Source: Clostridium sp. CAG:632
Lineage (GTDB): Bacteria > Bacillota > Clostridia > Lachnospirales > Lachnospiraceae
Assembly (NCBI GenBank): GCA_000431515.1
Contig: HF991345.1
Location: forward strand, 4,200 to 68,199
DNA length: 64,000 bases
Direction: 5' to 3'
In this document: one piece after another, positions 1 to 64,000 of the stretch
Numbering within the stretch: position 1 is the stretch's first letter
How the letters are laid out: each line of letters starts with the position of its first letter
Program-made: the position numbers and the translations under genes
Notes under the pieces: generated by a model
The model's database searches: none
Told to the model about the DNA's origin: nothing
What the model saw: the letters and a program-made list of their open reading frames with translations, nothing else

Positions 1-1610
1 TCCTGATCGGAGAGGAACAGGCGGATCTATTCCGGCTTTATTTTGATCTGTCGATTGCAATGTATGAGAAGAAGTACAAGATTGACACGATTTCAGAGAA
101 AATACAGCTGATCGCAAAGCTGGCTGAGCGGCTGAATATTTATAATCCAAGAATGATCAGCCGGAAGCTGCGGGAGTTTCAGGAATATGATTATGCCGGA
201 AAAACTACAGACGGCAGCATGGTGGCTCAGAAGGAGCAGGATATTACCAGTGAAGACTGTCTGAATCATATTCTGGAATTTGCCGGTTATGATGACGAGA
301 CGGCAGAGCAGATTACAAAGATGGTAGATGCATATCGGGATCTGGCAGATCCGCAGTCAGCGGAGAATGAAGTGCGGACATTGCGAAAGCAGATCACAAC
401 GGTCTACTATGATATGTATGAGCGGGTATTTCTACGGGTTGTAGAAGATGAGAGTCGGTTAACGCCGGTGCTTAAGATGTTTTTGAATTTCGGATTTGTG
501 GATACCGGATTGACTGGAGAGGAATATGCCAAAGAGTTATATGATCTCTGTGCACATCTGGATATCTGCCGTTCGAAACGGATATATACGATATATGAAT
601 GGTTAAAATGCATTTACAAGGGCGAAAAAGAACCGTCCAAGAATGAGTTTGATCTGAATTTTGAAGCGTATCTGGTAGAGCAGAACAAGAACGGAAAGCT
701 GACACAGGCACAGGTGAAAGAGTATTATCAGAGTCCGGAAAGACGGGTGGCGTTTGAGATCCGGAATATGTTTGCCTCTGTCAATAAGCTGACATATGGT
801 AAGATATCGACCTTTTGCCCGTTGCTGCGCAAGGATGATCTGTTAAATTCGCTGGATCGGATGCTTGTGACAGCTGAGAAATTAGAGCGGGCATTGAATG
901 AAATCCGGAAAATTGATTATTCTGTATTTTATCAGGAGGTATCGTTCTCAGATCCGGAGAAAGGGATTAATAATGAGCGGATCATGAAAGAAATCCTTCC
1001 GGATATGATCCTGATGCCGAATGCCGGAACCAGGGTGATGATGTGGCAGGAGACCTCAGGACGGAAGAGCAGTACACCGGGGCGGTTTATGTTCCCGGTA
1101 TTCACGGCAGTAGAGCTGGATGAACTGATGCTGGAGGCAGTAGGACAGTATCGATGGGAGATGTGCCGCCGGTTAGAGGGCGTGCATTGGAATGACATCC
1201 GGGAGAAGTCTTTGACGGCAGAATATTGTACCTATCTGCAGTTTTACCGGAAGAATCATGATCTGTCTGCGGATGCCAAGGAGAAAGTGAAAAGTGCATT
1301 GACCCGGGCAAAAAATAGTTACCGGGAGGTATTTGTGAGAGATTATGTAAACTGGGTGAAGTTTGAATCCAAAGGAAGCTTCCGGTTGAATAAGGTTGTG
1401 CGGGATATCCTGGTGCGTTATTGTCCGTTTGCAAAAGAAATCCGGAATGATCTGCGCAGTAACCCGTTATATCAGGCAGCCATTACCCGGTTTGAAACAG
1501 AGACTGCGAAGAAATTGCAGCGGTTTGGGGCTTTATATAATAAATATATGAAGGCCGGTGGTGAGATCACGCCGGAGCTGAAAGAGAATCTGATTTATTA
1601 TCAGATGTAG
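1..1610 (+). CDS. Hypothetical cytoplasmic protein; 5' end lies outside the window, since the reading frame is open from base 3 to the first listed ATG at 60.
   Basis: The 516-aa ORF continues in frame upstream to the window edge with no stop. It is hydrophilic with no TM segments, and I recognise no family. Confidence 0.5.
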   Translation, partial: LIGEEQADLFRLYFDLSIAMYEKKYKIDTISEKIQLIAKLAERLNIYNPRMISRKLREFQEYDYAGKTTDGSMVAQKEQDITSEDCLNHILEFAGYDDETAEQITKMVDAYRDLADPQSAENEVRTLRKQITTVYYDMYERVFLRVVEDESRLTPVLKMFLNFGFVDTGLTGEEYAKELYDLCAHLDICRSKRIYTIYEWLKCIYKGEKEPSKNEFDLNFEAYLVEQNKNGKLTQAQVKEYYQSPERRVAFEIRNMFASVNKLTYGKISTFCPLLRKDDLLNSLDRMLVTAEKLERALNEIRKIDYSVFYQEVSFSDPEKGINNERIMKEILPDMILMPNAGTRVMMWQETSGRKSSTPGRFMFPVFTAVELDELMLEAVGQYRWEMCRRLEGVHWNDIREKSLTAEYCTYLQFYRKNHDLSADAKEKVKSALTRAKNSYREVFVRDYVNWVKFESKGSFRLNKVVRDILVRYCPFAKEIRNDLRSNPLYQAAITRFETETAKKLQRFGALYNKYMKAGGEITPELKENLIYYQM

Positions 1611-1632
1611 AAAACAAAAGGAGTGACAATAT

Positions 1633-2277
1633 ATGAGACAGGGAATTCTTTTTGATCTGGATGGAACCTTATGGGATTCCAGCAGACAGGTTGTAGAGTC
1701 CTGGAATGTAGTGCTGGAGCAGCAGCCGGATGTGAGGCGGCGGGTGACAATGAAGGACATACAAGGATTTATGGGACTTCCGATGGATGAGATCGGCAGA
1801 CGATGTTTCCGGGATGAGGGACTGTCGGAGGAACGGATTCGAGAAGTCATGAAAGCCTGTGAGGAATATGAGAACGAGTATCTGCGGCAAAAGGGCGGTG
1901 TGCTCTTTCCACATCTGGAGGATGTGTTAAAACAGCTGTCAAAGGATTATTTTCTGGCGATTGTCAGCAACTGTCAGGTGGGATATATAGAAGCATTTCT
2001 GGAATATCATCGGCTGGGAGGATATTTCTCCGATACTGAGAATTTCGGTAGAACCGGGCTGCAGAAGGGTGATAATATCCGGCTGGTCTGTGACCGGAAT
2101 CATCTGGACCGGGCTGTATATCTGGGAGATATTCAGGGAGATTATGACTCGGCATGTAAAGCAGGAATTCCGTTTATTCTGGCCGGATATGGATTTGGAC
2201 AGGTGAATGCGGAAGTGCCGGTGATCCGGAGCCTTACGGAATTACCGGAAGCCGCAGCAAAGATTTTGAATGAATAA
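1633..2277 (+). CDS. HAD-superfamily hydrolase (phosphatase subfamily IA)
   Basis: N-terminal FDLDGTLWDS motif (HAD motif I, DxDGT). C-terminal GD(I)xxD motif. Size is typical (214 aa). Confidence 0.7.
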   Translation: MRQGILFDLDGTLWDSSRQVVESWNVVLEQQPDVRRRVTMKDIQGFMGLPMDEIGRRCFRDEGLSEERIREVMKACEEYENEYLRQKGGVLFPHLEDVLKQLSKDYFLAIVSNCQVGYIEAFLEYHRLGGYFSDTENFGRTGLQKGDNIRLVCDRNHLDRAVYLGDIQGDYDSACKAGIPFILAGYGFGQVNAEVPVIRSLTELPEAAAKILNE

Positions 2278-2298
2278 AGCATATGAGGAGATGTACGA

Positions 2299-2673
2299 AT
2301 GAGCAAGAAGAAGATACCGGCACGGATGAATGTGGCGGTCAAGCCGATGCAAAGCAGTCAGGCGGAAGCACTGAAAAAAGTTGAAAAGAAAGCATTTGTT
2401 GCATGCGTTCTGGGAATCGCAGGAGCACCATTGGCATTTATCGGTCTTGGAATCATACCGGGTATCATAGCGCTGGTACTGGGTATAAAGGCGGTGCGGC
2501 CGAACGGGAAACGCCCGGCAGGTGCGATTGTCGGTATTGTGACAGGAATTATCAGCGTTATTGTCGGAATTCCGGGCTGCATTATTTTCTATGGAACCTA
2601 TATAAATCCCAATTCGGCATTTGTTCAAAGTATAGTGGATGCAGTTGTGAAGATGCTTCACTTGATTGTATAG
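2299..2673 (+). CDS. Small Gly/Ile-rich membrane protein (DUF4190-like)
   Basis: Two hydrophobic GxxxG-rich helices (GIAGAPLAFIGLGIIPGIIALVLG and IVGIVTGIISVIVGIPG), which is the DUF4190 architecture. Confidence 0.45.
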   Translation: MSKKKIPARMNVAVKPMQSSQAEALKKVEKKAFVACVLGIAGAPLAFIGLGIIPGIIALVLGIKAVRPNGKRPAGAIVGIVTGIISVIVGIPGCIIFYGTYINPNSAFVQSIVDAVVKMLHLIV

Positions 2674-2700
2674 GGTAGTGATGGCGGAGAAAGAGGCGAA

Positions 2701-3135
2701 GTGATGACAGTGTATGAGCATGAGGCACAATATTATGAGACGGATCAGATGGGAATCATCCATCATTCCAACTATCTTCGATGGTTTGAGTCCGCAAGGA
2801 TCCAGTTCCTGAAAGAGATCGGGATCGACTATCGGAAATGTGAGGAGATGGGGATCATCAGTCCGGTCATGGAAGTAACCTGTACATATAAGTCTATGGT
2901 GCGCTTTGAAGACGTAGTAGAAGTGTATACCAGATTTGAAGGGTATACCGGTGTGAAGTTCTATGTAACATATGAGGTAAGAGATAAGGCGACCGGTGAG
3001 CTCCGGACGACCGGAAGAAGTAAGCACTGCTTCACGGATAAGGAAGGACGACCAATTTCACTGAAACGGGTAAATCCGGAATTGCATGAGCGATTGCTCG
3101 CAGCGATGGAAGAACAGGACGTGCGTAATAGCTAA
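2701..3135 (+). CDS. Acyl-CoA thioesterase, hotdog fold (YbgC/4HBT family)
   Basis: N-terminal YETDQMGIIHHSNYLRWFE signature of 4HBT thioesterases. Length 144 aa. Confidence 0.7.
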   Translation: MMTVYEHEAQYYETDQMGIIHHSNYLRWFESARIQFLKEIGIDYRKCEEMGIISPVMEVTCTYKSMVRFEDVVEVYTRFEGYTGVKFYVTYEVRDKATGELRTTGRSKHCFTDKEGRPISLKRVNPELHERLLAAMEEQDVRNS

Positions 3136-3159
3136 AAACTATTACGCACGATTTTTTTT
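3121..3159 (+). terminator. Rho-independent terminator overlapping the thioesterase stop codon
   Basis: Perfect 11-bp stem gtgcgtaatag/ctattacgcac with a 7-nt loop, followed by an 8-T run. Confidence 0.7.
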
Positions 3160-3170
3160 ATGTATTACCG

Positions 3171-3195
3171 TTGAAACGGCAACCGGTGTTATACT
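3171..3195 (+). promoter_or_regulatory. Candidate extended -10 promoter for the LanC-like gene
   Basis: TTGAAA at 3171-3176, then TGtTATACT at 3187-3195. Spacing to the -35 is short (13 nt), so this relies on the extended -10. Confidence 0.35.
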
Positions 3196-3265
3196 GCAAG
3201 ACAAGTCATAAGAACAGAATATGAAATGTCAAACGGCAAATGATAATGAGAGGAGCAGGTAGCAC

Positions 3266-4675
3266 ATGGAACGAAAAACATACACAGAGCATTTATTCAG
3301 AATCGGGAAAAAGTATATGCGGGTGACACCGGAGGGACCGGAAGAGTACCGCCGGGTGGCAGAGAAGGTCTATAACAGCCTGAAGAATATAGAGTTCGAG
3401 CTGGAGGACGGTCTTTATTTCGATGCGAGCATCGGGGATCAGTATTTAAGAAATGTACGACCGCAGCTGGCGAAGTATGAGCCGGGAAAGCGGCCGGCAG
3501 AGCTACTGGATCTGAGCCTGTACGGCGGGAATGCCGGTATCGTATATTATCTCCTGAACTTATATCAGTTGACGGAAGATAAAGAAGTGCTGAAGACAGC
3601 CAAGGAGGCACTGGCACTGATCTGTAGAGATTTTCGGTCGATTTTTACCTACCAGCATATCAGTGTGCCGGATGCAAAGAACGGATTCTATTTCGGGATC
3701 GGTGGTGTGGGTTCAGTGATCATGATCGCAGATGATGTGATCGGGGATCCGTTGTATCGTAAGACGATTGAAGAGATTGTGGAGTATCTGGATCAGACGA
3801 AGGTTGAGACAGAGCAGGGAATCTACTGGGGACATCAGACCGGCCTGATCGGCGATCCGGGCGTGATCCTGTTCCTGCTGGAGGCGGCAGAGAAATATCA
3901 GCTTAAGAAGGCAAAGGAGCTGGCACTCCGTGGCGGTGATTATATTGAGACCTACCGGGAGGAGACTCCATATGGTATCAAATGTGATACGAAGCCTTTG
4001 TACGGCAGTGATTGCCCGAACTATGTCTATGGCCCGTCCGGAACCGGGTTTGTACTGACCAGACTGTATGAGGTCAGCGGAGAAGAGAAGTATCTGGCTC
4101 TGGCGAAAGAACTGGCAGAATATCTGATGAATCTTGCGGTTCAGACCGGAGACGGAAAGCTGATTCCGTATATTCTCGGTGAAGAGGAGACTATCTTCTA
4201 TGTAAATGCCTGCCACGGACCGGCAGGCACCGGACGGTTCTTCTATACACTCTACCGGGCAACCGGCGAGGCCGTATACCATGACTTTTCAATCGAGCTT
4301 TGCAAGGGCGTACTTGCGACCGGAGCTCCGACAGTACAGGGTAAGACACTGTGGAATAATGTAACCTACTGCTGCGGTGCTGCGGGATTGCTACACTATT
4401 TTATCTCATTATATATAACAGAGCAGGATGCGCAGTATCTGGAACTCGCTAAGACCTGTGGTGAAATCATTCTCGGCGAGAAGGAAGAGGATGAGCAGGA
4501 AGTGTTTTGGCCGACAGCATTCGCACGGATCGATCCGCAGACCGTAGATGTGAAATACAGCTTTTACGATGGCAGTACGGGAATCGCAACCAGCCTGATA
4601 GAGCTTTACCTTCTGCTGACCGGGCATTATCGGATTCACAGACTGGCAGATGATCCGTTCCCGGAAAGCCGATAG
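3266..4675 (+). CDS. LanC-like (lanthionine synthetase C family) protein, standalone
   Basis: SLYGGNAGIVYYLL, the NACHGPAGTG CHG motif and TYCCGAAGLL are characteristic LanC alpha/alpha-barrel and Zn-ligand motifs. RBS GAGGAG lies upstream. Confidence 0.7.
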   Translation: MERKTYTEHLFRIGKKYMRVTPEGPEEYRRVAEKVYNSLKNIEFELEDGLYFDASIGDQYLRNVRPQLAKYEPGKRPAELLDLSLYGGNAGIVYYLLNLYQLTEDKEVLKTAKEALALICRDFRSIFTYQHISVPDAKNGFYFGIGGVGSVIMIADDVIGDPLYRKTIEEIVEYLDQTKVETEQGIYWGHQTGLIGDPGVILFLLEAAEKYQLKKAKELALRGGDYIETYREETPYGIKCDTKPLYGSDCPNYVYGPSGTGFVLTRLYEVSGEEKYLALAKELAEYLMNLAVQTGDGKLIPYILGEEETIFYVNACHGPAGTGRFFYTLYRATGEAVYHDFSIELCKGVLATGAPTVQGKTLWNNVTYCCGAAGLLHYFISLYITEQDAQYLELAKTCGEIILGEKEEDEQEVFWPTAFARIDPQTVDVKYSFYDGSTGIATSLIELYLLLTGHYRIHRLADDPFPESR

Positions 4676-4740
4676 TTCTTCCGGGGAGAAGACAGTGTTT
4701 CCGGGGAGAAGGTAGTGTTTCCGGGGAGCCGGGAGGAATT
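4657..4740 (+). repeat. Three to four tandem about 20-bp direct repeats (TTCCGGGGAGAAGrYAGTGT) starting at the LanC-like stop codon
   Basis: Copies at 4679-4698 and 4699-4718. A partial copy at 4719-4738. A degenerate copy at 4657-4675. Confidence 0.6.
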
Positions 4741-4811
4741 GAAAATCGGAATGAGATTGGCTATAGCCGGGGCCTATACCCGGCAACACTTAAAACGTAT
4801 AGCCTATGGAA

Positions 4812-4840
4812 TTGACAAAATGGGTAAGTTGGATTATGAT
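4812..4840 (+). promoter_or_regulatory. Sigma-A-type promoter for the dehydrogenase/aminotransferase/ABC operon
   Basis: TTGACA at 4812-4817, a 17-nt spacer, then TATGAT at 4835-4840. Confidence 0.5.
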
Positions 4841-4993
4841 ACTGCACATAAAACATACAATTCCTATTAAAATAATATGAATAATATGAAACGACACAAA
4901 CGGCAAATAACATACTGCCGGATAGTGACAGGAAAGAACAGAAAGAAAACATATACGAAAGAGTACAGGATCAGAGGAAGGGTGGAATACAGA

Positions 4994-6079
4994 ATGGTTT
5001 CAATCAATACACCGGAAATATATATCAACGAACCGGGAGCGATTCATAAGGTGGCAGATTATACAGAACTGGCAATTGGCGAAGGAAGAAAGAAAGCCTA
5101 CATCATCTGGTCAAAGACACCGAGGTCTCTTGTAAAGGAAGCTCTGGATGAAGACTTTGGACAGAAGGGAATTGCTTATGAGGAACAGCTTTTTGAAGGA
5201 TTCCCAACGGACGCAAAGGCACGCAGCTACGCGGAAGAGGCGAAGGCAGCCGATGCCGAAGTGATCCTGGGTGTCGGCGGCGGCCGAGTGATGGATGTGA
5301 CAAAGGCAGCCGGTACCTATTCCGGACTTCCGGTGATCACAGTGCCGACGATCGCAGCCACCTGTGCTGCATGGGCAGCCGTATCCATCATTTATACCGA
5401 TCAGGGTGATTTTGATAAGTTCCTGTTTAATCCGAAGTCAGCGAAATACATTGTAGCTGATACCGACATCATCGCAAAGGCTCCGGTCCGGTACTTAAAA
5501 GCCGGTATCGTAGATACATTTGCAAAATGGTATGAGCCGGTTTACAGAGAGACACCATCCTTTACCATGCAGATATCGACCCATACTGCAAAGCTTGCCT
5601 TTGACTTTCTCAGGACAAAAGGCCCACAGGTAGTAGAGCAGGCAGAAGCCGGTATCGTAAACGATGACACGATCGCAGCGGTGGATGCCATCATCTACCT
5701 GGCAGGAAATATCGGAAGCTTTGTCGGAAAGGAAGCATTCTCCGGACTGGCACATCCGTTTTATCATTCTTCCCGGAGATACCATTCCACCTATATCCGG
5801 CTGCATGGAGAAATCGTAGCGTTTGCACTGGTGGTACAGGGAATTTACGAGGAACGCTCAAGGGAAGAAATCGCAGAGCGGATCCGGATCCTCCGGAAAT
5901 TCGATAATACCTATACACTCGAAGAGCTGGGACTTTCGGAAGAGGAACAGCTGATTACGATCGCAGAGCGAATGCAGTCCGAGTTTGAAGGGAAACAGGT
6001 AACAGACGAAGAGACTGCAAAGCTGGTCGCAGCCATGGAGGAGACCGATCGGCGGATAAAGGAGATGCGTGAGGCATGA
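4994..6079 (+). CDS. Iron-containing alcohol dehydrogenase family, glycerol dehydrogenase (GldA)-like
   Basis: LGVGGGRVMDVTKAAG (GGGK-type NAD loop), TVPTIAATCAAWAAVSIIYTDQGDFD and the HP...H metal ligands match GldA-type enzymes. I prefer a start at 4994 with RBS AGGAAGGGTGG. The listed ORF start at 4877 would add a basic extension with no RBS. Confidence 0.7.
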   Translation: MVSINTPEIYINEPGAIHKVADYTELAIGEGRKKAYIIWSKTPRSLVKEALDEDFGQKGIAYEEQLFEGFPTDAKARSYAEEAKAADAEVILGVGGGRVMDVTKAAGTYSGLPVITVPTIAATCAAWAAVSIIYTDQGDFDKFLFNPKSAKYIVADTDIIAKAPVRYLKAGIVDTFAKWYEPVYRETPSFTMQISTHTAKLAFDFLRTKGPQVVEQAEAGIVNDDTIAAVDAIIYLAGNIGSFVGKEAFSGLAHPFYHSSRRYHSTYIRLHGEIVAFALVVQGIYEERSREEIAERIRILRKFDNTYTLEELGLSEEEQLITIAERMQSEFEGKQVTDEETAKLVAAMEETDRRIKEMREA

Positions 6080-7185
6080 GTGTTAAAGAAAAAGAAGCAT
6101 TAAAGGAAATTACATTATATAAAGCAGCGGCAACGATTGAATCGGTAGTGAAGCAGTACGGATATTCACCGGAAGAAATCATTAAGCTGGAAGGAAATGA
6201 GAACCGGATGGGCTGTTCCCCGAAGGTGGCAGAAGCGGTTGCAAAGGAAGCACAGAGCTTCTCGTTCTATCCGGATCTGAATGTGACGCAGCTGAGAAAG
6301 AAGCTGGCAGACCGGCTGAAGATCGCAGGGGACAACCTGATCTTTGGAAACGGATCCTTTGAACTGTTGTCGATCATCGGCGACAGTTATATCGAGGAAG
6401 GCGAGGAGGCGATCATTCCGGTTCCGTCCTTTAACTGGTACACCAATGTAACACTGATCAATGGCGGAAAGCCAGTATATGTCAATGTGGAAGAGGATTT
6501 TACAATCCATCCGGATAAGATTCTGAATGCGATTACGGAACGGACCAAGGTGATCTTCCTCTGTAATCCGAACAATCCAACCGGACTACTGATGAAGAAG
6601 GAGCATCTGGAACGGCTGATCCAGGAAATTCCGGAGCGGATCTTATTTGTCATAGATGAAGCATATCTGGACTTCGCAGAAGGGGATTATCCGGATACGG
6701 CAGCACTTGCAACGCAGAAGGAGAACCTGATTTTACTACGGACCTTTTCGAAGAGCTATGGACTGGCAGGCTTACGAATCGGATACGGAATCGCAACTCC
6801 GGCAGTGATAGATACCCTGTCTAAGGTCAGGATTCCATTAAATGTCAGCTCTGTCGCACAGGCGGCTGCCGTTGCGGCAGTAGAGGATGATACGTACTTA
6901 AATCAGGTACTGGAGAACAACCGCCGGAGTATGGAGCTATATTATGAGGCATTCCGGGAGCTGGGATTTGATTATCTGGAAAGCAGTACGAATTTCGTAT
7001 TCGTGCATACCGGGATAGATGCCGCATGGCTGCAGCAGGAGTTCCTGAAGCATGCGATTATGATCCGGAGCGGTCTGGACTATGGATATCGGGAGTGGAT
7101 CCGGATTTCCATGGGAACCTACGAGGAGAATCAGAAGGTCGTTCAGGTCTTGAAAGAAATCGTGAAGAAGGCAAAGGAGAAGTAG
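6076..7185 (+). CDS. Class I/II PLP aminotransferase, histidinol-phosphate aminotransferase (HisC) family
   Basis: LLRTFSKSYGLAGLRIGYGIA carries the Schiff-base lysine motif of the HisC/CobD family. ATGA start/stop overlap with the upstream dehydrogenase indicates translational coupling. Confidence 0.7.
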   Translation: MSVKEKEALKEITLYKAAATIESVVKQYGYSPEEIIKLEGNENRMGCSPKVAEAVAKEAQSFSFYPDLNVTQLRKKLADRLKIAGDNLIFGNGSFELLSIIGDSYIEEGEEAIIPVPSFNWYTNVTLINGGKPVYVNVEEDFTIHPDKILNAITERTKVIFLCNPNNPTGLLMKKEHLERLIQEIPERILFVIDEAYLDFAEGDYPDTAALATQKENLILLRTFSKSYGLAGLRIGYGIATPAVIDTLSKVRIPLNVSSVAQAAAVAAVEDDTYLNQVLENNRRSMELYYEAFRELGFDYLESSTNFVFVHTGIDAAWLQQEFLKHAIMIRSGLDYGYREWIRISMGTYEENQKVVQVLKEIVKKAKEK

Positions 7186-7186
7186 G

Positions 7187-7960
7187 ATGGCAGAAGAAAA
7201 GATATGTATGTTAAAGGCAGAAGATATTAAGAAGTCCTTTGGCAGCAACCATATTCTAAAGGGCGTGAATCTGGAGGTTGACAAGGGCGACGTCGTCGTG
7301 ATCCTGGGACCGAGCGGAGCAGGTAAAACGACCTTCCTGCGATGTTTGAACTTTCTGGAAAAACCTAATTCCGGCAAGATCACGATAGATGACCTGACCG
7401 TGGATGCACATAACGTAAACAAGAAGGACATCGTAAAGCTTCGCAGAAAAACAGCGATGGTATTTCAGCAATATAACCTGTTTAAGAACAAGACGGCACT
7501 GCAGAATGTGACGGAGGGTCTGATTCAGGTACAGAAGAAACCGAAGGCTGAGGCAGAGAAGATCGCAAAAGAATATCTGGACCGGGTAGGTCTATCAAAG
7601 AAATGTGATGCATATCCGGCGAATCTTTCCGGCGGACAGCAGCAGAGAGTCGGAATTGCCAGGGCACTGGCATTACGACCGGACGTAATCTTATTTGATG
7701 AGCCGACATCCGCACTGGACCCGGAGCTGGTAGGAGAAGTCCTTTCGGTTATGCGAGCAATCGCCAAAGAAGGAATCACTATGGTGGTCGTTACACATGA
7801 AATACAGTTCGCAATGGATATCGCAACGAAGGTAGTTGTCATGGATGAAGGAAAAGTCATAGAGCAGGGCAGTGCAAAGGATATCTTCCGGAATGCAAAG
7901 GAAGATCGGACACGTCAGTTTTTACAAAAGATAATTCCTGAATATTCATATATTATTTGA
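7187..7960 (+). CDS. Polar amino-acid ABC transporter ATP-binding protein (GlnQ/HisP-like)
   Basis: Walker A GPSGAGKTT, signature LSGGQQQRV and Walker B ILFDEPTSALD. Confidence 0.85.
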   Translation: MAEEKICMLKAEDIKKSFGSNHILKGVNLEVDKGDVVVILGPSGAGKTTFLRCLNFLEKPNSGKITIDDLTVDAHNVNKKDIVKLRRKTAMVFQQYNLFKNKTALQNVTEGLIQVQKKPKAEAEKIAKEYLDRVGLSKKCDAYPANLSGGQQQRVGIARALALRPDVILFDEPTSALDPELVGEVLSVMRAIAKEGITMVVVTHEIQFAMDIATKVVVMDEGKVIEQGSAKDIFRNAKEDRTRQFLQKIIPEYSYII

Positions 7961-7991
7961 ATTTTTTAATTGAGAAAAGGAGAAAAGAAAC

Positions 7992-8879
7992 ATGAGAAGA
8001 GAAGCAGGTAAATTTATTAAGAGATTAGGAGCAATATCATTAGCAGGTATTTTAGGAGTATCTGTTCTGGCCGGCTGCGGTGCAAAAGCAGATACAAATG
8101 GCGGTTCAGATAGTGCAAATGGAGTAAAGAAGGTGGTAGTCGGTACTACAGGATTATATGCACTGCAGTCCTTCATTAATGATGACGGTGAGCTGGACGG
8201 CGCTGAGATCGCAGTCTGCAAGGCAATCGATGAGAAGCTGCCGCAGTATGAGTTTGAATACAGCACGATGGAATTCGCAGCGATCCTGCCGGCCGTAGAT
8301 GCGGGCAAGGTGCAGATTGCATGCTCTAACTTAAGAAGAACCGAAGACAGAGAGGCTAATTACATTCATTCCAAGGAAGCATATATCACATCACCATATT
8401 ATATTATCGTGTTAGACGGTAACTCAGATATTAACGGAATTGACGACCTGAATGGTAAGAAGCTGGGTATTAACGAAGGCTCTACACAGGCAGGTATTTT
8501 AGAGCAGTATATTGAGAAGTCAGGAGCAGACATTGAGCTGGTTTACTCCTCTGACCCGGTACCGGATCTGGTAGCAGGCAGAATTGATGCGATCGTTGAC
8601 CCGCAGAGATATGTGCTGAGTCTGAATTCCAGCTACGAGGATGCACAGTTTAAGACGGTCGGTGAGCCGATCGATAACCTGGCAGAGGAAGGCAGTGTAG
8701 TCGCAGATTACAATGCATATCTGTGGTTCTCATCGGAAGACACCGAGCTGCGTGATGCTGTAGATACCGCACTGGCTGAGCTGTATGCAGACGGTACATT
8801 AGGAGAGATCTCTAAGGAATACTATGGTGAAGATTATGCCAAAGATATCAACAGAGATTACGTAGAGAGCTTTAAATAA
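7992..8879 (+). CDS. Amino-acid ABC transporter substrate-binding lipoprotein
   Basis: Signal peptide with lipobox LAGCGA. Type-3 periplasmic binding-protein fold features. Confidence 0.7.
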   Translation: MRREAGKFIKRLGAISLAGILGVSVLAGCGAKADTNGGSDSANGVKKVVVGTTGLYALQSFINDDGELDGAEIAVCKAIDEKLPQYEFEYSTMEFAAILPAVDAGKVQIACSNLRRTEDREANYIHSKEAYITSPYYIIVLDGNSDINGIDDLNGKKLGINEGSTQAGILEQYIEKSGADIELVYSSDPVPDLVAGRIDAIVDPQRYVLSLNSSYEDAQFKTVGEPIDNLAEEGSVVADYNAYLWFSSEDTELRDAVDTALAELYADGTLGEISKEYYGEDYAKDINRDYVESFK

Positions 8880-8910
8880 AAGATAAAAGAGACACTTAGA
8901 AGGACACGTT

Positions 8911-9594
8911 ATGAAGATTTTTGAATGGAAGTACATCTTTATATTTCTGCCGAAGCTGTTACCAATGCTTCCAATCACACTGTTGATATGGATTCTGTCA
9001 GTCGTGGGAGCATTGATATTGGGAGCAGGGTTTATGGTTATCCGGGAGAAGAAGATCCCGGTCCTGTCCCAGCTGGTGCGGGTGATCATGTCGATCATCC
9101 GTGGATTCCCACCGCTGACACAGCTGTTTGTATTCTATTACGGACTGCCGAAGCTCCTGTCATTGGTCGGAATCGATGTCAACGACTGGGCACCGCTGGT
9201 GTTCGTTGTGCTGGCATACGCATTGGGACAGAGTGCAACGGTGATGGAGACGTTCCGGTCTGCATTCGCCAGTGTCGGCAAGGGACAGACGGAAGCGGCT
9301 TATTCGATCGGTATGATGAACCGGATGGCATTTTTCCGGGTAACTCTGCCGCAGGCGATGGTGGTGGCACTTCCGAATTTTTCCAATCTGTGCATTTCAA
9401 CATTGAAGAATACGTCCATTGCATTCTCGGTCGGCGTGGTTGAAATCGTGGCAAGAGCCAATCAGCTCTCCGGAGCCATGCAGCATAAGATGGAAAGCTA
9501 TATTGCGCTGGCAATCATATATTATGTAATCTATCTGTTCCTGAAAAAGGGATTTAATGTATTAGAGAAGAAGTTCTCATTCGAGAAATACTAG
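8911..9594 (+). CDS. Amino-acid ABC transporter permease (HisM/GlnP family)
   Basis: Multi-TM protein with an EAA-like loop (EAAYSIGMMNRMAFFRVTLPQA). Confidence 0.8.
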   Translation: MKIFEWKYIFIFLPKLLPMLPITLLIWILSVVGALILGAGFMVIREKKIPVLSQLVRVIMSIIRGFPPLTQLFVFYYGLPKLLSLVGIDVNDWAPLVFVVLAYALGQSATVMETFRSAFASVGKGQTEAAYSIGMMNRMAFFRVTLPQAMVVALPNFSNLCISTLKNTSIAFSVGVVEIVARANQLSGAMQHKMESYIALAIIYYVIYLFLKKGFNVLEKKFSFEKY

Positions 9595-9607
9595 AGGAGG
9601 AACGCAA

Positions 9608-10321
9608 ATGGTATTCAATTTTGAATTTTGTCTTGAAGTCCTGAAAAAATGTGTACAGGCGATTCCTCTGACCTTGTATCTGACGCTCTGGGCGTTCCTG
9701 ATCGGAATGGTGATCGCAATCGTGATCGCGCTGATCCGTTATAAGGAAGTCCCGGTATTAAATAAGATATTTCAGTTCTATGTATCGTTCATCCGGGGAA
9801 CTCCGGTTATGCTGCAGCTGTACATTGTATACTATATGATCCCGATGGCGCTGGATGCGATTCTGGAGAAGACGGATATTGCATTCCGGACCAATCAGAT
9901 TGAGATTAAGGTACTCGTATTGATCGCACTGGCATTAAACGTATCGGCATATCTGTCTGAGATTATCCGTGGTGGTCTGATCTCGCTCGGAAAGGGAGAA
10001 ATCGAGGCGGCGTATTCCATTGGTATGACACCGGCGATGGTGGTACGCAGAATCATTATTCCGCAGGTGTTTGTACAGTGTATTCCGAACTTCTCGGCGA
10101 ACCTGATCAGTGTCCTGCAGGCATCCTCTCTGGCATACTTCGTATCCCTTCAGGAGGTAACCGGAACGGCTAAGGTCATGGCAAGCAGCAACTGGAAATA
10201 CTTTGAAGCATTCGTTGCAACCGGTATCATCTACTGGCTGCTGACGGTAATTATCGAGTTAGTCACTTACGGACTGGAACGTGCGGCAGAAAGGAATGGA
10301 TATCAGTTGAAGAAGCAGTAA
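9608..10321 (+). CDS. Amino-acid ABC transporter permease (second subunit)
   Basis: Paralogous to the preceding permease (EAAYSIGMTPAMVVRRIIIPQ). Confidence 0.8.
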   Translation: MVFNFEFCLEVLKKCVQAIPLTLYLTLWAFLIGMVIAIVIALIRYKEVPVLNKIFQFYVSFIRGTPVMLQLYIVYYMIPMALDAILEKTDIAFRTNQIEIKVLVLIALALNVSAYLSEIIRGGLISLGKGEIEAAYSIGMTPAMVVRRIIIPQVFVQCIPNFSANLISVLQASSLAYFVSLQEVTGTAKVMASSNWKYFEAFVATGIIYWLLTVIIELVTYGLERAAERNGYQLKKQ

Positions 10322-10494
10322 GGGATGGGGTGCAAAAGGCAAAATAATCGCCTATTACGATGTCGGTTATTCTGTAGAACAGATTGCTGAAAAAGTTGGA
10401 ATCTCAGAGGAAAAGGTGCAGGAAATTCTTGCACTACAGTAGGAAGAGGCGCTTTAGGTACTTGACAAATAAATTTCCATATTGTAAGGTGTAA

Positions 10495-10785
10495 CTGGCT
10501 AGTGTTCAAAGGAATATAGACCATGAAAGGCATAGATGGAGACAGTAGCACTCTCAGAACACGATAGAGAGCCGGGGATGGTGGAAGCCCGGTGTCAGTA
10601 TGGAGATTGTGAAGATCACTCCGGAGCTGCAGACCGAATCAGACAAGTAGGCTCTGACGTGATTCCTGCGTTAACGGGAAGATGGGTGAATGCGCGAGCA
10701 GAGATAGGAGCAGAGCCCGGAAGAAATTAGGTGGTATAGCGAATAATGGAACCTTCGTCCTAATGGATGATGGTTCCTTTTTTAG
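10495..10785 (+). promoter_or_regulatory. T-box leader (tRNA-Ile-responsive) upstream of ileS, with a terminator hairpin
   Basis: T-box-like AAATTAGGTGGTA at about 10724-10737. Terminator ggaacc...ggttcc plus TTTTTT at 10748-10784. AGAGA and GA motifs and ATC-containing loops upstream. A possible -35 TTGACA sits at 10462. Confidence 0.55.
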
Positions 10786-10872
10786 TATAAATCCGCAAAG
10801 CATGTTGTATCGCGGGTTTATTTCAGCAGGAGACAGAAACCCTGCAAGTTTGATACAGAAAGGAAGAAGAGC

Positions 10873-13800
10873 ATGTACGAAAAGGTATCAACGAACTTAA
10901 ACTTCGTAGAACGGGAAGCGAAAGTGGAACAGTTCTGGAAGGACAACAAGATTTTTGAAAAAAGTGTAGAAGAGAAAGAAGGATGTCCGGTCTATACATT
11001 TTATGACGGACCTCCGACAGCCAATGGTAAACCACACATCGGTCACGTGTTGACGCGTGTTATTAAGGATATGATCCCGAGATATCAGACTATGAAGGGA
11101 CATAAGATTATTCGTAAGGCCGGCTGGGATACCCATGGTCTTCCGGTAGAGCTGGAGGTTGAGAAACAGCTTGGACTGGATGGCAAGGAGCAGATCGAGG
11201 AATACGGTCTGGAGCCATTTATTGAGAAGTGTAAGGAAAGTGTCTGGAAATACAAGGGTATGTGGGAGGAATTCTCCGGCAAGGTTGGTTTCTGGGCAGA
11301 TATGGATGATCCATATGTAACCTATCATAATGATTTCATTGAGTCCGAATGGTGGGCATTGAAGAAGATCTGGGAAAAGGGATTGCTGTATAAGGGCTTT
11401 AAGATTGTACCTTACTGCCCACGTTGCGGTACTCCGTTGTCTTCTCATGAGGTAGCACAGGGCTACAAGGCAGTGAAGGAGCGGTCCGCAGTTGTCCGGT
11501 TCAAGGTGGTTGGTGAGGATGCTTATTTCCTGGCATGGACCACAACACCATGGACCCTGCCAAGTAATGTGGCACTTTGTGTAAACCCGGATGAGAATTA
11601 CTGTAAGGTAAAGGCTGCAGATGGTTATACTTATTATATGGCAGAGGCACTGCTGGATACCGTGCTTGGTAAGCTGGCAACCGAGGAAGCACCTGCCTAT
11701 GAGGTGCTGGATACCTTCAAGGGTACTGCTCTGGAATATAAAGAATATGAGCCATTGTTCCGTGTAGCAGCAGACCTGGCTGCAAAGCAGGGAAAGAAAG
11801 GTCATTATGTGACCTGCGATACCTATGTAACGATGAGTGATGGTACCGGTATCGTTCATATTGCGCCTGCATTTGGTGAAGACGATGCCAAGGTAGGACG
11901 GAAATATGACCTTCCATTTGTACAGCTGGTAGACGGAAAAGGTGATATGACAGATAATACACCATATGGTGGTATCTTTGTTAAGAAAGCAGATCCGTTG
12001 GTATTGGAGGATCTGGATAAGCAGGGACTGCTGTTTGATGCACCGAAGTTCGAGCATGATTATCCGTTCTGCTGGAGATGTGATACTCCATTGATCTATT
12101 ATGCGAGAGAGTCCTGGTTCATTAAGATGACAGAAGTTCGTGAGGATCTGATTAAGAACAATAATACCGTAAACTGGATTCCGGAGAGTATTGGTAAAGG
12201 CCGTTTCGGTGACTGGCTTGCCAATGTACAGGACTGGGGCGTTAGCCGTAACCGTTACTGGGGTACTCCGTTAAATATCTGGGAGTGTGAATGCGGTCAC
12301 CGTCATGCGATCGGTTCTATTGAGGAGCTAAAGCAGCTGTCCGACAATTGTCCGGATGATATTGAACTGCACCGTCCATTTATTGATGAGGTAACCTTCA
12401 AGTGTGAGAAATGTGGCGGCGAGATGCATCGTGTACCGGAGGTAATCGACTGCTGGTTCGATTCCGGATCCATGCCGTTTGCACAGTGGCATTATCCATT
12501 TGAGAATGAGGATATCTTTAAGGAGAATTTCCCGGCTGACTTTATCAGTGAGGCCGTTGACCAGACCCGTGGATGGTTCTATTCTCTGATGGCGATTTCA
12601 ACGCTGCTGTTTAATCAGGCACCGTATAAGAATGTTATCGTGCTTGGACACGTACAGGATAAAGACGGACAGAAGATGAGTAAGTCTAAGGGAAATGCAG
12701 TTGATCCGATGGAAGCACTGAACAAATACGGTGCAGATGCGATCCGCTGGTATTTCTACAGTAATTCCGCTCCTTGGCTGCCGAACCGGTTCCATGAGGA
12801 TGCGGTTGTGGAAGGTCAGAGAAAGTTCATGGGTACTCTGTGGAATACCTATGCATTCTATGTATTGTATGCAGAGATCGATCAGTTTGATCCGACCAAA
12901 TACAGTCTGGAATATGATAAGCTGGCCGTTATGGATAAATGGCTGCTGTCTAAGTTAAATACAGTCATTAAGGAAGTAGATGAAGCACTTGGCGCATATA
13001 AGATTCCGGAAACGACCCGTGCACTGGCAGAGTTTGTGGATGATATGAGTAACTGGTATGTAAGACGCTGCCGTGACCGTTTCTGGGCAAAGGGAATGGA
13101 GCAGGATAAGATCAATGCGTATATGACACTTTATACCGCGCTGGTAACGATCTGTAAGCTGTCTGCACCGATGATTCCGTTTATGACAGAGGATATTTAT
13201 CAGAATCTGGTTCGCGGTCTGGATAAGACGGCACCGGAGAGTATTCATCTGTGTGACTTCCCGGCAGCGGATGAGGCATATATTGATACAGAGCTGGAAG
13301 CAGATATGGATGAGGTCCTTCATGTTGTAGTCCTGGGCCGTGCGGCAAGAAACCTTGCAAACATCAAGAACCGTCAGCCGATCGGTACCATGTATATCAA
13401 GGCTGCAAAGGAATTATCTGAGTTTTATGCAGAGATCATCGAGGATGAGCTGAATGTAAAGAAGGCAGAATTCAGAGAGGATGTATCAGAGTTTACATCT
13501 TATAGCTTCAAGCCACAGCTCCGTACTGTTGGACCGAAGTATGGTAAGCAGCTCGGTGGCATTAAGCAGTATCTGTCACAGGTAGATGGCAATGCTGCCA
13601 TGGCTGAGCTGAAGGAAAAGGGAAGTATTACATTTGACGTTGCAGGAGTTACCGTGTCCTTGACAGAAGAAGATCTGCTGATCGATATGGCACAGACAGA
13701 AGGCTTTGTAAGCCAGCAGGATAATTATGTAACGGTTGTTCTGGATACGAAGCTGACTCCGGAACTGATCGAGGAAGGCTTTGTCCGTGAAATCGTATCA

Positions 13801-14031
13801 AAGGTACAGACCATGCGTAAGGAAGCAGACTTCCGGGTAACCGACCAGATTGTAATATATGTAGATAATAATGAAAAGATTGCGAATATTATTATTCGGA
13901 ATGCAGATACCATCAAGCATGACACCCTGGCGCAGATTATTGAGATTGGCAAGATGGCAGGTTTCACAAAGGAATGGAACATCAATGGCGAAAAGGTTAC
14001 CTTTGGTGTGACACAGAAGAATCTGGATTAG
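10873..14031 (+). CDS. ileS: Isoleucine--tRNA ligase (type 2, long form)
   Basis: Class-I motifs PHIGH and KMSKS. CP1 editing-domain signatures. 1052 aa. Confidence 0.95.
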   Translation: MYEKVSTNLNFVEREAKVEQFWKDNKIFEKSVEEKEGCPVYTFYDGPPTANGKPHIGHVLTRVIKDMIPRYQTMKGHKIIRKAGWDTHGLPVELEVEKQLGLDGKEQIEEYGLEPFIEKCKESVWKYKGMWEEFSGKVGFWADMDDPYVTYHNDFIESEWWALKKIWEKGLLYKGFKIVPYCPRCGTPLSSHEVAQGYKAVKERSAVVRFKVVGEDAYFLAWTTTPWTLPSNVALCVNPDENYCKVKAADGYTYYMAEALLDTVLGKLATEEAPAYEVLDTFKGTALEYKEYEPLFRVAADLAAKQGKKGHYVTCDTYVTMSDGTGIVHIAPAFGEDDAKVGRKYDLPFVQLVDGKGDMTDNTPYGGIFVKKADPLVLEDLDKQGLLFDAPKFEHDYPFCWRCDTPLIYYARESWFIKMTEVREDLIKNNNTVNWIPESIGKGRFGDWLANVQDWGVSRNRYWGTPLNIWECECGHRHAIGSIEELKQLSDNCPDDIELHRPFIDEVTFKCEKCGGEMHRVPEVIDCWFDSGSMPFAQWHYPFENEDIFKENFPADFISEAVDQTRGWFYSLMAISTLLFNQAPYKNVIVLGHVQDKDGQKMSKSKGNAVDPMEALNKYGADAIRWYFYSNSAPWLPNRFHEDAVVEGQRKFMGTLWNTYAFYVLYAEIDQFDPTKYSLEYDKLAVMDKWLLSKLNTVIKEVDEALGAYKIPETTRALAEFVDDMSNWYVRRCRDRFWAKGMEQDKINAYMTLYTALVTICKLSAPMIPFMTEDIYQNLVRGLDKTAPESIHLCDFPAADEAYIDTELEADMDEVLHVVVLGRAARNLANIKNRQPIGTMYIKAAKELSEFYAEIIEDELNVKKAEFREDVSEFTSYSFKPQLRTVGPKYGKQLGGIKQYLSQVDGNAAMAELKEKGSITFDVAGVTVSLTEEDLLIDMAQTEGFVSQQDNYVTVVLDTKLTPELIEEGFVREIVSKVQTMRKEADFRVTDQIVIYVDNNEKIANIIIRNADTIKHDTLAQIIEIGKMAGFTKEWNINGEKVTFGVTQKNLD

Positions 14032-14118
14032 GTATTGTGAAATTCAGTTATTTCTGATAAAATATGATTGTATTTTTGGAAGTGTAACAGTAGAAAATGC
14101 TAAGGAGGCAATAGGGGC

Positions 14119-16575
14119 ATGAAGAAGATCGTCGATTTCGACAAAGAAGGATTCAAAAAAGAAGTGATCAACAACGTAAAAACGTTGTACCGTAAGACAA
14201 TTGATGAGGCAACCCAGCAGCAGGTATTTCAGGCAGTATGCTATGCGGTAAAAGATGATATTATTGACCGCTGGATCGCGACCCATAAAGAATATGAGAA
14301 GGAGAATGTTAAGACAGTTTATTATCTTTCCATGGAATTCCTGATGGGACGTGCATTGGGTAATAACCTGATCAATCTTACCTTCTATGATGAGATTAAG
14401 GAAGCTCTTGACGAGCTTGGATTTGACTTGAACGTAATTGAAGATCAGGAGCCGGATGCAGCACTGGGTAACGGTGGACTGGGTCGTCTGGCAGCATGTT
14501 TCTTAGACTCTTTGGCAACCTTGGGATATCCTGCATACGGATGTGGTATCCGGTATCGTTATGGTATGTTTAAGCAGGCTATCGTAGATGGTTATCAGGT
14601 AGAGAAGCCGGATGACTGGTTAAAGGACGGTAACCCGTTTGAGGTTCGTCGTGCAGAGTATGCATGCGAGGTCAAGTTCGGCGGCTATGTACGTGTGGAG
14701 AACCGGAACGGACGGAATTATTTCATTCAGGATGGTTATCAGACAATTCGTGCCGTACCGTATGATCTGCCGGTGATCGGTTATGGTAATAATGTAGTTA
14801 ACACCTTAAGAATCTGGGATGCAGAGGCAATTCAGGACTTTAATCTGGATTCCTTCGATAAGGGTGAATATCAGAAGGCCGTAGAGCAGCAGAATCTGGC
14901 AAGAACTATTGTTGAGGTATTGTATCCGAATGATAACCACTATGCCGGTAAGGAATTAAGATTAAAGCAGCAGTATTTCTTTATTTCTGCTTCTATTCAG
15001 ACAGCAATTAAGAAGTTTAAGGAGAATAACAGTGACCTTCATGATATTCCGAAGAAACTGGTATTCCAGTTAAATGATACACATCCGACAGTAACCGTTG
15101 CAGAGTTAATGCGTATCCTGATGGATGAAGAAGGCATGGAATGGGATGAAGCATGGGAGATCACAACACATACCTGCGCATACACCAACCATACCATTAT
15201 GGCAGAGGCACTGGAGAAATGGCCAATCGAGTTGTTCTCAAGACTGCTTCCTAGAGTATATCAGATTATTGAAGAGATTAACCGTCGTTATGTAGCTGAG
15301 ATCGAGGCTAAGTATCCAGGAGATCAGTCAAAGGTTAAGAATATGGCAATCCTGTACGATGGACAGGTTAAGATGGCACATCTGGCAATCGCAGGTTCCT
15401 TCTCTGTAAACGGTGTTGCAAAGCTGCATACCGAGATTTTGGAGAAGCGTGAGCTGAAGGATTTCTACGAGATGCGTCCGGAGCAGTTCAATAATAAGAC
15501 AAATGGTATTACCCAGAGAAGATTCCTGTTGCATGCGAATCCATTGCTTTCTAACTGGGTTACTGACAAGATCGGTGATGAGTGGATCACAGACTTAAGC
15601 CAGATGTCAAAGCTGAAGGTATATGTAGATGATGCAAAGTGCCAGCAGGAGTTCATGAACATCAAGTATCAGAACAAGATCCGTCTGGCAAACTACATCA
15701 AGGAGCACAATGGTATCGACGTAGATCCACGTTCAATCTTTGATGTACAGGTTAAGCGTCTGCATGAGTATAAGAGACAGTTACTGAATATTTTACATGT
15801 TATGTATCTGTACAATGAATTAAAGACCAATCCGGGTATGGATATCGTACCTAGAACCTTTATTTTCGGTGCAAAGGCAGCAGCCGGATATAAGCGTGCA
15901 AAGCTGACGATCAAGCTGATCAATTCCGTAGCAGATGTTATCAACAACGATGCATCTATTAATGGCAAGATCAAGGTTGTATTTATTGAGAATTATCGTG
16001 TATCAAATGCAGAGATCATCTTTGCCGCAGCTGATGTCAGCGAGCAGATTTCAACTGCATCCAGAGAGGCATCCGGTACCGGTAACATGAAGTTCATGTT
16101 AAATGGTGCATTGACACTGGGTACCATGGATGGTGCAAACGTTGAGATCGTAGAAGAAGTAGGCATTGAGAATGCATTTATTTTCGGTCTGTCAGCAGAA
16201 GAGGTTATGAAGTATGAGCGTGAGGGTGGATATAATCCAATGGATATCTACAACAACAACCAGGCAGTTCGTACAGTATTGACCCAGCTGATCAACGGAT
16301 TCTATTCTCCGGATGATCCGGAACGGTTCCGTGAGCTGTATGATGCGCTGACTAAAGAGGATGTTTATTTCATTCTGAAGGATTTCGATTCATATGCAGA
16401 AGCACATAGAAAAGTTGATGCAGCATACAGAGATGAAGCTGCATGGGCAAGATCAGCAATGTTAAATACTGCATGTGCCGGAAAGTTCTCATCTGACAGA
16501 ACCATTCAGGAATATGTAGATGATATCTGGAAGCTGAAAAAGGTAACGGTTAAGCTGCCAAAGACCGGTAAGTAA
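14119..16575 (+). CDS. glgP: Glycogen/alpha-glucan phosphorylase
   Basis: PLP-site signature EASGTGNMKFMLNGALTLGTMDGANVE. 818 aa. Confidence 0.9.
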   Translation: MKKIVDFDKEGFKKEVINNVKTLYRKTIDEATQQQVFQAVCYAVKDDIIDRWIATHKEYEKENVKTVYYLSMEFLMGRALGNNLINLTFYDEIKEALDELGFDLNVIEDQEPDAALGNGGLGRLAACFLDSLATLGYPAYGCGIRYRYGMFKQAIVDGYQVEKPDDWLKDGNPFEVRRAEYACEVKFGGYVRVENRNGRNYFIQDGYQTIRAVPYDLPVIGYGNNVVNTLRIWDAEAIQDFNLDSFDKGEYQKAVEQQNLARTIVEVLYPNDNHYAGKELRLKQQYFFISASIQTAIKKFKENNSDLHDIPKKLVFQLNDTHPTVTVAELMRILMDEEGMEWDEAWEITTHTCAYTNHTIMAEALEKWPIELFSRLLPRVYQIIEEINRRYVAEIEAKYPGDQSKVKNMAILYDGQVKMAHLAIAGSFSVNGVAKLHTEILEKRELKDFYEMRPEQFNNKTNGITQRRFLLHANPLLSNWVTDKIGDEWITDLSQMSKLKVYVDDAKCQQEFMNIKYQNKIRLANYIKEHNGIDVDPRSIFDVQVKRLHEYKRQLLNILHVMYLYNELKTNPGMDIVPRTFIFGAKAAAGYKRAKLTIKLINSVADVINNDASINGKIKVVFIENYRVSNAEIIFAAADVSEQISTASREASGTGNMKFMLNGALTLGTMDGANVEIVEEVGIENAFIFGLSAEEVMKYEREGGYNPMDIYNNNQAVRTVLTQLINGFYSPDDPERFRELYDALTKEDVYFILKDFDSYAEAHRKVDAAYRDEAAWARSAMLNTACAGKFSSDRTIQEYVDDIWKLKKVTVKLPKTGK

Positions 16576-16626
16576 TCAGGATATAATTGAATAAAAGGAT
16601 TGCTTCATGCAGTCCGGCAACAGAAG

Positions 16627-16657
16627 GCTCTGATCATAGATATGGTCAGAGCTTTTT
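16627..16657 (+). terminator. Rho-independent terminator after glgP
   Basis: 12-bp stem gctctgatcata/tatggtcagagc with one G-U pair, a 2-nt loop, then TTTTT. Confidence 0.55.
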
Positions 16658-16722
16658 GTATTACAGGTTGTATGAATAGAAAAAGAAAATTCGAATAGAT
16701 TTATAATGGAGGATAAATCTAT

Positions 16723-17607
16723 ATGAAAGAGAAATTGATTATTATATTTGCCATGCTGGCACTGGCAATTGCAATCCCGTATTTCGGGACAATGGTTCTG
16801 ACCGGTACGATTGGTACAGAGCAGGAGACTCTGAACAACGTAGATACCGGCAGGACGGTATCCCTGGAGCTGGATGGAACATATACAGTAATGGATGTGG
16901 AAACATATCTGGCAGGATGCTTGCCGGCGGTTCTGGATGGGGAGGAGGATCCTGAGCTGTGGAAGGCACTTGCAGTCATTGAGCGGACAAACATCTATAA
17001 AAAGATGGACGGACAGGGCAATATTGATGAGGCGGATCTCGGCATGCGCTATATACAGGCAGAGGAATTGCAGTCCCGCTGGGGAGAGAAGCATTATAAG
17101 TCCTATTGTGAGAAGATAGAAGCGGCAGTTCTGGAAACGAAGGGACAGATCCTGACTTATGATGGGGAGTGTATAGATGCGCTGTATCATAGAATCAGTA
17201 CCGGTGCAACGGTCAGTGCGGAGGAATTATTCGGAGAGCCGATACCGTATCTGGTATCCGTGATCAGCAGTCATGATGTAGAAGCAAAGGATTATATGTA
17301 TCTGGAATATGTGCCGAAGGAGCAGACCGGTGAACTGAAAATCCTGGAGAGTACGGAACATGGTTATGTAAAAAAGGTATTGAAAGACGGAACGGAGCTG
17401 ACCGGTGAGGAAATGCAGGAGGAGTATCAGCTGCCTTCCCGGAATTTCTATATAGAGGACATGGGAGATCGGTACCGGATCGTGTGTCTGGGGCAGGGAC
17501 ATGGGATGGGGCTCAGTATCTACGGGGCAATGCAGATGACCGAAGAAGGGAAAGGATATGAAGAAGTATTGCTCTATTATTATCCGGGCGTGCAACTTAT
17601 AAAATAG
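16723..17607 (+). CDS. spoIID: SpoIID/LytB-family cell-wall amidase enhancer / lytic transglycosylase
   Basis: N-terminal membrane anchor. ETYLAGCLPAV...ALAVIERT matches the SpoIID E..YL.GVV..E...EALKAQAVAART signature block. Confidence 0.65.
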   Translation: MKEKLIIIFAMLALAIAIPYFGTMVLTGTIGTEQETLNNVDTGRTVSLELDGTYTVMDVETYLAGCLPAVLDGEEDPELWKALAVIERTNIYKKMDGQGNIDEADLGMRYIQAEELQSRWGEKHYKSYCEKIEAAVLETKGQILTYDGECIDALYHRISTGATVSAEELFGEPIPYLVSVISSHDVEAKDYMYLEYVPKEQTGELKILESTEHGYVKKVLKDGTELTGEEMQEEYQLPSRNFYIEDMGDRYRIVCLGQGHGMGLSIYGAMQMTEEGKGYEEVLLYYYPGVQLIK

Positions 17608-17704
17608 GGTACGCATATAAAATATACTCGGAAACTCTGACAATATACGACAACCTCTTTACTTCTTACAGAGGAATGGTGTATTATTTTACAAGATACC
17701 ATCA

Positions 17705-19258
17705 ATGAGGAATAAGGGTTACAATATGAAACTGCGGAAAATAATTGTTATAGTATTGATATGTATAATAGTGGCAACCGGACTGGGAGCCGGAGTCTGT
17801 ATATTATTAAAACAAAGCATGTTTGCTGATGCGGAAGGCGGAATACAGGTAGACAGCCAGCTGCCTTTGGCAGAGAGCAGTACAGAGCTGGTCGAAGAAG
17901 AAGTCACCTCAGATACGGAAACAGAAGAGCCGGAGCCGGAACCGGAGCTGATCCCGTATGAAGATCAGGCTCTGGTAGATCTGGAGGATTACTCCAATGC
18001 ACCGGCGGACAATGGGTGTCCATACTATATAAAGGTGAATCGGTTGAAAAATGTTGTAACCATTTATGGACTGGAGGATGGATATTATACGAAGCCGGTG
18101 CGGGCAATGGTTTGTTCTGTGGGAAAGAATAACGGAACACCGGCAGGGACGTATCGGACATCGGATAAATATGAATGGCGGTTTCTTGTAGGGGACGTAT
18201 ATGGGCAGTATGCCTATCGTATTTCGGGACATATTATGTTTCATTCGGTTCCATACTATTCTATGAATAAAGGAGATCTGGAATCAGCAGAATATAATAA
18301 ATTGGGCGAAGCAGCCTCGCTGGGGTGTGTCCGGCTGGCAGTCAAGGATGCCAAGTGGATCTATGATAATTGCCCGGCAGGAACGCTGGTTACGATCTAT
18401 GACAGTGAATATGCGGGACCGCTTGGAAAGCCGGTGGCGGAGAATCTGAATCTGGATGATGAACGGGCATGCTGGGATCCGACCGATCCGGATGAAGAGA
18501 ATCCGTGGCAGGAGGATGAGATGCGTATTTTAGGAGCAGGATCACGTACGATCGAGCGGGGATGTACCTTTGATCCGCTTGCCGGTGTAACGGCTGTTGA
18601 CCGGAATGGAAATGACATCTCTGACAGAGTAAAGGTAATAGGAAAGGTAGATCCGGAAACCATAGGAACTTATCCTGTGACTTATCTGATCGAAAGCTAT
18701 GGGGGTGAAACGGTTTCGCTTGAAAGTGAGATCGAGGTGGCAGATACAATGGCACCGACGATCGAGCTGCTACAGGATGAGGTGACATTGAATCGTACAC
18801 AGGCATCCGTAGCAAATATACAGAAAGCGATCGGAGAAGCCGTGAAGGTGACAGATGGTGTAGAAGAATTGTCCGCAGATTATCTGAATATAGATGCGGG
18901 CAGTCTGGAAGGACAGGATTATGGATGGTTCCAACTCCCGGTTCAGGCAGAGGATGAGGCAGGGAACTGTTCAGAAACCGTTCTGATAACGGTACGTTTG
19001 GATCGTCAGCCACCAGTGATTCATGAACCATCTCGGAAAGAGTTTTCCGGCAGTTCGGAGGAGAGTATCCGGGAACAGCTGCTGGCAGCGGTATGGGTAG
19101 AAGACGCATATAGTGGTGTGGAGGATGTTTCGGTATCTTGGACAAAAGAGGCAGGCGCAGATACATATACCATTCTGTATACGGCACGGGACCGATATGG
19201 TAATGTAAGCAGTGAATTCTTTTATAATTATGTGATTTCTTTTGAAAACGGTGAATAA
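17705..19258 (+). CDS. L,D-transpeptidase (YkuD fold) with C-terminal Ig-like repeats
   Basis: HSVPYY...SLGCVRL catalytic His/Cys motif. N-terminal TM anchor. The C-terminal 250 aa look like beta-sandwich repeats. Confidence 0.7.
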   Translation: MRNKGYNMKLRKIIVIVLICIIVATGLGAGVCILLKQSMFADAEGGIQVDSQLPLAESSTELVEEEVTSDTETEEPEPEPELIPYEDQALVDLEDYSNAPADNGCPYYIKVNRLKNVVTIYGLEDGYYTKPVRAMVCSVGKNNGTPAGTYRTSDKYEWRFLVGDVYGQYAYRISGHIMFHSVPYYSMNKGDLESAEYNKLGEAASLGCVRLAVKDAKWIYDNCPAGTLVTIYDSEYAGPLGKPVAENLNLDDERACWDPTDPDEENPWQEDEMRILGAGSRTIERGCTFDPLAGVTAVDRNGNDISDRVKVIGKVDPETIGTYPVTYLIESYGGETVSLESEIEVADTMAPTIELLQDEVTLNRTQASVANIQKAIGEAVKVTDGVEELSADYLNIDAGSLEGQDYGWFQLPVQAEDEAGNCSETVLITVRLDRQPPVIHEPSRKEFSGSSEESIREQLLAAVWVEDAYSGVEDVSVSWTKEAGADTYTILYTARDRYGNVSSEFFYNYVISFENGE

Positions 19259-19290
19259 AAAGACCGCCTCCGGTAACACTAGTACCAGAG

Positions 19291-20097
19291 GTGATGAAAA
19301 TGAAAGATTCCGTAGTGAAATTTTTAAGGGAAAACGGCTTTTATTTATCCTTTGGTGTCGGGGTTATCGCACTGGTCGCTGCATTAGCGGTTTACAATGT
19401 AAATACCAGTCGGAAATCACAGCAGAATCAGGAAATAAACTTAAATGAGCCGTTGGAACAGGACTTTGCAGATGCAAAGGATACGTCAGAGGATATTCAG
19501 GTACAGGAGACTCTTCAGGACGGAGATCTGGATGTACCGATGGATATGTGGAAAACAGAGGAGGCTGTGGAGCCTGAAAAATCCGTTGCTGCGGAAGAGG
19601 TAAACACAGAGGATACAGAAGCTGCAGCAGTTATATCCAATCAAGCGGTTGGATATGCGCCAATCGACGGACTGGAATTTCACGGCATAGAAGCAGTTAC
19701 CATGCCGGTTCTCGGAAATACGATTCTTCCATACAGCATGGATACAACCGTATATTTTAAGACTCTTGGAACATATCGATGCAATCCGGGAATGCTTCTT
19801 CAGGCACCTGTCGGCACGGATGTAGCATCTATCTGGCATGGACAGGTGGTAAAGGTTGAGGACAGCAGAGAATATGGAACGGTGGTAAGTGTGAATCTTG
19901 GAAGTGGCTATATTGCAGAATACGGACAGTTGCAGGATGTCCGGGTTGCAGTCGGAGATGAGGTTTTTCAGGACACGATTCTGGGAACCGTAGCAGAGCC
20001 GACAGCCTACTATCAGATGGAAGGTTCTCATTTATACTTTGCGATGACAAAGGATGATCAGCCGATCAATCCGATGGAAGTATTGCAGGTTGAGTAA
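19291..20097 (+). CDS. Membrane-anchored LytM/M23-domain protein with a degenerate active site (SpoIIQ-like architecture)
   Basis: N-terminal TM. The C-terminal M23 fold has SHLYF where the canonical HLH catalytic motif should be. Confidence 0.5.
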   Translation: MMKMKDSVVKFLRENGFYLSFGVGVIALVAALAVYNVNTSRKSQQNQEINLNEPLEQDFADAKDTSEDIQVQETLQDGDLDVPMDMWKTEEAVEPEKSVAAEEVNTEDTEAAAVISNQAVGYAPIDGLEFHGIEAVTMPVLGNTILPYSMDTTVYFKTLGTYRCNPGMLLQAPVGTDVASIWHGQVVKVEDSREYGTVVSVNLGSGYIAEYGQLQDVRVAVGDEVFQDTILGTVAEPTAYYQMEGSHLYFAMTKDDQPINPMEVLQVE

Positions 20098-20133
20098 AGC
20101 GAATGAAAGCCCGGAAATACAGTATCGCCGGTG

Positions 20134-20823
20134 TTAAATAGCTAAGCAGGTCGTAATCTGGTTCAGATCCTGAATCATATAATCAATGGGCATGGTATCC
20201 GGGAGCGGCTGGTGATCCGGATTATACCAACAGGTACGGATACCGGCCCGGATGCCACCGGCCATATCACTGGTAAGAGAATCCCCGATAATCAGCATGT
20301 GGCTCTTATTTTCAGTTCCGAGGCTGGCAAAAACAGCATCAAAAAACTGTGGAGACGGTTTCTCCGCACCAATCTCACCGGAGATGAAAACTCCATCCAG
20401 AAACGGAAGAAACCGGGCGGTCTGAAGCTTATGGTACTGGGTATCTGCCGGGCCGTTCGTAACGATATACTGGCGGTATCGGGAATGCAGCTGCTCCAGT
20501 AATTCATAGGAATGATCCTGATAAAATACGGTATCCCCCAGGCTGTACTGGTATTGGCGGTTGAAATCCGGAGCAATAGAGGTATCGACACCGATGGAAG
20601 AGAAGAACTCGACAAAACGATTGATCACAAGCTGCTCCTTTGTGATCTCGCCACGTTCCAGTCGCTTCCAGTAGCTGTCATTCAGGGCAGAATAGTCCCG
20701 GATCATCTGCTCGGTACAGGTTCCTAACTGAAACTGCGCAAAGCAGTGAAGCAGAGAACTCCGTTCTGCGGCCTTGAAATTCAAAAGGGTGCCATCCAGA
20801 TCCCATAATAAAATATCAGTCAT
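20134..20823 (-). CDS. HAD-IA hydrolase (YjjG-type nucleotidase-like)
   Basis: LLWDLDGTLLN motif I, then the later GD motif. Confidence 0.7.
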   Translation of the reverse strand: MTDILLWDLDGTLLNFKAAERSSLLHCFAQFQLGTCTEQMIRDYSALNDSYWKRLERGEITKEQLVINRFVEFFSSIGVDTSIAPDFNRQYQYSLGDTVFYQDHSYELLEQLHSRYRQYIVTNGPADTQYHKLQTARFLPFLDGVFISGEIGAEKPSPQFFDAVFASLGTENKSHMLIIGDSLTSDMAGGIRAGIRTCWYNPDHQPLPDTMPIDYMIQDLNQITTCLAI

Positions 20824-20998
20824 AATAAGCTCCTTTATCTGTGGATAGTGTGATCAGTATAAGCAAGATTCTATTCAGAATCCCAGATTACTTAATTAAA
20901 AACAGTATACCATAAGTGTACATATCTGTGACATATAAATTTTTACCTTTTTCTATTGTATTTTCGATACACCTGTGCTACCATATGAAATATGCAAT

Positions 20999-21069
20999 GC
21001 AGATATAGTTCATCGGTAGAACGCTAGCTTCCCAAGCTGGAGAGGCGGGTTCGATTCCCGTTATCTGCT
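20999..21069 (+). tRNA. tRNA-Gly (anticodon CCC), no encoded CCA
   Basis: Folds by hand. Acceptor stem GCAGATA/TATCTGC, D-stem GTTC/GAAC, anticodon stem CTAGC/GCTGG with loop TTCCCAA, T-stem GCGGG/CCCGT with loop TTCGATT, and discriminator U. Confidence 0.7.
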
Positions 21070-21136
21070 GTTAGGGACGTATCTTAAGGGTGCGTCTTAT
21101 TTTTTTGCATTTTAATTCTCAAAGGAGACGGGAAGT

Positions 21137-22060
21137 ATGTGGATTTTATATGCATTCGGTTCTGCACTCTTTGCCGGGATCACGTCCATACTGGCGAAGT
21201 GCGGAATGAAGGACGTAGATTCTAATGTAGCAACCGCATTGCGAACAATCGTTGTACTGATATTTTCGTGGATCCTGGTTTTTGTAAAGGGAGTTCCGGT
21301 CACATGGAGTACCATAGATGGGAAGACGTTGCTGTTTCTGATTCTGTCCGGACTGGCGACCGGGGCATCCTGGCTGTGCTATTTCCATGCATTGCAGATT
21401 GGGGATGTCAATAAGATCACACCGATCGATAAATCGAGTACGGTGCTTACCATGCTGCTGGCAATGATATTTCTGCAGGAATCGGTGACTGTATTGAAGG
21501 TGGTATGTATGATTCTGATCGGAGTCGGAACTTATCTGATGATTCAGAAGAAGGAGGCACCAAAGGGGGAAGAAGTATCAGAGAGAAATGAGAATCCTCA
21601 AAAGACAGAGCTATTGTCCGACAGCCGGAAACCGTTTGCCGGCAGTTGGTTATTCTTTGCCTGCGGTTCGGCTGTGTTTGCCAGTCTGACCTCCATTCTC
21701 GGCAAGGTAGGTATTCAGAATATTGACTCCACACTGGGAACCGCGATTCGTACGATCGTTGTACTGATCATGGCATGGATTGTGGTATTTGTAACGAAGA
21801 CACAGGGAACAATCAGTACGTTAAATCGTTCCAATTGGTTATTCTTAGGGTTGTCCGGACTGGCGACCGGCGGTTCCTGGCTGTGCTATTATCGGGCATT
21901 GCAGACAGGACCTGCCAGTGTAGTCGTACCGATTGATAAACTGAGTATATTGATTACAATTGCATTCTCATATCTTGTATTCCGCGAAAAGCTGAATCTG
22001 AAATCAGGCATTGGACTGGGGGCTATCGTAGCCGGAACCCTGTTGCTTCTGCTGGCCTGA
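21137..22060 (+). CDS. EamA/DMT-family transporter (two tandem EamA repeats)
   Basis: Two homologous 5-TM halves (ILAKCGMKDVDSNVATALRTIVVLIFSWILVFV and ILGKVGIQNIDSTLGTAIRTIVVLIMAWIVVFV). Confidence 0.75.
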   Translation: MWILYAFGSALFAGITSILAKCGMKDVDSNVATALRTIVVLIFSWILVFVKGVPVTWSTIDGKTLLFLILSGLATGASWLCYFHALQIGDVNKITPIDKSSTVLTMLLAMIFLQESVTVLKVVCMILIGVGTYLMIQKKEAPKGEEVSERNENPQKTELLSDSRKPFAGSWLFFACGSAVFASLTSILGKVGIQNIDSTLGTAIRTIVVLIMAWIVVFVTKTQGTISTLNRSNWLFLGLSGLATGGSWLCYYRALQTGPASVVVPIDKLSILITIAFSYLVFREKLNLKSGIGLGAIVAGTLLLLLA

Positions 22061-24520
22061 GGTATAGATGATCATACCAATACCGAGCAGGATACCCACC
22101 AGAGATACGAGACCGCCCTTTTTGGCGCAAGGATATACGATCCGGATCGTGACATCCTCATCACCGATATATAGCAGATTGTTCTCTTCATAGATGGTCT
22201 GCTCTGTGAGGAAATTATCCTGATAAGCCAGTGTGGTATTCACATCCGCCTGCTCACTATGGATGGTGATGGTATTATCAGTAATGGTTAAGGTAAGCGG
22301 TATCAGCTCCCGGTTCGGGATCTGGTTATAATTGATTCCAAATGCATCATTTAGTACCGGCCACAGATCGGAGTTGTCGGCATTAATCGCGAAATAAGCA
22401 AGGTTCAGACCCAGATAATAGATATTTGGGTCTGAATCATTATATCCGAGAAATGGAATCGTCTGTCCCGCACTGTTTACATAGCCGAGTACCTGATCCA
22501 GGCCGCTTACATAGCCGGTCTGCCAGCTGGTATCACCATTCGGGATCGAGCCGGTAACGACGGTCTGATCATTATAGTTTAAGTTCGGCAGGTTTCCCTG
22601 AAAGGTGATCTGGCTCTGGGCCCTACCGAGGAATTCTTTCTGCATGACACCGTTTTCCGGTAAATGTGCACTGTCGATAACGACACGGGTACCGGAAGCA
22701 GCTACTTCTTTTAAGAGATTTTCTGCAGCTGTCTGGTTATGATATTCAAATCCACTTAAGAACAGAGTCTGATATTTGCATAATTCTTCAGTTGTGTAAT
22801 CATCAATATAGGCGGAATCTCCAATCGTAAATGCCGGATAATAGATGGACAATGTCTGGGCATAGGCTCCGATTGTCAGACCGAGATAATCGGTGCGAAC
22901 TCCGAACTGTTCCGGGGTATTCTTCCGGAAAAAATATGCCGTATCGGTAGTATCGATCAGCTGATAACCACAGAGCTCCGCATCGGACAGGAGACCGGAC
23001 TCATCCTTGACATAGGATTTTTTAACCAGGACGGTGTCATCTCCCATTTCGATACTGCGGTCAAATACATAGAGGTACTGCTCATGCTCCTGTGCTTCAT
23101 TCATGAGCATGATATTATCGGCAGTAGCCGCGCCCTGCCAGGCCCAGCCATACGTATAATCAATAGCATCATCGCCGGTGGACAGTCCCCAGGACGGATA
23201 AGAGCCATAGCTGCTCTGATCCATGAGGTTCGCACGCTGGATTGTGTAGTCCTTGAGCAACTGGGAGTCGGAGCGTGCCGCTGCTGAAGTTGGTGTATAG
23301 TATCGTGGCAGACAGGTGAGTGTAATACCGCTATCCAGAGTCAGCAGAGCAACAAGCAGGAGTGCATATTTCCGCTTAAGGGTTCTCCATTCCAGAAGGG
23401 AAAGGAAGAAGAATGCATAGGATAATGCGGTGATACGTGCCAGCCATAGGAAATCACCCAGTGGAAGGTGTGAAGTGATCGTAGTAGCAGCAGGTGTCGT
23501 ACCGAGCAGGGTAACGATGGCAAGGACAAAGCCTGCCTTCCTGCGCTTGTCTGCCAGAAGGATGCCGAATACGGCAACCAGAATGACAGAGATGCCATAG
23601 TAGTACGTATCAGCGACACCGGTCACACGGTTCATCGGATTTAAGGATGTGCTGAGAGGAAAGGTCAGCAGGTCTCTGGCACCGGAGCTGGAGTCCCCCA
23701 TAGACATCATTCCGCCGGAGATTGCCGGAATAAACCAGATACCGGAGGTCAGAATGCCGATCACCATAGCGGTCAAAGCCTCTGCATCCCGCCGGAATTC
23801 ACGGTTATGGATGTAGTCGAATAACAGAAACAGGAAGCTTCCGATTCCGACCAGAGCAGTTAACATCAGGTGGGAAACTGTCATTAAGGCCATGGAAAGC
23901 ATCAGCCCGATGAGGGCAAAGCGTTTCTTCCGGCGGACATAGGACCACAGAAAGAAGATGACATACGGAATGACCAGAGAGGTGATGATTCGTGGCATAT
24001 TTCCCTCACAGAAGAACACACGGATATTATCCGGAAGGAAGAACCACAGAATACTGCAGGCGGCCGCCAGGATCGGACGGTTGGTCAGCCGGCCGGTCAT
24101 CAGAAACGGAAGTCCGCCGAAGAAGATCATCACACCGGCAAACAGATAATAGGCATGCAGGATATCACCACCGGTAATCCACTGCAGAAGACTCATACAG
24201 TAGTAGGCGGAAGGAGCCCAGTAGCGGTAGAGCTGGATGCCGTTATACCATTTCTCGGAGTACAGGGGATACCAGTTCCCCTCCTGAATACTCTCATACA
24301 GGACCTTGGCCTTATACAGGTGGCTCCAGACATCATTGCCGGACGGTTCCCAGTGATTGCACCAGAGAAATGCGGTGAAGATACCGGCACACGCAAGCAG
24401 AATAAGGATACCAAGCACAAAAAGCCGGTTGCTCTTTCGGGTTGCGATATATGGATTTATCTGTGATGAAATCACAGGTTGATTGGTAGTCGGATTTGTT
24501 TCCATATGCTTATTCCTCAT
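22004..24520 (-). CDS. Large polytopic membrane protein with an extracytoplasmic domain and terminal TM (YfhO/GT-C-like); last gene of the exosortase-like operon
   Basis: About 12 N-terminal TMs, a roughly 400-aa hydrophilic domain, then a final TM (GGLVSLVGILLGIGMIIY). This matches the YfhO-type glycosyltransferase topology. The family assignment is tentative. Confidence 0.45.
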   Translation of the reverse strand: MRNKHMETNPTTNQPVISSQINPYIATRKSNRLFVLGILILLACAGIFTAFLWCNHWEPSGNDVWSHLYKAKVLYESIQEGNWYPLYSEKWYNGIQLYRYWAPSAYYCMSLLQWITGGDILHAYYLFAGVMIFFGGLPFLMTGRLTNRPILAAACSILWFFLPDNIRVFFCEGNMPRIITSLVIPYVIFFLWSYVRRKKRFALIGLMLSMALMTVSHLMLTALVGIGSFLFLLFDYIHNREFRRDAEALTAMVIGILTSGIWFIPAISGGMMSMGDSSSGARDLLTFPLSTSLNPMNRVTGVADTYYYGISVILVAVFGILLADKRRKAGFVLAIVTLLGTTPAATTITSHLPLGDFLWLARITALSYAFFFLSLLEWRTLKRKYALLLVALLTLDSGITLTCLPRYYTPTSAAARSDSQLLKDYTIQRANLMDQSSYGSYPSWGLSTGDDAIDYTYGWAWQGAATADNIMLMNEAQEHEQYLYVFDRSIEMGDDTVLVKKSYVKDESGLLSDAELCGYQLIDTTDTAYFFRKNTPEQFGVRTDYLGLTIGAYAQTLSIYYPAFTIGDSAYIDDYTTEELCKYQTLFLSGFEYHNQTAAENLLKEVAASGTRVVIDSAHLPENGVMQKEFLGRAQSQITFQGNLPNLNYNDQTVVTGSIPNGDTSWQTGYVSGLDQVLGYVNSAGQTIPFLGYNDSDPNIYYLGLNLAYFAINADNSDLWPVLNDAFGINYNQIPNRELIPLTLTITDNTITIHSEQADVNTTLAYQDNFLTEQTIYEENNLLYIGDEDVTIRIVYPCAKKGGLVSLVGILLGIGMIIYTSGQQKQQGSGYDSPQSNA

Positions 24521-25604
24521 CTATCATACTGATTACATAGGAGCGGGACGGTGTCTCACTCATTTCAATCATCAGGAAGAGCCAGCCGGCCTCTTCCAGG
24601 ATCCGGCTGATCTGTTCCTTGAAATAATCACAGCAGTTCTCTAGGGTCGGATTTATGACATCAAACGGTGGAATGCTGTTTAATTCCTGATCCTGATATT
24701 GCTGCATAAAGGCTTCGATTTTCTTTTCCAGATCACCGAACTGTACAAAATCATGCTGCATCTTGATAACATGCAGCGTAATCTCCCAGGTATGCGGATG
24801 CATGGCTCCCAGAACACCGTCAATATAGATAGCATGACGTGCATTCAGATAGAACTTGAACTTATACTGTTTATATAGATTACTCTTGCCGCGATGATGA
24901 ATAACAATCGGTGTACTGCCGGAGCCGTTTGCGGAAGAATCAGCGGATGACGCATGTTCCAGGGCTTCAAACTCCTTATTGCGCTTTAGCAGCTCGGCAC
25001 GGATAGTGGCCTGTTTTCGGTCACTTCCGGTCCAGGCACCGGTAAGAGCAGTGATGGCACCGATAAAGATTAAGGTAAGTGTGGCAAATAGAATGCTCAG
25101 ATAGACTTCATGGGTGTGAATCTGCTCCAGATACTGGGCTTCATCCGTGATGATGCCTGCGGTATAGGAATCATTCCCCACATAGAAATTATCGACAGTG
25201 ACAATAGCATTCTGTTCCTTCAGATGTTTCAGAAAAGCATCCCGCTCCTTTAACTCCTGCAGCGTCTCAGTCGTAGACGGGTTCTTTGCGAAGATAACGG
25301 TATGATTCTTGATCAGGAAGGCCCAGCTGCTTCCGGAGGCGGGTACAGAGCCTGCCATGTAGTCCTGAAGGTCTTTCTCCGATGCCCCCAGCTCGCACAT
25401 GGAGTTTAAGGCATCTGCCAGCTGATTGGAGTATTGCTGCTGTGTATTGCTGCCGGTTGTGATATAATCCCGTGAAATACTATTGATGATCAGGATATAT
25501 AATCCGAAAAAGATGCTGACGCAGACAGCACACAGGATCAGGATAACAGTCAATCGTTTTCCCGGCTGCCGGAACCATTTTAAATCGGCCTTATTCTTCT
25601 TCAT
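24510..25604 (-). CDS. Two-TM membrane protein with a C-terminal cytoplasmic PTPS/QueD-like T-fold domain
   Basis: TMs at about aa 15-40 and 170-195. The C-terminal 130 aa (FYLNARHAI...GAMHPHTWEITLHV) are paralogous to the 131-aa ORF at 28806-29201. Confidence 0.5.
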   Translation of the reverse strand: MKKNKADLKWFRQPGKRLTVILILCAVCVSIFFGLYILIINSISRDYITTGSNTQQQYSNQLADALNSMCELGASEKDLQDYMAGSVPASGSSWAFLIKNHTVIFAKNPSTTETLQELKERDAFLKHLKEQNAIVTVDNFYVGNDSYTAGIITDEAQYLEQIHTHEVYLSILFATLTLIFIGAITALTGAWTGSDRKQATIRAELLKRNKEFEALEHASSADSSANGSGSTPIVIHHRGKSNLYKQYKFKFYLNARHAIYIDGVLGAMHPHTWEITLHVIKMQHDFVQFGDLEKKIEAFMQQYQDQELNSIPPFDVINPTLENCCDYFKEQISRILEEAGWLFLMIEMSETPSRSYVISMIDEE

Positions 25605-26982
25605 TGGAGTTCACCTCTGCTTTCCATTTTTGGATTACGGCTGCTGCATTCTGAAAATCTCTCCGGATGATTGCAGCACATGCCTGACGTTCTTCTTTAA
25701 AATTACGCATCCGCCAGCTCTGTGTCCCCTTAATGGCATTGATGATACCGGCGAATCGGAACCAGAATACCATAAAGTTATATAATGGCAGAAGTACTGT
25801 CAGATACCATTTCCGCGCATAATAGCGCCGTAGTTTTTTCTCCTTCGACAGAAAGAGAATGATACAGATATACAGTAAAAAAGTAGCAAATACGTATAGA
25901 ATGTACATTAATATCACGGATTCAATGATCAGCTTGACCGGATAATTGATAAATGCCAGACAGATTAAGGCGAAATACCAGATCATCCGTGGGAAGGCGA
26001 AGGTATGATCATACATCAGAAGCCGTATTACAAAGTCTGAGACAAAGCCTCTGCCGAACCGCAGCCGGTTCTGACGGAACATATGCATAACCTCGATCTC
26101 ACCACGCTGCCAGCGCTGGCGCTGGATATATAGCTGATTCAGATCCTCGATCGGATCAACGAAGAAATAAGCATCATCGCAGAGTGCGACCCGTTCCCTT
26201 AGCATATCCCGGATCTGGAAGGTGACATGCGTATCTTCACAGATCGTATCGGTATTATATAACTGTGTTTTCAGAATCGCAGATTTCCGGAAGGCCGAGA
26301 AAGCACCGGACAGAGTGAAAATGCTGTTAAATTCTGACTGGAAATTCCGGCCGGCCAGAAATGCCTGGCAGTACTCAAAAAATTCCAGCTTCCGGAGTAA
26401 ACGCTTTGGAAACGGCTTGCTCCGGTCGATCAGTTCAGGATTTGTCATGATCGTGCCGGTCAGACAGTCGATATCGGTCTCCTGTTCAAACTGGCGCACC
26501 ATGTTGTAAAGGGCATCCGGATGGAGCATGCCGTCGCTGTCAATATGGATAATGTATTTTCCATAGCTGTTAAATAAGGCCAGATTCAGAGCCTTTGATT
26601 TACCCTGTTGGGAGTTCAGCCAGTTGATAGTCAGATCCGGAAAATCCTTCTGACACCGGCAGAAAACCTCAAAGCTGTTATCCGTGCTCTGATTATTAAC
26701 CAGCATGATATAGATCAGCTTGCTGTCATACGTAGAATCATTGACAGATTTAATACAGGAATAAAGAGTCTTGGCAGAATTATAAACCGGAATGATCAGG
26801 GTGATCTCCGGACAATATTCCAGCTTCAACTCTTTTTTATGAAAAATCCTGCGTTTCAGCAGGATAAAGAAATCTACAATTGTGGGTATGATCTCCATAA
26901 TGATCGGGATAATGACCCAAGCCATCCAAAACAGGATGGAGCTATGCAGAAAATCATTGATGATCGTCATATCGGAAAGCAC
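25591..26982 (-). CDS. Processive family-2 glycosyltransferase (PgaC/IcaA/NodC/cellulose-synthase-like)
   Basis: LIIPVYNS then DSD (DxD) then QRQRW (the QxxRW processivity motif). N-terminal TM plus a C-terminal cluster of TMs. Confidence 0.75.
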   Translation of the reverse strand: MLSDMTIINDFLHSSILFWMAWVIIPIIMEIIPTIVDFFILLKRRIFHKKELKLEYCPEITLIIPVYNSAKTLYSCIKSVNDSTYDSKLIYIMLVNNQSTDNSFEVFCRCQKDFPDLTINWLNSQQGKSKALNLALFNSYGKYIIHIDSDGMLHPDALYNMVRQFEQETDIDCLTGTIMTNPELIDRSKPFPKRLLRKLEFFEYCQAFLAGRNFQSEFNSIFTLSGAFSAFRKSAILKTQLYNTDTICEDTHVTFQIRDMLRERVALCDDAYFFVDPIEDLNQLYIQRQRWQRGEIEVMHMFRQNRLRFGRGFVSDFVIRLLMYDHTFAFPRMIWYFALICLAFINYPVKLIIESVILMYILYVFATFLLYICIILFLSKEKKLRRYYARKWYLTVLLPLYNFMVFWFRFAGIINAIKGTQSWRMRNFKEERQACAAIIRRDFQNAAAVIQKWKAEVNSNEEE

Positions 26983-27550
26983 CTACCTTCTGTCTGACTA
27001 CCTGTGCCCGCGTGAATACATAGAAATACAGGGCAATGGTACAGGCATAAAATACTAATCTCCCAACAAATGAGTGGGCGAGGAAATACATATCCTGTCC
27101 ACCCCAGTAAATCATCTGGCAGATAATAAAAATCCGTAATACATTTGCCAGAAAAATTCCAAAAACACCTACAATGCTTACCGCGATTTTTTCGTAAAAC
27201 TGGTAGGCAGGAAAAAACCAGAGCAAAGAAAGAAATGCAAAGGTTTCGATGATTCCGGAACATTCAAAATCAATATACAGGGAAATACTGGTTGTACCAT
27301 GGGCAATAAACAGCAGTCCCTTTTCAAAATAAGAAGAATACGTTCCGGTCAACTCACCGAGCAGACCGGACACGGCAGCAATTGCATTCTGCATAGGCAT
27401 AAGCAGAACCGGCTGCAGTGTTATGATGGCAATGATGAACAGTCCTACACTCCCTACGGTAAAATACCAGAAGTCCAGCTTGGCCCGCTTTAGAACCGAA
27501 AGCGCATAGATCCATACAATGGCGGTCAGGACAACAATCCAGTTAATCAT
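26954..27550 (-). CDS. Small exosortase-family polytopic membrane protein (XrtG-like)
   Basis: 198 aa, about 6 TMs. Conserved DFECSG (candidate active-site Cys) and NVLRIF (candidate Arg). Sits between a substrate-like protein and a GT2, as in exosortase systems. Confidence 0.45.
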   Translation of the reverse strand: MINWIVVLTAIVWIYALSVLKRAKLDFWYFTVGSVGLFIIAIITLQPVLLMPMQNAIAAVSGLLGELTGTYSSYFEKGLLFIAHGTTSISLYIDFECSGIIETFAFLSLLWFFPAYQFYEKIAVSIVGVFGIFLANVLRIFIICQMIYWGGQDMYFLAHSFVGRLVFYACTIALYFYVFTRAQVVRQKVGAFRYDDHQ

Positions 27551-28794
27551 ACGCGTGTTTCCTTTTTATGCTTGTAGGTATAGAAGCCGGCGATGCATAA
27601 AACAACCGCAGCCGCAACACCAATCCATGGTGCGGTGGAAGTGCCTGCCCAGGAAACCTCCTGACTGCCGATATTCGGATTTTTAATCGTAATGGAACTG
27701 ATCTGATCGGTGTTCAGACCGGTAATCCGCTGGAAGTCTTTCAGGCTGAATGCAAACTCCAGTTCATCACCCTTGGTATCCGGCTGATGAGTAGAATCAT
27801 AAATGGTCATGGCAGCTTCGCTGTCGCAATACTGTGTATAGTTAATAACAACACCCAGATTCTTATAGATTCCGTTCGGCAGGGAACGCATCTCGTTATT
27901 GTAGAAATCCCAGTCAACGGAATGATCTTCTTTTACCGGATAAACACCGAGAGCAAAGGACTGTCCGTTTATGGTCAGTGTCATCTGCTGGATCTGCATC
28001 TGTGTGGTATACAGGTCGTTCATAGCGAAATGTACATATACTTTTTCTCCGTCGGTATAGATCTGACCGACATGGATACTTTTTGTGTTATTGGAAGTAT
28101 ACGTAATCTCGGTGATTGGATATGACTTCCAATCATCGTAATAGCCATCAATGACAAGACCGGAATCTATCTGTGTCGGATCACCGGTGGAAGCCTCTGT
28201 GGAGGAATTTGTGGAGGAATCTGTGGAAGCCTCTGTGGAGGAATCCGTAGAAGCGGTCGTGGATTCTGTTGTCGTCGCTTCGGTGGTGTCGGAGGAACTG
28301 TCGGAAGAAGGAGTTACCGTTAAGGCCTGCCCCTGCCATGTGATACCAAGGGTATCGATCGAAGTTCCGTACGTAGAGAGCGGAACCTGAATCTTCCAGG
28401 AGGCTGTTGTATAGGTGCCGTTTGATGCACCGCTGTTCTGAACGGTACCGGAAGCTCCGGGAATCGGACTCCGCCAGGAATCACGTACCTGCAGAGACTG
28501 ACTCTCATCGGTATTTCCTGTGTTTAAGATAATATCTCCGTACTGACCGCCGACAGCAGCTCCGTTAACGGAGATACCGATACGTTCCTGAATATTATAG
28601 TCCCATGGCCCCTCATAAGTTAGATACAGATATGTATCATCTGCAGAGGCAGTCAGAGTACCTTTTTCGGTCTGAATGGTATTATCTGCACCATATGCAA
28701 GGGTGCCAAGGCTCATGCTGACTACAAAAATAAAACTGAGCAGGTATGTGAAAATAGATAATTTCTTATGATTCGTCTGTTTCATAGTAAACAC
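27547..28794 (-). CDS. Secreted Ser/Thr-rich protein with a C-terminal TM helix and basic tail (candidate exosortase sorting signal)
   Basis: Signal peptide. A 45-aa Ser/Thr/Asp/Glu linker. C-terminus ...STAPWIGVAAAVVLCIAGFYTYKHKKETRV. Confidence 0.5.
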   Translation of the reverse strand: MFTMKQTNHKKLSIFTYLLSFIFVVSMSLGTLAYGADNTIQTEKGTLTASADDTYLYLTYEGPWDYNIQERIGISVNGAAVGGQYGDIILNTGNTDESQSLQVRDSWRSPIPGASGTVQNSGASNGTYTTASWKIQVPLSTYGTSIDTLGITWQGQALTVTPSSDSSSDTTEATTTESTTASTDSSTEASTDSSTNSSTEASTGDPTQIDSGLVIDGYYDDWKSYPITEITYTSNNTKSIHVGQIYTDGEKVYVHFAMNDLYTTQMQIQQMTLTINGQSFALGVYPVKEDHSVDWDFYNNEMRSLPNGIYKNLGVVINYTQYCDSEAAMTIYDSTHQPDTKGDELEFAFSLKDFQRITGLNTDQISSITIKNPNIGSQEVSWAGTSTAPWIGVAAAVVLCIAGFYTYKHKKETRV

Positions 28795-28805
28795 TCCTTC
28801 CTGAG

Positions 28806-29201
28806 TTATTGCTGCTTAAGAACGGAATAGGCGGCCGGTAAATGAATCCGGCTGGATACTTCATAAATACTAAGTGGGTTCTCATAAATATCTAACTGGT
28901 ATAAATGGACTCCGATTTCAGCAAGACAGGATTTCAGATCTTCATAAAAGACATTGCCCATGTTTTCAATATTGGGAACCAGATGCTCAAATGCGGGCAA
29001 GTCATTTAATACGCAGTGGTCATAGGGCTCCAGATACGTCCGGACAACCCCGTCTATATCATAGAACATAATCTGCTCTGCCTGTGCATCACGGCTGACA
29101 TAAATTGTGATCGTAAAGGTATGCTGATGCTCGTGTTCTTTTCGGTAATCAAAGCTGTGAGTGGCATTAAAGCGATATTGATATTTATAGTATTTCTGCA
29201 T
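28806..29201 (-). CDS. 6-pyruvoyl-tetrahydropterin synthase / QueD-like T-fold protein (first gene of the operon)
   Basis: 131 aa. FNATHSF...EHEHQHTFTITIYV aligns with the QueD F.AAH...C.NLHGHNWKVEV core, with HxHxH in place of CxxxHGH. Confidence 0.5.
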   Translation of the reverse strand: MQKYYKYQYRFNATHSFDYRKEHEHQHTFTITIYVSRDAQAEQIMFYDIDGVVRTYLEPYDHCVLNDLPAFEHLVPNIENMGNVFYEDLKSCLAEIGVHLYQLDIYENPLSIYEVSSRIHLPAAYSVLKQQ

Positions 29202-29493
29202 AAAACCACCTCTGATACTCTCTCATTGTGCCAAGATTATAATACTTTTTTGTTGTAAAAACATTGTCAAATTCTGCTATATATTGTAATATCTTGTAAA
29301 AAAGTAAGAATCCTTCCTATATTATTCCATTTATGTCATATATCGTCATGTACGAGCCGTGACTCAAGTGTTTGCTTCTTAATTTTACTTGAACAATGTG
29401 AAAAGATTGTGTAATCTAAGAGGTACAGAAATCGGGGAAAATCGACAGATGGATTTCTGGAAAAAGAAAGATGGATACGAAAGGACGAGGGAA

Positions 29494-29940
29494 ATGAAAA
29501 AGTTTTTAGAAGAATTTAAGAAGTTTATCATGAAAGGAAACGCACTGGATCTGGCTGTCGGTGTAATCATCGGTGGTGCATTCACATCCATCGTCAATTC
29601 ACTGAATGCAGACATTATTACTCCGGTTCTGGCAATTTTCGGCGGCGTGGATTTCTCAAACCTGACATTGAAGCTGGGCAACGGTGATCTGGCACCGGTA
29701 CTTACCTATGGTAACTTCCTGACAGCAGTGATCAATTTCCTGATCACAGCATTTGTAATTTTCTGTATGATCAAGATCATCAACGGAATCGGTGATAAGT
29801 TCAAGAAGAAGCAGGAAGAGAAGCCAACAACCAAGAAGTGTCCATACTGCAAGAGTGAGATCGCGATCGAAGCAACCAGATGTCCGCATTGTACTTCGGT
29901 TCTGGAGGCGGCAGAGCAGACAGAGGCGGCTTCCAAATAA
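29494..29940 (+). CDS. mscL: Large-conductance mechanosensitive channel MscL with a C-terminal CxxC...CxxC zinc-ribbon extension
   Basis: MKKFLEEFKKFIMKGNALDLAVGVIIGGAF matches the MscL N-terminus. C-terminus is CPYCKSEIAIEATRCPHC. Alternative upstream starts exist at 29449 and 29389. Confidence 0.75.
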   Translation: MKKFLEEFKKFIMKGNALDLAVGVIIGGAFTSIVNSLNADIITPVLAIFGGVDFSNLTLKLGNGDLAPVLTYGNFLTAVINFLITAFVIFCMIKIINGIGDKFKKKQEEKPTTKKCPYCKSEIAIEATRCPHCTSVLEAAEQTEAASK

Positions 29941-30027
29941 ACAGAAAACGGATTAGATTTTATAAAAATGGTCATACTTCAAATGCAGTCCCGAAAGCGG
30001 GCAAGAATTTGAAAGGGAGACCATGAT

Positions 30028-30801
30028 ATGAAACATATAGGAAAGATTGCGTTAATGGTATTGATAACACTTGCATTTGTATTACAGCTGTTGATCAATC
30101 AGAGGATAGGACCGGAAGGGAATGTCGTAGAAGCCTTCAGCAGTACGGAGCTGATCCCGGTAGAAGCATGTGTAAGTGCATACGGAGATTTTGGCGACAT
30201 GGAGCTGACGGAGGAGACCAGACAGACCATGCTTAAGAATCTGGCCGGGCAGCTGGGGATCACAGACGGTTATGCTGTGACTGCGACGCAGGGAGATTCT
30301 TTTCAGGAATCTACGCTGACCAAGGATGGTAAATATGGTAAGACAGTGCTGCAGATCGTGAGTTTAAAGACCGGCGAGAACGGAGAGTCGGAGGGTGCCG
30401 GTGGAAGCACGGGATATCAGCAGATGATCTTAAGTGATATTACGATTTATGATAATCCGGACTATATGATGCAGTGTAAAGAGATGCTGGAGGATATTTA
30501 CCGGTCGGTCGGGATGACACCGGAGGTCGGCATCTATGTAAAAGGGAAGACTGCCGGAGCACTTTCCGAGCGGGGACGGCAGAAAATCACAGATAGTATA
30601 TTTGAACAGCTTCATGCAGAGACCGTGCAGGAGATTCATAATGAAAACTATGACTGTGTCTATGGATATACGGAGTGGTTTGAGCACTCCATAAAACAAA
30701 ACGGTAGGAAGATCAATCTGAATCTTGCATTTACCTATCAGGAAGAGGAAGATATAACTTATCTCCATCTGGCTGTTCCGTATATCCGGCAGTCATTCTG
30801 A
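30028..30801 (+). CDS. Membrane-anchored hypothetical protein (possibly YwmB/DUF1779-like)
   Basis: N-terminal TM, then a 230-aa soluble domain. Sits 32 nt upstream of the GTPase-NYN gene. Confidence 0.35.
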   Translation: MKHIGKIALMVLITLAFVLQLLINQRIGPEGNVVEAFSSTELIPVEACVSAYGDFGDMELTEETRQTMLKNLAGQLGITDGYAVTATQGDSFQESTLTKDGKYGKTVLQIVSLKTGENGESEGAGGSTGYQQMILSDITIYDNPDYMMQCKEMLEDIYRSVGMTPEVGIYVKGKTAGALSERGRQKITDSIFEQLHAETVQEIHNENYDCVYGYTEWFEHSIKQNGRKINLNLAFTYQEEEDITYLHLAVPYIRQSF

Positions 30802-30833
30802 TCAGAACCGGCGTTTCTTATACTGCATAGCTG

Positions 30834-33527
30834 ATGAAAGGGAAAGAGAACAGACAAATGAAACAGAAGCAGGTGATCGGGATTCTGGCACATGTAGATG
30901 CCGGAAAAACAACTTTATCAGAGGCATTGCTCTACACATCCGGTGGAATCAGGCGCTTTGGACGGGTAGATCATCAGGATGCGTTTCTGGATAATTTTGC
31001 CATGGAGCGTGAGCGGGGGATTACGATTTTTTCCAAACAGGCGGAACTCACCTTTGGGGATGTCCGTGTGACGCTTCTAGATACGCCGGGGCATGTGGAT
31101 TTCTCGGCAGAGATGGAACGTACTCTGCAGGTTCTGGACTATGCGATTCTGGTGATCAATGGTGCAGATGGTGTACAGGCACATACCGGAACACTCTGGC
31201 GGCTTTTGAAACAGTACCGGATCCCGGTATTTTTATTTGTAAACAAGATGGATCAGCCGTCTGCGGATAAGGAGCGGCTGATGGAGAATCTGAAGACACA
31301 GCTGGATGAGGGATGTATGGATTTTACGGACATCCGGCTGACGGATGAGAGTCTGGCCATGGGCAGTGAAGAGATGATGGAGGCCTATCTGGAGACAGGA
31401 GATATTCCTGAGGATGCGGTGAGAAGGGCCATCCGGAAACGATACATATTCCCATGTTATTTCGGCTCCGCGCTGAAGCTGACCGGAATTGAGGTACTGA
31501 TGGAGGGTATGGCACGGTATATGGAATGCCCGGTATACGGTGCGGAGTTCGGAGCGAAGGTATACAAGATATCCAGAGATGAACAGGGCAATCGTATGAC
31601 ACACCTGAAGATAACCGGTGGAAGCCTGAAGGTTAAGGCAGTCTTAAAACATCACTCCGGGAAAGAGGAGAAGGTGAACCAGGTCCGGATCTATTCCGGA
31701 GCAGGTTATCAGACGGTGCCGGAGGTCGCTGCCGGGGAGATCTGTGCGATAACCGGACTGGAGGAGAGTTACAGCGGAGAAGGCTTTGGGATAGAGCATG
31801 ATTCGGAGCTGCCGATTCTGGAACCGGTATTAAGCTACCGCCTGATTCTGCCAAAGGATTGTAATGTACATGAGGCGTGGAGTCAGTTAAAGCAGCTGGA
31901 GGAAGAAGATCCGCTGTTAAAGCTGGCCTGGCATGAGGCGACCGGTGAGATTCACATTCAGGTGATGGGAGAAGTGGAGCTGGAGGTGCTGAAAAGTCTG
32001 ATCGCAGAACGGTTCGGATATGATGTGACGTTCGGGGAAGGCAGTCTGGTCTATAAGGAAACAATCGCAACCAAGGTAGAAGGTGTGGGACATTTTGAGC
32101 CATTACGTCACTATGCCGAGGTGCATCTTCTGATGGAACCGGGAGAGTCGGGAAGCGGAATCCAGGTGGAAGCGGACTGCAGTGAGGATGTGCTTGCAAG
32201 GAACTGGCAGCGGCTGGTTCTGACGCACATTGAGGAGCGGAAGCATCCCGGAGTACTGACCGGCTCCGAGATCACGGATATGAAGATCACACTGATTGCA
32301 GGACGGGCGCATACCAAGCATACAGAGGGCGGGGATTTCCGTCAGGCCACATATCGTGCGATCCGGCAGGGATTGAAGAAGGCAGAAAGTGTTCTGCTGG
32401 AGCCGTATTATGAGTATCAGCTGACGGTGCCTACCGAGAATGCAGGACGGGCAATCTCGGATATTCAGCGGATGTCCGGCACCTTTGAGGTATCCGGGCA
32501 GGGAGAAGCGGAGACGCTTCTGACAGGTATGCTTCCGGTTGCGGAGGTATCCGGATATCAGGCAGAGGTACGGGCATATACGAAAGGATACGGAAGGTTT
32601 GTCTGTACTTTAAAGGGCTATTATCCTTGTCATAATCAGGAGGAAATCGTTCAGAAGATCGGCTATGATGCGGAGGCAGATGTGGAGAATCCGACCGGAT
32701 CGGTATTCTGTGCCCATGGGGCCGGATTTATCGTGCCGTGGAATGAGGTAGAGTCCTATATGCATGTGGAGACACAGGTAGAGTCTCCGGCAGAGATGCA
32801 TGGATCATTGGATAAGGCACGAAGCGGTGATCGGGTTTCTGTCTCAAAGGTCATTGCAGAAGAAGATGAGCTGGAGGCTATCTTCCGGCGGACTTATGGC
32901 GGCAGTATCCGGAAACCTTATGAGAACCGGTATGAGACTCAGGATGAGGACCGGTATTATACAGCGGATCCGGCAGATTCCGGGACAGGGAATGCCGGTG
33001 GAAAAGAGACATGGAATAAATATGCCGATACTGCCGGAAAGAAGCCGCGGGAGTCGTATCTTCTGGTGGATGGATATAATATTATCTTTGCCTGGAAGGA
33101 GTTAAATGAACTGTCAAAAACCGATCTGGCAGCGGCGAGAGGAAAGCTGATGGATATTCTCTGTAATTATCAGGGGTACCGGAAGATGAAACTGATTCTG
33201 GTATTTGACGGTTATAAGGTGCCGGGCAATCCGGGCGAGATGATAGAATATCATAATATTCATGTGGTGTATACGAAGGAGGCTCAGACAGCAGACCAGT
33301 ACATTGAAAAGCTGGTGCATGATATGGGAAGGAATTATGATATTACGGTCGCTACCTCAGACGGACTGGAGCAGCTGATCATATGGGGAGCCGGAGCCAG
33401 AAGACTGTCTGCCCGGGAATTGAAGGAAGAGGTGGAACGGGCAGATGAGGAACTGCGGGAACGGTATCTGGAGAGGCAGTCCTCCGAGAAGAACTACGCA
33501 TTCCGGAAAATCTTACAGGATAAGTAA
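30834..33527 (+). CDS. Fusion protein: Tet(M)/Tet(O)-like ribosomal-protection translational GTPase (EF-G paralog) with a C-terminal Rae1/YacP-type NYN ribonuclease domain
   Basis: Intact G1 AHVDAGKTT, G3 DTPGH and G4 NKMD motifs in the N-terminal GTPase region. Residues about 745-897 (LLVDGYNIIFAW...ILVFDG...VVYTKEAQTADQYIEKL...VATSDGLEQLIIWGAGARRLSARELKEEVE) align nearly residue-for-residue with B. subtilis Rae1/YacP, including its four catalytic Asp. One uninterrupted ORF. Confidence 0.7.
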   Translation: MKGKENRQMKQKQVIGILAHVDAGKTTLSEALLYTSGGIRRFGRVDHQDAFLDNFAMERERGITIFSKQAELTFGDVRVTLLDTPGHVDFSAEMERTLQVLDYAILVINGADGVQAHTGTLWRLLKQYRIPVFLFVNKMDQPSADKERLMENLKTQLDEGCMDFTDIRLTDESLAMGSEEMMEAYLETGDIPEDAVRRAIRKRYIFPCYFGSALKLTGIEVLMEGMARYMECPVYGAEFGAKVYKISRDEQGNRMTHLKITGGSLKVKAVLKHHSGKEEKVNQVRIYSGAGYQTVPEVAAGEICAITGLEESYSGEGFGIEHDSELPILEPVLSYRLILPKDCNVHEAWSQLKQLEEEDPLLKLAWHEATGEIHIQVMGEVELEVLKSLIAERFGYDVTFGEGSLVYKETIATKVEGVGHFEPLRHYAEVHLLMEPGESGSGIQVEADCSEDVLARNWQRLVLTHIEERKHPGVLTGSEITDMKITLIAGRAHTKHTEGGDFRQATYRAIRQGLKKAESVLLEPYYEYQLTVPTENAGRAISDIQRMSGTFEVSGQGEAETLLTGMLPVAEVSGYQAEVRAYTKGYGRFVCTLKGYYPCHNQEEIVQKIGYDAEADVENPTGSVFCAHGAGFIVPWNEVESYMHVETQVESPAEMHGSLDKARSGDRVSVSKVIAEEDELEAIFRRTYGGSIRKPYENRYETQDEDRYYTADPADSGTGNAGGKETWNKYADTAGKKPRESYLLVDGYNIIFAWKELNELSKTDLAAARGKLMDILCNYQGYRKMKLILVFDGYKVPGNPGEMIEYHNIHVVYTKEAQTADQYIEKLVHDMGRNYDITVATSDGLEQLIIWGAGARRLSARELKEEVERADEELRERYLERQSSEKNYAFRKILQDK

Positions 33528-33706
33528 TAAATTGTAGGAAAAACGTAAGAATATATTCAATGAAGATTCAGAAGAAATCAACGATACCTTCACATCTTCC
33601 ATTTATAATGAGACCAGGTTTTGAAAAGAAGCCCGGTCTTTTTGTTATGGATGGATTTAACGATATAATGGATATGAGCCGGGTACAGGATGGAGGATAC
33701 ATGAAT

Positions 33707-34768
33707 ATGAAATTAGTGGTTTTGTTTGGCGGCGCATCATCCGAATACAGTGTTTCCCTGCAGTCTGCGATAGCAGTGATGGAGGCATTGGATCCGGAGA
33801 AATATGAGATCATTCCGGTAGGAATCAGCAAGGACGGAAAGTGGTTCCGATATTATGGTGAACGGCAGGCAATTGCCGAAAACGATTGGCAGAAGCAGGA
33901 ATGCCGACCGGCATTCCTATCTCCGGATCGCAGTGTACATGGTCTGGTCTGGCTCAAAGAGGACGGAACGGCAGTTACAGAATATGTGGATGCCGTATTT
34001 CCGGTTCTTCACGGTAAGCATGGAGAAGACGGAACCGTGCAGGGACTGTGTGAACTGGCAGGCATTCCATATGTCGGATGCGGTACCTTAAGTTCTGCTC
34101 TCTGTATGGATAAGGATCTGGCACATGTGGCTGCAAAGGCGGCCGGAGTAGCGGTTCCGGGTTATCGTGTCCTGCAGTCCTATATGACTCCGGATGAAAA
34201 GACGAAGGCCTGTGAAGGACTGGAGTATCCGGTATTTGTCAAGCCGGCACGGGCAGGATCTTCTTACGGAATTACAAAGGTATCCACGGCTGAACAGCTG
34301 GATGCGGCAATTGTGCTGGCGTTTGAGCATGATTCCAAGGTTGTGATCGAGGAAGCTATCGATGGATTTGAAGTAGGTTGTGCGGTTCTTGGCAATCAGA
34401 CGCTGACAGTCGGAGAAGTGGATGAGATCGAGCTGCATTCGGATGTATTTGACTTCCATGAGAAATATACATTGGAAACTTCCCGGATTCATGTTCCGGC
34501 GAGAGTTAGCAGAAAGAAGGCGGAGGAAATCAAGGAGACGGCCCGGATTCTTTACCGGGCACTGGAATGTCAGGGAATGGCCAGAGTCGATATGTTCCTG
34601 ACACCGGAAGGAACGATCGTATTTAACGAGGTAAATACGATTCCGGGATTTACATCCCATAGCCGGTATCCGAATATGATGAAGGCCAGTGGCATATCAT
34701 TTGAGCAGCTTCTTGACACGCTGGTGGAAGAAGCACTGGCCGTACAGAAAAACCGGGATATTCTGTAG
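33707..34768 (+). CDS. ddl: D-alanine--D-alanine ligase family (possibly a D-Ala--D-Ser ligase)
   Basis: MKLVVLFGGASSEYSVSLQSA N-terminus. ATP-grasp motifs. Start chosen 9 nt after GGAGGA. The listed ORF start at 33560 is probably an over-extension. Confidence 0.8.
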   Translation: MKLVVLFGGASSEYSVSLQSAIAVMEALDPEKYEIIPVGISKDGKWFRYYGERQAIAENDWQKQECRPAFLSPDRSVHGLVWLKEDGTAVTEYVDAVFPVLHGKHGEDGTVQGLCELAGIPYVGCGTLSSALCMDKDLAHVAAKAAGVAVPGYRVLQSYMTPDEKTKACEGLEYPVFVKPARAGSSYGITKVSTAEQLDAAIVLAFEHDSKVVIEEAIDGFEVGCAVLGNQTLTVGEVDEIELHSDVFDFHEKYTLETSRIHVPARVSRKKAEEIKETARILYRALECQGMARVDMFLTPEGTIVFNEVNTIPGFTSHSRYPNMMKASGISFEQLLDTLVEEALAVQKNRDIL

Positions 34769-34805
34769 GTCGGAAAACAGACAGGAAAGAAAGGAGCGGG
34801 TGTCT

Positions 34806-36884
34806 ATGAACCGAAATCAGAAATATGGCGGGTTGGATTGGTTCCGTATTATCAGTGCAATACTGGTTATTACGATTCATACTTCCCCGTTATTAAGCTT
34901 TGCCGAATTGCCGGATTTTATATTGACCCGTATCATTGCACGGGTAGCGGTGCCGTTCTTTCTTATGGTGTCGGGGTTTTTCCTGCTGCCGGATCTGCGG
35001 TGGGATGAGTCTGTGCAGGCTCGATTGAAGAAGCAGCTGGGAAAGCTGGGCATCCTGTATCTGGTTTCGGCATGCTTATATGTGCCGTTCATGATCTATA
35101 ATGATTATTTCGGGAAAAGTTTTTCGGTACTTGCGTTCCTAAAGGATGTTTTTATAAATGGTACGTTTTATCACCTGTGGTATCTTCCGGCAGCCATTCT
35201 CGGACTGGCGCTGACCGGATGGCTGTTGCGGCACTTTGACAGCCGGTTTGTGCTGATCCTGTCTGCGGTTTTATATGGAATCGGATTGTTTGGGGACAGC
35301 TACTATGGAATGGCGGAACAGATTCCGTGGTTACGTGCGGCCTATGCCGTGTTGTTCCGATTTACAGACTATACCAGAAACGGATTATTCTATGTCCCGA
35401 TCTTTCTGATGCTTGGGTATGGACTCGGCAAAGCCGCCGGACAGGGCAAAAGCCTGTCACGGAAACAGGCAGTGCTCGGTCTGATCATAAGCGGAGCAGC
35501 AATGATTGCGGAAGGTTTATATCTGCATAAGTGGCGGTTACAGCGCCATGACAGTATGTATGCAATGCTTCCGCTGGTGATGGTGTTCCTGTTTGCGTGT
35601 ATGATGAAATGGAACTGCAAAGGCGGAAAACAGCTGAATCGTATGGCAATGCTGGTGTATATCATCCATCCGGCAATGATCGTGGTTGTCAGACTGGCAG
35701 GTAAGCTGACCGGATCAACAGCATATGTGACAGATCAGAGCCTGATCCATTTTATGCTGGTGGCGATACTGTCTTTTGCGGCAGCGTGGGGAATGCTTAT
35801 CTTACAAGGAAAAATAAAAGAAGCGAAGCGGGCACAGAAGCGGAAACAGAATGTGCGGGAACGGGCATGGACAGAGATTTCCATTGATAATCTGTATCAT
35901 AATATTCATGAGATACAGGAAATCCTCCCGGAGCGGACGCAGATTATGGCAGTAGTTAAAACAGACGGATATGGCAACGGAGGACTCAGAATTGCCGGGC
36001 ATTTAAATAAAATGGGAATCAATGCCTTTGCCGTGACAACTATGGAGGAGGGCGTACTCTTGAGAAGAAACGGAATCGAAGGACTGATTCTGATCATGGG
36101 GCGCACGGAACCGGAAAAAATAAGAGAGCTGGAGCGGTTTCATCTGACGCAGACGATTGATGATCCGGAGTATGCGGAGGCCTTAAATGACAAAAAATGT
36201 AATATCCGGGTGCATGTCCGGTTTGACGTGGAAGAGAGCCGGAGCAGAAAAGACGGACCTTCCCGGATTGAAAAGCTGTATCGATTCCGGTATCTGCAGG
36301 TGGACGGAATCTATACAAATCTGACAGCGGCGGATAGTACAGAACCGGAACAGGTAGAACTGACCCAGAATCAGATTCAATATTATTATGATGTCATTGA
36401 TTATCTGAAAAGCCGAGGGATCCAACCGGGAAAAATGCATATTCAGAATAGTTACGGTATATTGAATTATCCGGAATTGGACTGTGATTATGCAAGAATC
36501 GGAACTGCCATGTATGGTATTTTGAGCAGGCAGGCAGATGTGAAGCTGGCGGTAGATTTAAGACCGGTCATTACAGTGAAAGCAAAAGTCGCAGCCATGA
36601 AGCTGGTAAAGGCAGGGGAAACGATCGGATACGGCAGAGGATATGTTGCGAAAGAAGATCAACGCATTGCCATTGTAACGATAGGCTACGGAGAAGAAGT
36701 GCCGGGTGTGTCAGAGGAGGCCGGACTGGTACTGGTGCATGGTGGCGAGGCTAAAATTGTAGGAAAAATCTGTATGGATCAGATGATGGTCGATGTAACC
36801 GGAATTGAAAATGTAAAAGTGGGAGATGTTGTGACCATGCTGGGTGACGAAATGGACGAAAAGGTGTTGAATAAGATATTCTAG
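34806..36884 (+). CDS. VanT-like membrane-bound serine/alanine racemase (N-terminal acyltransferase-3 membrane domain plus C-terminal alanine-racemase domain)
   Basis: N-terminal 10-TM acyltransferase_3-like domain (MNRNQKYGGLDWFRIISAILVITIHT). C-terminal PLP motif AVVKTDGYGNG and the racemase fold. Confidence 0.75.
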   Translation: MNRNQKYGGLDWFRIISAILVITIHTSPLLSFAELPDFILTRIIARVAVPFFLMVSGFFLLPDLRWDESVQARLKKQLGKLGILYLVSACLYVPFMIYNDYFGKSFSVLAFLKDVFINGTFYHLWYLPAAILGLALTGWLLRHFDSRFVLILSAVLYGIGLFGDSYYGMAEQIPWLRAAYAVLFRFTDYTRNGLFYVPIFLMLGYGLGKAAGQGKSLSRKQAVLGLIISGAAMIAEGLYLHKWRLQRHDSMYAMLPLVMVFLFACMMKWNCKGGKQLNRMAMLVYIIHPAMIVVVRLAGKLTGSTAYVTDQSLIHFMLVAILSFAAAWGMLILQGKIKEAKRAQKRKQNVRERAWTEISIDNLYHNIHEIQEILPERTQIMAVVKTDGYGNGGLRIAGHLNKMGINAFAVTTMEEGVLLRRNGIEGLILIMGRTEPEKIRELERFHLTQTIDDPEYAEALNDKKCNIRVHVRFDVEESRSRKDGPSRIEKLYRFRYLQVDGIYTNLTAADSTEPEQVELTQNQIQYYYDVIDYLKSRGIQPGKMHIQNSYGILNYPELDCDYARIGTAMYGILSRQADVKLAVDLRPVITVKAKVAAMKLVKAGETIGYGRGYVAKEDQRIAIVTIGYGEEVPGVSEEAGLVLVHGGEAKIVGKICMDQMMVDVTGIENVKVGDVVTMLGDEMDEKVLNKIF

Positions 36885-36887
36885 TCA

Positions 36888-36916
36888 TTCACAAATCCTG
36901 AAAGTTATAGTACAAT
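36888..36916 (+). promoter_or_regulatory. Sigma-A-type promoter for metY
   Basis: TTCACA at 36888-36893, a 17-nt spacer, then TACAAT at 36911-36916. Confidence 0.45.
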
Positions 36917-36982
36917 ACGAGTAGACAAATAGTATTTAAAGTATACTGTTTTGGTATGATTAAAACGAGTAAGGAGAAAAAA

Positions 36983-38260
36983 ATGGAAACAAAAATCGAG
37001 ACAAAATGTATTCAGGAAGGGTATAAACCAAAGAAGGGAGAGCCACGTCAGGTTCCAATCATACAGAGCACCACGTTTAAGTATGATACCAGTGATGAGA
37101 TGGGAAAGCTTTTTGATCTGGAGGCAGACGGATATTTCTACACCCGTCTGCAGAATCCGACCAATGATGCGGTTGCGGCCAAGATCTGTGCCCTGGAGGG
37201 TGGTGTGGCAGCTATGCTGACTTCCTCCGGTCAGGCAGCTAATTTCTATGCGGTCTTTAATATCTGTGAAGCGGGAGATCATTTTATTGCGTCCAGCTCT
37301 ATTTACGGAGGTACTTACAATCTGTTTGGTGTCACCATGAAGAAGATGGGTATCGAGTGTACCTTTGTAGATCAGAATCTTTCCGAGGAAGAACTGGAAA
37401 AATATTTTAAGCCGAATACCAAGGCAGTGTTTGGAGAAACGATCACGAATCCGACCGTTTCTGTTTTTGATATCGAGAAATTTGCAAGACTGGCACATAA
37501 GCACGGAGTTCCGTTGATTGTAGATAATACCTTTGCAACACCGGTGAACTGCCGTCCGTTTGAATGGGGAGCTGATATCGTAACCCATTCTACGACAAAA
37601 TATATGGATGGGCATGCGGTTACGGTTGGCGGCTGTATCGTAGACAGCGGTAACTTCGACTGGCTGGCATATGGAGATAAATTCTCCGGCTTGACGACTC
37701 CGGATGAGTCATATCATGGAATCGTCTATGCAGAACGGTTTGGTAAGGCAGCCTATATCACCAAGGCAACTTCACAGCTGATGCGTGACTTCGGTTCTAT
37801 CCAGTCTCCGCAGAATGCATTTTATCTGAATATGGGTCTTGAAACCTTACCGCTCAGAGTAAGACAGCACTGCAGTAATGCACTGACGGTTGCAAAATAT
37901 TTAAAGGATCATGAGAAGGTAGCATGGGTAAAGTATCCGGATCTGGAAGGGGATGCGTATCATGAGCTGGCAGAGAAATATCTTCCGAACGGCTCCTGCG
38001 GTGTGCTTGCTTTCGGTTTAAAGGGTGGACGTGAAATTTCTGTTTCTTTTATGGATAAGCTGAAGCTGGCATCGATTGTTACCCATGTTGCAGACAGTAA
38101 GACATGTCTGTTACATCCGGCAAGTCATACGCATCGTCAGATGACTGATGAACAGCTGCGGGAAGCAGGTGTAGCACCGGACCTGATCCGTTTGTCTGTC
38201 GGTATTGAGAATGTGGATGACATCATTGCGGATCTGGAGCAGGCACTGGATCAGATTTAA
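36983..38260 (+). CDS. metY: O-acetylhomoserine aminocarboxypropyltransferase (sulfhydrylase)
   Basis: Cys/Met-metabolism PLP enzyme family (TRLQNPTNDAVAAKICALEGG...FSTTKYMDGH). RBS AAGGAG 7 nt upstream of the METKIE start. Confidence 0.8.
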   Translation: METKIETKCIQEGYKPKKGEPRQVPIIQSTTFKYDTSDEMGKLFDLEADGYFYTRLQNPTNDAVAAKICALEGGVAAMLTSSGQAANFYAVFNICEAGDHFIASSSIYGGTYNLFGVTMKKMGIECTFVDQNLSEEELEKYFKPNTKAVFGETITNPTVSVFDIEKFARLAHKHGVPLIVDNTFATPVNCRPFEWGADIVTHSTTKYMDGHAVTVGGCIVDSGNFDWLAYGDKFSGLTTPDESYHGIVYAERFGKAAYITKATSQLMRDFGSIQSPQNAFYLNMGLETLPLRVRQHCSNALTVAKYLKDHEKVAWVKYPDLEGDAYHELAEKYLPNGSCGVLAFGLKGGREISVSFMDKLKLASIVTHVADSKTCLLHPASHTHRQMTDEQLREAGVAPDLIRLSVGIENVDDIIADLEQALDQI

Positions 38261-38313
38261 TCAGGGCTGCGGGATAGAGATGAACATATGATGATTTGAG
38301 GGGAGGAATGGCA

Positions 38314-41300
38314 ATGGAACCAAAGGAATTCAGCAGTCGTGATAAACGGTCCGTAATACTGATCAAAGGGGTGTTCTGGGCAATGGTTGTGGCCTGGATT
38401 GTCCTTTGCGTTCTCGTTGCCATGAATACCCATGAGGATTTCCGAATCACGGACCATAACTGCCAGAGTTTTAATTCCGGCTGGGTTCTGTGCGGAGACA
38501 AGGAGATTCCGGTGCAGATTCCGGGCGTTGTAGAGGGGAACTCTACAGAGCTCCGGATCCGGAATGCTCTGCCAATGGATATAGACGGCAGAACCAGTAT
38601 TCTATTAAAGGGCCTGCATCAGGATGTGACTGTTTGGATAGACGGAGAGATCCGAGGTGTTCTGGATAACTCGGAAACCAGGCCGTTCGGGCGGCACACG
38701 CCGTCTGCCTATATGATAGTGCATTTAAATGAGACTGATGCCGGGAAGCCGATTGAGATACGTTATGCATCGGTTACACCCGCCGATGCCGGAAAATTAA
38801 ATGATATACGGATCGGCTCCGATGTAGGACTGATATTTTGGATGATAGATTCCTATGCCAGCGATCTGATTTTTGCAATCCTGCTTCTTTATACAGGAGT
38901 CGTTATTGTATTCTTAGGAATCGTTATGCGTTTTACCGGTGAAGAGAATCCTAATATGAATCTGGTATATCTGGGAACTTCCGCAATCTTTGTTGCAGTC
39001 TGGATGCTGGGAGAGGGAAGGCTTCGACAGTTCTACTACGGTAATCTGTCTGCCGGAGAACTGGTGCTGTGGGAGGCTTTATTTCTGGCACCGATACCAA
39101 TGATGTTCTATACCAGCCGGTTACAGGAACGGCGTTACAACAGGGTTTATATGACGGCCTCGGCTCTGGCTCTGATCGCAGACCTGACGATGCTGGCACT
39201 GGAACTGTTCAGTCCGTATGATTTCTTTGATCTGTATCCGATCGGATGGGCAGTCATCATAGGAAGCGGGCTTGTAGTTCTGGTAACGATAATCATGGAT
39301 TTCCGACGCGGGATTCATCGCTGGCGGCTGTTGCTTGGTATCCTGCTGCTTATGGGATGTGTTGTTATGCAGATGTGGAGATATGAACAGTCAGCCATTG
39401 GTATCTTTACCAATAATTATATTAGTCTGGGAATGATCATGTTCCTGATGCTGATGGGTATATCGGCGATTTCCAGTATTTTAAAGCAGCGACAGGAGCA
39501 GGCACTGGCGATCAAAGCGAATGAAACAAAAACAGACTTCCTGGCGAATATGTCACATGAGATCCGGACACCGATCAATGCAATGCTCGGTTTTGATGAG
39601 ATGATTCTGCGAGAGGAATCCGATGAGCAGATTGTGGAGTATGCAACAAATATAAAAAAGGCAGGGGGGAACCTGCTTTCCCTGATCAATGACATTCTGG
39701 ATTTCTCCAAGGTGGAATCCGGTAAGATGGAAATCGTAAATGATGAATACAGAACCAGCAGTATGCTGGCCGATGTCATTAATATGACATATATGAAGGC
39801 ACAGGATAAGGGACTGTCTTTCGATATTTTTATAGGAAAAGATATTCCGCGTGTATTATACGGAGATGAGATGCGGGTAAAGCAGATCCTGACCAATGTA
39901 CTGAATAATGCGGTAAAGTATACGGAGAAGGGCAGTGTCAGCTTAGGTGTCAGCTTTGATAAGCTTGGTGGTACACAGGGAAGGCTGCGGATTTCCATTG
40001 CAGATACGGGGATTGGTATAAAGCCGGAGAATATTGGTAAGATTACGGAAGCATTTCAACGGTTTGATCTGCAGCATAATCGCAGTATTGAAGGAGCCGG
40101 ACTTGGAATGAGTATTGTGTCAAGTCTGTTGAAGATCATGGGTGGTAAGTTACAGGTATACAGTACCTATGGAAAGGGTTCCGATTTCCGGATCATTATC
40201 CCGCAGGAAATAAAAGACGCAACACCGATCGGCAACTATCAGAACGACTACCGGAAGGGAATCCGGAAACAGGAAGCATACCGGGAGCTGTTTACGGCAC
40301 CGCAGGCGAAGGTATTGTTTGTGGATGATAACTTTATGAATCTGTCGGTAGTAAAGGGACTGTTAAAAAAGACCAAGATACAGGTCGGTATTGCGGAAAG
40401 CGGGGCGGCGTGCCTGGAACTGACCAGAAAAAATAAGTATGATCTGATTTTTATGGATCATCTGATGCCGGATATGGATGGTGTGGAGACTTTGCATCGA
40501 TTAAGGAATGAAACAGGCAATCCCAACCAGTACACGATGGTGATCGCATTGACGGCGAATGCGATCAAAGGCTCCAGAGAGTACTATCTGGAAGAAGGGT
40601 TTCATGAATATCTGTCGAAGCCTATTGAAGGAGAGAAACTGGAAGAACTATTACTGAAGCTTTTGCCGAAGGAGTATATCATTCCGGCCGAGGAGAGTGC
40701 AGAAAATGTTCTGGATTACCTGGAGAAGGATCAGGGAGAGGGCACAGAGAAGCAGCAGACTGCCACAGCGGACAGCTGTATGCAGGAGTTGGAGGATATG
40801 TTAAAACAGGCACATATCCAGGTGGCTGTCGGATATCGCTATGCAGGAAACTCAATGGGACAATTCCATTGGATGATCATGTTGTTTGCCGAGAATTTTG
40901 AAAAAGCTTATCAGAAACTGCAGGGCTATTACATAAAGAAACAGGAAGATATGTATACCATTGATGTACATGCTCTGAAATCTAATGCAAAAAGCATCGG
41001 AGCCAACCAGCTTTATCAGCTGGCATGGGAGCATGAGCAGCAGTCCAGAGCCGGTAACTGGAACTACGTCAGAGAGCATTGGGATGAGCTGAGCCGGGAA
41101 TGGCTCTGTGTTGTGAACGGCATCCTGAACTATATTGGGGAAAATCCGGTTGAATTATCCGAGGTAGCCGTGACGGAGGAATCAGACGAAGGTGAGAACT
41201 ATGAGCTGACACCGGCACAACGGATGTTATTGGATAATTGTATTTCTCTGATTGAAGATTATGATGCGGATTCTGCAGAACGGATGCTGACGCAGCTCCT

Positions 41301-41406
41301 GCAGGAAGATCTGACGGAGGGAATCCGGCAGCAGCTTATCGCAGCGGAGAAGAAGCTGGAGCAGATGGAATACGAGGACGTATTGCGTATTTTGAAGTGT
41401 ATTTAA
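38314..41406 (+). CDS. Hybrid sensor histidine kinase with an N-terminal 7TMR-DISM extracellular domain and 7 TMs, plus HisKA, HATPase_c, REC and HPt
   Basis: H-box ANMSHEIRTPINAMLGF. N/G boxes. REC domain (VLFVDDN...FMDHLMPDMDG). C-terminal HPt (HALKSNAKSIGA). Confidence 0.8.
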   Translation: MEPKEFSSRDKRSVILIKGVFWAMVVAWIVLCVLVAMNTHEDFRITDHNCQSFNSGWVLCGDKEIPVQIPGVVEGNSTELRIRNALPMDIDGRTSILLKGLHQDVTVWIDGEIRGVLDNSETRPFGRHTPSAYMIVHLNETDAGKPIEIRYASVTPADAGKLNDIRIGSDVGLIFWMIDSYASDLIFAILLLYTGVVIVFLGIVMRFTGEENPNMNLVYLGTSAIFVAVWMLGEGRLRQFYYGNLSAGELVLWEALFLAPIPMMFYTSRLQERRYNRVYMTASALALIADLTMLALELFSPYDFFDLYPIGWAVIIGSGLVVLVTIIMDFRRGIHRWRLLLGILLLMGCVVMQMWRYEQSAIGIFTNNYISLGMIMFLMLMGISAISSILKQRQEQALAIKANETKTDFLANMSHEIRTPINAMLGFDEMILREESDEQIVEYATNIKKAGGNLLSLINDILDFSKVESGKMEIVNDEYRTSSMLADVINMTYMKAQDKGLSFDIFIGKDIPRVLYGDEMRVKQILTNVLNNAVKYTEKGSVSLGVSFDKLGGTQGRLRISIADTGIGIKPENIGKITEAFQRFDLQHNRSIEGAGLGMSIVSSLLKIMGGKLQVYSTYGKGSDFRIIIPQEIKDATPIGNYQNDYRKGIRKQEAYRELFTAPQAKVLFVDDNFMNLSVVKGLLKKTKIQVGIAESGAACLELTRKNKYDLIFMDHLMPDMDGVETLHRLRNETGNPNQYTMVIALTANAIKGSREYYLEEGFHEYLSKPIEGEKLEELLLKLLPKEYIIPAEESAENVLDYLEKDQGEGTEKQQTATADSCMQELEDMLKQAHIQVAVGYRYAGNSMGQFHWMIMLFAENFEKAYQKLQGYYIKKQEDMYTIDVHALKSNAKSIGANQLYQLAWEHEQQSRAGNWNYVREHWDELSREWLCVVNGILNYIGENPVELSEVAVTEESDEGENYELTPAQRMLLDNCISLIEDYDADSAERMLTQLLQEDLTEGIRQQLIAAEKKLEQMEYEDVLRILKCI

Positions 41407-41425
41407 CGGGGAATCCATTGCATTC

Positions 41426-41454
41426 TTGACAATCAGAAGAGGAATGCATACAAT
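41426..41454 (+). promoter_or_regulatory. Consensus sigma-A promoter driving the cobalamin riboswitch operon
   Basis: TTGACA, a 17-nt spacer, then TACAAT. Confidence 0.6.
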
Positions 41455-41461
41455 GAAAGCA

Positions 41462-41700
41462 TTGAAAATGTCATAGTTCTGTAAACCTTGTGGTCGGAGG
41501 CGGGAGCCTTCGTTTAAAGGAACCGGGTGAGAAGCCGGACTGTTAATCCCAGCCGTAATGGGGACGAGGAAGCCATGGATGCCACTGGAGCAATAGCTCC
41601 GGGAAGGCGGCTTCAGTAGGAAGAACCAGAGTCGGAACACAATACATGAGGGAGGAATCGGGAGAATATCTTTAGGCAAGAAGATGTTTATTTTTGTTGT
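41462..41700 (+). ncRNA. Cobalamin (B12) riboswitch
   Basis: CCGGGTGAGAAGCCGGACTG...AATCCCAGCC core. B12 box GCCACTGG...GGGAAGGC at 41581-41610. Confidence 0.7.
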
Positions 41701-41774
41701 CATAATTTCTCAGGGTCATTCAGATTATTCAGGATACGACAGGTTCATAAAAACAAGAAAAGGAGAAATGAAAC

Positions 41775-43700
41775 ATGGCAAACAAGATGAAAAAGCTGGC
41801 AGCAATGCTTGTAGCGGTTGCAATGGTGCTTACATTGTTCCCGTCAAGTGTATTTGCCGCAGATGAGCATGCAGATGAAGTGCATGTAATTGTTGAAAAC
41901 ACGACCTATGCAAAGACAGCAGGTGCCCCATGGGAAGGCAGAGCTGTAGATACCTGGGTAAAGATCAATGCAGACAGTACAGGAATCTCTGTATTAAAGG
42001 AAGCCGTCGGAGAGGCTAATGTAACGGTAACATCGAGTTCGTATGGAAGTTTTATTTCAGCCATTAAAGGAATTACCAGTGGAGATGGCGGAGATACTTC
42101 TATCGGTTATAATCCGGCAGGCTGGTTGTATCTTCTTAATGATACAATGGCAAACTTTGGTATTGACGGATGTACGGTAGCAGCCGGGACCTTAAGTGCC
42201 GGAGATGAGCTGTCATTCGAGTACTCACTGACCGGCGGTTCCGATATCGGATATGACTGGCAGGATACAGAGAAAAAGGCGTTAAAGGATCTGACAGTCA
42301 GTGATGGTATTTTATCTCCTGCATTCAGTTCCTCCGTTACCTCTTATACGCTGACGGTTCCGGCAGGTGTAAGCAGTGTAGTACTTTCACCGGAAGCAGA
42401 GAATAAGACAGAGACCGTGACTATTACCGCAGGTGGAACTACTTATAAGAGAGCCATGAGTATTCCGGTAGTCAATGGTACGAAGATCACGATCACCAGC
42501 AGCAACGGTACCGATCAGACAGTATACAATGTCTATATGAAGCAGGATCAGGGATATACTGCAGACACAATGCGCAAAGGAGTTCTTTCCGTTCTGGATC
42601 AGAGCCTGAATGATACGACCTGCGCATATGGCAATGAGTGGGCAGTACTTGCACTGGCAAGGGATGGTGCATTAAGCAGGGAAAAGGCAGCAGCCTATTA
42701 TGCCAGCGTAGAAGCAACTGTAAAAGAACTAAAGAGTGATAAATTAGATTCCACCTATGCAACCACAAATGCAAGAGTTGCACTGGCGATCAGTGCGATC
42801 GGCGAGGATCCACAGAAGGTAGCCGGTTATAACCTGTTGCAGCCGCTTGCCAATATGGATTATATTAACGGACAGGGCGTGAATGCTGCCGCATATGCAT
42901 TGCTGGCATTTGATGCAAAGCAGTATGAGATTCCGACCGCAAAGGCAGGAGAAACTCAGACAACCAGAGAAGGACTGATCCGGAAGATTTTGGATGCACA
43001 GTTATCGGATGGCGGCTGGGATTATTCCGAAGTCGGTGCAGATCCGGATATGACAGCTATGGTTCTGCAGGCACTGGCTCCGTATTGCAGCTCTGATACA
43101 GCGGTCCGGACGGCAGTGGATAAAGGACTTTCCGCACTTTCTGCAATTCAAAATCCGGATGGCACTTATTCCAGCTGGGGATATGTTTCCTCTTACAGTC
43201 TGGCACAGGTGCTGACAGCATTATCGATCTTAAAGGTAGACCCGCTGACCGATAGCCGGTTTATTAAGAATGGACGGACTGTGATCGACGCATTGGGAGA
43301 CTTCTATGTGCCGGGTGCAGGCTTTAAGGGTAATATCGATGATACAGCAGTAGCCGCAGGTGCAAATGTACAGGCTGCTTATGCATTAGTTGCATATCAT
43401 CGCTATGTAGAAGGCAAGAATTCATTATATGATATGCGTGATGCGAAGAAAGAGGAAGCTCCGACAACAACGGAGACAACGACCGAAGCTACAACGGAAG
43501 CCACCACAGCAGCCACGACAGCGTCAGCTACAACTGCTGTAGCCACTACAGCAGCCACTGAGGCAACGACTGCTTCCGGAGCAAAGGATGTGAAGACACC
43601 GACAACCGGAGATGCTGCACCGGTAGCTGTTATCGTACTTCTGATGGCAGCTTCTATGGCAGGTGTCGTAATTATAGGTAAGAAAAAAGCACAGAGATAA
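41775..43700 (+). CDS. Cell-surface cobalamin-binding-like protein: DUF4430 (transcobalamin beta-domain-like), a cadherin-like beta-sandwich and an alpha/alpha-barrel (prenyltransferase/terpene-cyclase-like) domain; Thr-rich stalk and C-terminal TPTTG-TM-KKK anchor
   Basis: Signal peptide. The N-terminal 150 aa resemble the following DUF4430 ORF. Repeats of the form DGGWDY / GNEWAVLALA. C-terminus KTPTTGDAAPVAVIVLLMAASMAGVVIIGKKKAQR. Confidence 0.5.
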   Translation: MANKMKKLAAMLVAVAMVLTLFPSSVFAADEHADEVHVIVENTTYAKTAGAPWEGRAVDTWVKINADSTGISVLKEAVGEANVTVTSSSYGSFISAIKGITSGDGGDTSIGYNPAGWLYLLNDTMANFGIDGCTVAAGTLSAGDELSFEYSLTGGSDIGYDWQDTEKKALKDLTVSDGILSPAFSSSVTSYTLTVPAGVSSVVLSPEAENKTETVTITAGGTTYKRAMSIPVVNGTKITITSSNGTDQTVYNVYMKQDQGYTADTMRKGVLSVLDQSLNDTTCAYGNEWAVLALARDGALSREKAAAYYASVEATVKELKSDKLDSTYATTNARVALAISAIGEDPQKVAGYNLLQPLANMDYINGQGVNAAAYALLAFDAKQYEIPTAKAGETQTTREGLIRKILDAQLSDGGWDYSEVGADPDMTAMVLQALAPYCSSDTAVRTAVDKGLSALSAIQNPDGTYSSWGYVSSYSLAQVLTALSILKVDPLTDSRFIKNGRTVIDALGDFYVPGAGFKGNIDDTAVAAGANVQAAYALVAYHRYVEGKNSLYDMRDAKKEEAPTTTETTTEATTEATTAATTASATTAVATTAATEATTASGAKDVKTPTTGDAAPVAVIVLLMAASMAGVVIIGKKKAQR

Positions 43701-43753
43701 GTGTAGAAACAGATATAGGATAAAAGATATAGAATAAAACAGGAGGCTGTACA

Positions 43754-44584
43754 ATGATTCAGTGGATGAAGGACCATAAAAAATACTTGATCGGTGCCGG
43801 AGTGATTCTGCTGATATTATTGGCAGCCTTCTTTTTCGGTGGAAATAACGGAAAGAATGGCAGCTCTGCAGACGGAACGGAGGAACGGGTAAGTGAAAGC
43901 ACCGGGAGTTCGGAAGGGAAAGCTACAGCAACAACAAATTCCGGAAAAACGCAGGAACCGACAGAGACCGGTTCGTCTGAGGCAGGACAGAAAGAGGAAG
44001 CCTCAGCATCGGACAGGAAGAATCCGTCAGCAACGTCTGAGGGACGGGAGACCGGAGAGAGATCAACGGATTCTACACATGGAGAGAATACTGCAGCATC
44101 GACAGCCGGAACAAGTGAAACATCGACAGCCGGAACAACACGGACAGAGGCTCCGACAACGACCGAGACACCTACAACAACTGAGGCACCGACTCCTACT
44201 TATAGTTGTACAATTCAGATTTCCTGTGCAACGATCCTGAATCATATGGATAGTCTGAAACCGGAGAAGGCAGGACTGATTCCTGCAGACGGAGTGATCT
44301 TATCTGCCAGAACCGTGACCTTTACGGAGGGAGAGACCGTATATGATGTTCTGCGCCGGGCCTGCCGGGATGCAGGAGTTCCGCTGGATGCTGTTTATTC
44401 ACCGGCATATGGCACTGCCTATGTAAAGGGAATCAATAATATTTATGAGTTCGATTGCGGCAATCTGTCCGGTTGGAAATACTGTGTAAACGGAGTATAT
44501 CCAAACTATGGATGTTCTGCCTATGTGTTAAAAGAAGGGGATGTGATTCAGTGGAATTACACCTGTGATATGAATGATCTGTAA
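43754..44584 (+). CDS. Membrane-anchored DUF4430-domain protein (transcobalamin-like B12-binding fold) with a Thr/Glu-rich linker
   Basis: N-terminal TM. Low-complexity T/E/S linker. C-terminal 110-aa DUF4430 domain (...GWKYCVNGVYPNYGCSAYVLKEGDVIQWNYT). Confidence 0.5.
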   Translation: MIQWMKDHKKYLIGAGVILLILLAAFFFGGNNGKNGSSADGTEERVSESTGSSEGKATATTNSGKTQEPTETGSSEAGQKEEASASDRKNPSATSEGRETGERSTDSTHGENTAASTAGTSETSTAGTTRTEAPTTTETPTTTEAPTPTYSCTIQISCATILNHMDSLKPEKAGLIPADGVILSARTVTFTEGETVYDVLRRACRDAGVPLDAVYSPAYGTAYVKGINNIYEFDCGNLSGWKYCVNGVYPNYGCSAYVLKEGDVIQWNYTCDMNDL

Positions 44585-44601
44585 TAGATAATGGAGAATA
44601 T

Positions 44602-45495
44602 ATGAAAGATGCTTTTTCAAACTACCATCCAATTGTAAATCTGACTTATTTTCTGATGGTTCTTGGTTGCGCATCGTTGCTCAGACATCCTGTTTGTCTG
44701 GGAATTGCTCTGGTTTCATCTACGATTTATGCATCAGTATTGACGGGAAAAGAGAATCTGATACGGATTATAAAAGGTATGCTGCCGATGTCAGTCATGA
44801 TCATCATCATAAACCCGCTGGTAAATCATCAGGGGGTAACGATTCTCGGATACTTCAGGAGCGGTAACCCATTTACATTGGAAGCATGTATCTATGGATT
44901 TGCCGCTGCTGCCATTATCTGGTCTCTCGTGCAATGGTTTGTATGCTGGAACCGGATTATGACAACGGAGAAGCTGATCTATCTGTTTGGCAGGCTCATG
45001 CCGGCTCTGAGTCTTGTAGTCTCTATGAGTCTTCGGTTTGTGCCAAGATATCAGCGACAGCTGCACAAAATCATGGATGCACAGAAGCAATTGGGAAAAT
45101 TCGGGAAAGGTGCCGGAGTGATCTCACGGTTAAAGCTGAGTATCCGGGTGCTGTCGATCATGACGACCTGGGCGATCGAGCATGCGGTAGAAACTGCACA
45201 GTCGATGAAAGGACGCGGCTATGGCCTTCCGGGACGGACTGCATTCTCTATCTATCGATGGCAGGCGCGGGATACCCGGCTGTTTATATTTGAACTGGTT
45301 CTGGGAGTGTCCGTACTGATTGGCGGGATCCGCGGAAGCTTTCAATGGAGTTGGATGCCGATAATGTCAAGTCTGCATATTACGGTGGAAAACGGACTGA
45401 TATTCGGCAGTTATCTGTTGCTGACATTGTTACCGGCCGGCTTGAATGGGAAGGAGGAAATGGAATGGAAGAAATCCTGCGAGTCGAACAATTAA
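44602..45495 (+). CDS. ECF transporter transmembrane (T) component, EcfT/CbiQ family
   Basis: CbiQ-like 5-TM protein with a C-terminal coupling-helix region. Confidence 0.75.
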   Translation: MKDAFSNYHPIVNLTYFLMVLGCASLLRHPVCLGIALVSSTIYASVLTGKENLIRIIKGMLPMSVMIIIINPLVNHQGVTILGYFRSGNPFTLEACIYGFAAAAIIWSLVQWFVCWNRIMTTEKLIYLFGRLMPALSLVVSMSLRFVPRYQRQLHKIMDAQKQLGKFGKGAGVISRLKLSIRVLSIMTTWAIEHAVETAQSMKGRGYGLPGRTAFSIYRWQARDTRLFIFELVLGVSVLIGGIRGSFQWSWMPIMSSLHITVENGLIFGSYLLLTLLPAGLNGKEEMEWKKSCESNN

Positions 45496-47951
45496 ATTTC
45501 TCATATTCCACGGAATCCGCACCGGTATTAAAGGATCTATCGCTTTCAATCGGTGTGGGTGAGTTTCTGGTGCTATGCGGTGCCTCCGGATGTGGTAAAA
45601 CAACATTGCTGAAGCAACTGAAACCGGAGATCGCTCCTTATGGCATGAGAGCGGGAGAAGTCTATTTCCATGATCATCCGCTATGGCAGATGGATCCTGC
45701 GGAAACAACCGGAATCGGTTATGTGGGACAGAACCCGGAGGATGGCATTGTGACGGATAAGGTCTGGCATGAATTGGCATTTGGTCTGGAAAGTCTGGGG
45801 ATGAAGAACGAGATCATCCGGAAACGCGTGGCGGAGATGAGCCAGTTTTTCGGTATCCAGGGATGGTTCCATCAGGATACGGACAGTCTCTCCGGAGGAC
45901 AGAAACAATTGCTGAATCTTGCATCCGTAATGGTAATGCAGCCGGAGATCCTGTTATTGGATGAGCCGACCGGTCAGATGGATCCGATTGCAGCGACAGA
46001 GTTCCTGACGATCCTTGGGAGAATTCATCGGGAGCTGGGTACAACGATCGTATTGACCGAGCATCGGCTGGAGGAGGTTCTCGGATATTGCACCCGGATG
46101 CTGATCATGGAAGATGGAGGCATACGTCTGGATGGAAGACCGGAAACGGTGGCACAGCAGTTGGGAACAGAGGGTGCGATCTTATACGAGGCAATGCCGG
46201 CGCCGATTCGTCTGTTCCGGGCGCTGGACGGGCAGGGAAGCTGTCCGTTATCGGTAGGAGAAGGGCGGAACTGGTTCGACGAATACTGGAAGAAACATCA
46301 GCCGGAAACCGTAAATTATGCAGTTGACAGAACGCTGCCAAGGGAGTCGGACATAACCGCTCCGGATATTGTAAAGACATCCGTAATACGGATTCAGAAT
46401 CTGTATTTCAGATATGAGAAGCAGGGCAGAGAGATTCTGGAAGATCTGTCATTGGATATTTATAAAGGAGAAATGCTGGCAATCATGGGCGGAAACGGAA
46501 GCGGCAAAACAACGCTCCTATCTCTTTTGACCGGAAACAGACATGCACAGAAGGGGACGATCCGTTATCCGGGAAATGAGAAACCAAAAATGGTCTTGCT
46601 TCCGCAGAATCCGCAGCTTCTTTTTGTAGAGGAAACCGTGGAAAAGGAACTAAAAGACATGCTGGAGCGTGGAAATCCGGAGTCGGAGGACCGGATGCAG
46701 TCGCTGATTCGGTTGTGCAGGCTGGAGGGATTGCTTAAACGTCATCCTTATGATATTTCCGGTGGAGAGCAGCAACGTCTGGCATTGGCAAAGGTGCTGA
46801 TGGCGGAGCCTGAGATTCTGTTGATGGATGAGCCGACCAAAGGACTGGATGCCGGCTTCAAAAAGCTGTTTGCCGGGATTCTGGCAGAGCTGAAGAACAA
46901 AGGATGTACGATCATAATGGTCAGTCATGATGTGGAATTTTGTGCGGAATATGCCGACCGATGTGTGTTAATGTTTGACGGCCGGCTGGTGGCGGATGGT
47001 ACCGCAGGAGAATTCTTTGCCGAGAATCATTTCTATACAACAACCACAAACCGGATGGTCCGCGGACATCTTCCGAATGCGGTTACAGTGGAAGATGTAT
47101 TACGGGTGTTTGGAAGACAGCCGTCCGGTACCGGAAGTCCGGATGAAACCGGAGGACCATCTGCAACGCAGGATACAATACCGGATACAGCACCGAAGCC
47201 GGAGAAAAGAGACGACAGGGAGATACGGTATATGGACTGCAGAAGCGGCTTCGGGTCTGTGAAAGATACGAAGGGAATCTATATAGTATCCAGACTATCG
47301 TTTCTCTTGATTCCGGTCACAATTTATCTTGGTGTGCATATATTTGATGATCAGAAATATCTGTTTATTGCGCTGCTGGTACTGTTAGAGTGTATGATAC
47401 CGTTTTTTGCCGGATTTGAGGGGAGAAAACCACCGGTATCAAAAATAGTTTTGCTGGCAGTATTGTGTGCGATCGGTGTGGCGGGAAGAGTTGCATTTGC
47501 GATGCTTCCGCAGTTTAAGCCCGTAACGGCAGTGACGATCATTGCCGGAGCGGTGTTTGGCGGAGAAGCGGGATTTATGGTAGGAGCACTTACGATGCTA
47601 GTATCCAATATGCTGTTCGGTCAAGGGCCGTGGACACCGTGGCAGATGGCGGCAATGGGCTTGATCGGATTATTGGCCGGAGTTTTGTTTTCTAAAGCTT
47701 CGCGTCCAAACGTGGTATTGCTATGTATCTATGGATTTCTGGCGGCGGTGATCCTCTATGGAGGGATCATGAATCCGGCATCTGCAGTAATGGCGGGAAT
47801 TCCTTTAAATCTATCGGTATTACTGGCTTACTGGGCATCCGGGTTCCCACTGGATCTGGTTCATGGTGTTGCAACGATTCTGTTTCTTGCGATCGGAGCG
47901 GTACCATTGATAAAAAAACTGGAACGTGCGAAGCTGAAGTTCGGGTTGTAG
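45465..47951 (+). CDS. Fused ECF transporter ATPases (EcfA-EcfA' tandem ABC domains) with a C-terminal 6-TM S-component-like membrane domain
   Basis: Two Walker A sites (GASGCGKTT and GGNGSGKTT). Two signatures (LSGGQKQ and ISGGEQQR). The last 250 aa are polytopic membrane. Start set at MEEILRV, 7 nt after GGAGG. The listed ORF start at 45345 overlaps ecfT. Confidence 0.7.
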   Translation: MEEILRVEQLNFSYSTESAPVLKDLSLSIGVGEFLVLCGASGCGKTTLLKQLKPEIAPYGMRAGEVYFHDHPLWQMDPAETTGIGYVGQNPEDGIVTDKVWHELAFGLESLGMKNEIIRKRVAEMSQFFGIQGWFHQDTDSLSGGQKQLLNLASVMVMQPEILLLDEPTGQMDPIAATEFLTILGRIHRELGTTIVLTEHRLEEVLGYCTRMLIMEDGGIRLDGRPETVAQQLGTEGAILYEAMPAPIRLFRALDGQGSCPLSVGEGRNWFDEYWKKHQPETVNYAVDRTLPRESDITAPDIVKTSVIRIQNLYFRYEKQGREILEDLSLDIYKGEMLAIMGGNGSGKTTLLSLLTGNRHAQKGTIRYPGNEKPKMVLLPQNPQLLFVEETVEKELKDMLERGNPESEDRMQSLIRLCRLEGLLKRHPYDISGGEQQRLALAKVLMAEPEILLMDEPTKGLDAGFKKLFAGILAELKNKGCTIIMVSHDVEFCAEYADRCVLMFDGRLVADGTAGEFFAENHFYTTTTNRMVRGHLPNAVTVEDVLRVFGRQPSGTGSPDETGGPSATQDTIPDTAPKPEKRDDREIRYMDCRSGFGSVKDTKGIYIVSRLSFLLIPVTIYLGVHIFDDQKYLFIALLVLLECMIPFFAGFEGRKPPVSKIVLLAVLCAIGVAGRVAFAMLPQFKPVTAVTIIAGAVFGGEAGFMVGALTMLVSNMLFGQGPWTPWQMAAMGLIGLLAGVLFSKASRPNVVLLCIYGFLAAVILYGGIMNPASAVMAGIPLNLSVLLAYWASGFPLDLVHGVATILFLAIGAVPLIKKLERAKLKFGL

Positions 47952-48022
47952 TTCCGGAGGAATTGTTATATTATATAGGGAATACCGACGAAAAACGAGT
48001 TTGAAAGAAGGGGTTTGAACGT

Positions 48023-49222
48023 ATGACAGAGCTGCTGGTGCGTTTATTTGTAAAGAATCGGGAACAGATACAGAATGAAAAAGTGCGGACTTCCTATGGA
48101 AAGATGGCAGGATGGGTAGGCATATTCTGCAATGTGATGCTGTTTGCCGGGAAGATGATCATCGGTCTGATTTCCGGGAGCGTAGCTATCTCAGCAGATG
48201 CCGTCAACAACCTGTCTGACGCATCCTCGAATATTATCAGCCTGCTTGGCTTTAAGATGGGAAGCAAGCCGGCAGATCAGGGGCACCCTTACGGGCATGC
48301 CCGGTATGAGTATCTGTCCGGTCTGTTTGTATCGGTATTGATTCTTGTAATCGGTGTAGAATTATTGCGAACCAGTATTCAGAAGGTACGGAATCCGGAA
48401 CCGGTGGAATTTAACCTGATCATGGGAATTATTCTGGCGACATCGATCCTGGTGAAGCTTTGGATGGCGGTGTTTAACCGGTCCATTGGCAGACGTATTT
48501 CATCAGAAACCCTGATCGCAACCGCAGCGGACAGCCGGAATGATGTGATTACGACACTGGCGGTTCTATGTGCCAGCCTGATTTCTAAGTACAGTAATTG
48601 GAATCTGGATGGCTGGATGGGAATTCTGGTCGCACTGTTTATTCTGTATAGCGGCGTGGGTCTGGTAAAGGATACCTTGGATCCGTTATTGGGCAAGGCT
48701 CCGGATCCGGCACTGGTAGAACGGATCCAGAAGAAAATAATGTCTTATGAGGGAGTGCTTGGAACACATGATCTGATGATACATGACTATGGTCCGGGAC
48801 GGTTGTTTGCCAGTGTTCATGTGGAGATGGCAGCAGAAGAGGATCCATTAAAGAGTCATGATATCATTGATACGATCGAGAGGGATTTCCTCGAGCAGGA
48901 TAATCTGAACATGATCATTCATTACGATCCGATCGTAACTAAGGACGAACAGGTAGGAAATTTAAGAAAATGGCTGAGCAGCCATGTGCAGAAGATAGAT
49001 GAACGGCTGACGATTCATGATCTCCGGATAATCCCGGGTCAGATGCAGACGAAGATGATTTTTGATTGTGTTGTGCCACATGAGTTTTATATGAGTGATG
49101 AGGAGTTAATACAACAGATCCAGGCAATGGTATCGGAAGAATATCCGGGATATCATTGTATGATCACGATCGATAAAGACTTTGCGGCAATGCCACATCA
49201 GAAAGAAGGCGGAGAAGCATGA
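48023..49222 (+). CDS. Cation diffusion facilitator (CDF) family metal efflux transporter
   Basis: 6 TMs with a HxxxD-like site (SADAVNNLSDASS). C-terminal cytoplasmic domain. Confidence 0.85.
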   Translation: MTELLVRLFVKNREQIQNEKVRTSYGKMAGWVGIFCNVMLFAGKMIIGLISGSVAISADAVNNLSDASSNIISLLGFKMGSKPADQGHPYGHARYEYLSGLFVSVLILVIGVELLRTSIQKVRNPEPVEFNLIMGIILATSILVKLWMAVFNRSIGRRISSETLIATAADSRNDVITTLAVLCASLISKYSNWNLDGWMGILVALFILYSGVGLVKDTLDPLLGKAPDPALVERIQKKIMSYEGVLGTHDLMIHDYGPGRLFASVHVEMAAEEDPLKSHDIIDTIERDFLEQDNLNMIIHYDPIVTKDEQVGNLRKWLSSHVQKIDERLTIHDLRIIPGQMQTKMIFDCVVPHEFYMSDEELIQQIQAMVSEEYPGYHCMITIDKDFAAMPHQKEGGEA

Positions 49223-50421
49223 AACTGAGAAAGCCATCTTATTATGACAGGTTTCATTGTATCGGTTCGGCCTGTAGCGATACCTGTTGTGCCAACTGGG
49301 AAATCGAGGTGGATGAGGAGTCGGCCGGACGTTATGCGGCTCTTACGGGTGCAATAGGTGAACGCATGAAGCATAATCTGGTTATTGAAGAGAATGAAGC
49401 CTATTTTGCAATGAATGAGACGCGCAGATGCCCATTTCTGAACCGGGAGAATCTATGCGATCTGATTCTGGAATGCGGTGAAGAGATTCTGTGTGATATC
49501 TGCAGAGAGCATCCAAGGCATTATGAGTGGTTTGGCGATTATACCGAAGTCGGACTGGGGCTCTGTTGCGAAGAAGCGGAGAGGCTGCTGCTTACGCAGG
49601 AAGAACCATTGACATTTCAGGTGGAGGAATCGGAAGGAGAGACTGAGGCTGAGATAGAGGATCAGACAGAAGATCAGTCTTCCTACATTAATCTGTTTTT
49701 AAAAACCAGGGAAACTGCATATTCGATCGTACAGAACCGGGAGATGAAGGTGGAAGACAGGTTGATCCTGCTGCTTCAATACGGAGAAGAATTACAGGAG
49801 AGCCTTGACCTGGATGAGCTGGGTGCTATGGAACGATCTGCGGCGATATATCAGAATCAGGCATCTGCATTGGCTGCGTGGAAACAGATGCTGCGGATAT
49901 GCGGAGAACCGGAGCGGTCAGATGCGGGCATGAAGGCATGGCAGCAGATATTTGAGATTTACAGCGGACTGGAGGCATTGAATCCGGACTGGAAATCACA
50001 GATGGTACAGATTGCAGAGCAGTTACCGACCCTGATGGAGCGAAGAGAGTCATGGAAGAATAGCTATGGACAGGCAGAGCGGGATTACGAGAACCTGACT
50101 GTGTATTTTCTATACCGATATTTCATGGAGGCACTGTTTGATGGAGATATTCTTGGTAAGATCAAGTTTGCAGTGATAAGCATTCTGGTGATTTATGGTA
50201 TGGATCTGATGGCGTATGAGCAGAAAAGGGATGTACCGGGTGAGAATTCCGGAAAACCGGAGCCGGAATTTGAATTGACAGAGCAACTGGCGGTTATTCG
50301 CCGGTATTCTAAGGAAGTGGAGTACTGTACAGAGAATATGGAGCTGCTTTTGAAGGCATGCTGGGAAGAGGAATGCATGAGTACGGAACAGCTGACAGAG
50401 GTACTGAAGCTTCTGATGTGA
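49219..50421 (+). CDS. YkgJ/FliB-family Cys-cluster protein (CxxxCxxCC Zn/Fe-chelating domain, flagellin-lysine-methylase-like)
   Basis: HCIGSACSDTCCANWEIEV motif plus a second Cys cluster. ATGA overlap with the CDF gene. Confidence 0.5.
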   Translation: MKLRKPSYYDRFHCIGSACSDTCCANWEIEVDEESAGRYAALTGAIGERMKHNLVIEENEAYFAMNETRRCPFLNRENLCDLILECGEEILCDICREHPRHYEWFGDYTEVGLGLCCEEAERLLLTQEEPLTFQVEESEGETEAEIEDQTEDQSSYINLFLKTRETAYSIVQNREMKVEDRLILLLQYGEELQESLDLDELGAMERSAAIYQNQASALAAWKQMLRICGEPERSDAGMKAWQQIFEIYSGLEALNPDWKSQMVQIAEQLPTLMERRESWKNSYGQAERDYENLTVYFLYRYFMEALFDGDILGKIKFAVISILVIYGMDLMAYEQKRDVPGENSGKPEPEFELTEQLAVIRRYSKEVEYCTENMELLLKACWEEECMSTEQLTEVLKLLM

Positions 50422-50491
50422 TCCGGGAGATATAAAACAGCGGGAAACACCGGTGGCAGCTGAGAGATGAAGAAGTCGGAAAGGTACAGAT

Positions 50492-51154
50492 ATGCAGGAA
50501 AAGGAAAAGAACAGTACGATATTCTTTGACATGGACGGAACAATCTTAGATACGGAGAAGTATTATCGCCGATATTGGCAGGAGGCAGCCGGAGATTGCG
50601 GATATCTGATGACGGATGAACAGGCACTCTCCATGCGGAGTCTCGGAAGACCATATGGCAGACAGCGGATTCAGGAGCTATTTGGCGACACAGACGCATA
50701 TGACAGGATTCGGAACCGCAGAATGGAACTGATGAATGCGAGACTGGAACGGGATGGAATACCGGTCAAGCCATATGCAAAGGAGGTATTGCAGAAACTG
50801 CAGGCAGCCGGTCACAGGCTGGCAGTTGCAACGGCGACGGATCTTATACGCACGGAAGCGTATCTGCAGCAGACCGGTCTTCGGGATTATTTTGAACGAA
50901 TTATCTGTGCCACAATGGTAGAGCGTGGAAAGCCGGCACCGGATATCTATCTGTATGCCTGCCGGGAGCTTGAAATAGCACCGGAGGAAGCATATGCGGT
51001 AGAGGATTCTCCGAATGGTGTGCAGTCGGCCTATGCAGCCGGATGCAGAGTTATCATGGTCCCCGATCAGACACAGCCGGATGCGGAGCTTAAGAAGCTG
51101 TTGACGGCACAGGTGACAGACCTGCGAGGTTTGACAGATATTTTTAAGGTGTAA
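50492..51154 (+). CDS. HAD-IA hydrolase (beta-phosphoglucomutase/phosphatase-like)
   Basis: FFDMDGTILDTE motif I and later HAD motifs. Confidence 0.75.
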   Translation: MQEKEKNSTIFFDMDGTILDTEKYYRRYWQEAAGDCGYLMTDEQALSMRSLGRPYGRQRIQELFGDTDAYDRIRNRRMELMNARLERDGIPVKPYAKEVLQKLQAAGHRLAVATATDLIRTEAYLQQTGLRDYFERIICATMVERGKPAPDIYLYACRELEIAPEEAYAVEDSPNGVQSAYAAGCRVIMVPDQTQPDAELKKLLTAQVTDLRGLTDIFKV

Positions 51155-51229
51155 AAACTGGTTCATGGTATAAGCTTGTGTTATACTGTAAAAAATAGAA
51201 GCAGATGATACAAGAAAGGGGAACGAAGG

Positions 51230-52657
51230 ATGAAACTGAAAATCGATAATAAGTACATTAAATGGGGACTGACTGCATTTCTGGTAATTGCTGCCGGAAT
51301 CTGTTTTTACTATCTGATATTTCACGCCTACGATATTATGGAAAATATTAAGTCTATTTCCGGTGTGATCACGCCGATTCTTTCCGGACTGGTCATAGCG
51401 TATCTTCTGACTCCGATTTTAAATGAACTTGAAAAGAAGCTACTGACCCCATTATTTGATAAAATGAAGATTAAACCATCACCGAAACGGCAGAAAGCGA
51501 TTCGGGCGATTTCTATTTTCCTGACAGAAGTACTGGTACTTGTACTGATATATGTCCTGGTTGCAATGCTGGTATCGCAGATCGTTCCGAGTATCCGGGC
51601 CATTGTCAGTAATTTTGATGTTTATGTGGCAAATGTTTCTACCTGGCTGAATGATACACTGGAGAATCATCCGGATCTAAAAAATTATGTGATTCCTCAG
51701 GTCGATAAGGCATCGGCAGAGCTTGAAAAATGGCTGGAGGATACCGCAACATTGATTGCCAAATCCAGTGAAATCCTGAAGACAGTTTCTTTAAGTATTA
51801 TCAGTTTTCTGAAAGCAACCTGGAATTTTATTATCGGGTTTATTATTTCTATCTATGTGCTGGCAAGCAAGGAAAAGTTTGCAGACCAGAGCAAGAAGAT
51901 TCTGTATGCAATGTTTCGCAAGAATGCGGCAAACAGTATTCTGAGATCTGCCCGGTTCGTACACCGTACATTTATCGGGTTCATCAGCGGTAAAGTGCTG
52001 GATTCGATTATTATCGGATTGTTGTGCTTTATCGGAACTACGTTTATGGGTACGCCGTATGCGATGCTCGTCAGTGTGATCGTTGGCGTAACGAATGTGA
52101 TTCCGTTCTTTGGACCGTATCTGGGAGCGATTCCGAGTGCTCTGTTAATTCTGATCGTAGATGTGACCCATCCGCTGAATTGTCTGTATTTTGTCATATT
52201 TATATTCCTGTTGCAGCAGTTTGATGGCAATGTACTGGGACCGAAGATTCTCGGAGACTCTACCGGTCTGTCCGGCTTCTGGGTAATCTTTGCAATCACG
52301 CTGTTTGGCGGCCTGTTCGGCATTCCGGGTATGATCATAGGTGTTCCAACCTTTGCGGTTATCTATGCTGCGGTCCGAAAAATCGTAAATTACAATCTGA
52401 ACAAGAAGAATCTGCCGCTTAATTCTACTGCATATAGTGATATGGAATGCATTGACGAAGAGGGGAATTTTCAGCCGCGGGTAGAAGTAGTCATGATTCC
52501 GAAACGGAAAAGCACATATGCCCTGATTCGGGAGAAGCTGGCTGAGAAAAGAGCGACTGAGAAGAAATCAGAAACGAAAATGACAGAGGGAGCGGCAACG
52601 CAGGACGAACAGAAAGCGGATACGGAAGAAAGCAAAGGGAATAAAGAGGAAGAATAA
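51230..52657 (+). CDS. AI-2E family transporter (PerM/YdiK, UPF0118) with an acidic C-terminal tail
   Basis: 8 TMs with the conserved GxxLGPK...GxPG block (QQFDGNVLGPKILGDSTGLSGFWVIFAITLFGGLFGIPGMIIGVP). Confidence 0.8.
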   Translation: MKLKIDNKYIKWGLTAFLVIAAGICFYYLIFHAYDIMENIKSISGVITPILSGLVIAYLLTPILNELEKKLLTPLFDKMKIKPSPKRQKAIRAISIFLTEVLVLVLIYVLVAMLVSQIVPSIRAIVSNFDVYVANVSTWLNDTLENHPDLKNYVIPQVDKASAELEKWLEDTATLIAKSSEILKTVSLSIISFLKATWNFIIGFIISIYVLASKEKFADQSKKILYAMFRKNAANSILRSARFVHRTFIGFISGKVLDSIIIGLLCFIGTTFMGTPYAMLVSVIVGVTNVIPFFGPYLGAIPSALLILIVDVTHPLNCLYFVIFIFLLQQFDGNVLGPKILGDSTGLSGFWVIFAITLFGGLFGIPGMIIGVPTFAVIYAAVRKIVNYNLNKKNLPLNSTAYSDMECIDEEGNFQPRVEVVMIPKRKSTYALIREKLAEKRATEKKSETKMTEGAATQDEQKADTEESKGNKEEE

Positions 52658-52788
52658 GAATAAGACCGTTCGGTCGTGAAATCAGAATTTTTTAAAATAT
52701 AAAAAAAGGACTTGACAGAACCTTACATATGAGCAATAATACATATGAACGAATGAACATATGTCAAAACGTTGAAAGGAGAATCAGG

Positions 52789-53136
52789 ATGGCTGAAGAG
52801 AAAGAACAGAGCCTTGCAGAGTCTGAAATACTGAAGAAGCTGAAGAATAATCCACCGCCGGATGAGATTCTATATGAGCTGGCAGAATTATTTAAGGTAT
52901 TCGGAGATTCTACCAGAATTCGAATTCTGTATGTGCTATTTGAGGATGAATTATGCGTAGGCGACATTGCCGAGCTGCTGAATATGAGTCAGTCATCGGT
53001 CAGTCATCAGTTAAGAATCTTAAAGGATGCAAAGCTGGTGAAGTTTCGCCGGGAAGGCAAAAGTATTTTCTATGCTCTGGATGATGAGCATGTATATCAT
53101 ATCCTTGAGATGGGTATGGAACACGTAGAAGAATAA
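52789..53136 (+). CDS. ArsR/SmtB-family metalloregulator (CadC-like)
   Basis: HTH motif with ELCVGDIAELLNMSQSSVSHQLRIL. Listed ORF start is 52729. I prefer the MAEEKE start at 52789. Confidence 0.8.
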   Translation: MAEEKEQSLAESEILKKLKNNPPPDEILYELAELFKVFGDSTRIRILYVLFEDELCVGDIAELLNMSQSSVSHQLRILKDAKLVKFRREGKSIFYALDDEHVYHILEMGMEHVEE

Positions 53137-53165
53137 AATGGAAAATGGAAAAGGAGATCAAAACT

Positions 53166-53384
53166 ATGAAGAAGACTTATAAGATAGAAGTGGATTGTGC
53201 AAACTGTGCATTAAAGATGGAAGATGCAACCAAGGCAGTAGCCGGTGTAGCAGATGCAACCGTAAGCTTTATGACTCAGAAGATGAAGGTAGAGTTTCAG
53301 GATGGCGCAGATGAGGCTGCAGTTATGCAGGAAGTAACAAAGGCATGCAAGAAGGTAGAGCCTGACTGCGAAGTGTTTTTATAA
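53166..53384 (+). CDS. Heavy-metal-associated (HMA) domain metallochaperone
   Basis: VDCANCA metal-binding loop in a ferredoxin-like 72-aa protein. RBS AAGGAG 9 nt upstream. Confidence 0.65.
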   Translation: MKKTYKIEVDCANCALKMEDATKAVAGVADATVSFMTQKMKVEFQDGADEAAVMQEVTKACKKVEPDCEVFL

Positions 53385-53425
53385 AGACATTCAGGTGAAC
53401 AGGTGATATACCGGGAGGCGAGTAT

Positions 53426-55347
53426 ATGACAAAAAAACAGAAGAAAGTATTGTATCGTATTATCATATCGGCCGTTCTTCTGGCAGCACTCATGATCATT
53501 ACACATTTCATAGAAATGAATGTATGGCTGCAGCTGGTATTATATCTGATTCCGTATGGAATTATCGGATATGATATTTTACGGAAGGCCGGACTTGGTA
53601 TTTACCATAAGGAGGTATTTGATGAGAACTTCCTGATGGCGGTAGCAACTATTGGTGCTATGGCTCTTGGCGTTGCTAAGGGTGGCGATTTTGCAGAGGG
53701 CGTAGCCGTTATGTTGTTCTATCAGATTGGAGAATTATTCCAGTCTTATGCAGTGGGTAAGAGCCGAAAGAGTATTACGGAGCTGATGGATATTCGCCCG
53801 GATTTTGCAAACATTGAAGGCGAAAATGGTCTGGAACAGGTAGATCCGGAGGACGTTGCAATCGGTACCGTGATCGTTGTACAGCCGGGAGAACGGGTTC
53901 CGATCGATGGCAGAATCGTAGAAGGAACCACGACATTGAATACCAGTGCATTAACCGGTGAGAGCCTTCCGCGGAACGGCAAGGTCGGTGATGAGGTGAT
54001 CAGCGGCTGTGTGAATATCAGTGGTCTGATCAAGGTGGAGACGACAAAGGAATTCGGCGATTCTACCGTAGCTAAGATATTAGATCTGGTAGAGAATTCC
54101 AGCATGAAGAAATCACGGTCCGAGAATTTTATTACCAGGTTTGCAAAGGTTTATACTCCGGTAGTCTGCTACAGTGCATTGGCATTGGCAGTATTACCGC
54201 CACTTATAAATCTTCTGATCCTGAAGAATCCGGCGAACTGGGGAATCTGGGTATTCCGTGCCCTGACATTCCTGGTTATCAGCTGCCCATGCGCACTGGT
54301 AATCTCCGTACCGCTTAGTTTCTTTGGCGGGATCGGCGGAGCTTCCGCAAGAGGTGTGCTGGTAAAGGGCTCCAGTTATCTGGAAATCCTGTCCAAGGTT
54401 AAGTATATGGTCTTTGATAAGACCGGTACGCTGACAAAGGGTGTGTTCCAGGTGACGCAGATCCATCCTGTCGGGCAGGGGAAGGAAGAGGAGCTGCTTT
54501 CTTATGCGGCACATGCGGAAAGCTATTCCAACCATCCGATCAGCCGGAGCTTAAAGGAAGCATATGGAAAGGAAATCAACAGCCAGTCGGGAAGAAACCC
54601 CCCAGCCAGTCGGTTACCGATGTTGAGGAGATTGGCGGACACGGTGTCAAGGCCAAGGTCAATGGTAAGGTGGTAGCAGCCGGTAATCAGAAGCTGATGA
54701 AGCAGCTGAGCTTAGATGTACCGGAACCGGAAGCGGTCGGAACGATTGTTCATGTAGCGGTGGATGGTGTCTATGCCGGATACATTCTGATCAATGATGT
54801 GATCAAAGAGCATTCCAAGGAAGCAATTACAGGCCTGAAGGAAGCAGGTATCAGGAAGACGATCATGCTGACCGGTGACGGACATAAGGTAGCAGATGCC
54901 GTTGCAAAGGAGCTTGGTCTGGATGAGGTATACAGTGAATTACTTCCCGCAGATAAGGTGGATCGTGTAGAGGCCTTGATTGCGGAAAAGGGCGAGAACG
55001 AGAAGCTGGCATTTGTCGGTGATGGTATCAATGATGCACCGGTTTTATCAAGAGCGGACATTGGAATTGCCATGGGTGCACTTGGTTCTGATGCGGCGAT
55101 CGAAGCGGCAGATATTGTCCTGATGGATGATGATCCGGAGAAGATCGCACTCGCCATGAAGATCTCCAGAAAGACACTGCGGATCGTATATCAGAATATC
55201 GTATTTGCCCTGATCGTAAAGGCAGCCTGTCTGTTACTCAGTCCGTTTGGTCTGATCAATATGTGGATCGCAATCTTTGCAGATGTAGGTGTTATGGTAC
55301 TGGCAGTCTTAAATGCAACCCGTGCACTCCGGACGAAAGGTCTGTAA
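53426..55347 (+). pseudogene. Cd/Zn/Pb-type P1B heavy-metal-translocating ATPase (CadA/ZntA-like) split by a frameshift near 54591-54613
   Basis: CPC transmembrane motif, DKTGTLT phosphorylation site and the GDGINDAP hinge are spread over two adjacent ORFs in different frames. A 23-bp segment flanked by the direct repeat CAGCCAGTCGG accounts for the shift. Confidence 0.7.
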
Positions 55348-55386
55348 CCGGAATCTGTTGCAGTACAAATAAATAAGAATGAGGAT

Positions 55387-55434
55387 TCCCCTTAGACGGA
55401 TATGAGAAATGTCTGTTTAAGGGGAAATTTTTTT
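55387..55434 (+). terminator. Rho-independent terminator after the P-type ATPase
   Basis: Stem tcccctta/taagggga with an inner hairpin, followed by AATTTTTTT. Confidence 0.55.
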
Positions 55435-55443
55435 AAATACTGC

Positions 55444-55474
55444 TTGACACATAATACTATGCGATATATAGTAT
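55444..55474 (+). promoter_or_regulatory. PadR operon promoter with an overlapping palindromic operator
   Basis: TTGACA at 55444-55449, a 17-nt spacer, then TATAGT at 55467-55472. Inverted repeat ATACTAT-N7-ATAGTAT at 55454-55474. Confidence 0.55.
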
Positions 55475-55495
55475 TGCGCATAAGGAGGTATCAGA

Positions 55496-55810
55496 ATGGA
55501 TATTCAGTTAAAACGCGGACTTCTTGAAGTATGTGTGTTAAGCGCCTTATTACAGGAAGATTCCTATGGATATAAGATCATTAAAGACTTACAGCCCTGT
55601 ATTGAGATATCGGAATCTACATTGTATCCCATATTACGGCGGCTGGAGGCAGCCGGAGCATTGAATGTATATTCCGCAGAGCACAATGGACGATTGCGGA
55701 AGTATTATCGGATCACAGATACGGGCCGGCAGAAGATTCAGGATTTTCTGGATGAGTGGAAAGATATTATGAGTGTGTATGAGTACATAGAAGGGAAGAT
55801 GAAAGCATGA
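55496..55810 (+). CDS. PadR-family transcriptional regulator
   Basis: Winged-HTH EVCVLSALLQEDSYGYKI...TLYPILRRLE signature. Confidence 0.85.
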   Translation: MDIQLKRGLLEVCVLSALLQEDSYGYKIIKDLQPCIEISESTLYPILRRLEAAGALNVYSAEHNGRLRKYYRITDTGRQKIQDFLDEWKDIMSVYEYIEGKMKA

Positions 55811-56403
55811 CCAAAGCAGAGTTTTTAAATGAATTAAAGAACCGGATTGCAGAATATCCTTCCGAAGAAACGAATCAGTCCGTAGAATATTATTCGGAGA
55901 TGATTGATGATCGTATGGAAGACGGAATGTCGGAGCCGGAAGCGGTTGCATCTATGGGAAAGGTGGCGGAGATTGCTCAGCAGATCAAAGAAGAACTGCC
56001 GTTGACTACGCTGGTTAAGTATAAGACGAAGGAGAAGACCAAAGGAAAGCGGCTTCCGGTATGGATCATTATTCTGCTGATTCTGGGTTTTCCTCTATGG
56101 GGCGGACTGGGAATCACGATCCTGAGTGTGATGCTGGCACTGTATGCCGTCGTTTGGAGCATTGATCTGGTAATCTGGTCACTGGTGCTTGCATTTGCAT
56201 GTTGCGGATTGATAGGAGTTGCAGGTTTTATCGGTTCACTGGTTCAGGGAGCGGTCGGATCTGCACTGGTTTATCTGGGAGGCGGCCTGGCGGGTGCCGG
56301 ACTTGGTGTTTTTTTGTTTATCGGTATTCTGCTGTTGACTAAGGGGCTGTGTCACGGAACCGGATGGTGCTTCCGACAGCTGAAGAAAGCAATTATCGGA
56401 TAG
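55807..56403 (+). CDS. DUF1700-type membrane protein (PadR-associated sensor/anti-regulator)
   Basis: N-terminal soluble helical domain and C-terminal Gly-rich TMs. ATGA overlap with padR. Confidence 0.55.
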   Translation: MTKAEFLNELKNRIAEYPSEETNQSVEYYSEMIDDRMEDGMSEPEAVASMGKVAEIAQQIKEELPLTTLVKYKTKEKTKGKRLPVWIIILLILGFPLWGGLGITILSVMLALYAVVWSIDLVIWSLVLAFACCGLIGVAGFIGSLVQGAVGSALVYLGGGLAGAGLGVFLFIGILLLTKGLCHGTGWCFRQLKKAIIG

Positions 56404-56416
56404 GAGGCATAAGGGT

Positions 56417-57436
56417 ATGAAGCGAATAGGAAAAGCATTAATTCTGGCAGGTGTGTTGCTCTTTCTGGGCATTATGATCTCGATGATCGGAATCGGATAC
56501 ATTATAGGGGACAGCAGTCACCGGAAAGATACGACAGGAACTGTTCAGAATACGGTAGAAACTGTGAAATATGAAACAAAAACATATATAGCAGATACAG
56601 AAGATGTTCAGAAGATCGTACTGGATCTGACGGAAGAGGATATTCAGATTGTACCGGCTGAGGATGAACACATTACGGTAGAATATATAGATCTGGTGGA
56701 TGATCCGCAATATGTGGTAAAGAGTGAGAATGGACTTTTAAGAGTAGAGCATAGAAATAGGGGAATTTCCGGGAAAATGATTATTATGCCGCCGGTATTG
56801 ACGAAGGATAGTTTCCGGTTTGGCAGGACCGATGAACAAAAGTACCGGTATGGTGATATTGTAGTCCGGGTTCCGGAGAGTTATACCGGTGGCTATAATC
56901 TGGGTTATACATCCGGCTCTGCGGATGTGGAGAATATCCGCGTTGTAGGTGGTCTGGAGTTTGACTTGACATCCGGTGATGTCAAGGTCAGTAATGTGAC
57001 CTGTGATCAGAGTCTTCGGGTAGATATGACATCTGGCGATGTTCAAATCTCAGCCTTATCGATAGATGGGGATTTGCATATAGGATCTACCAGTGGCGAT
57101 GTATCATTGGAAAATGTTGAAATTGGTGGAAATCTGAATCTGGATGCTACGTCCGGAGGATGTTATGCCAATCAGCTTACTGTGACAGGAACCGTAAGCA
57201 CGGATACTACATCCGGTGATATCAGTATGGAAGGATTGACCTTGGGAACTGCTATGAATATATCCGGTACATCTGGAGATGTCTATGTCTCACTGACGGA
57301 TGAAATGAAGGAATATAAGATTAAAGCAGATACATTATCCGGTAGTTGTAATCTGCCGGCAGATTATAGCGGTGGAGCAAAAAAGATTTCCGTAGATACC
57401 ACATCTGGTAACATTGATTTTAACTTTGCGGAATAA
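56417..57436 (+). CDS. DUF4097 beta-helix repeat protein (putative adhesin / LiaG-like)
   Basis: N-terminal TM and repeated TSGD(V/I) beta-solenoid repeats. Confidence 0.6.
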   Translation: MKRIGKALILAGVLLFLGIMISMIGIGYIIGDSSHRKDTTGTVQNTVETVKYETKTYIADTEDVQKIVLDLTEEDIQIVPAEDEHITVEYIDLVDDPQYVVKSENGLLRVEHRNRGISGKMIIMPPVLTKDSFRFGRTDEQKYRYGDIVVRVPESYTGGYNLGYTSGSADVENIRVVGGLEFDLTSGDVKVSNVTCDQSLRVDMTSGDVQISALSIDGDLHIGSTSGDVSLENVEIGGNLNLDATSGGCYANQLTVTGTVSTDTTSGDISMEGLTLGTAMNISGTSGDVYVSLTDEMKEYKIKADTLSGSCNLPADYSGGAKKISVDTTSGNIDFNFAE

Positions 57437-57507
57437 TAAGCGGGACAATCTTAGTTGTAATGAGGACAAGTACTCGTAAACAGAACAAAGAGATATAATC
57501 GAAATAA

Positions 57508-57538
57508 CAGCCCCTGCTTTTAGCGGGGGCTGTTTTCT
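57508..57538. terminator. Bidirectional terminator hairpin between convergent genes
   Basis: Stem CAGCCCC/GGGGCTG with a 10-nt loop, then TTTTCT. Confidence 0.5.
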
Positions 57539-57584
57539 GTCATATTATGCGGATACAATAAATATAAGAATCAAGAATAGATGA

Positions 57585-58073
57585 TTAAATAAAACTGACC
57601 GGTTTCCAGAAAGAGGTTCCGAGCTTAAAGGTTTCCTGAAGGGAACAGGCCTTATCTGCAACGCAGATAATCCATGCCTCTTTATACCTTGGCGGCTTCG
57701 GTGTCAGTGGAAACATATGCTTGCACACAATATCCTGCTCAATGCGATTCAGTTCAAAGTCGCGCATAGCATTTTCGCAGGCGATTCTCGGATGATGAAA
57801 TCCGTGCAGCTTTGCACGTACTTCTTTATTATGCCAGTCATACAGATAATAATCATGTAACAGGGCTCCGCGAACCAGAGACCGCATATCAACATCCAGA
57901 TTAAATTTGGAAGCAATAATAATGCTTCGGTAAGCAACGGATATACAATGCTGATACAGTGTGGTAGTGCCATGCTGTATAAAATCCTTATTTTCTGTAA
58001 AACGCGAGTGTTTTAAATTCCGAATCTCCTCGTGAAGGATCCGGATACCATCTTCTAATTTTTGACGATTCAT
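57585..58073 (-). CDS. HD-domain phosphohydrolase
   Basis: H...HD motif (ALLHDYYLYDWH). Confidence 0.55.
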   Translation of the reverse strand: MNRQKLEDGIRILHEEIRNLKHSRFTENKDFIQHGTTTLYQHCISVAYRSIIIASKFNLDVDMRSLVRGALLHDYYLYDWHNKEVRAKLHGFHHPRIACENAMRDFELNRIEQDIVCKHMFPLTPKPPRYKEAWIICVADKACSLQETFKLGTSFWKPVSFI

Positions 58074-58216
58074 TCTTACACCTCATATACTATAGTTACA
58101 TACATCTAACCATTTATTAGCATACTCAATTTTTGCAAAAACTGCAATAGGAAATTATGATGATTTTTCTGTCTTTTTTCTGTCTGATTGAAAGTTTTCA
58201 GATGAAAGGGAGAGGG

Positions 58217-58636
58217 GAGTCCCGCGATACAGGTGGTAACTGGGGGGCGACTACTGTCCCGCAATACAGGCAGCAGTGCAGGACGCGCTCTCGCTCAAAT
58301 CGGAACATAGCGGCACATAAGATGCCAAAGGACGGCATCTAAGTGCCAATGTTCCTACATGGTCCTGCCACTTGCTCCTGTATCTTGGGACTGAGCCGGC
58401 ATGTACAGTTTTAGTATCTGGCATGTGCGGGACTGGCGAGGCATGCGCAGCTGACAGCGTTCGGAGCGAATGATGATTCTATGAAGGGGCGTTTGCACCC
58501 GCCGGTACTTAATGAGTGCAGAGCACGAATTTAGTATCCGCTGCGTGGGGCAATTTAGTGGGAACGGTCCCGGAATAGAACCATCATCGCGGAGAAAGCG
58601 TCAGCCGTATGCGCCTACCGTCCCGCAATGCAGGCT
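58217..58636. repeat. Three dispersed copies of a 15-21-bp motif (CTACyGTCCCGCrATrCAGGC) inside a GC-rich 640-bp non-coding region
   Basis: Copies at 58219-58233, 58251-58271 and 58616-58636. Confidence 0.5.
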
Positions 58637-58711
58637 AGCAGTTGATTTTCCCAATTTAATACTATATGATAGAGGAAATAAAAGGAATTCAGGGGAAAAG
58701 AGGGCGTACAA

Positions 58712-61204
58712 ATGGAAAATCAGACAGAGGTAAGGCCGGTGGTCAGTGGCTCCGTCATGAAATTACTGGAGTATCTGCTATATGTTACCTGCACCGGATT
58801 TCATGTATTATATGCACATGATCAGGTGCCGGAAGTTGAAGATCGGTGCCTGATCTGGATGCTTGCCTGCGGAGCAGTGATGATTGCAGTTATGCTGATC
58901 ATGAAGAATGATGTATGGCAGCAGATTATTATTATTACACTGGCAACAACAACAACGTTTGTTGTGGGATATTGGGTACATACAATGGAGTTTGGACTTA
59001 CGGTTTATCTGGTTATGGGCATTATGGTGGCATGGCTGCAGAAACCGGTTCTGAACATTATCAGTTCAATAGAAGGCTTGCTGGCAATGATACTGGCTTA
59101 TGTATGTTTCAAAGATGTTATTTTGGAGAAGGTTTCCGGACTGTTTTATCTTACGATGACGATTATCGGTGCATTTGCAATGGCATCCATCTGTTATATG
59201 GTGATCCGTTACCGGAAGCAGGTTGCATTTATTGAGGAACAGAAACAATCACTGATACAGGCACAGAAAAGTAAGGATATGTTCTTTGCCAATATGTCAC
59301 ATGAAATACGGACACCGATGAATGCAGTTGTCGGTATGTGTGAGCTGATATTGCGGGAACCGAATCTTTCAGATACTGTTCGTGAGAATGCGGTAGGAAT
59401 CCGAAATTCCGGAAAAAATCTGTTGGCAATCATTAATGACATCCTGGATTTTTCAAAAATAGAATCAGGAAAGCTTTATTATGCACAGGAACCGTATAAT
59501 CTCTCATCGGTGATTAACGATGTAGTGGCAATGGCAATGGTCCGAAAAGGAAAAAAACCGATTGAAGTTCTGGTGGATTGTGATTCAAATATGCCGGCGG
59601 TTCTGATCGGGGACGAGATGCGGATTCGACAGATCATTACGAATCTGATGGGAAATGCCGTGAAATTTACGGAGGAAGGACGGATAAAACTGACATTGCG
59701 TTCGGAAAAATCCGGTACCGGGGTTCTTTTGCGAGTGGTGGTTTCAGATACCGGAATCGGAATTCGGGAAGAAGATCTGAAACTTTTGTTTGAAGCATTT
59801 ATGCGGCTGGATGCTAAAAAGAACTCTTCTGTAGAGGGAACCGGCCTTGGACTTGCTATTACGAAACGCCTGGTGGAAGGCATGCATGGAGAACTGACGA
59901 TTACCAGTAAATACGGAGAAGGCTCTGAGTTTGGTTTTTTTATTCCTCAGGGAGTTGCGGATAGAAAGCCGATTGTGCATCTGAGACAACCGAAAAAAGA
60001 ATATCATATATTACTGATACCGGATTTTGAAAGGATTTCCAATGAATCCGTCCGACAGGAATATGGGGAATTCCTGGAGCGTCTGATCGCACAACTGGGT
60101 ATTCGTGGGTATATGGTCACGGATGAGAAAACGAGGCAGCAGCAGATTGTCTCAATTCTGGAGCAGGATCCGGAGGCGGATTATACCCATATATTTATTT
60201 CCGGATATGAATATCAGGCAAATGAACAGTTATATGACCGCTTGGCGGAAGAAATACAGATATGTGTGGTGATTGAACGGGATACCGTATTTCATGGCGG
60301 GAAAAACATCCGGATCATCTATAAACCGATGTATCTGTTAACCATGGCAGCAATCTTAAACGGCGAGAGTGTTACCGGTCTGTCTAAAAAACGGGAACAG
60401 GAGCGTATTCGTTTTATCGCACCGGCTTGTAAGGTTCTGGCGGTAGATGATAATATGGTTAATCTTCAGGTGATCAAGGGATTGTTAAAAACTTACCGGA
60501 TAGAAGTTGATACAGTGGAGAGTGCCGGAGAAGCATTGGCTGAGATGAGAAACGGAAAGTACGATCTGGTTCTGATGGATCATATGATGCCGGTTATGGA
60601 TGGTATGGAAGCGGTGGAGAAAATCCGTGCTGATAAGGAACATTACGATCAGAATATTCCGATCATAGCATTAACTGCGAATGCCGTGAACGGAGCGAAA
60701 AACATGTTTCTGAAGAACGGATTCCAGGACTTTATTGCAAAGCCGATTGAGATTGCAGCTCTGGAGCATGTGTTATTAAGCTGGCTGCCGAAGGATAAAG
60801 TAGAATTACAGGAAGGACAGATGAACGCAGTCCGCATGAAACCGGAAGATGAGGATGACTCTATATATCATTTTGAAACAATTGATGAAAAAGTAGGTTT
60901 GTCTTATTTCGCAAATCAACGGGCGGATTATGAGGATATCCTCAGGATTTTTTATGAAGGCGGAAAGAAAAAACAGATAGAACTTCGGGATGCATATGAG
61001 ACCGGAAATATGCAGGCATATATGATTCAGGTACATTCCTTAAAGAGTACTGCTCTGAACATAGGAGCTGTCCGGCTGTCGGAGATGGCAAAGAATCAGG
61101 AAGTGGCAGCCAGGTCATCCAGGCTGGAGGAGGTTATACAAAATCACGACAGTATGATGGAAGAGTATCGGCTGGTATTACAGGACATTGAAAAAGTGCT
61201 GTAG
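58712..61204 (+). CDS. Hybrid sensor histidine kinase (multi-TM sensor, HisKA, HATPase_c, linker domain, REC, HPt)
   Basis: H-box ANMSHEIRTPMNAVVGM. REC domain (VLAVDDNMVNL...MDHMMPVMDG). HPt (HSLKSTALNIGA). Confidence 0.85.
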   Translation: MENQTEVRPVVSGSVMKLLEYLLYVTCTGFHVLYAHDQVPEVEDRCLIWMLACGAVMIAVMLIMKNDVWQQIIIITLATTTTFVVGYWVHTMEFGLTVYLVMGIMVAWLQKPVLNIISSIEGLLAMILAYVCFKDVILEKVSGLFYLTMTIIGAFAMASICYMVIRYRKQVAFIEEQKQSLIQAQKSKDMFFANMSHEIRTPMNAVVGMCELILREPNLSDTVRENAVGIRNSGKNLLAIINDILDFSKIESGKLYYAQEPYNLSSVINDVVAMAMVRKGKKPIEVLVDCDSNMPAVLIGDEMRIRQIITNLMGNAVKFTEEGRIKLTLRSEKSGTGVLLRVVVSDTGIGIREEDLKLLFEAFMRLDAKKNSSVEGTGLGLAITKRLVEGMHGELTITSKYGEGSEFGFFIPQGVADRKPIVHLRQPKKEYHILLIPDFERISNESVRQEYGEFLERLIAQLGIRGYMVTDEKTRQQQIVSILEQDPEADYTHIFISGYEYQANEQLYDRLAEEIQICVVIERDTVFHGGKNIRIIYKPMYLLTMAAILNGESVTGLSKKREQERIRFIAPACKVLAVDDNMVNLQVIKGLLKTYRIEVDTVESAGEALAEMRNGKYDLVLMDHMMPVMDGMEAVEKIRADKEHYDQNIPIIALTANAVNGAKNMFLKNGFQDFIAKPIEIAALEHVLLSWLPKDKVELQEGQMNAVRMKPEDEDDSIYHFETIDEKVGLSYFANQRADYEDILRIFYEGGKKKQIELRDAYETGNMQAYMIQVHSLKSTALNIGAVRLSEMAKNQEVAARSSRLEEVIQNHDSMMEEYRLVLQDIEKVL

Positions 61205-61287
61205 ATAAATATTATGTATTCTCCTGACCGGATATTGCTTTATCCGGACAGGAGAGTCAATTGTATGATGCATATAATTTTAAAAGA

Positions 61288-61893
61288 TTATTTTTGATTC
61301 AGGCAAGGTGCAGAGGTATCGAAGTCAGGATTGAATGCATAGAAGTTCTTAGAATCCAGATCATCCTGGACAATCCGCAGACTTTCTCCGAATCGCTGGA
61401 AATGCACTACCTCTCTGGCACGAAGAAACTTTAAGACTTCGTATACATCCGGAGAGTCTTTACACAGGCGGAGCAGATTATCATAGGTAGTTCTTGCCTT
61501 TTGCTCGGCAGCCATATCCTCATGCAGATCAGTAATTGGATCTCCCTTTACTGCGAATTCACAGGCGTTAAACGGAACGCCGCCGGCCGCCTGTGGCCAG
61601 ATGCCAAGCGTATGGTCGGTATAATATTTATCAAAGCCTGATTTTTCTATCTCATCTATGGAAAGTCTTCTGGTAAGCTGATAGACAATGGCACAGACCA
61701 TTTCGCCATGACCCAGTTCCTCCGTTGCAATATCCGTAAGAACACCGGCTACACGATTATTCTTCATAGAGTATCGCTGTGACAGATAGCGCATGGCGGC
61801 CCCGGATTCACCATCCGGACCGCCCGATGGCAGATATAATTTCCAGAGAATTTTGATCGGCAGAGGTCGCAGATCTGTGATATCGAAAAGCAA
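61288..61893 (-). CDS. Manganese catalase-family protein (spore-coat CotJC-like)
   Basis: GGPDGESGAAMRYLSQRY...TDIATEELGHGEMV matches the di-Mn catalase/CotJC ferritin-like core. Confidence 0.75.
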   Translation of the reverse strand: MLFDITDLRPLPIKILWKLYLPSGGPDGESGAAMRYLSQRYSMKNNRVAGVLTDIATEELGHGEMVCAIVYQLTRRLSIDEIEKSGFDKYYTDHTLGIWPQAAGGVPFNACEFAVKGDPITDLHEDMAAEQKARTTYDNLLRLCKDSPDVYEVLKFLRAREVVHFQRFGESLRIVQDDLDSKNFYAFNPDFDTSAPCLNQK

Positions 61894-63067
61894 TTCCGCA
61901 TTCGGTCAGAATCCTGTTTTTTTGCCCGGCAGACAGACCGGGAGCAGAAAGGGCGGCCAGACAGACGGGCGGCAATGGTGAGTCCGGACGATTCAGAGCC
62001 TGCATGACCATGGATTCCAAATTATGGCGGCTAATGTAGTGTGAGCAATGGCAGGAACCATGATTATAACCGGAACACTGAAATGCGGTTCCTTTATGAA
62101 TCTGGATCAGAGGACAGTGGCAGGTGCCACAGTAGATCAGTCCTTTCAGGTAATATGGAGAGACCGCTTCCGATAGGAAATCCGAAGTGCCGGTGTCTGC
62201 GGCGTGTTCCTTCTGCCAGCGGTCCTGTACCTGTTTCCAGAGAGAATCAGAAATCAGTGCCGGATGTATACCATCTGCATAATCCATGGGAGTGTAGAGA
62301 TAATTACGGTCATGGATTACCGGTACGGTGGGAAAAGCAGAAGAATCCCGACAGCTGCGTTTCCGTAGTTTTCCGATATAGACCGGGTTCAACAGAATGT
62401 AGGTGATGGAGCGCGGGGTAAAAGGCTTGTTGCGGACAGTGCGGACTCCGGCATGTTGGAGGGCATCCATGATTTCTTTTATGGAAGAACCGGAAGCATA
62501 AGCCCGGAACATAAAGGAAACCCAGGGAGCCTGTTCCGGGTGAGGCTCGAAGGAACACGCTCCCATCCGGTAGCCGAACGGAGGTGTAGAGATGGCACGT
62601 CCTCTGGAAAAACGCTCCTGCATTCCACGACGTACCTCCTGCGCCAGATTGATCGAATAATATTCATCCATAGCTTCTAAAAGTGCTTCGATTAAAATCG
62701 CAGTCGGATCGTGAGAAAGCGGTTCGGTAACGGATATTACTTCAATCCCGCATTCTTTCCGCAGTATCGATTTATAGAAAATGCTGTCCTGCCGGCTGCG
62801 GGCAAATCTTGAAAACTTCCAGACGAGGATATTCTGAAAAGGCGGCTGATAGCGGCCGGCTCTGGCGAGCGCGATCATTTGCTGAAAGGCGGGACGCCTA
62901 TCGGCGGTTCTTCCGCTGATCCCTTCATCTACAAAAACATAAGCATCGGGAATCTGCATATCATGAGCTGTGGCATATTCCTCAATTCGCTTTCGCTGAC
63001 TGGCGGGGGAGAATTCAATCTGATCTTCTGTAGAGACCCGGATATATGCAGCTGAGACAACGGACAT
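61808..63067 (-). mobile_element. Large serine recombinase (resolvase-type catalytic domain, recombinase domain and Zn-ribbon), short form
   Basis: YIRVSTEDQ catalytic Ser motif and a Cys-rich zinc ribbon (CGTCHCPL...CSGYNHGSCHCSHY). Only 419 aa. Its 3' end overlaps the cotJC-like start by 86 bp. Confidence 0.75.
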
Positions 63068-63144
63068 AAAGATAACCTCTAAAAGAGAAGAATCACTATA
63101 ACTTATGAATAGAAAAGACAGTTTATGTATTTTTTATTTTTCTA

Positions 63145-63172
63145 TTGACGTTTGATTCAAACTATGTATAAT
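63145..63172 (+). promoter_or_regulatory. Sigma-A promoter for the XRE-cupin regulator gene
   Basis: TTGACG, a 16-nt spacer, then TATAAT preceded by TG. Confidence 0.55.
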
Positions 63173-63256
63173 TGAGTAGGTGGTTTAGCAAAACTAAACT
63201 TCAAGTTTAGAATTAAGTAACTGCCGGAGAGACGGCAGATAAAGTCAGGTGCAGAA

Positions 63257-63790
63257 ATGAATATAGGGAAAAAGATTAAAGTATTACGGGTACAGAAAGG
63301 ACTTACACAGGAAGAACTGGCTGACCGGGCAGAGCTGTCCAAGGGATTTATTTCTCAGGTCGAGCGGGATCTGACGTCGCCGTCCATTGCGACGCTGATG
63401 GATATCCTACAATGTCTGGGTACGGATCTTAAAACATTTTTCAGTGATTCCGAGGATACACAGGTGGTATTTCATAAGGGCGATTTCTTTGAAAAAACAG
63501 ATGCGGAGCTTAAAAACCGCATTGAGTGGATCATACCCAATGCCCAGAAAAACATGATGGAGCCGATTCTGGTCACGATAGAACCGGGTGGCTCTACCTA
63601 TCCGGACAATCCGCATGAGGGTGAGGAGTTTGGTTATGTATTGACCGGCAGTATTGAGATTCATCTGGGGGGACAGGTGCATAAGGCAAAAAAGCGGGAA
63701 TCTTTTTATTTTACACCGGCACAGAAGCATTATATAACATCGAAAAACGGTGCGGAAATACTCTGGGTTAGTACACCGCCCAGCTTTTAG
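63257..63790 (+). CDS. XRE-family HTH regulator with a C-terminal cupin domain
   Basis: IKVLRVQKGLTQEELADRAELSKGFISQVER HTH motif. C-terminal cupin (GEEFGYVLTGSIEIHLGG). Confidence 0.8.
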   Translation: MNIGKKIKVLRVQKGLTQEELADRAELSKGFISQVERDLTSPSIATLMDILQCLGTDLKTFFSDSEDTQVVFHKGDFFEKTDAELKNRIEWIIPNAQKNMMEPILVTIEPGGSTYPDNPHEGEEFGYVLTGSIEIHLGGQVHKAKKRESFYFTPAQKHYITSKNGAEILWVSTPPSF

Positions 63791-63856
63791 AGCAGGCTTT
63801 TAGGATAGATTTTGAATAGAACAATCACAGCAGAGTCATCTCACAGGAGGAAGAAA

Positions 63857-64000
63857 ATGAGTAATGTATTGATTGAGTTAAAAGGATTGACAAAGAATTT
63901 TGAGGACCAGCAGGTGTTAAAGGGTATTGATTTAAATATTTACGAGAATGAGTTCCTGACTTTGCTTGGACCTTCCGGCTGCGGAAAGACGACCACGCTG
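63857..64000 (+). CDS. ABC transporter ATP-binding protein (PotA-like), 3' end outside the window
   Basis: Walker [21 protein letters not shown] 5 nt upstream. Confidence 0.7.

What the first reader, a model, noticed from the sequence alone, without database searches (positions are those of the whole stretch)
3216..4908. Shared 25-nt leader motif links the standalone LanC-like gene to the downstream dehydrogenase-aminotransferase-ABC operon
AATATGAAAtgtCAAACGGCAAAT sits at 3217-3241 in the 5' leader of the LanC-like gene. AATATGAAAcgacaCAAACGGCAAAT sits at 4885-4908 in the leader of the GldA-like/HisC-like/ABC operon. The two share an identical 12-mer, CAAACGGCAAAT, and an identical 9-mer, AATATGAAA. 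A third partial copy, GAAACGGCAA, lies at 3174-3183. Such conservation in two non-coding leaders 1.7 kb apart implies one regulator or RNA element controlling both units. That functionally couples a LanC-like cyclase/thiol-transferase to amino-acid uptake and amino-alcohol metabolism.
Basis: seen in the sequence. Interest (0 to 1): 0.6.

Follow-up and report, generated by a model that had tools for sequence, protein, structure and literature searches.

The report
Species-specific repeat shared by two leaders
The two promoter-leader regions really do share a short bipartite sequence, but it looks like a recent, species-specific patchwork of copied DNA and not a conserved regulatory signal; the link between the LanC-like gene and the downstream operon is shown better by conserved gene order.

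Summary
AATATGAAA-N3-CAAACGGCAAAT lies at 3218-3241 and AATATGAAA-N5-CAAACGGCAAAT at 4883-4908. Each is about 17-40 nt downstream of a predicted promoter, for the LanC-like gene and the Fe-ADH/HisC/ABC operon. The pairing is beyond chance.

It is not an isolated motif. The two leaders share short blocks in two different registers, a mosaic typical of DNA copied between them.

The similarity is confined to one species (GTDB representative MGYG-HGUT-00627). The sister lineage (85-87% identical proteins) keeps both promoters but has no 12-mer in the Fe-ADH leader, only CAATCGTGAAA (8 of 11 aligned bases) in the LanC leader, and no leader-to-leader similarity. No other genome among 185,579 species shows the bipartite pattern in a comparable context. 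The species' own representative has only these two sites.

Rfam finds nothing, no RNA fold is shared, there is no dyad symmetry, the spacer varies in length and sequence, and the 12-mer copies are polymorphic between strains.

Best reading (about 0.5): recent sequence exchange between neighbouring leaders, with no demonstrated function. A lineage-specific operator remains possible (about 0.35).

In a 66% orthologue the LanC-like and Fe-ADH genes abut within a single gene run that looks like one operon. Interest is low.

The parts
3120..3150 (+). Intrinsic terminator hairpin that insulates the LanC-like unit from the upstream thioesterase gene
   Evidence: 12-bp stem followed by a T-run. It is conserved, with compensatory stem changes, in the sister lineage L007/L008.
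3173..3182 (+). Partial copy M3 (GAAACGGCAA), lying in the spacer of the LanC-like promoter just upstream of the -10
   Evidence: 9-mer AAACGGCAA shared with 3231 and 4898. It is polymorphic within the species (C3180T in L199/L208).
3187..3195 (+). Extended -10 promoter element TGT-TATACT of the LanC-like gene; the predicted transcription start is near 3201-3203
   Evidence: Read from the sequence. TGTTATACTGCAAG is conserved in L007/L008, and TATACT is conserved in L004.
3210..3219 (+). Block X (AAGAACAGAA), identical to 4934-4943
   Evidence: 10-mer on diagonal 1724, collinear with M3 and ATACTGC.
3218..3241 (+). Bipartite repeat, copy 1: Y (AATATGAAA, 3218-3226), spacer TGT (3227-3229), M1 (CAAACGGCAAAT, 3230-3241)
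   Evidence: The spacer is polymorphic, TGT or TGA. Y plus spacer is an 11-nt insertion relative to the sister lineage, which has CAATCGTGAAA in place of M1.
3266..4675 (+). LanC-like gene (469 aa)
   Evidence: Pfam LANC_like, 97.6 bits. Close homologues are rare and come from Lachnospiraceae.
4812..4840 (+). Sigma-70 type promoter TTGACA-17-TATGAT of the Fe-ADH/HisC/ABC operon; the predicted transcription start is near 4846-4848
   Evidence: 11 of 12 matches. It is conserved in L007/L008/L210.
4874..4881 (+). Extra upstream Y copy (AATATGAA), part of the tandem AATAATATGAA x2 at 4871-4891
   Evidence: self-match 4871/4880, 11 nt. This Y region is ancestral in the Fe-ADH leader: L007 has AATAATATGGAAAGTATGAA.
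4883..4908 (+). Bipartite repeat, copy 2: Y (4883-4891), spacer CGACA (4892-4896), M2 (CAAACGGCAAAT, 4897-4908)
   Evidence: Spacer alleles in other strains are CAACA, AGACA and AGGCA, and one strain has M2 = CAAACGGAAAAT. Spacer plus M2 plus AACATACTGCC is a 28-nt insertion relative to the sister lineage.
4901..4920 (+). Hairpin CGGCA-N10-TGCCG that includes part of M2; it has no counterpart in the LanC-like leader
   Evidence: -6.8 kcal/mol, z = -3.25. It was also picked up on the minus strand. It is broken by the C4904A variant in L206.
4912..4918 (+). Block P' (ATACTGC), a copy of the -10/discriminator sequence of the LanC-like promoter (3191-3197); it also matches 4839-4845
4934..4943 (+). 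Block X' (AAGAACAGAA), identical to 3210-3219; it lies inside an 18-nt insertion relative to the sister lineage
4994..10321 (+). Operon of Fe-ADH (4994-6079), HisC-like aminotransferase (6076-7185), ABC ATPase (7187-7960), substrate-binding protein (7992-8879) and two permeases (8911-9594, 9608-10321)
   Evidence: The same gene order is seen in L001-L003 and L210.

Best explanation
The shared sequence is a lineage-specific product of DNA copying between two neighbouring promoter-leader regions. The likely route is non-allelic gene conversion or templated patch duplication. It is not a conserved regulatory signal.

The two leaders share five short blocks: M (CAAACGGCAA), P (ATACTGC), X (AAGAACAGAA), Y (AATATGAAA) and the 12-mer form of M. 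The blocks align in two different registers, as cyclic permutations: M-P-X-Y-M in the LanC leader and P...Y-Y-M-P-X in the Fe-ADH leader.

Relative to the sister lineage, the LanC leader gained Y, which is ancestral in the Fe-ADH leader. The Fe-ADH leader gained M, P and X, which are LanC-leader sequences.

Shown: the blocks, their registers, their restriction to one species, their absence from the sister lineage, and their polymorphism. Inferred: the copying mechanism, and the lack of a dedicated function.

The two transcription units are coupled anyway, because they descend from one operon. No terminator is detected between them, so read-through from the LanC promoter is likely.
For: 1. Similarity extends beyond the motif. 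The best local alignment of the two leaders runs from the -10 region through the motif to the sequence upstream of the ribosome-binding site. It scores 45 against 28.2 +/- 4.9 for shuffles (1 of 500 reach it).
2. A second, offset register is also present: AAACGGCAA 3174/4898, ATACTGC 3191/4912 and AAGAACAGAA 3210/4934.
3. The similarity is derived. The sister lineage L007 shows no leader-to-leader similarity (31 against 32.6), although both promoters are conserved.
4. The window-specific insertions coincide with the shared blocks. In the LanC leader the insertion is the 11-nt ATATGAAATGT. In the Fe-ADH leader they are a 28-nt spacer+M+P' segment and an 18-nt X' segment.
5. The same intergenic region is prone to duplication. 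It holds a 20-nt tandem repeat x3 at 4677-4728 that is absent from the sister lineage, the tandem AATAATATGAA x2, and a 9-nt duplication that is polymorphic between strains.
6. There is no sign of a regulon or of selection on the motif. The species' representative genome has only these two sites. The 64 other hits are chance matches in unrelated taxa, mostly inside long ORFs. M2 and M3 each carry a strain variant. Diversity in the leaders is no lower than in the flanking coding sequence.
7. No dyad symmetry, a spacer of 3 versus 5 nt, no Rfam hit and no shared fold.
Against: Each leader acquired the element that was ancestral in the other, so both now carry the same Y-spacer-M composite. Under neutrality this needs at least two copying events in opposite directions, both fixed in the species. 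Selection for a common site would explain that more economically.

Three M copies arose or were homogenised in one lineage. No substitution was seen in the 9-mer halves, and only one in the two full 12-mers, across 5-6 haplotypes. The sample is too small for that to be significant.

Shared motifs in the leaders of adjacent, functionally linked units are often genuine operators. The genome-wide scan required exact matches to both halves, so diverged sites would have been missed. The species' representative is an incomplete MAG.
Confidence: 0.5

Rival explanations
1. The repeat is a lineage-specific cis-regulatory site. An unidentified trans-acting factor recognises Y-N3-5-M. This could be a DNA-binding repressor acting as a roadblock at about +17..+40 and +37..+62, with M3 as an auxiliary site in the LanC core promoter. 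It could instead be a protein or sRNA binding the single-stranded 5' UTR. Either way, two promoters that split an ancestral operon would be co-ordinated.
For: Both copies lie on the sense strand downstream of predicted promoters of functionally linked units. The pairing is far beyond chance. Each leader gained the other's block, giving the same composite in both. Differences between the two copies and between strains concentrate in the spacer: 4 of the 5 polymorphic sites in the two copies fall in the 8 spacer positions. A third M-like copy overlaps the LanC promoter. Orthologous or homologous loci elsewhere are under dedicated regulators, namely LysR in L001 and L213 and TetR in L211, so this locus is expected to be regulated.
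Against: The sister lineage has no 12-mer in the Fe-ADH leader and only a diverged remnant in the LanC leader, although both promoters are conserved. It has no alternative shared motif either. No regulator gene lies next to the locus, and the window has no homologue of the L001 LysR. The species' representative genome has no third site. There is no dyad or direct-repeat architecture. A 2-bp difference in spacer length is awkward for a dimeric DNA-binding protein. The distance from the transcription start differs (about 17 versus 37 nt). M2 and M3 carry strain variants at the same C. The extra shared blocks P and X have no role in this model.
Confidence: 0.35
2. The repeat is a structured cis-acting RNA, such as a small riboswitch or leader element, present in both 5' UTRs.
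For: Both copies are transcribed in the sense orientation. The Fe-ADH leader folds better than shuffles (z = -3.56 for 4846-4935), with M2 partly inside a hairpin. RNA elements tolerate a variable spacer.
Against: There is no Rfam match at gathering score, and none in the leaders even at E <= 10. The LanC leader is only about 65 nt long and folds no better than shuffles (z = -0.95 and +0.33), with M1 unpaired. The CGGCA/TGCCG hairpin exists only in the Fe-ADH leader and is broken in strain L206. Neither leader has a terminator or a pairing that would sequester the ribosome-binding site. The element is not conserved outside the species.
Confidence: 0.04
3. The ATG inside Y starts a short leader peptide, an upstream ORF whose translation controls the downstream genes.
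For: Both copies begin with ATG AAA. In the LanC leader a 13-codon ORF (3221-3262) ends 3 nt before the LanC start. In the Fe-ADH leader the ATG is in frame with Fe-ADH (ORF 4877-6079).
Against: The 12-mer is read in different frames in the two copies, because the spacers are 3 and 5 nt long. The TGT>TGA strain variant turns the third codon of the LanC-leader ORF into a stop. No Shine-Dalgarno sequence precedes either ATG. In the sister lineage the Fe-ADH-leader ORF stops after 11 codons, and gene callers start Fe-ADH at the downstream ATG.
Confidence: 0.03
4. The match is a chance similarity of two A-rich leaders.
For: Repeated 12-mers are common in the window (365). The leaders are A-rich.
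Against: The bipartite pair is expected 0.07 times per window. The exact pattern was found in 0 of 100 shuffles. Collinear blocks exist in a second register. The local alignment exceeds 499 of 500 shuffles.
Confidence: 0.03

Closest known systems
Operators of a local transcription factor shared by adjacent operons, for example roadblock sites of CcpA, CodY or PurR-type repressors downstream of the transcription start (comparison from general knowledge)
   Same: The same sequence lies in sense orientation downstream of the promoters of two neighbouring, functionally linked units. A weaker extra copy sits in one core promoter.
   Different: There is no dyad or regular direct-repeat architecture, and the half-site spacing varies. 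The site is not conserved in a sister lineage whose promoters are conserved. No cognate regulator gene is nearby, and the genome has no further sites. By eye I found no match to the cre, CodY, ARG-box, TnrA or PurBox consensus as I recall them. That is a lead, not a test.
Concerted evolution or gene conversion between short paralogous intergenic segments, i.e. duplicated promoter modules
   Same: The leaders share a mosaic of exact blocks with small indels, in two registers. The mosaic is restricted to one lineage, and the region carries other tandem duplications.
   Different: The tracts are very short (7-12 nt exact blocks within about 50-70 nt) and the two sites are 1.67 kb apart. The exchange appears to have gone in both directions, which is unusual for a purely neutral process.
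Small cis-regulatory leader RNAs, such as the T-box or short riboswitches
   Same: The location, in the 5' UTRs of amino-acid-related genes. The same window holds a genuine T-box (10524-10765) and a cobalamin riboswitch (41473-41663).
   Different: There is no covariance-model match, no common secondary structure, no expression platform and no conservation beyond the species.

Membership tests
Rfam cis-regulatory RNA families (riboswitches, T-box and other leaders) | A match to a curated covariance model at or near its gathering score | tested here: not met
   (gathering threshold, whole window) found only the T-box at 10524, a tRNA and a cobalamin riboswitch. One search (E <= 10, 3100-5050) found only a spurious mir-24 hit inside the LanC coding sequence.
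Structured leader RNA (generic) | A secondary structure common to the copies and more stable than shuffled sequence | tested here: not met
   The LanC leader gives z = -0.95 and +0.33 with M1 unpaired. The Fe-ADH leader has a hairpin through M2 that the LanC leader lacks.
Transcription-factor operator / regulon motif | Conservation upstream of orthologous genes in related genomes | tested here: not met
   The 85-87% lineage (L007, L008, L210) keeps both promoters. It lacks M in the Fe-ADH leader and Y in the LanC leader. L001 has no such intergenic regions and no motif.
Transcription-factor operator / regulon motif | Internal symmetry (palindrome or phased direct repeats) with fixed half-site spacing | tested here: not met
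   One search found no inverted repeats of 8 nt or more in either leader. The spacer is 3 nt in one copy and 5 nt in the other.
Transcription-factor operator / regulon motif | Further sites elsewhere in the genome and/or a cognate regulator encoded nearby | tested here: inconclusive
   The strict pattern is found only twice in the species' representative genome, and near-matches are not enriched in the window. However, the scan required exact halves and the representative is a MAG. No regulator lies within about 7 kb.
Leader-peptide attenuator / upstream ORF | An ORF conserved in frame, with a ribosome-binding site | tested here: not met
   The frames differ between the two copies. The TGT>TGA variant creates a stop codon. 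No Shine-Dalgarno sequence is present.
Dispersed short repeats (REP/MITE-like) | Many copies per genome, usually with terminal inverted repeats | tested here: not met
   There are two copies in 64 kb and two in the representative genome. No inverted repeats were found.
Segmental copying between paralogous intergenic regions | Similarity that extends beyond a single motif, is collinear, is lineage-restricted and coincides with indels relative to an outgroup | tested here: met
   The mechanism itself (conversion versus template switching) cannot be tested with these tools.

The most novel reading that the evidence does not exclude
A newly evolved bipartite element, Y-N3-5-M, was installed in both leaders by reciprocal sequence exchange. 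It is recognised by an unidentified, lineage-specific DNA- or RNA-binding factor. This would re-create coordinated control after an ancestral LanC-like / dehydrogenase / aminotransferase / ABC operon was split into two promoters. It would be an example of operator birth caught within a single gut Lachnospiraceae species.
Probability: 0.3. Interest if true: 0.4.

Novelty: already known. Interest (0 to 1): 0.2.

Why it matters
If the repeat is only a copying relic, it serves as a caution. A striking shared motif between two adjacent leaders need not mark a regulon, and comparison with a sister lineage settles the point quickly.

If it does work as an operator, it would be a small, species-level case of regulatory rewiring, of interest mainly to people who study the turnover of binding sites.

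The more useful by-product is the conserved gene neighbourhood. A rare stand-alone LanC-like protein sits with a GldA-like dehydrogenase, a HisC-like aminotransferase and an amino-acid ABC transporter. In one lineage a Cys/Met-family PLP enzyme and a LysR regulator are also present. This points to an uncharacterised pathway, possibly for a sulfur-containing amino acid, in gut Lachnospiraceae.

Tried and rejected
1. Rfam at the gathering threshold and at E <= 10 found nothing in the leaders.
2. RNA folding of both leaders showed no common structure.
3. The upstream-ORF idea was rejected on frame differences and a stop-creating variant.
A 12-mer-only regulon scan across public collections is therefore not feasible with these tools.
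5. The strict bipartite scan of genome contigs returned 66 hits. Only the two from this species lie in a leader context.
6. The metagenome scan with the Fe-ADH protein returned just five loci. Four are the same species and one is the sister lineage.
7. tblastn of the L001 LysR against the window found no homologue. The Pfam survey of small ORFs in the window found only distant ArsR, PadR and XRE-cupin regulators, more than 47 kb away.
8. I looked for purifying selection in strain polymorphism. Diversity in the leaders (1-3 sites per 100 nt) is no lower than in adjacent coding sequence, so the test is uninformative.
9. By eye I compared the motif with the cre, CodY, ARG-box, TnrA, Spo0A, PurBox and LexA consensus sequences from memory. 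None fitted convincingly. This is not a formal test.
10. A literature search on bacterial stand-alone LanC-like proteins and lanthionine catabolism found nothing on this gene cluster.
Full report
**Observation.**
The region was read directly. Copy 1 is AATATGAAA-TGT-CAAACGGCAAAT at 3218-3241. Copy 2 is AATATGAAA-CGACA-CAAACGGCAAAT at 4883-4908. The partial copy GAAACGGCAA is at 3173-3182.

The bipartite pattern occurs exactly twice in the window and never in 100 shuffles. The 12-mer with up to 1 mismatch occurs only at these two places. With up to 2 mismatches it is not enriched, 8 found against 5.4 expected.

A window-wide control shows that a repeated 12-mer by itself is ordinary. There are 365 such pairs, against 147 in Markov simulations. 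A 9-mer plus 12-mer pair with a shifted gap is rare: 3 in the real window against 0.07 simulated. The other two are a tandem repeat and an internal gene repeat.

**Setting.**
Pfam and NCBIfam confirm the gene calls:
- a LANC_like protein at 3266-4675;
- a GldA-like Fe-ADH at 4994-6079 (the ORF is open from 4877, but the start at 4994 has a Shine-Dalgarno sequence and matches the orthologues);
- a HisC-like aminotransferase at 6076-7185;
- an amino-acid ABC transporter at 7187-10321.

A terminator at 3120-3150 precedes the LanC unit. A near-consensus promoter, TTGACA-17-TATGAT, lies at 4812-4840. By eye, the LanC unit has an extended -10, TGT-TATACT, at 3187-3195. Both promoters are conserved in related lineages. 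The motif copies therefore sit at roughly +17..+40 and +37..+62 of two 5' leaders. No plus-strand terminator was found between the LanC stop and the second promoter, so read-through is likely.

**The motif is part of a larger mosaic.**
The best local alignment of the two leaders runs from the -10 region (ATACTGCA) through Y and M to GATAaTGAgAGGA. It scores 45, against 28.2 +/- 4.9 for shuffles (1 of 500 reach it).

A second register is also present: AAACGGCAA 3174/4898, ATACTGC 3191/4912 and AAGAACAGAA 3210/4934. In block terms the LanC leader reads M-P-X-Y-M and the Fe-ADH leader reads P...Y-Y-M-P-X. These are cyclic permutations of one unit, with small indels between the blocks.

The same intergenic region carries other duplications:
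- a 20-nt tandem repeat x3 at 4677-4728;
- the tandem AATAATATGAA x2;
- a 9-nt duplication that is polymorphic between strains.

**Comparative evidence.**
Close homologues of the LanC-like protein are few: 98%, 87%, 80%, 76% and 66% identity, then 38% or less.

Contigs encoding the identical protein, or a 97-99% identical one, carry both copies. They belong to one species, whose GTDB representative is 'uncultured Clostridium sp. MGYG-HGUT-00627'.

The sister lineage (L007, L008, L210; 85-87% identical proteins) has the same gene order and both promoters. Its LanC leader has CAATCGTGAAA where the window has CAAACGGCAAA, and it lacks the 11-nt Y+spacer. Its Fe-ADH leader has Y-like AGTATGAA but lacks a 28-nt segment (spacer, M2 and AACATACTGCC) and an 18-nt segment containing AAGAACAGAA. 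The sister's two leaders show no similarity to each other (31 against 32.6 for shuffles).

The 76% lineage (L004) has CAAACGTGATAAG before its ribosome-binding site and no Y. So M is roughly ancestral to the LanC leader and Y to the Fe-ADH leader. In the window's species each leader acquired the other's block.

**Regulon test.**
I scanned one genome from each of 185,579 species for TATGAAA-N2-6-CAAACGGCAAAT and got 66 hits. Two are this locus in the species' representative. The other 64 are spread over unrelated phyla, nearly all inside long ORFs. Neither that genome nor any relative shows a third site.

No regulator gene lies beside the locus. A LytTR two-component pair sits about 7 kb upstream, and ArsR, PadR and XRE-type genes lie more than 47 kb away. 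The LysR gene that heads the cluster in L001 has no homologue in the window.

**RNA and peptide readings.**
Rfam finds nothing in the leaders, even at E <= 10.

The LanC leader folds no better than shuffles, and M1 is unpaired. The Fe-ADH leader has a hairpin, CGGCA-N10-TGCCG, through M2 that has no counterpart in the other copy. One strain breaks that hairpin.

An upstream ORF starting at the ATG in Y is excluded. The 12-mer is in different frames in the two copies, and the TGT>TGA variant creates a stop codon. There is no dyad symmetry.

**Variation within the species.**
Five to six haplotypes give these spacer alleles: CGACA, CAACA, AGACA and AGGCA in the Fe-ADH leader, and TGT or TGA in the LanC leader. 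There is one variant inside M2 (CAAACGGAAAAT) and one inside M3 (GAAACGGTAA).

Leader diversity is 2 sites in 130 nt and 7 sites in 203 nt. This is no lower than in the neighbouring coding sequence (1-5 sites per 100 nt). There is therefore no evidence of special constraint on the motif.

The only oddity is that 3 of the 7 polymorphic sites in the Fe-ADH promoter-leader are the adjacent positions 4892-4894 in the spacer. I cannot explain this.

**Interpretation.**
The most economical account (about 0.5) is recent sequence exchange between the two neighbouring leaders in a duplication-prone region, with no demonstrated function.

The main rival (about 0.35) is that the composite Y-spacer-M is a lineage-specific binding site for an unknown factor. 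The reciprocal acquisition of blocks is the best argument for it. Against it are the lack of conservation, of symmetry, of a cognate regulator and of further sites, together with the strain variants.

A structured RNA, a leader peptide and chance similarity are each unlikely (0.04 or less each).

Coupling of the LanC-like gene to the downstream genes stands on independent grounds. In the 66% orthologue (L001-L003) the LanC-like stop overlaps the Fe-ADH start. Both sit within one same-strand gene run behind a LysR gene: Cys/Met-PLP enzyme, aminotransferase, LanC-like, Fe-ADH, aminotransferase, four ABC genes and a PP-loop protein.

More distant homologues (34-38%) sit beside a PALP enzyme, an amino-acid ABC transporter or a LysR/SDR pair. 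In the window's species the ancestral operon has apparently been split by a 320-nt spacer that carries its own promoter.

**Verdict.**
The repeat is real and the leaders are correctly identified. The phenomenon is ordinary, and interest is about 0.2.

Noticed in passing
window 4677-4728: An imperfect 20-nt tandem repeat (TTCCGGGGAGAAGnnAGTG, about 3 copies) follows the LanC-like stop codon directly. It is absent from the sister lineage (a 77-nt gap there). It is also the most polymorphic stretch of the locus, with 19 segregating sites in 115 nt.
   Followed up: partly
window 4892-4894 (and 3229): The spacer between the two motif halves is a polymorphism hot spot. Three adjacent segregating sites give four alleles (CGACA, CAACA, AGACA, AGGCA) among five haplotypes, while the rest of the 203-nt promoter-leader has only four variable sites. 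The single-copy variants in M2 and M3 both hit the same C of GGCAA. I have no explanation.
   Followed up: partly
L001 6562-17732 (Lachnospiraceae MAG GCA_017460845): In a 66% orthologue the LanC-like gene lies inside one long same-strand run behind a LysR gene: cystathionine-lyase-family PLP enzyme, aminotransferase, LanC-like, Fe-ADH, HisC-like aminotransferase, four ABC genes and a PP-loop ATPase. This suggests an uncharacterised pathway for a sulfur amino acid. More distant LanC-like homologues sit next to a PALP enzyme, an amino-acid ABC transporter or a LysR/SDR pair (L211-L213).
   Followed up: partly
window 10524-10765: A T-box leader (93.1 bits, just at the gathering score) lies upstream of the 1052-aa class I tRNA synthetase gene at 10873-14031. 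Gene callers place a 64-aa ORF over it.
   Followed up: no
window 41473-41663: A cobalamin riboswitch (53.2 bits) lies upstream of the 641-aa ORF at 41775-43700, which is followed by a DUF4430 protein.
   Followed up: no
window 4854-4888 and L007 about 1711-1750: The first 45 nt or so of the Fe-ADH leader are more conserved between the two lineages than the coding sequence is. They are predicted to form a 5'-proximal hairpin whose 3' arm is the Y block (CAUA...UAUG). The LanC leader of the window can form an analogous UCAUA/UAUGA hairpin, using sequence that is specific to this species. These could be mRNA-stabilising 5' stem-loops.
   Followed up: partly
window 2701-3055 versus L199/L208: There is a recombination-like breakpoint. 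The species' representative is only 87-88% identical to the window upstream of about 3055 (thioesterase gene and beyond), but about 97% identical downstream.
   Followed up: no
window 21368 and 21875: An internal bipartite repeat lies inside the EamA-family transporter gene (21137-22060). It probably reflects that gene's two homologous EamA domains.
   Followed up: no
L004 2260-3108: In the 76% lineage the LanC-like gene is not followed by the Fe-ADH operon. It is transcribed divergently from a GlpP-like (G3P_antiterm) gene, and an aspartate aminotransferase gene lies just beyond that.
   Followed up: no

What the first reader, a model, noticed from the sequence alone, without database searches (positions are those of the whole stretch)
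22004..29201. Six-gene minus-strand operon resembling a Gram-positive exosortase (XrtG-type) protein-sorting and polysaccharide system
Consecutive overlapping genes, each overlapping the next by 4-29 bp, encode six products in this order. First a PTPS/QueD-like T-fold protein. Second a signal-peptide protein with a Ser/Thr-rich linker and a C-terminal TM-plus-basic tail. Third a 198-aa polytopic membrane protein with an exosortase-like CSG motif. Fourth a processive GT2 with DxD and QRQRW motifs and TMs at both ends. Fifth a two-TM protein with another PTPS-like domain. Sixth an 838-aa YfhO/GT-C-like membrane protein with a large external domain. Gram-negative exosortases are co-encoded with EPS glycosyltransferases and C-terminally tagged substrates. 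The Gram-positive XrtG family is defined only by co-occurrence with a GT2 and PTPS-related proteins and has no characterised function or substrate. This locus supplies a full candidate set, including a putative substrate.
Basis: partly seen in the sequence, partly recalled or inferred. Interest (0 to 1): 0.8.

Follow-up and report, generated by a model that had tools for sequence, protein, structure and literature searches.

The report
Catalogued XrtG exosortase surface-sorting operon
The system pairs a small membrane protease with one dedicated surface protein, a polysaccharide synthase, a second membrane glycosyltransferase and two zinc-site accessory domains.

Summary
All six minus-strand genes at 22004-29201 exist. 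Five score above NCBI's curated cut-offs for the XrtG system:
- XrtG: 207.7 bits against a cut-off of 102.75.
- XrtG-associated GT2: 656 against 364.
- Firmicu-CTERM substrate: 136 against 50.
- Two PTPS-related domains.

The gene order is kept in 80 related Clostridia loci, each with exactly one Firmicu-CTERM gene directly upstream of xrtG. The XrtG residues Cys97, Arg139 and His159 are conserved.

Added detail:
- The sorting signature is G-[TS]-[SP]-[TS]-x-P, followed by a transmembrane helix and a basic tail.
- In other organisms the substrate is naturally fused to XrtG, and the PTPS domain is fused to the GT-C protein.
- About a quarter of the loci add GtrA/GtrB-like genes.
- This clade has lost the degenerate GGDEF domain of gene five.

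- The first junction is a gap, not an overlap.
- The sixth protein is GT-C but not YfhO.
- The "putative substrate" family is already a curated model.

The locus would be auto-annotated, and a 99.65%-identical copy is already public. The function remains untested. Interest is modest.

The parts
29202..29388 (-). Intergenic region upstream of the operon, divergent from an MscL-type gene. It holds a Shine-Dalgarno-like AGAGGTGG at 29206-29213. The promoter is not located.
   Evidence: Sequence read. Promoter-like matches are no more frequent than in shuffled sequence (15 found against 18.4 +/- 4.9 expected). No Rfam element lies in 29100-29500.
28806..29201 (-). Gene A: a 131-aa soluble PTPS-related T-fold protein with no transmembrane segment and no signal peptide. 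The probable zinc histidines are H15, H25 and H27. The D61-H62 pair is kept. The PTPS/QueD catalytic Cys is absent (K21 at that position).
   Evidence: TIGR03112 at 86.6 bits (cut-off 69.35) and PF01242 at 61.3 bits. Alignment to 2oba. In 15 of the 80 related loci this domain is fused to the N-terminus of the gene-F protein.
27547..28794 (-). Gene B: a 415-aa Firmicu-CTERM protein, the presumed XrtG substrate. Its parts are: a signal peptide; an optional N-terminal beta domain (aa ~39-160); a disordered Ser/Thr-rich linker (aa 161-213); a conserved beta-sandwich domain (aa 214-385, nt 27640-28155); the signature GTSTAP (aa 384-389, nt 27628-27645); and a transmembrane helix with the basic tail KHKKETRV (nt 27550-27627).
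26954..27550 (-). Gene C: XrtG, a 198-aa exosortase-family intramembrane cysteine protease or transpeptidase with about 5 transmembrane helices. The candidate catalytic residues are C97 (nt 27260-27262), R139 (27134-27136) and H159 (27074-27076). It overlaps gene B by 4 bp (ATGA).
   Evidence: TIGR03110 at 207.7 bits (cut-off 102.75), TIGR04178 at 55.9 bits and PF09721 at 37.1 bits. C97, R139, H159 and R164 are each conserved in at least 97% of 81 sequences. The Cys-Arg-His triad of this family is described in bioRxiv 10.1101/2023.06.07.544157.
25591..26982 (-). Gene D: a 463-aa membrane-embedded processive family-2 glycosyltransferase (synthase type). Its motifs are D101, D148-S-D150 (nt 26533-26541), E249-D250 (26233-26238) and Q287-R-Q-R-W291 (26110-26124). 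It has one N-terminal and about four C-terminal transmembrane helices.
   Evidence: TIGR03111 at 656.1 bits (cut-off 363.95). Its nearest characterised family is PgaC/IcaA (TIGR03937, 135.9 bits, below the cut-off of 422), followed by NodC. The motifs are conserved in at least 97% of 74 sequences. Topology.
24510..25604 (-). Gene E: a 364-aa protein with two transmembrane helices (aa 21-39 and 169-187) flanking a ~129-aa external domain. A linker follows, then a cytoplasmic PTPS-related domain (aa 247-358, nt 24531-24866). That domain has the invariant His triad H257, H269 and H271.
   Evidence: TIGR03112 at 149.7 bits. Topology. The His triad, E274 and NPTLEN are invariant in 73 sequences. 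Where 2oba has the catalytic Cys, this domain has Leu, and the D-H pair is replaced by Q-D. In most relatives this gene is split into a sensor with a degenerate GGDEF domain plus a separate 150-aa PTPS protein. The fused form occurs in only 10 close relatives.
22004..24520 (-). Gene F: an 838-aa PF10131 membrane protein with a GT-C glycosyltransferase fold (aa ~28-405). Its first external loop spans aa 52-122 and carries D63, H67, K70 and W91-Y-N-G94. A large external domain (aa 426-795, nt 22136-23245) and a final transmembrane helix (aa 802-820) follow.

Best explanation
SHOWN. The locus is a complete XrtG-type exosortase system of a Lachnospiraceae-like Clostridium. Its six genes look like one operon (an inference from the tight junctions; no transcript data). 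They encode:
- an XrtG enzyme with its conserved Cys97/Arg139/His159;
- one dedicated Firmicu-CTERM protein;
- a catalytically intact processive GT2 synthase;
- a GT-C-fold glycosyltransferase;
- two PTPS-fold domains that keep the zinc-binding histidines but lack the PTPS/QueD catalytic cysteine.

INFERRED MECHANISM.
1. Protein B is exported by Sec. It stays held in the membrane by its C-terminal helix and basic tail, with its conserved beta-sandwich domain (possibly CBM9-like) next to the membrane.
2. XrtG has its Cys97 and His159 at the outer membrane face. It cuts B at or next to the G-T-S-T-A-P signature that abuts the helix, forming an acyl-enzyme. It then passes B to an acceptor, most likely the polymer or a lipid or wall component, in a 1:1 partnership. 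The partnership is suggested by the 4-bp translational coupling here and by the natural substrate-XrtG fusions elsewhere.
3. The GT2 synthase D polymerises and exports a beta-linked glycan, probably GlcNAc-type, from a UDP-sugar.
4. The GT-C protein F adds sugars outside the cell from a polyprenyl-phosphate sugar, onto that glycan or onto B.
5. The two PTPS-like zinc modules work on the cytoplasmic side as subunits docked to F (module A) and to the two-helix sensor (module E). They are not pterin or queuosine enzymes.

The expected outcome is a protein-decorated surface polysaccharide that promotes aggregation or adhesion.
For: Identity:
- All five NCBIfam XrtG-system models score above their curated cut-offs.
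- PF09721 and PF10131 are hit.
- 739 homologues were found, several named XrtG by NCBI or JGI.

Conservation:
- The order ABCDE(E)F or FBCDE holds in 80 of 80 loci, each with one Firmicu-CTERM gene immediately upstream of xrtG.

Catalytic residues:
- XrtG C97, R139 and H159 match the family triad.
- GT2 D148xD150, E249-D250 and QRQRW are each conserved in at least 97% of sequences.

Sorting signal:
- The signature, transmembrane helix and basic tail are present in all 80.

Substrate link:
- Natural Firmicu-CTERM-XrtG fusions exist in which the signature runs straight into XrtG transmembrane helix 1.
- They are found identically in independent samples.

GT-C:
- GtrB-like genes sit in about 18 loci and GtrA-like genes in 14 of the 80 loci. 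GtrA-F fusions also occur.

PTPS modules:
- A is fused to F in 15 loci, and the second PTPS-type domain (E2) is fused to the sensor here.
- The His triad is invariant, and the Cys is absent.

Glycan type:
- The nearest characterised families are PgaC/IcaA and NodC.
- A UDP-GlcNAc-2-epimerase-like gene lies in 10 loci.

Phenotype hint:
- The XrtG system is up-regulated in self-aggregating L. plantarum (PMC12854382).
Against: - No experiment on any XrtG system was found.
- Cleavage, the cleavage site, the acceptor and any transpeptidation are all inferred by analogy. Even for ArtA and XrtA, one-step transpeptidation is unproven.
- The sugar specificity of D is unknown; it scores 136 bits against the 422-bit PgaC/IcaA cut-off.
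- The window has no GtrA/GtrB genes to supply a lipid-linked donor for F.
- F is conserved in loci where B lacks the Ser/Thr linker, so that linker cannot be F's obligatory acceptor.
- The role of the PTPS-like domains is a guess based on fusions.
Confidence: 0.6

Rival explanations
1. Release protease model. XrtG only hydrolyses the membrane anchor of B. B is shed and associates non-covalently with the polysaccharide made by D, through its conserved beta-sandwich domain. No transpeptidation and no covalent anchoring occur.
For: Only endopeptidase activity is experimentally supported for the exosortase/archaeosortase family, and one-step transpeptidation is unproven. B's conserved domain has a weak carbohydrate-binding-module-like fold, which would allow non-covalent retention. 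The substrate-XrtG fusions fit a self-cleaving release mechanism.
Against: The family shares the sortase-like Cys-Arg-His triad. In ArtA, cleavage is coupled to lipid attachment. A secreted protein would not need a dedicated protease plus a membrane anchor. Strict co-inheritance with two glycosyltransferases suggests a coupled product.
Confidence: 0.22
2. Glycoprotein model. The main product is glycosylated protein B rather than an exopolysaccharide. The PMT/STT3-like GT-C enzyme F O-glycosylates B on its Ser/Thr linker or on the GT[SP]T signature, and D supplies or extends the glycan. XrtG then anchors the glycoprotein, as with archaeal S-layer glycoproteins.
For: The best structural matches of F are protein glycosyltransferases: Pmt4, STT3B, PglB, AglB and DPY19. 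B has a 53-residue linker with 31 Ser/Thr, and its invariant signature is itself Thr/Ser-rich. ArtA substrates are glycoproteins.
Against: About half of the B homologues lack the Ser/Thr linker while F is retained. D has the QxxRW motif and multi-helix architecture of polymer synthase-translocases, not of a lipid-sugar synthase. Other top matches of F are cell-wall glycan transferases: AftA, AftD and ArnT.
Confidence: 0.13
3. Pterin or queuosine metabolism. The two PTPS-like genes make a pterin or 7-deazaguanine cofactor, and the rest of the locus is an unrelated membrane cluster.
For: PF01242 is hit by both proteins, and there are weak QueD hits.
Against: The QueD and PTPS equivalog models score far below their cut-offs: 36.8 against 89.25 and 31.2 against 125.5. 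The catalytic Cys is replaced by Lys in A and by Leu in E, and the Asp-His pair is lost in E. The domains are fused to a GT-C protein or to a membrane sensor. No GTP cyclohydrolase or other pterin/queuosine gene recurs at these loci.
Confidence: 0.02
4. The 198-aa protein is not an exosortase but a CAAX protease or a transporter, and the clustering is coincidental.
For: None found.
Against: TIGR03110 scores 207.7 bits and TIGR04178 scores 55.9 bits. The only hits listed are exosortase or archaeosortase families. PF09721 is the only Pfam hit. Co-occurrence holds in 80 of 80 loci.
Confidence: 0.01

Closest known systems
[quoted passage not shown]
   Same: Everything that defines it is present. 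All four models score above their cut-offs, the genes are adjacent, and the host is Gram-positive. This locus is a member.
   Different: There are only sub-family details. Gene E is a sensor-PTPS fusion that has lost the degenerate GGDEF domain found in most relatives; the fusion occurs in 10 close relatives only. There are no GtrA/GtrB genes. B carries an optional N-terminal domain and a Ser/Thr linker.
PEP-CTERM / exosortase XrtA-XrtB systems of Gram-negative EPS loci
   Same: The enzyme family is homologous (PF09721, TIGR04178). The C-terminal signal is tripartite and abuts the transmembrane helix. The system is genetically linked to polysaccharide synthesis. Some substrates have Thr/Ser-rich regions.
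   Different: XrtG is much smaller (198 aa, about 5 helices) and matches only positions 82-251 of the 254-position PF09721 model. The signature is G-[TS]-[SP]-[TS]-x-P, not PEP. The conserved unit is a ~190-aa folded domain rather than a ~25-aa tag. There is one substrate per locus instead of many. There is no outer membrane.
Archaeosortase ArtA / PGF-CTERM (Haloferax volcanii)
   Same: Same enzyme superfamily and the same Cys-Arg-His triad. In ArtA, removal of a C-terminal helix is coupled to a new anchor.
   Different: ArtA attaches a prenyl-derived lipid to an S-layer glycoprotein. The acceptor for XrtG is unknown. XrtG scores only weakly on the archaeosortase models (18.6 bits against a cut-off of 100).
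PgaCD / IcaAD poly-beta-1,6-GlcNAc synthases and NodC
   Same: Gene D shares the full-length architecture and the D, DxD, ED and QxxRW motifs. These are its best characterised relatives (135.9 and 58.5 bits).
   Different: D scores far below the equivalog cut-offs (422 and 550). The locus has no PgaB/IcaB deacetylase and no PgaD/IcaD partner. The sugar and the linkage are unknown.
GtrA/GtrB/GtrC-type three-component extracytoplasmic glycosylation (including CsbB/YfhO teichoic-acid glycosylation) and the PMT/STT3/ArnT GT-C enzymes
   Same: Gene F has the GT-C fold. About 18 loci embed a GtrB-like GT2 and 14 embed a GtrA-like protein, and GtrA-F fusions exist. The three-component model is described in PMC7117936.
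   Different: F is PF10131, not YfhO (PF09586) and not GtrC. It has a distinctive 370-aa external domain resembling GH42-domain/ThuA folds. In many organisms it is fused to a cytoplasmic PTPS-like domain. The window has no GtrA or GtrB.
Sortase A / LPXTG
   Same: It is a functional analogue: a Gram-positive surface-protein signal made of a motif, a transmembrane helix and a basic tail, processed by a Cys-Arg-His enzyme.
   Different: The fold is unrelated. Sortase's active site lies outside the membrane and its motif is spaced away from the helix. Here the motif abuts the helix and the enzyme is polytopic.

Membership tests
XrtG exosortase system | Protein scores above the curated cut-off of TIGR03110 (XrtG) and of the exosortase/archaeosortase signature TIGR04178 | tested here: met
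   207.7 bits against 102.75, and 55.9 bits against 23.
XrtG exosortase system | Conserved Cys, Arg and His catalytic residues of the exosortase/archaeosortase family | tested here: met
   C97, R139 and H159 are invariant in 18 sequences and conserved in at least 97% of 81. The triad is defined in bioRxiv 10.1101/2023.06.07.544157.
XrtG exosortase system | Cognate Firmicu-CTERM (TIGR04145) protein with a signature, a transmembrane helix and a basic tail | tested here: met
   136.2 bits against 50. GTSTAP, the helix and KHKKETRV are present. The gene lies immediately upstream of xrtG in 80 of 80 loci.
XrtG exosortase system | Adjacent TIGR03111 glycosyltransferase and TIGR03112 PTPS-related domain proteins | tested here: met
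   656.1 bits against 363.95; 86.6 and 149.7 bits against 69.35.
XrtG exosortase system | XrtG-dependent removal of the substrate's C-terminal helix | not testable with these tools
   No experimental report was found. The only indirect support is the natural substrate-XrtG fusions.
GT-C glycosyltransferases (gene F) | Membership of a GT-C clan family, and the GT-C transmembrane fold | tested here: met
GT-C glycosyltransferases (gene F) | Conserved acidic catalytic residue in the first external loop | tested here: inconclusive
   D63 is at least 90% conserved in 57 sequences, but it falls below the 95% threshold in the 65-sequence locus set, where H67, W91, Y92 and G94 pass. Its catalytic role was not tested.
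GT-C glycosyltransferases (gene F) | Polyprenyl-phosphate-linked sugar donor | not testable with these tools
   The context supports it: GtrB-like and GtrA-like genes lie in 18 and 14 of the 80 loci, and GtrA-F fusions exist. The window has none.
   PF10131 was the only Pfam family reported at E <= 0.01.
PTPS / QueD enzymes (genes A and E) | PTPS T-fold domain with three zinc-binding histidines | tested here: met
   PF01242 at 61.3 and 51 bits. H257, H269 and H271 are invariant in the E-type domain. H15, H25 and H27 are present in A, where H27 is 91% conserved across the family.
PTPS / QueD enzymes (genes A and E) | Catalytic cysteine, and scores above the QueD (TIGR03367) or PTPS (TIGR00039) cut-offs | tested here: not met
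   The Cys of 2oba aligns to Leu in E and to Lys in A. Scores are 36.8 and 25.2 bits against 89.25, and 31.2 bits against 125.5.
PgaC/IcaA PNAG synthase (gene D) | Equivalog-level score, and partner genes (PgaD/IcaD, and a PgaB/IcaB deacetylase) | tested here: not met
   135.9 bits against 422.3. No such partner was found among the six products. The shared motifs are present, so D is a homologue with the same kind of chemistry, not an orthologue.

The most novel reading that the evidence does not exclude
XrtG may be a stoichiometric transpeptidase, effectively one enzyme per substrate molecule. It would covalently join a carbohydrate-binding surface protein to the nascent GlcNAc-type polymer extruded by the neighbouring synthase, producing a protein-polysaccharide conjugate in a Gram-positive envelope. 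The zinc-binding PTPS-fold modules would be a previously unrecognised class of cytoplasmic subunit. They would couple a membrane sensor and a GT-C glycosyltransferase to a small-molecule signal or a donor-modifying reaction unrelated to pterins.
Probability: 0.15. Interest if true: 0.7.

Novelty: already known. Interest (0 to 1): 0.3.

Why it matters
Exosortases are widespread, yet it is still not known what happens chemically after they cleave their substrate. XrtG is the smallest member of the family. It has a single adjacent substrate, and there is no outer membrane to complicate localisation, so it could be the simplest system in which to answer that question. Such loci are common in gut Lachnospiraceae, Coprococcus and lactobacilli, where they may shape aggregation and host interaction.

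This particular locus adds nothing new beyond being a clean, complete example. Its practical value is as a compact six-gene cassette for heterologous or genetic tests. The comparative observations made here give concrete, testable constraints on the mechanism. They are: substrate-enzyme fusions, PTPS-GT-C fusions, optional GtrA/GtrB genes, and loss of the GGDEF domain in this clade.

Tried and rejected
- Riboswitch or leader RNA upstream of the operon: nothing credible in 29100-29500 at E <= 1. There was no hit in the operon at gathering thresholds either.
- Promoters and terminators: the consensus scan was no better than shuffled sequence, so the promoter is left unassigned.
- PDB sequence search for gene F: no hit at E <= 1. 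The fold search was needed instead.
- Foldseek of the gene-B model against the PDB: nothing at E <= 1e-3.
- Pfam on the isolated B domains and on the external domain of E: nothing.
- A second Firmicu-CTERM protein in the 64-kb window or in the flanks of the 80 loci: none.
- GtrA/GtrB or GGDEF-sensor homologues in the window: none, apart from gene E itself.
- Other conserved neighbours across loci: only GtrB-like, GtrA-like, GGDEF-sensor and UDP-GlcNAc-2-epimerase-like genes, plus one sensor-like family. The window's flanking genes (MscL, SpoIIT, EamA, HAD, M23, YkuD) are not part of the system.
- Literature on XrtG, Firmicu-CTERM, PF10131 and the TIGR numbers: only annotation-level mentions.
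- The Haft 2012 paper could not be retrieved under the id I guessed.
- The pterin/queuosine reading and the CAAX-protease/transporter reading were both rejected (see rival explanations).

Full report
**Observation**

- A: 28806-29201, 131 aa
- B: 27547-28794, 415 aa
- C: 26954-27550, 198 aa
- D: 25591-26982, 463 aa
- E: 24510-25604, 364 aa
- F: 22004-24520, 838 aa

The junctions B/C, C/D, D/E and E/F overlap by 4, 29, 14 and 11 bp. A and B are separated by an 11-nt gap, so "each overlapping the next" holds for four of the five junctions. A good Shine-Dalgarno sequence (AGAGGTGG) precedes gene A. Promoter-like and terminator-like matches in the region are no more frequent than in shuffled sequence. 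No known RNA element lies upstream.

- ECSG at residues 96-99 of C.
- DSD148-150 and QRQRW287-291 in D.
- Two transmembrane helices in E and about eleven in F, with a 397-residue external region in F.
- In B, a 53-residue linker with 16 Ser and 15 Thr, a C-terminal helix and the tail KHKKETRV.

**Identity**

Against NCBIfam:

| Gene | Model | Bits | Cut-off |
|---|---|---|---|
| C | TIGR03110 'exosortase family protein XrtG' | 207.7 | 102.75 |
| C | TIGR04178 exosortase/archaeosortase signature | 55.9 | 23 |
| D | TIGR03111 'XrtG-associated glycosyltransferase' | 656.1 | 363.95 |
| E | TIGR03112 (same model) | 149.7 | 69.35 |

Pfam agrees. It also places F in PF10131 'PTPS_related' at 530 bits.

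The locus is therefore a full member of a system that is already curated and that NCBI's pipeline would name automatically. Homologues in public data carry the XrtG name. [quoted passage not shown] A public Logan contig (L081) carries the same operon at 99.65% DNA identity, with the same neighbours and an identical protein B.

**Conservation**

A scan of one genome per species found 152 relatives, and I examined 80 loci with 10-kb flanks. They come from Lachnospiraceae, Coprococcus, Oscillospiraceae, Ruminiclostridium and other Clostridia.
- Every locus has B immediately upstream of xrtG.
- The order is A-B-C-D-E(-E)-F in about 55 loci and F-B-C-D-E in about 16. Most of the rest are cut by contig ends; a few are variants (a second F paralogue, a split D, an internal D deletion).
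- Exactly one Firmicu-CTERM ORF occurs per locus, and none occurs elsewhere in the 64-kb window.
- An exhaustive HMMER pass over 1.84 billion cluster representatives found only 265 XrtG-like clusters, so the family is small and coherent.

**Anatomy of each part**

*XrtG (C).* C97, R139, H159 and R164 are each conserved in at least 97% of 81 sequences. This is the Cys-Arg-His set proposed as the catalytic triad of exosortases and archaeosortases (bioRxiv 10.1101/2023.06.07.544157). Hydropathy and the positive-inside rule suggest an N-out topology with C97 and H159 at the outer face. This topology is an inference.

*Synthase D.* D101, D148xD150, E249-D250 and QRQRW are at least 97% conserved. 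Transmembrane helices lie at both ends. The nearest characterised families are PgaC/IcaA (135.9 bits) and NodC (58.5 bits), both far below their equivalog cut-offs. D is thus a processive synthase-translocase. A GlcNAc-type polymer is the best guess, but it is not shown.

*PTPS-like domains.* The E-type domain has an invariant His triad (H257, H269, H271), together with E274 and NPTLEN. Where Pseudomonas PTPS 2oba has its Cys, this domain has Leu, and the Asp-His pair is replaced by Gln-Asp. A keeps H15, H25, H27 and D61-H62, but has Lys at the Cys position. Both score far below the QueD and PTPS cut-offs. They are zinc-site T-fold modules and not PTPS or QueD enzymes.

**Informative variants in relatives**

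1. In 15 loci the A-type PTPS domain is fused to the N-terminus of F, giving ~1000-aa proteins with PF01242 plus PF10131. A therefore works physically with F, on the cytoplasmic side.
2. In most loci gene E is two genes. The first is a two-helix sensor carrying a degenerate GGDEF domain (PF00990 at 34.3 bits in L069, weaker elsewhere). The second is a separate 150-aa PTPS protein. The window and its ten closest relatives have lost the GGDEF part and fuse the sensor directly to the PTPS domain.
3. About 18 loci embed a DPM1/GtrB-like GT2 and 14 embed a GtrA-like protein. GtrA-F fusions exist (L070, P0198). Ten loci add a UDP-GlcNAc-2-epimerase-like gene. This is the classical three-component logic for extracytoplasmic glycosylation (PMC7117936), with F in the GtrC position. 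The window has none of these genes.
4. Several cluster representatives are natural fusions of a Firmicu-CTERM domain and XrtG in one polypeptide. P0257, P0261, P0273 and P0260 have both models above their cut-offs. In these fusions the signature runs straight into XrtG's first transmembrane helix, for example ...VGSSSGP|YILVLLVWIYLLTVLKRAKLDFW. P0257 is identical on four contigs from at least three samples and is followed by the GT2 and a PTPS protein. P0273 recurs in two samples. These fusions are therefore real. NCBIfam already has a model for an 'XrtG N-terminal extension' (NF045489), so curators know of the extension. The fusions are the strongest available evidence that B is XrtG's direct partner. 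They also indicate that processing occurs at the outer end of the helix and that the relationship is 1:1.

**Mechanism**

Shown: the identities, conserved catalytic residues, folds, fusions and gene linkage described above.

Inferred:
- B is exported and held by its C-terminal helix.
- XrtG cleaves B at or beside GTSTAP and hands it to an acceptor.
- D extrudes a beta-linked glycan.
- F modifies that glycan or B from a lipid-linked sugar.
- The PTPS-like modules act as cytoplasmic subunits of F and of the sensor.

The expected result is a protein-decorated surface polymer that promotes aggregation. That fits the transcript-level association with self-aggregating L. plantarum.

The main rivals are a purely hydrolytic release of B, and a glycoprotein-centred reading in which F O-glycosylates B. 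The glycoprotein reading is weakened because F is retained where B lacks the Ser/Thr linker. Pterin or queuosine metabolism and a non-exosortase identity are both rejected.

**Novelty and verdict**

But this is an already catalogued system that is annotated by name, and a near-identical copy of this very locus is public. The claim that the locus newly supplies a substrate is not right, because the substrate family is itself a curated model.

The biology of XrtG remains experimentally untouched in the literature I could search. That keeps some interest alive for the family, not for this instance. I rate the interest at 0.3 and the novelty as "already known". The only local peculiarity is the sensor-PTPS fusion that lacks the GGDEF domain.

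Noticed in passing
P0257, P0261, P0273, P0260 (loci L082-L086): These are natural single-polypeptide fusions of a Firmicu-CTERM domain and XrtG. The G-x-[ST]-[ST]-x-P signature runs directly into XrtG's first transmembrane helix. They recur identically in independent samples and are followed by the GT2 and a PTPS protein. NCBIfam already has an 'XrtG N-terminal extension' model (NF045489).
   Followed up: partly
L057, L059, L064, L066, L068, L069, L071-L079 (e.g. L064 6023-9292): In 15 related loci the small PTPS-like protein (gene A) is fused to the N-terminus of the PF10131 GT-C protein, and the fused gene sits upstream of B instead of at the end of the operon.
   Followed up: yes
L020 11981-13090; L069 10860-12032; L064 12012-13178: In most relatives the two-helix sensor equivalent to the N-terminal half of gene E carries a degenerate GGDEF domain (SYDTF or CANEF in place of GGDEF). 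The window clade has lost this domain. This hints at a c-di-GMP-type input elsewhere in the family.
   Followed up: partly
L061 11920-12699 and 13895-14332; L010 11900-12769; L070 14407-17349; L064 3721-4845: Some XrtG operons embed accessory genes: a GtrB/DPM1-like GT2 (~18 loci), a GtrA-like protein (14 loci, fused to F in L070), and a UDP-GlcNAc-2-epimerase-like gene (10 loci). All three are absent from the window.
   Followed up: partly
window 22004-22062 versus L081 15100-15177: The window lacks about 78 nt that are present in the 99.65%-identical public contig. As a result the cytoplasmic tail of F after its last transmembrane helix differs (838 aa against 847 aa), and it reads 57 bp into the antisense of the convergent EamA-type gene. 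This could be a strain indel or an assembly difference.
   Followed up: partly
L001, L031, L048: Contigs carrying typical Clostridia XrtG loci are filed under 'Bacteroidales bacterium H4', 'Bifidobacterium catenulatum' and 'uncultured Alistipes'. They are probably mis-binned metagenome contigs.
   Followed up: no
L047 10545-11078; L057 10551-11919; L061 17315-19981: Three variant loci were seen. In L047 the GT2 is reduced to 43 N-terminal residues fused to a PTPS domain, which looks like an internal deletion. In L057 the GT2 is split into two ORFs. L061 carries a second, divergent PF10131 paralogue.
   Followed up: no
window 30834-33527 (+): This 897-aa ORF combines EF-G-like GTPase domains with a C-terminal NYN/YacP nuclease-type domain, according to the Pfam marks on the identical gene in L081. 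It is an unusual fusion.
   Followed up: no
window 10524-10765, 20999-21069, 41473-41663: A T-box leader (93.1 bits), a tRNA-Gly(CCC) lying 70 nt upstream of the EamA-type gene that abuts the operon, and a cobalamin riboswitch (53.2 bits).
   Followed up: no
window 17705-20097: A YkuD-type L,D-transpeptidase with a surface Ig-like domain and an M23 peptidase lie 2-4 kb from the operon. They are conserved only in the nearest relative (L081), not across XrtG loci, so they are not counted as part of the system.
   Followed up: partly
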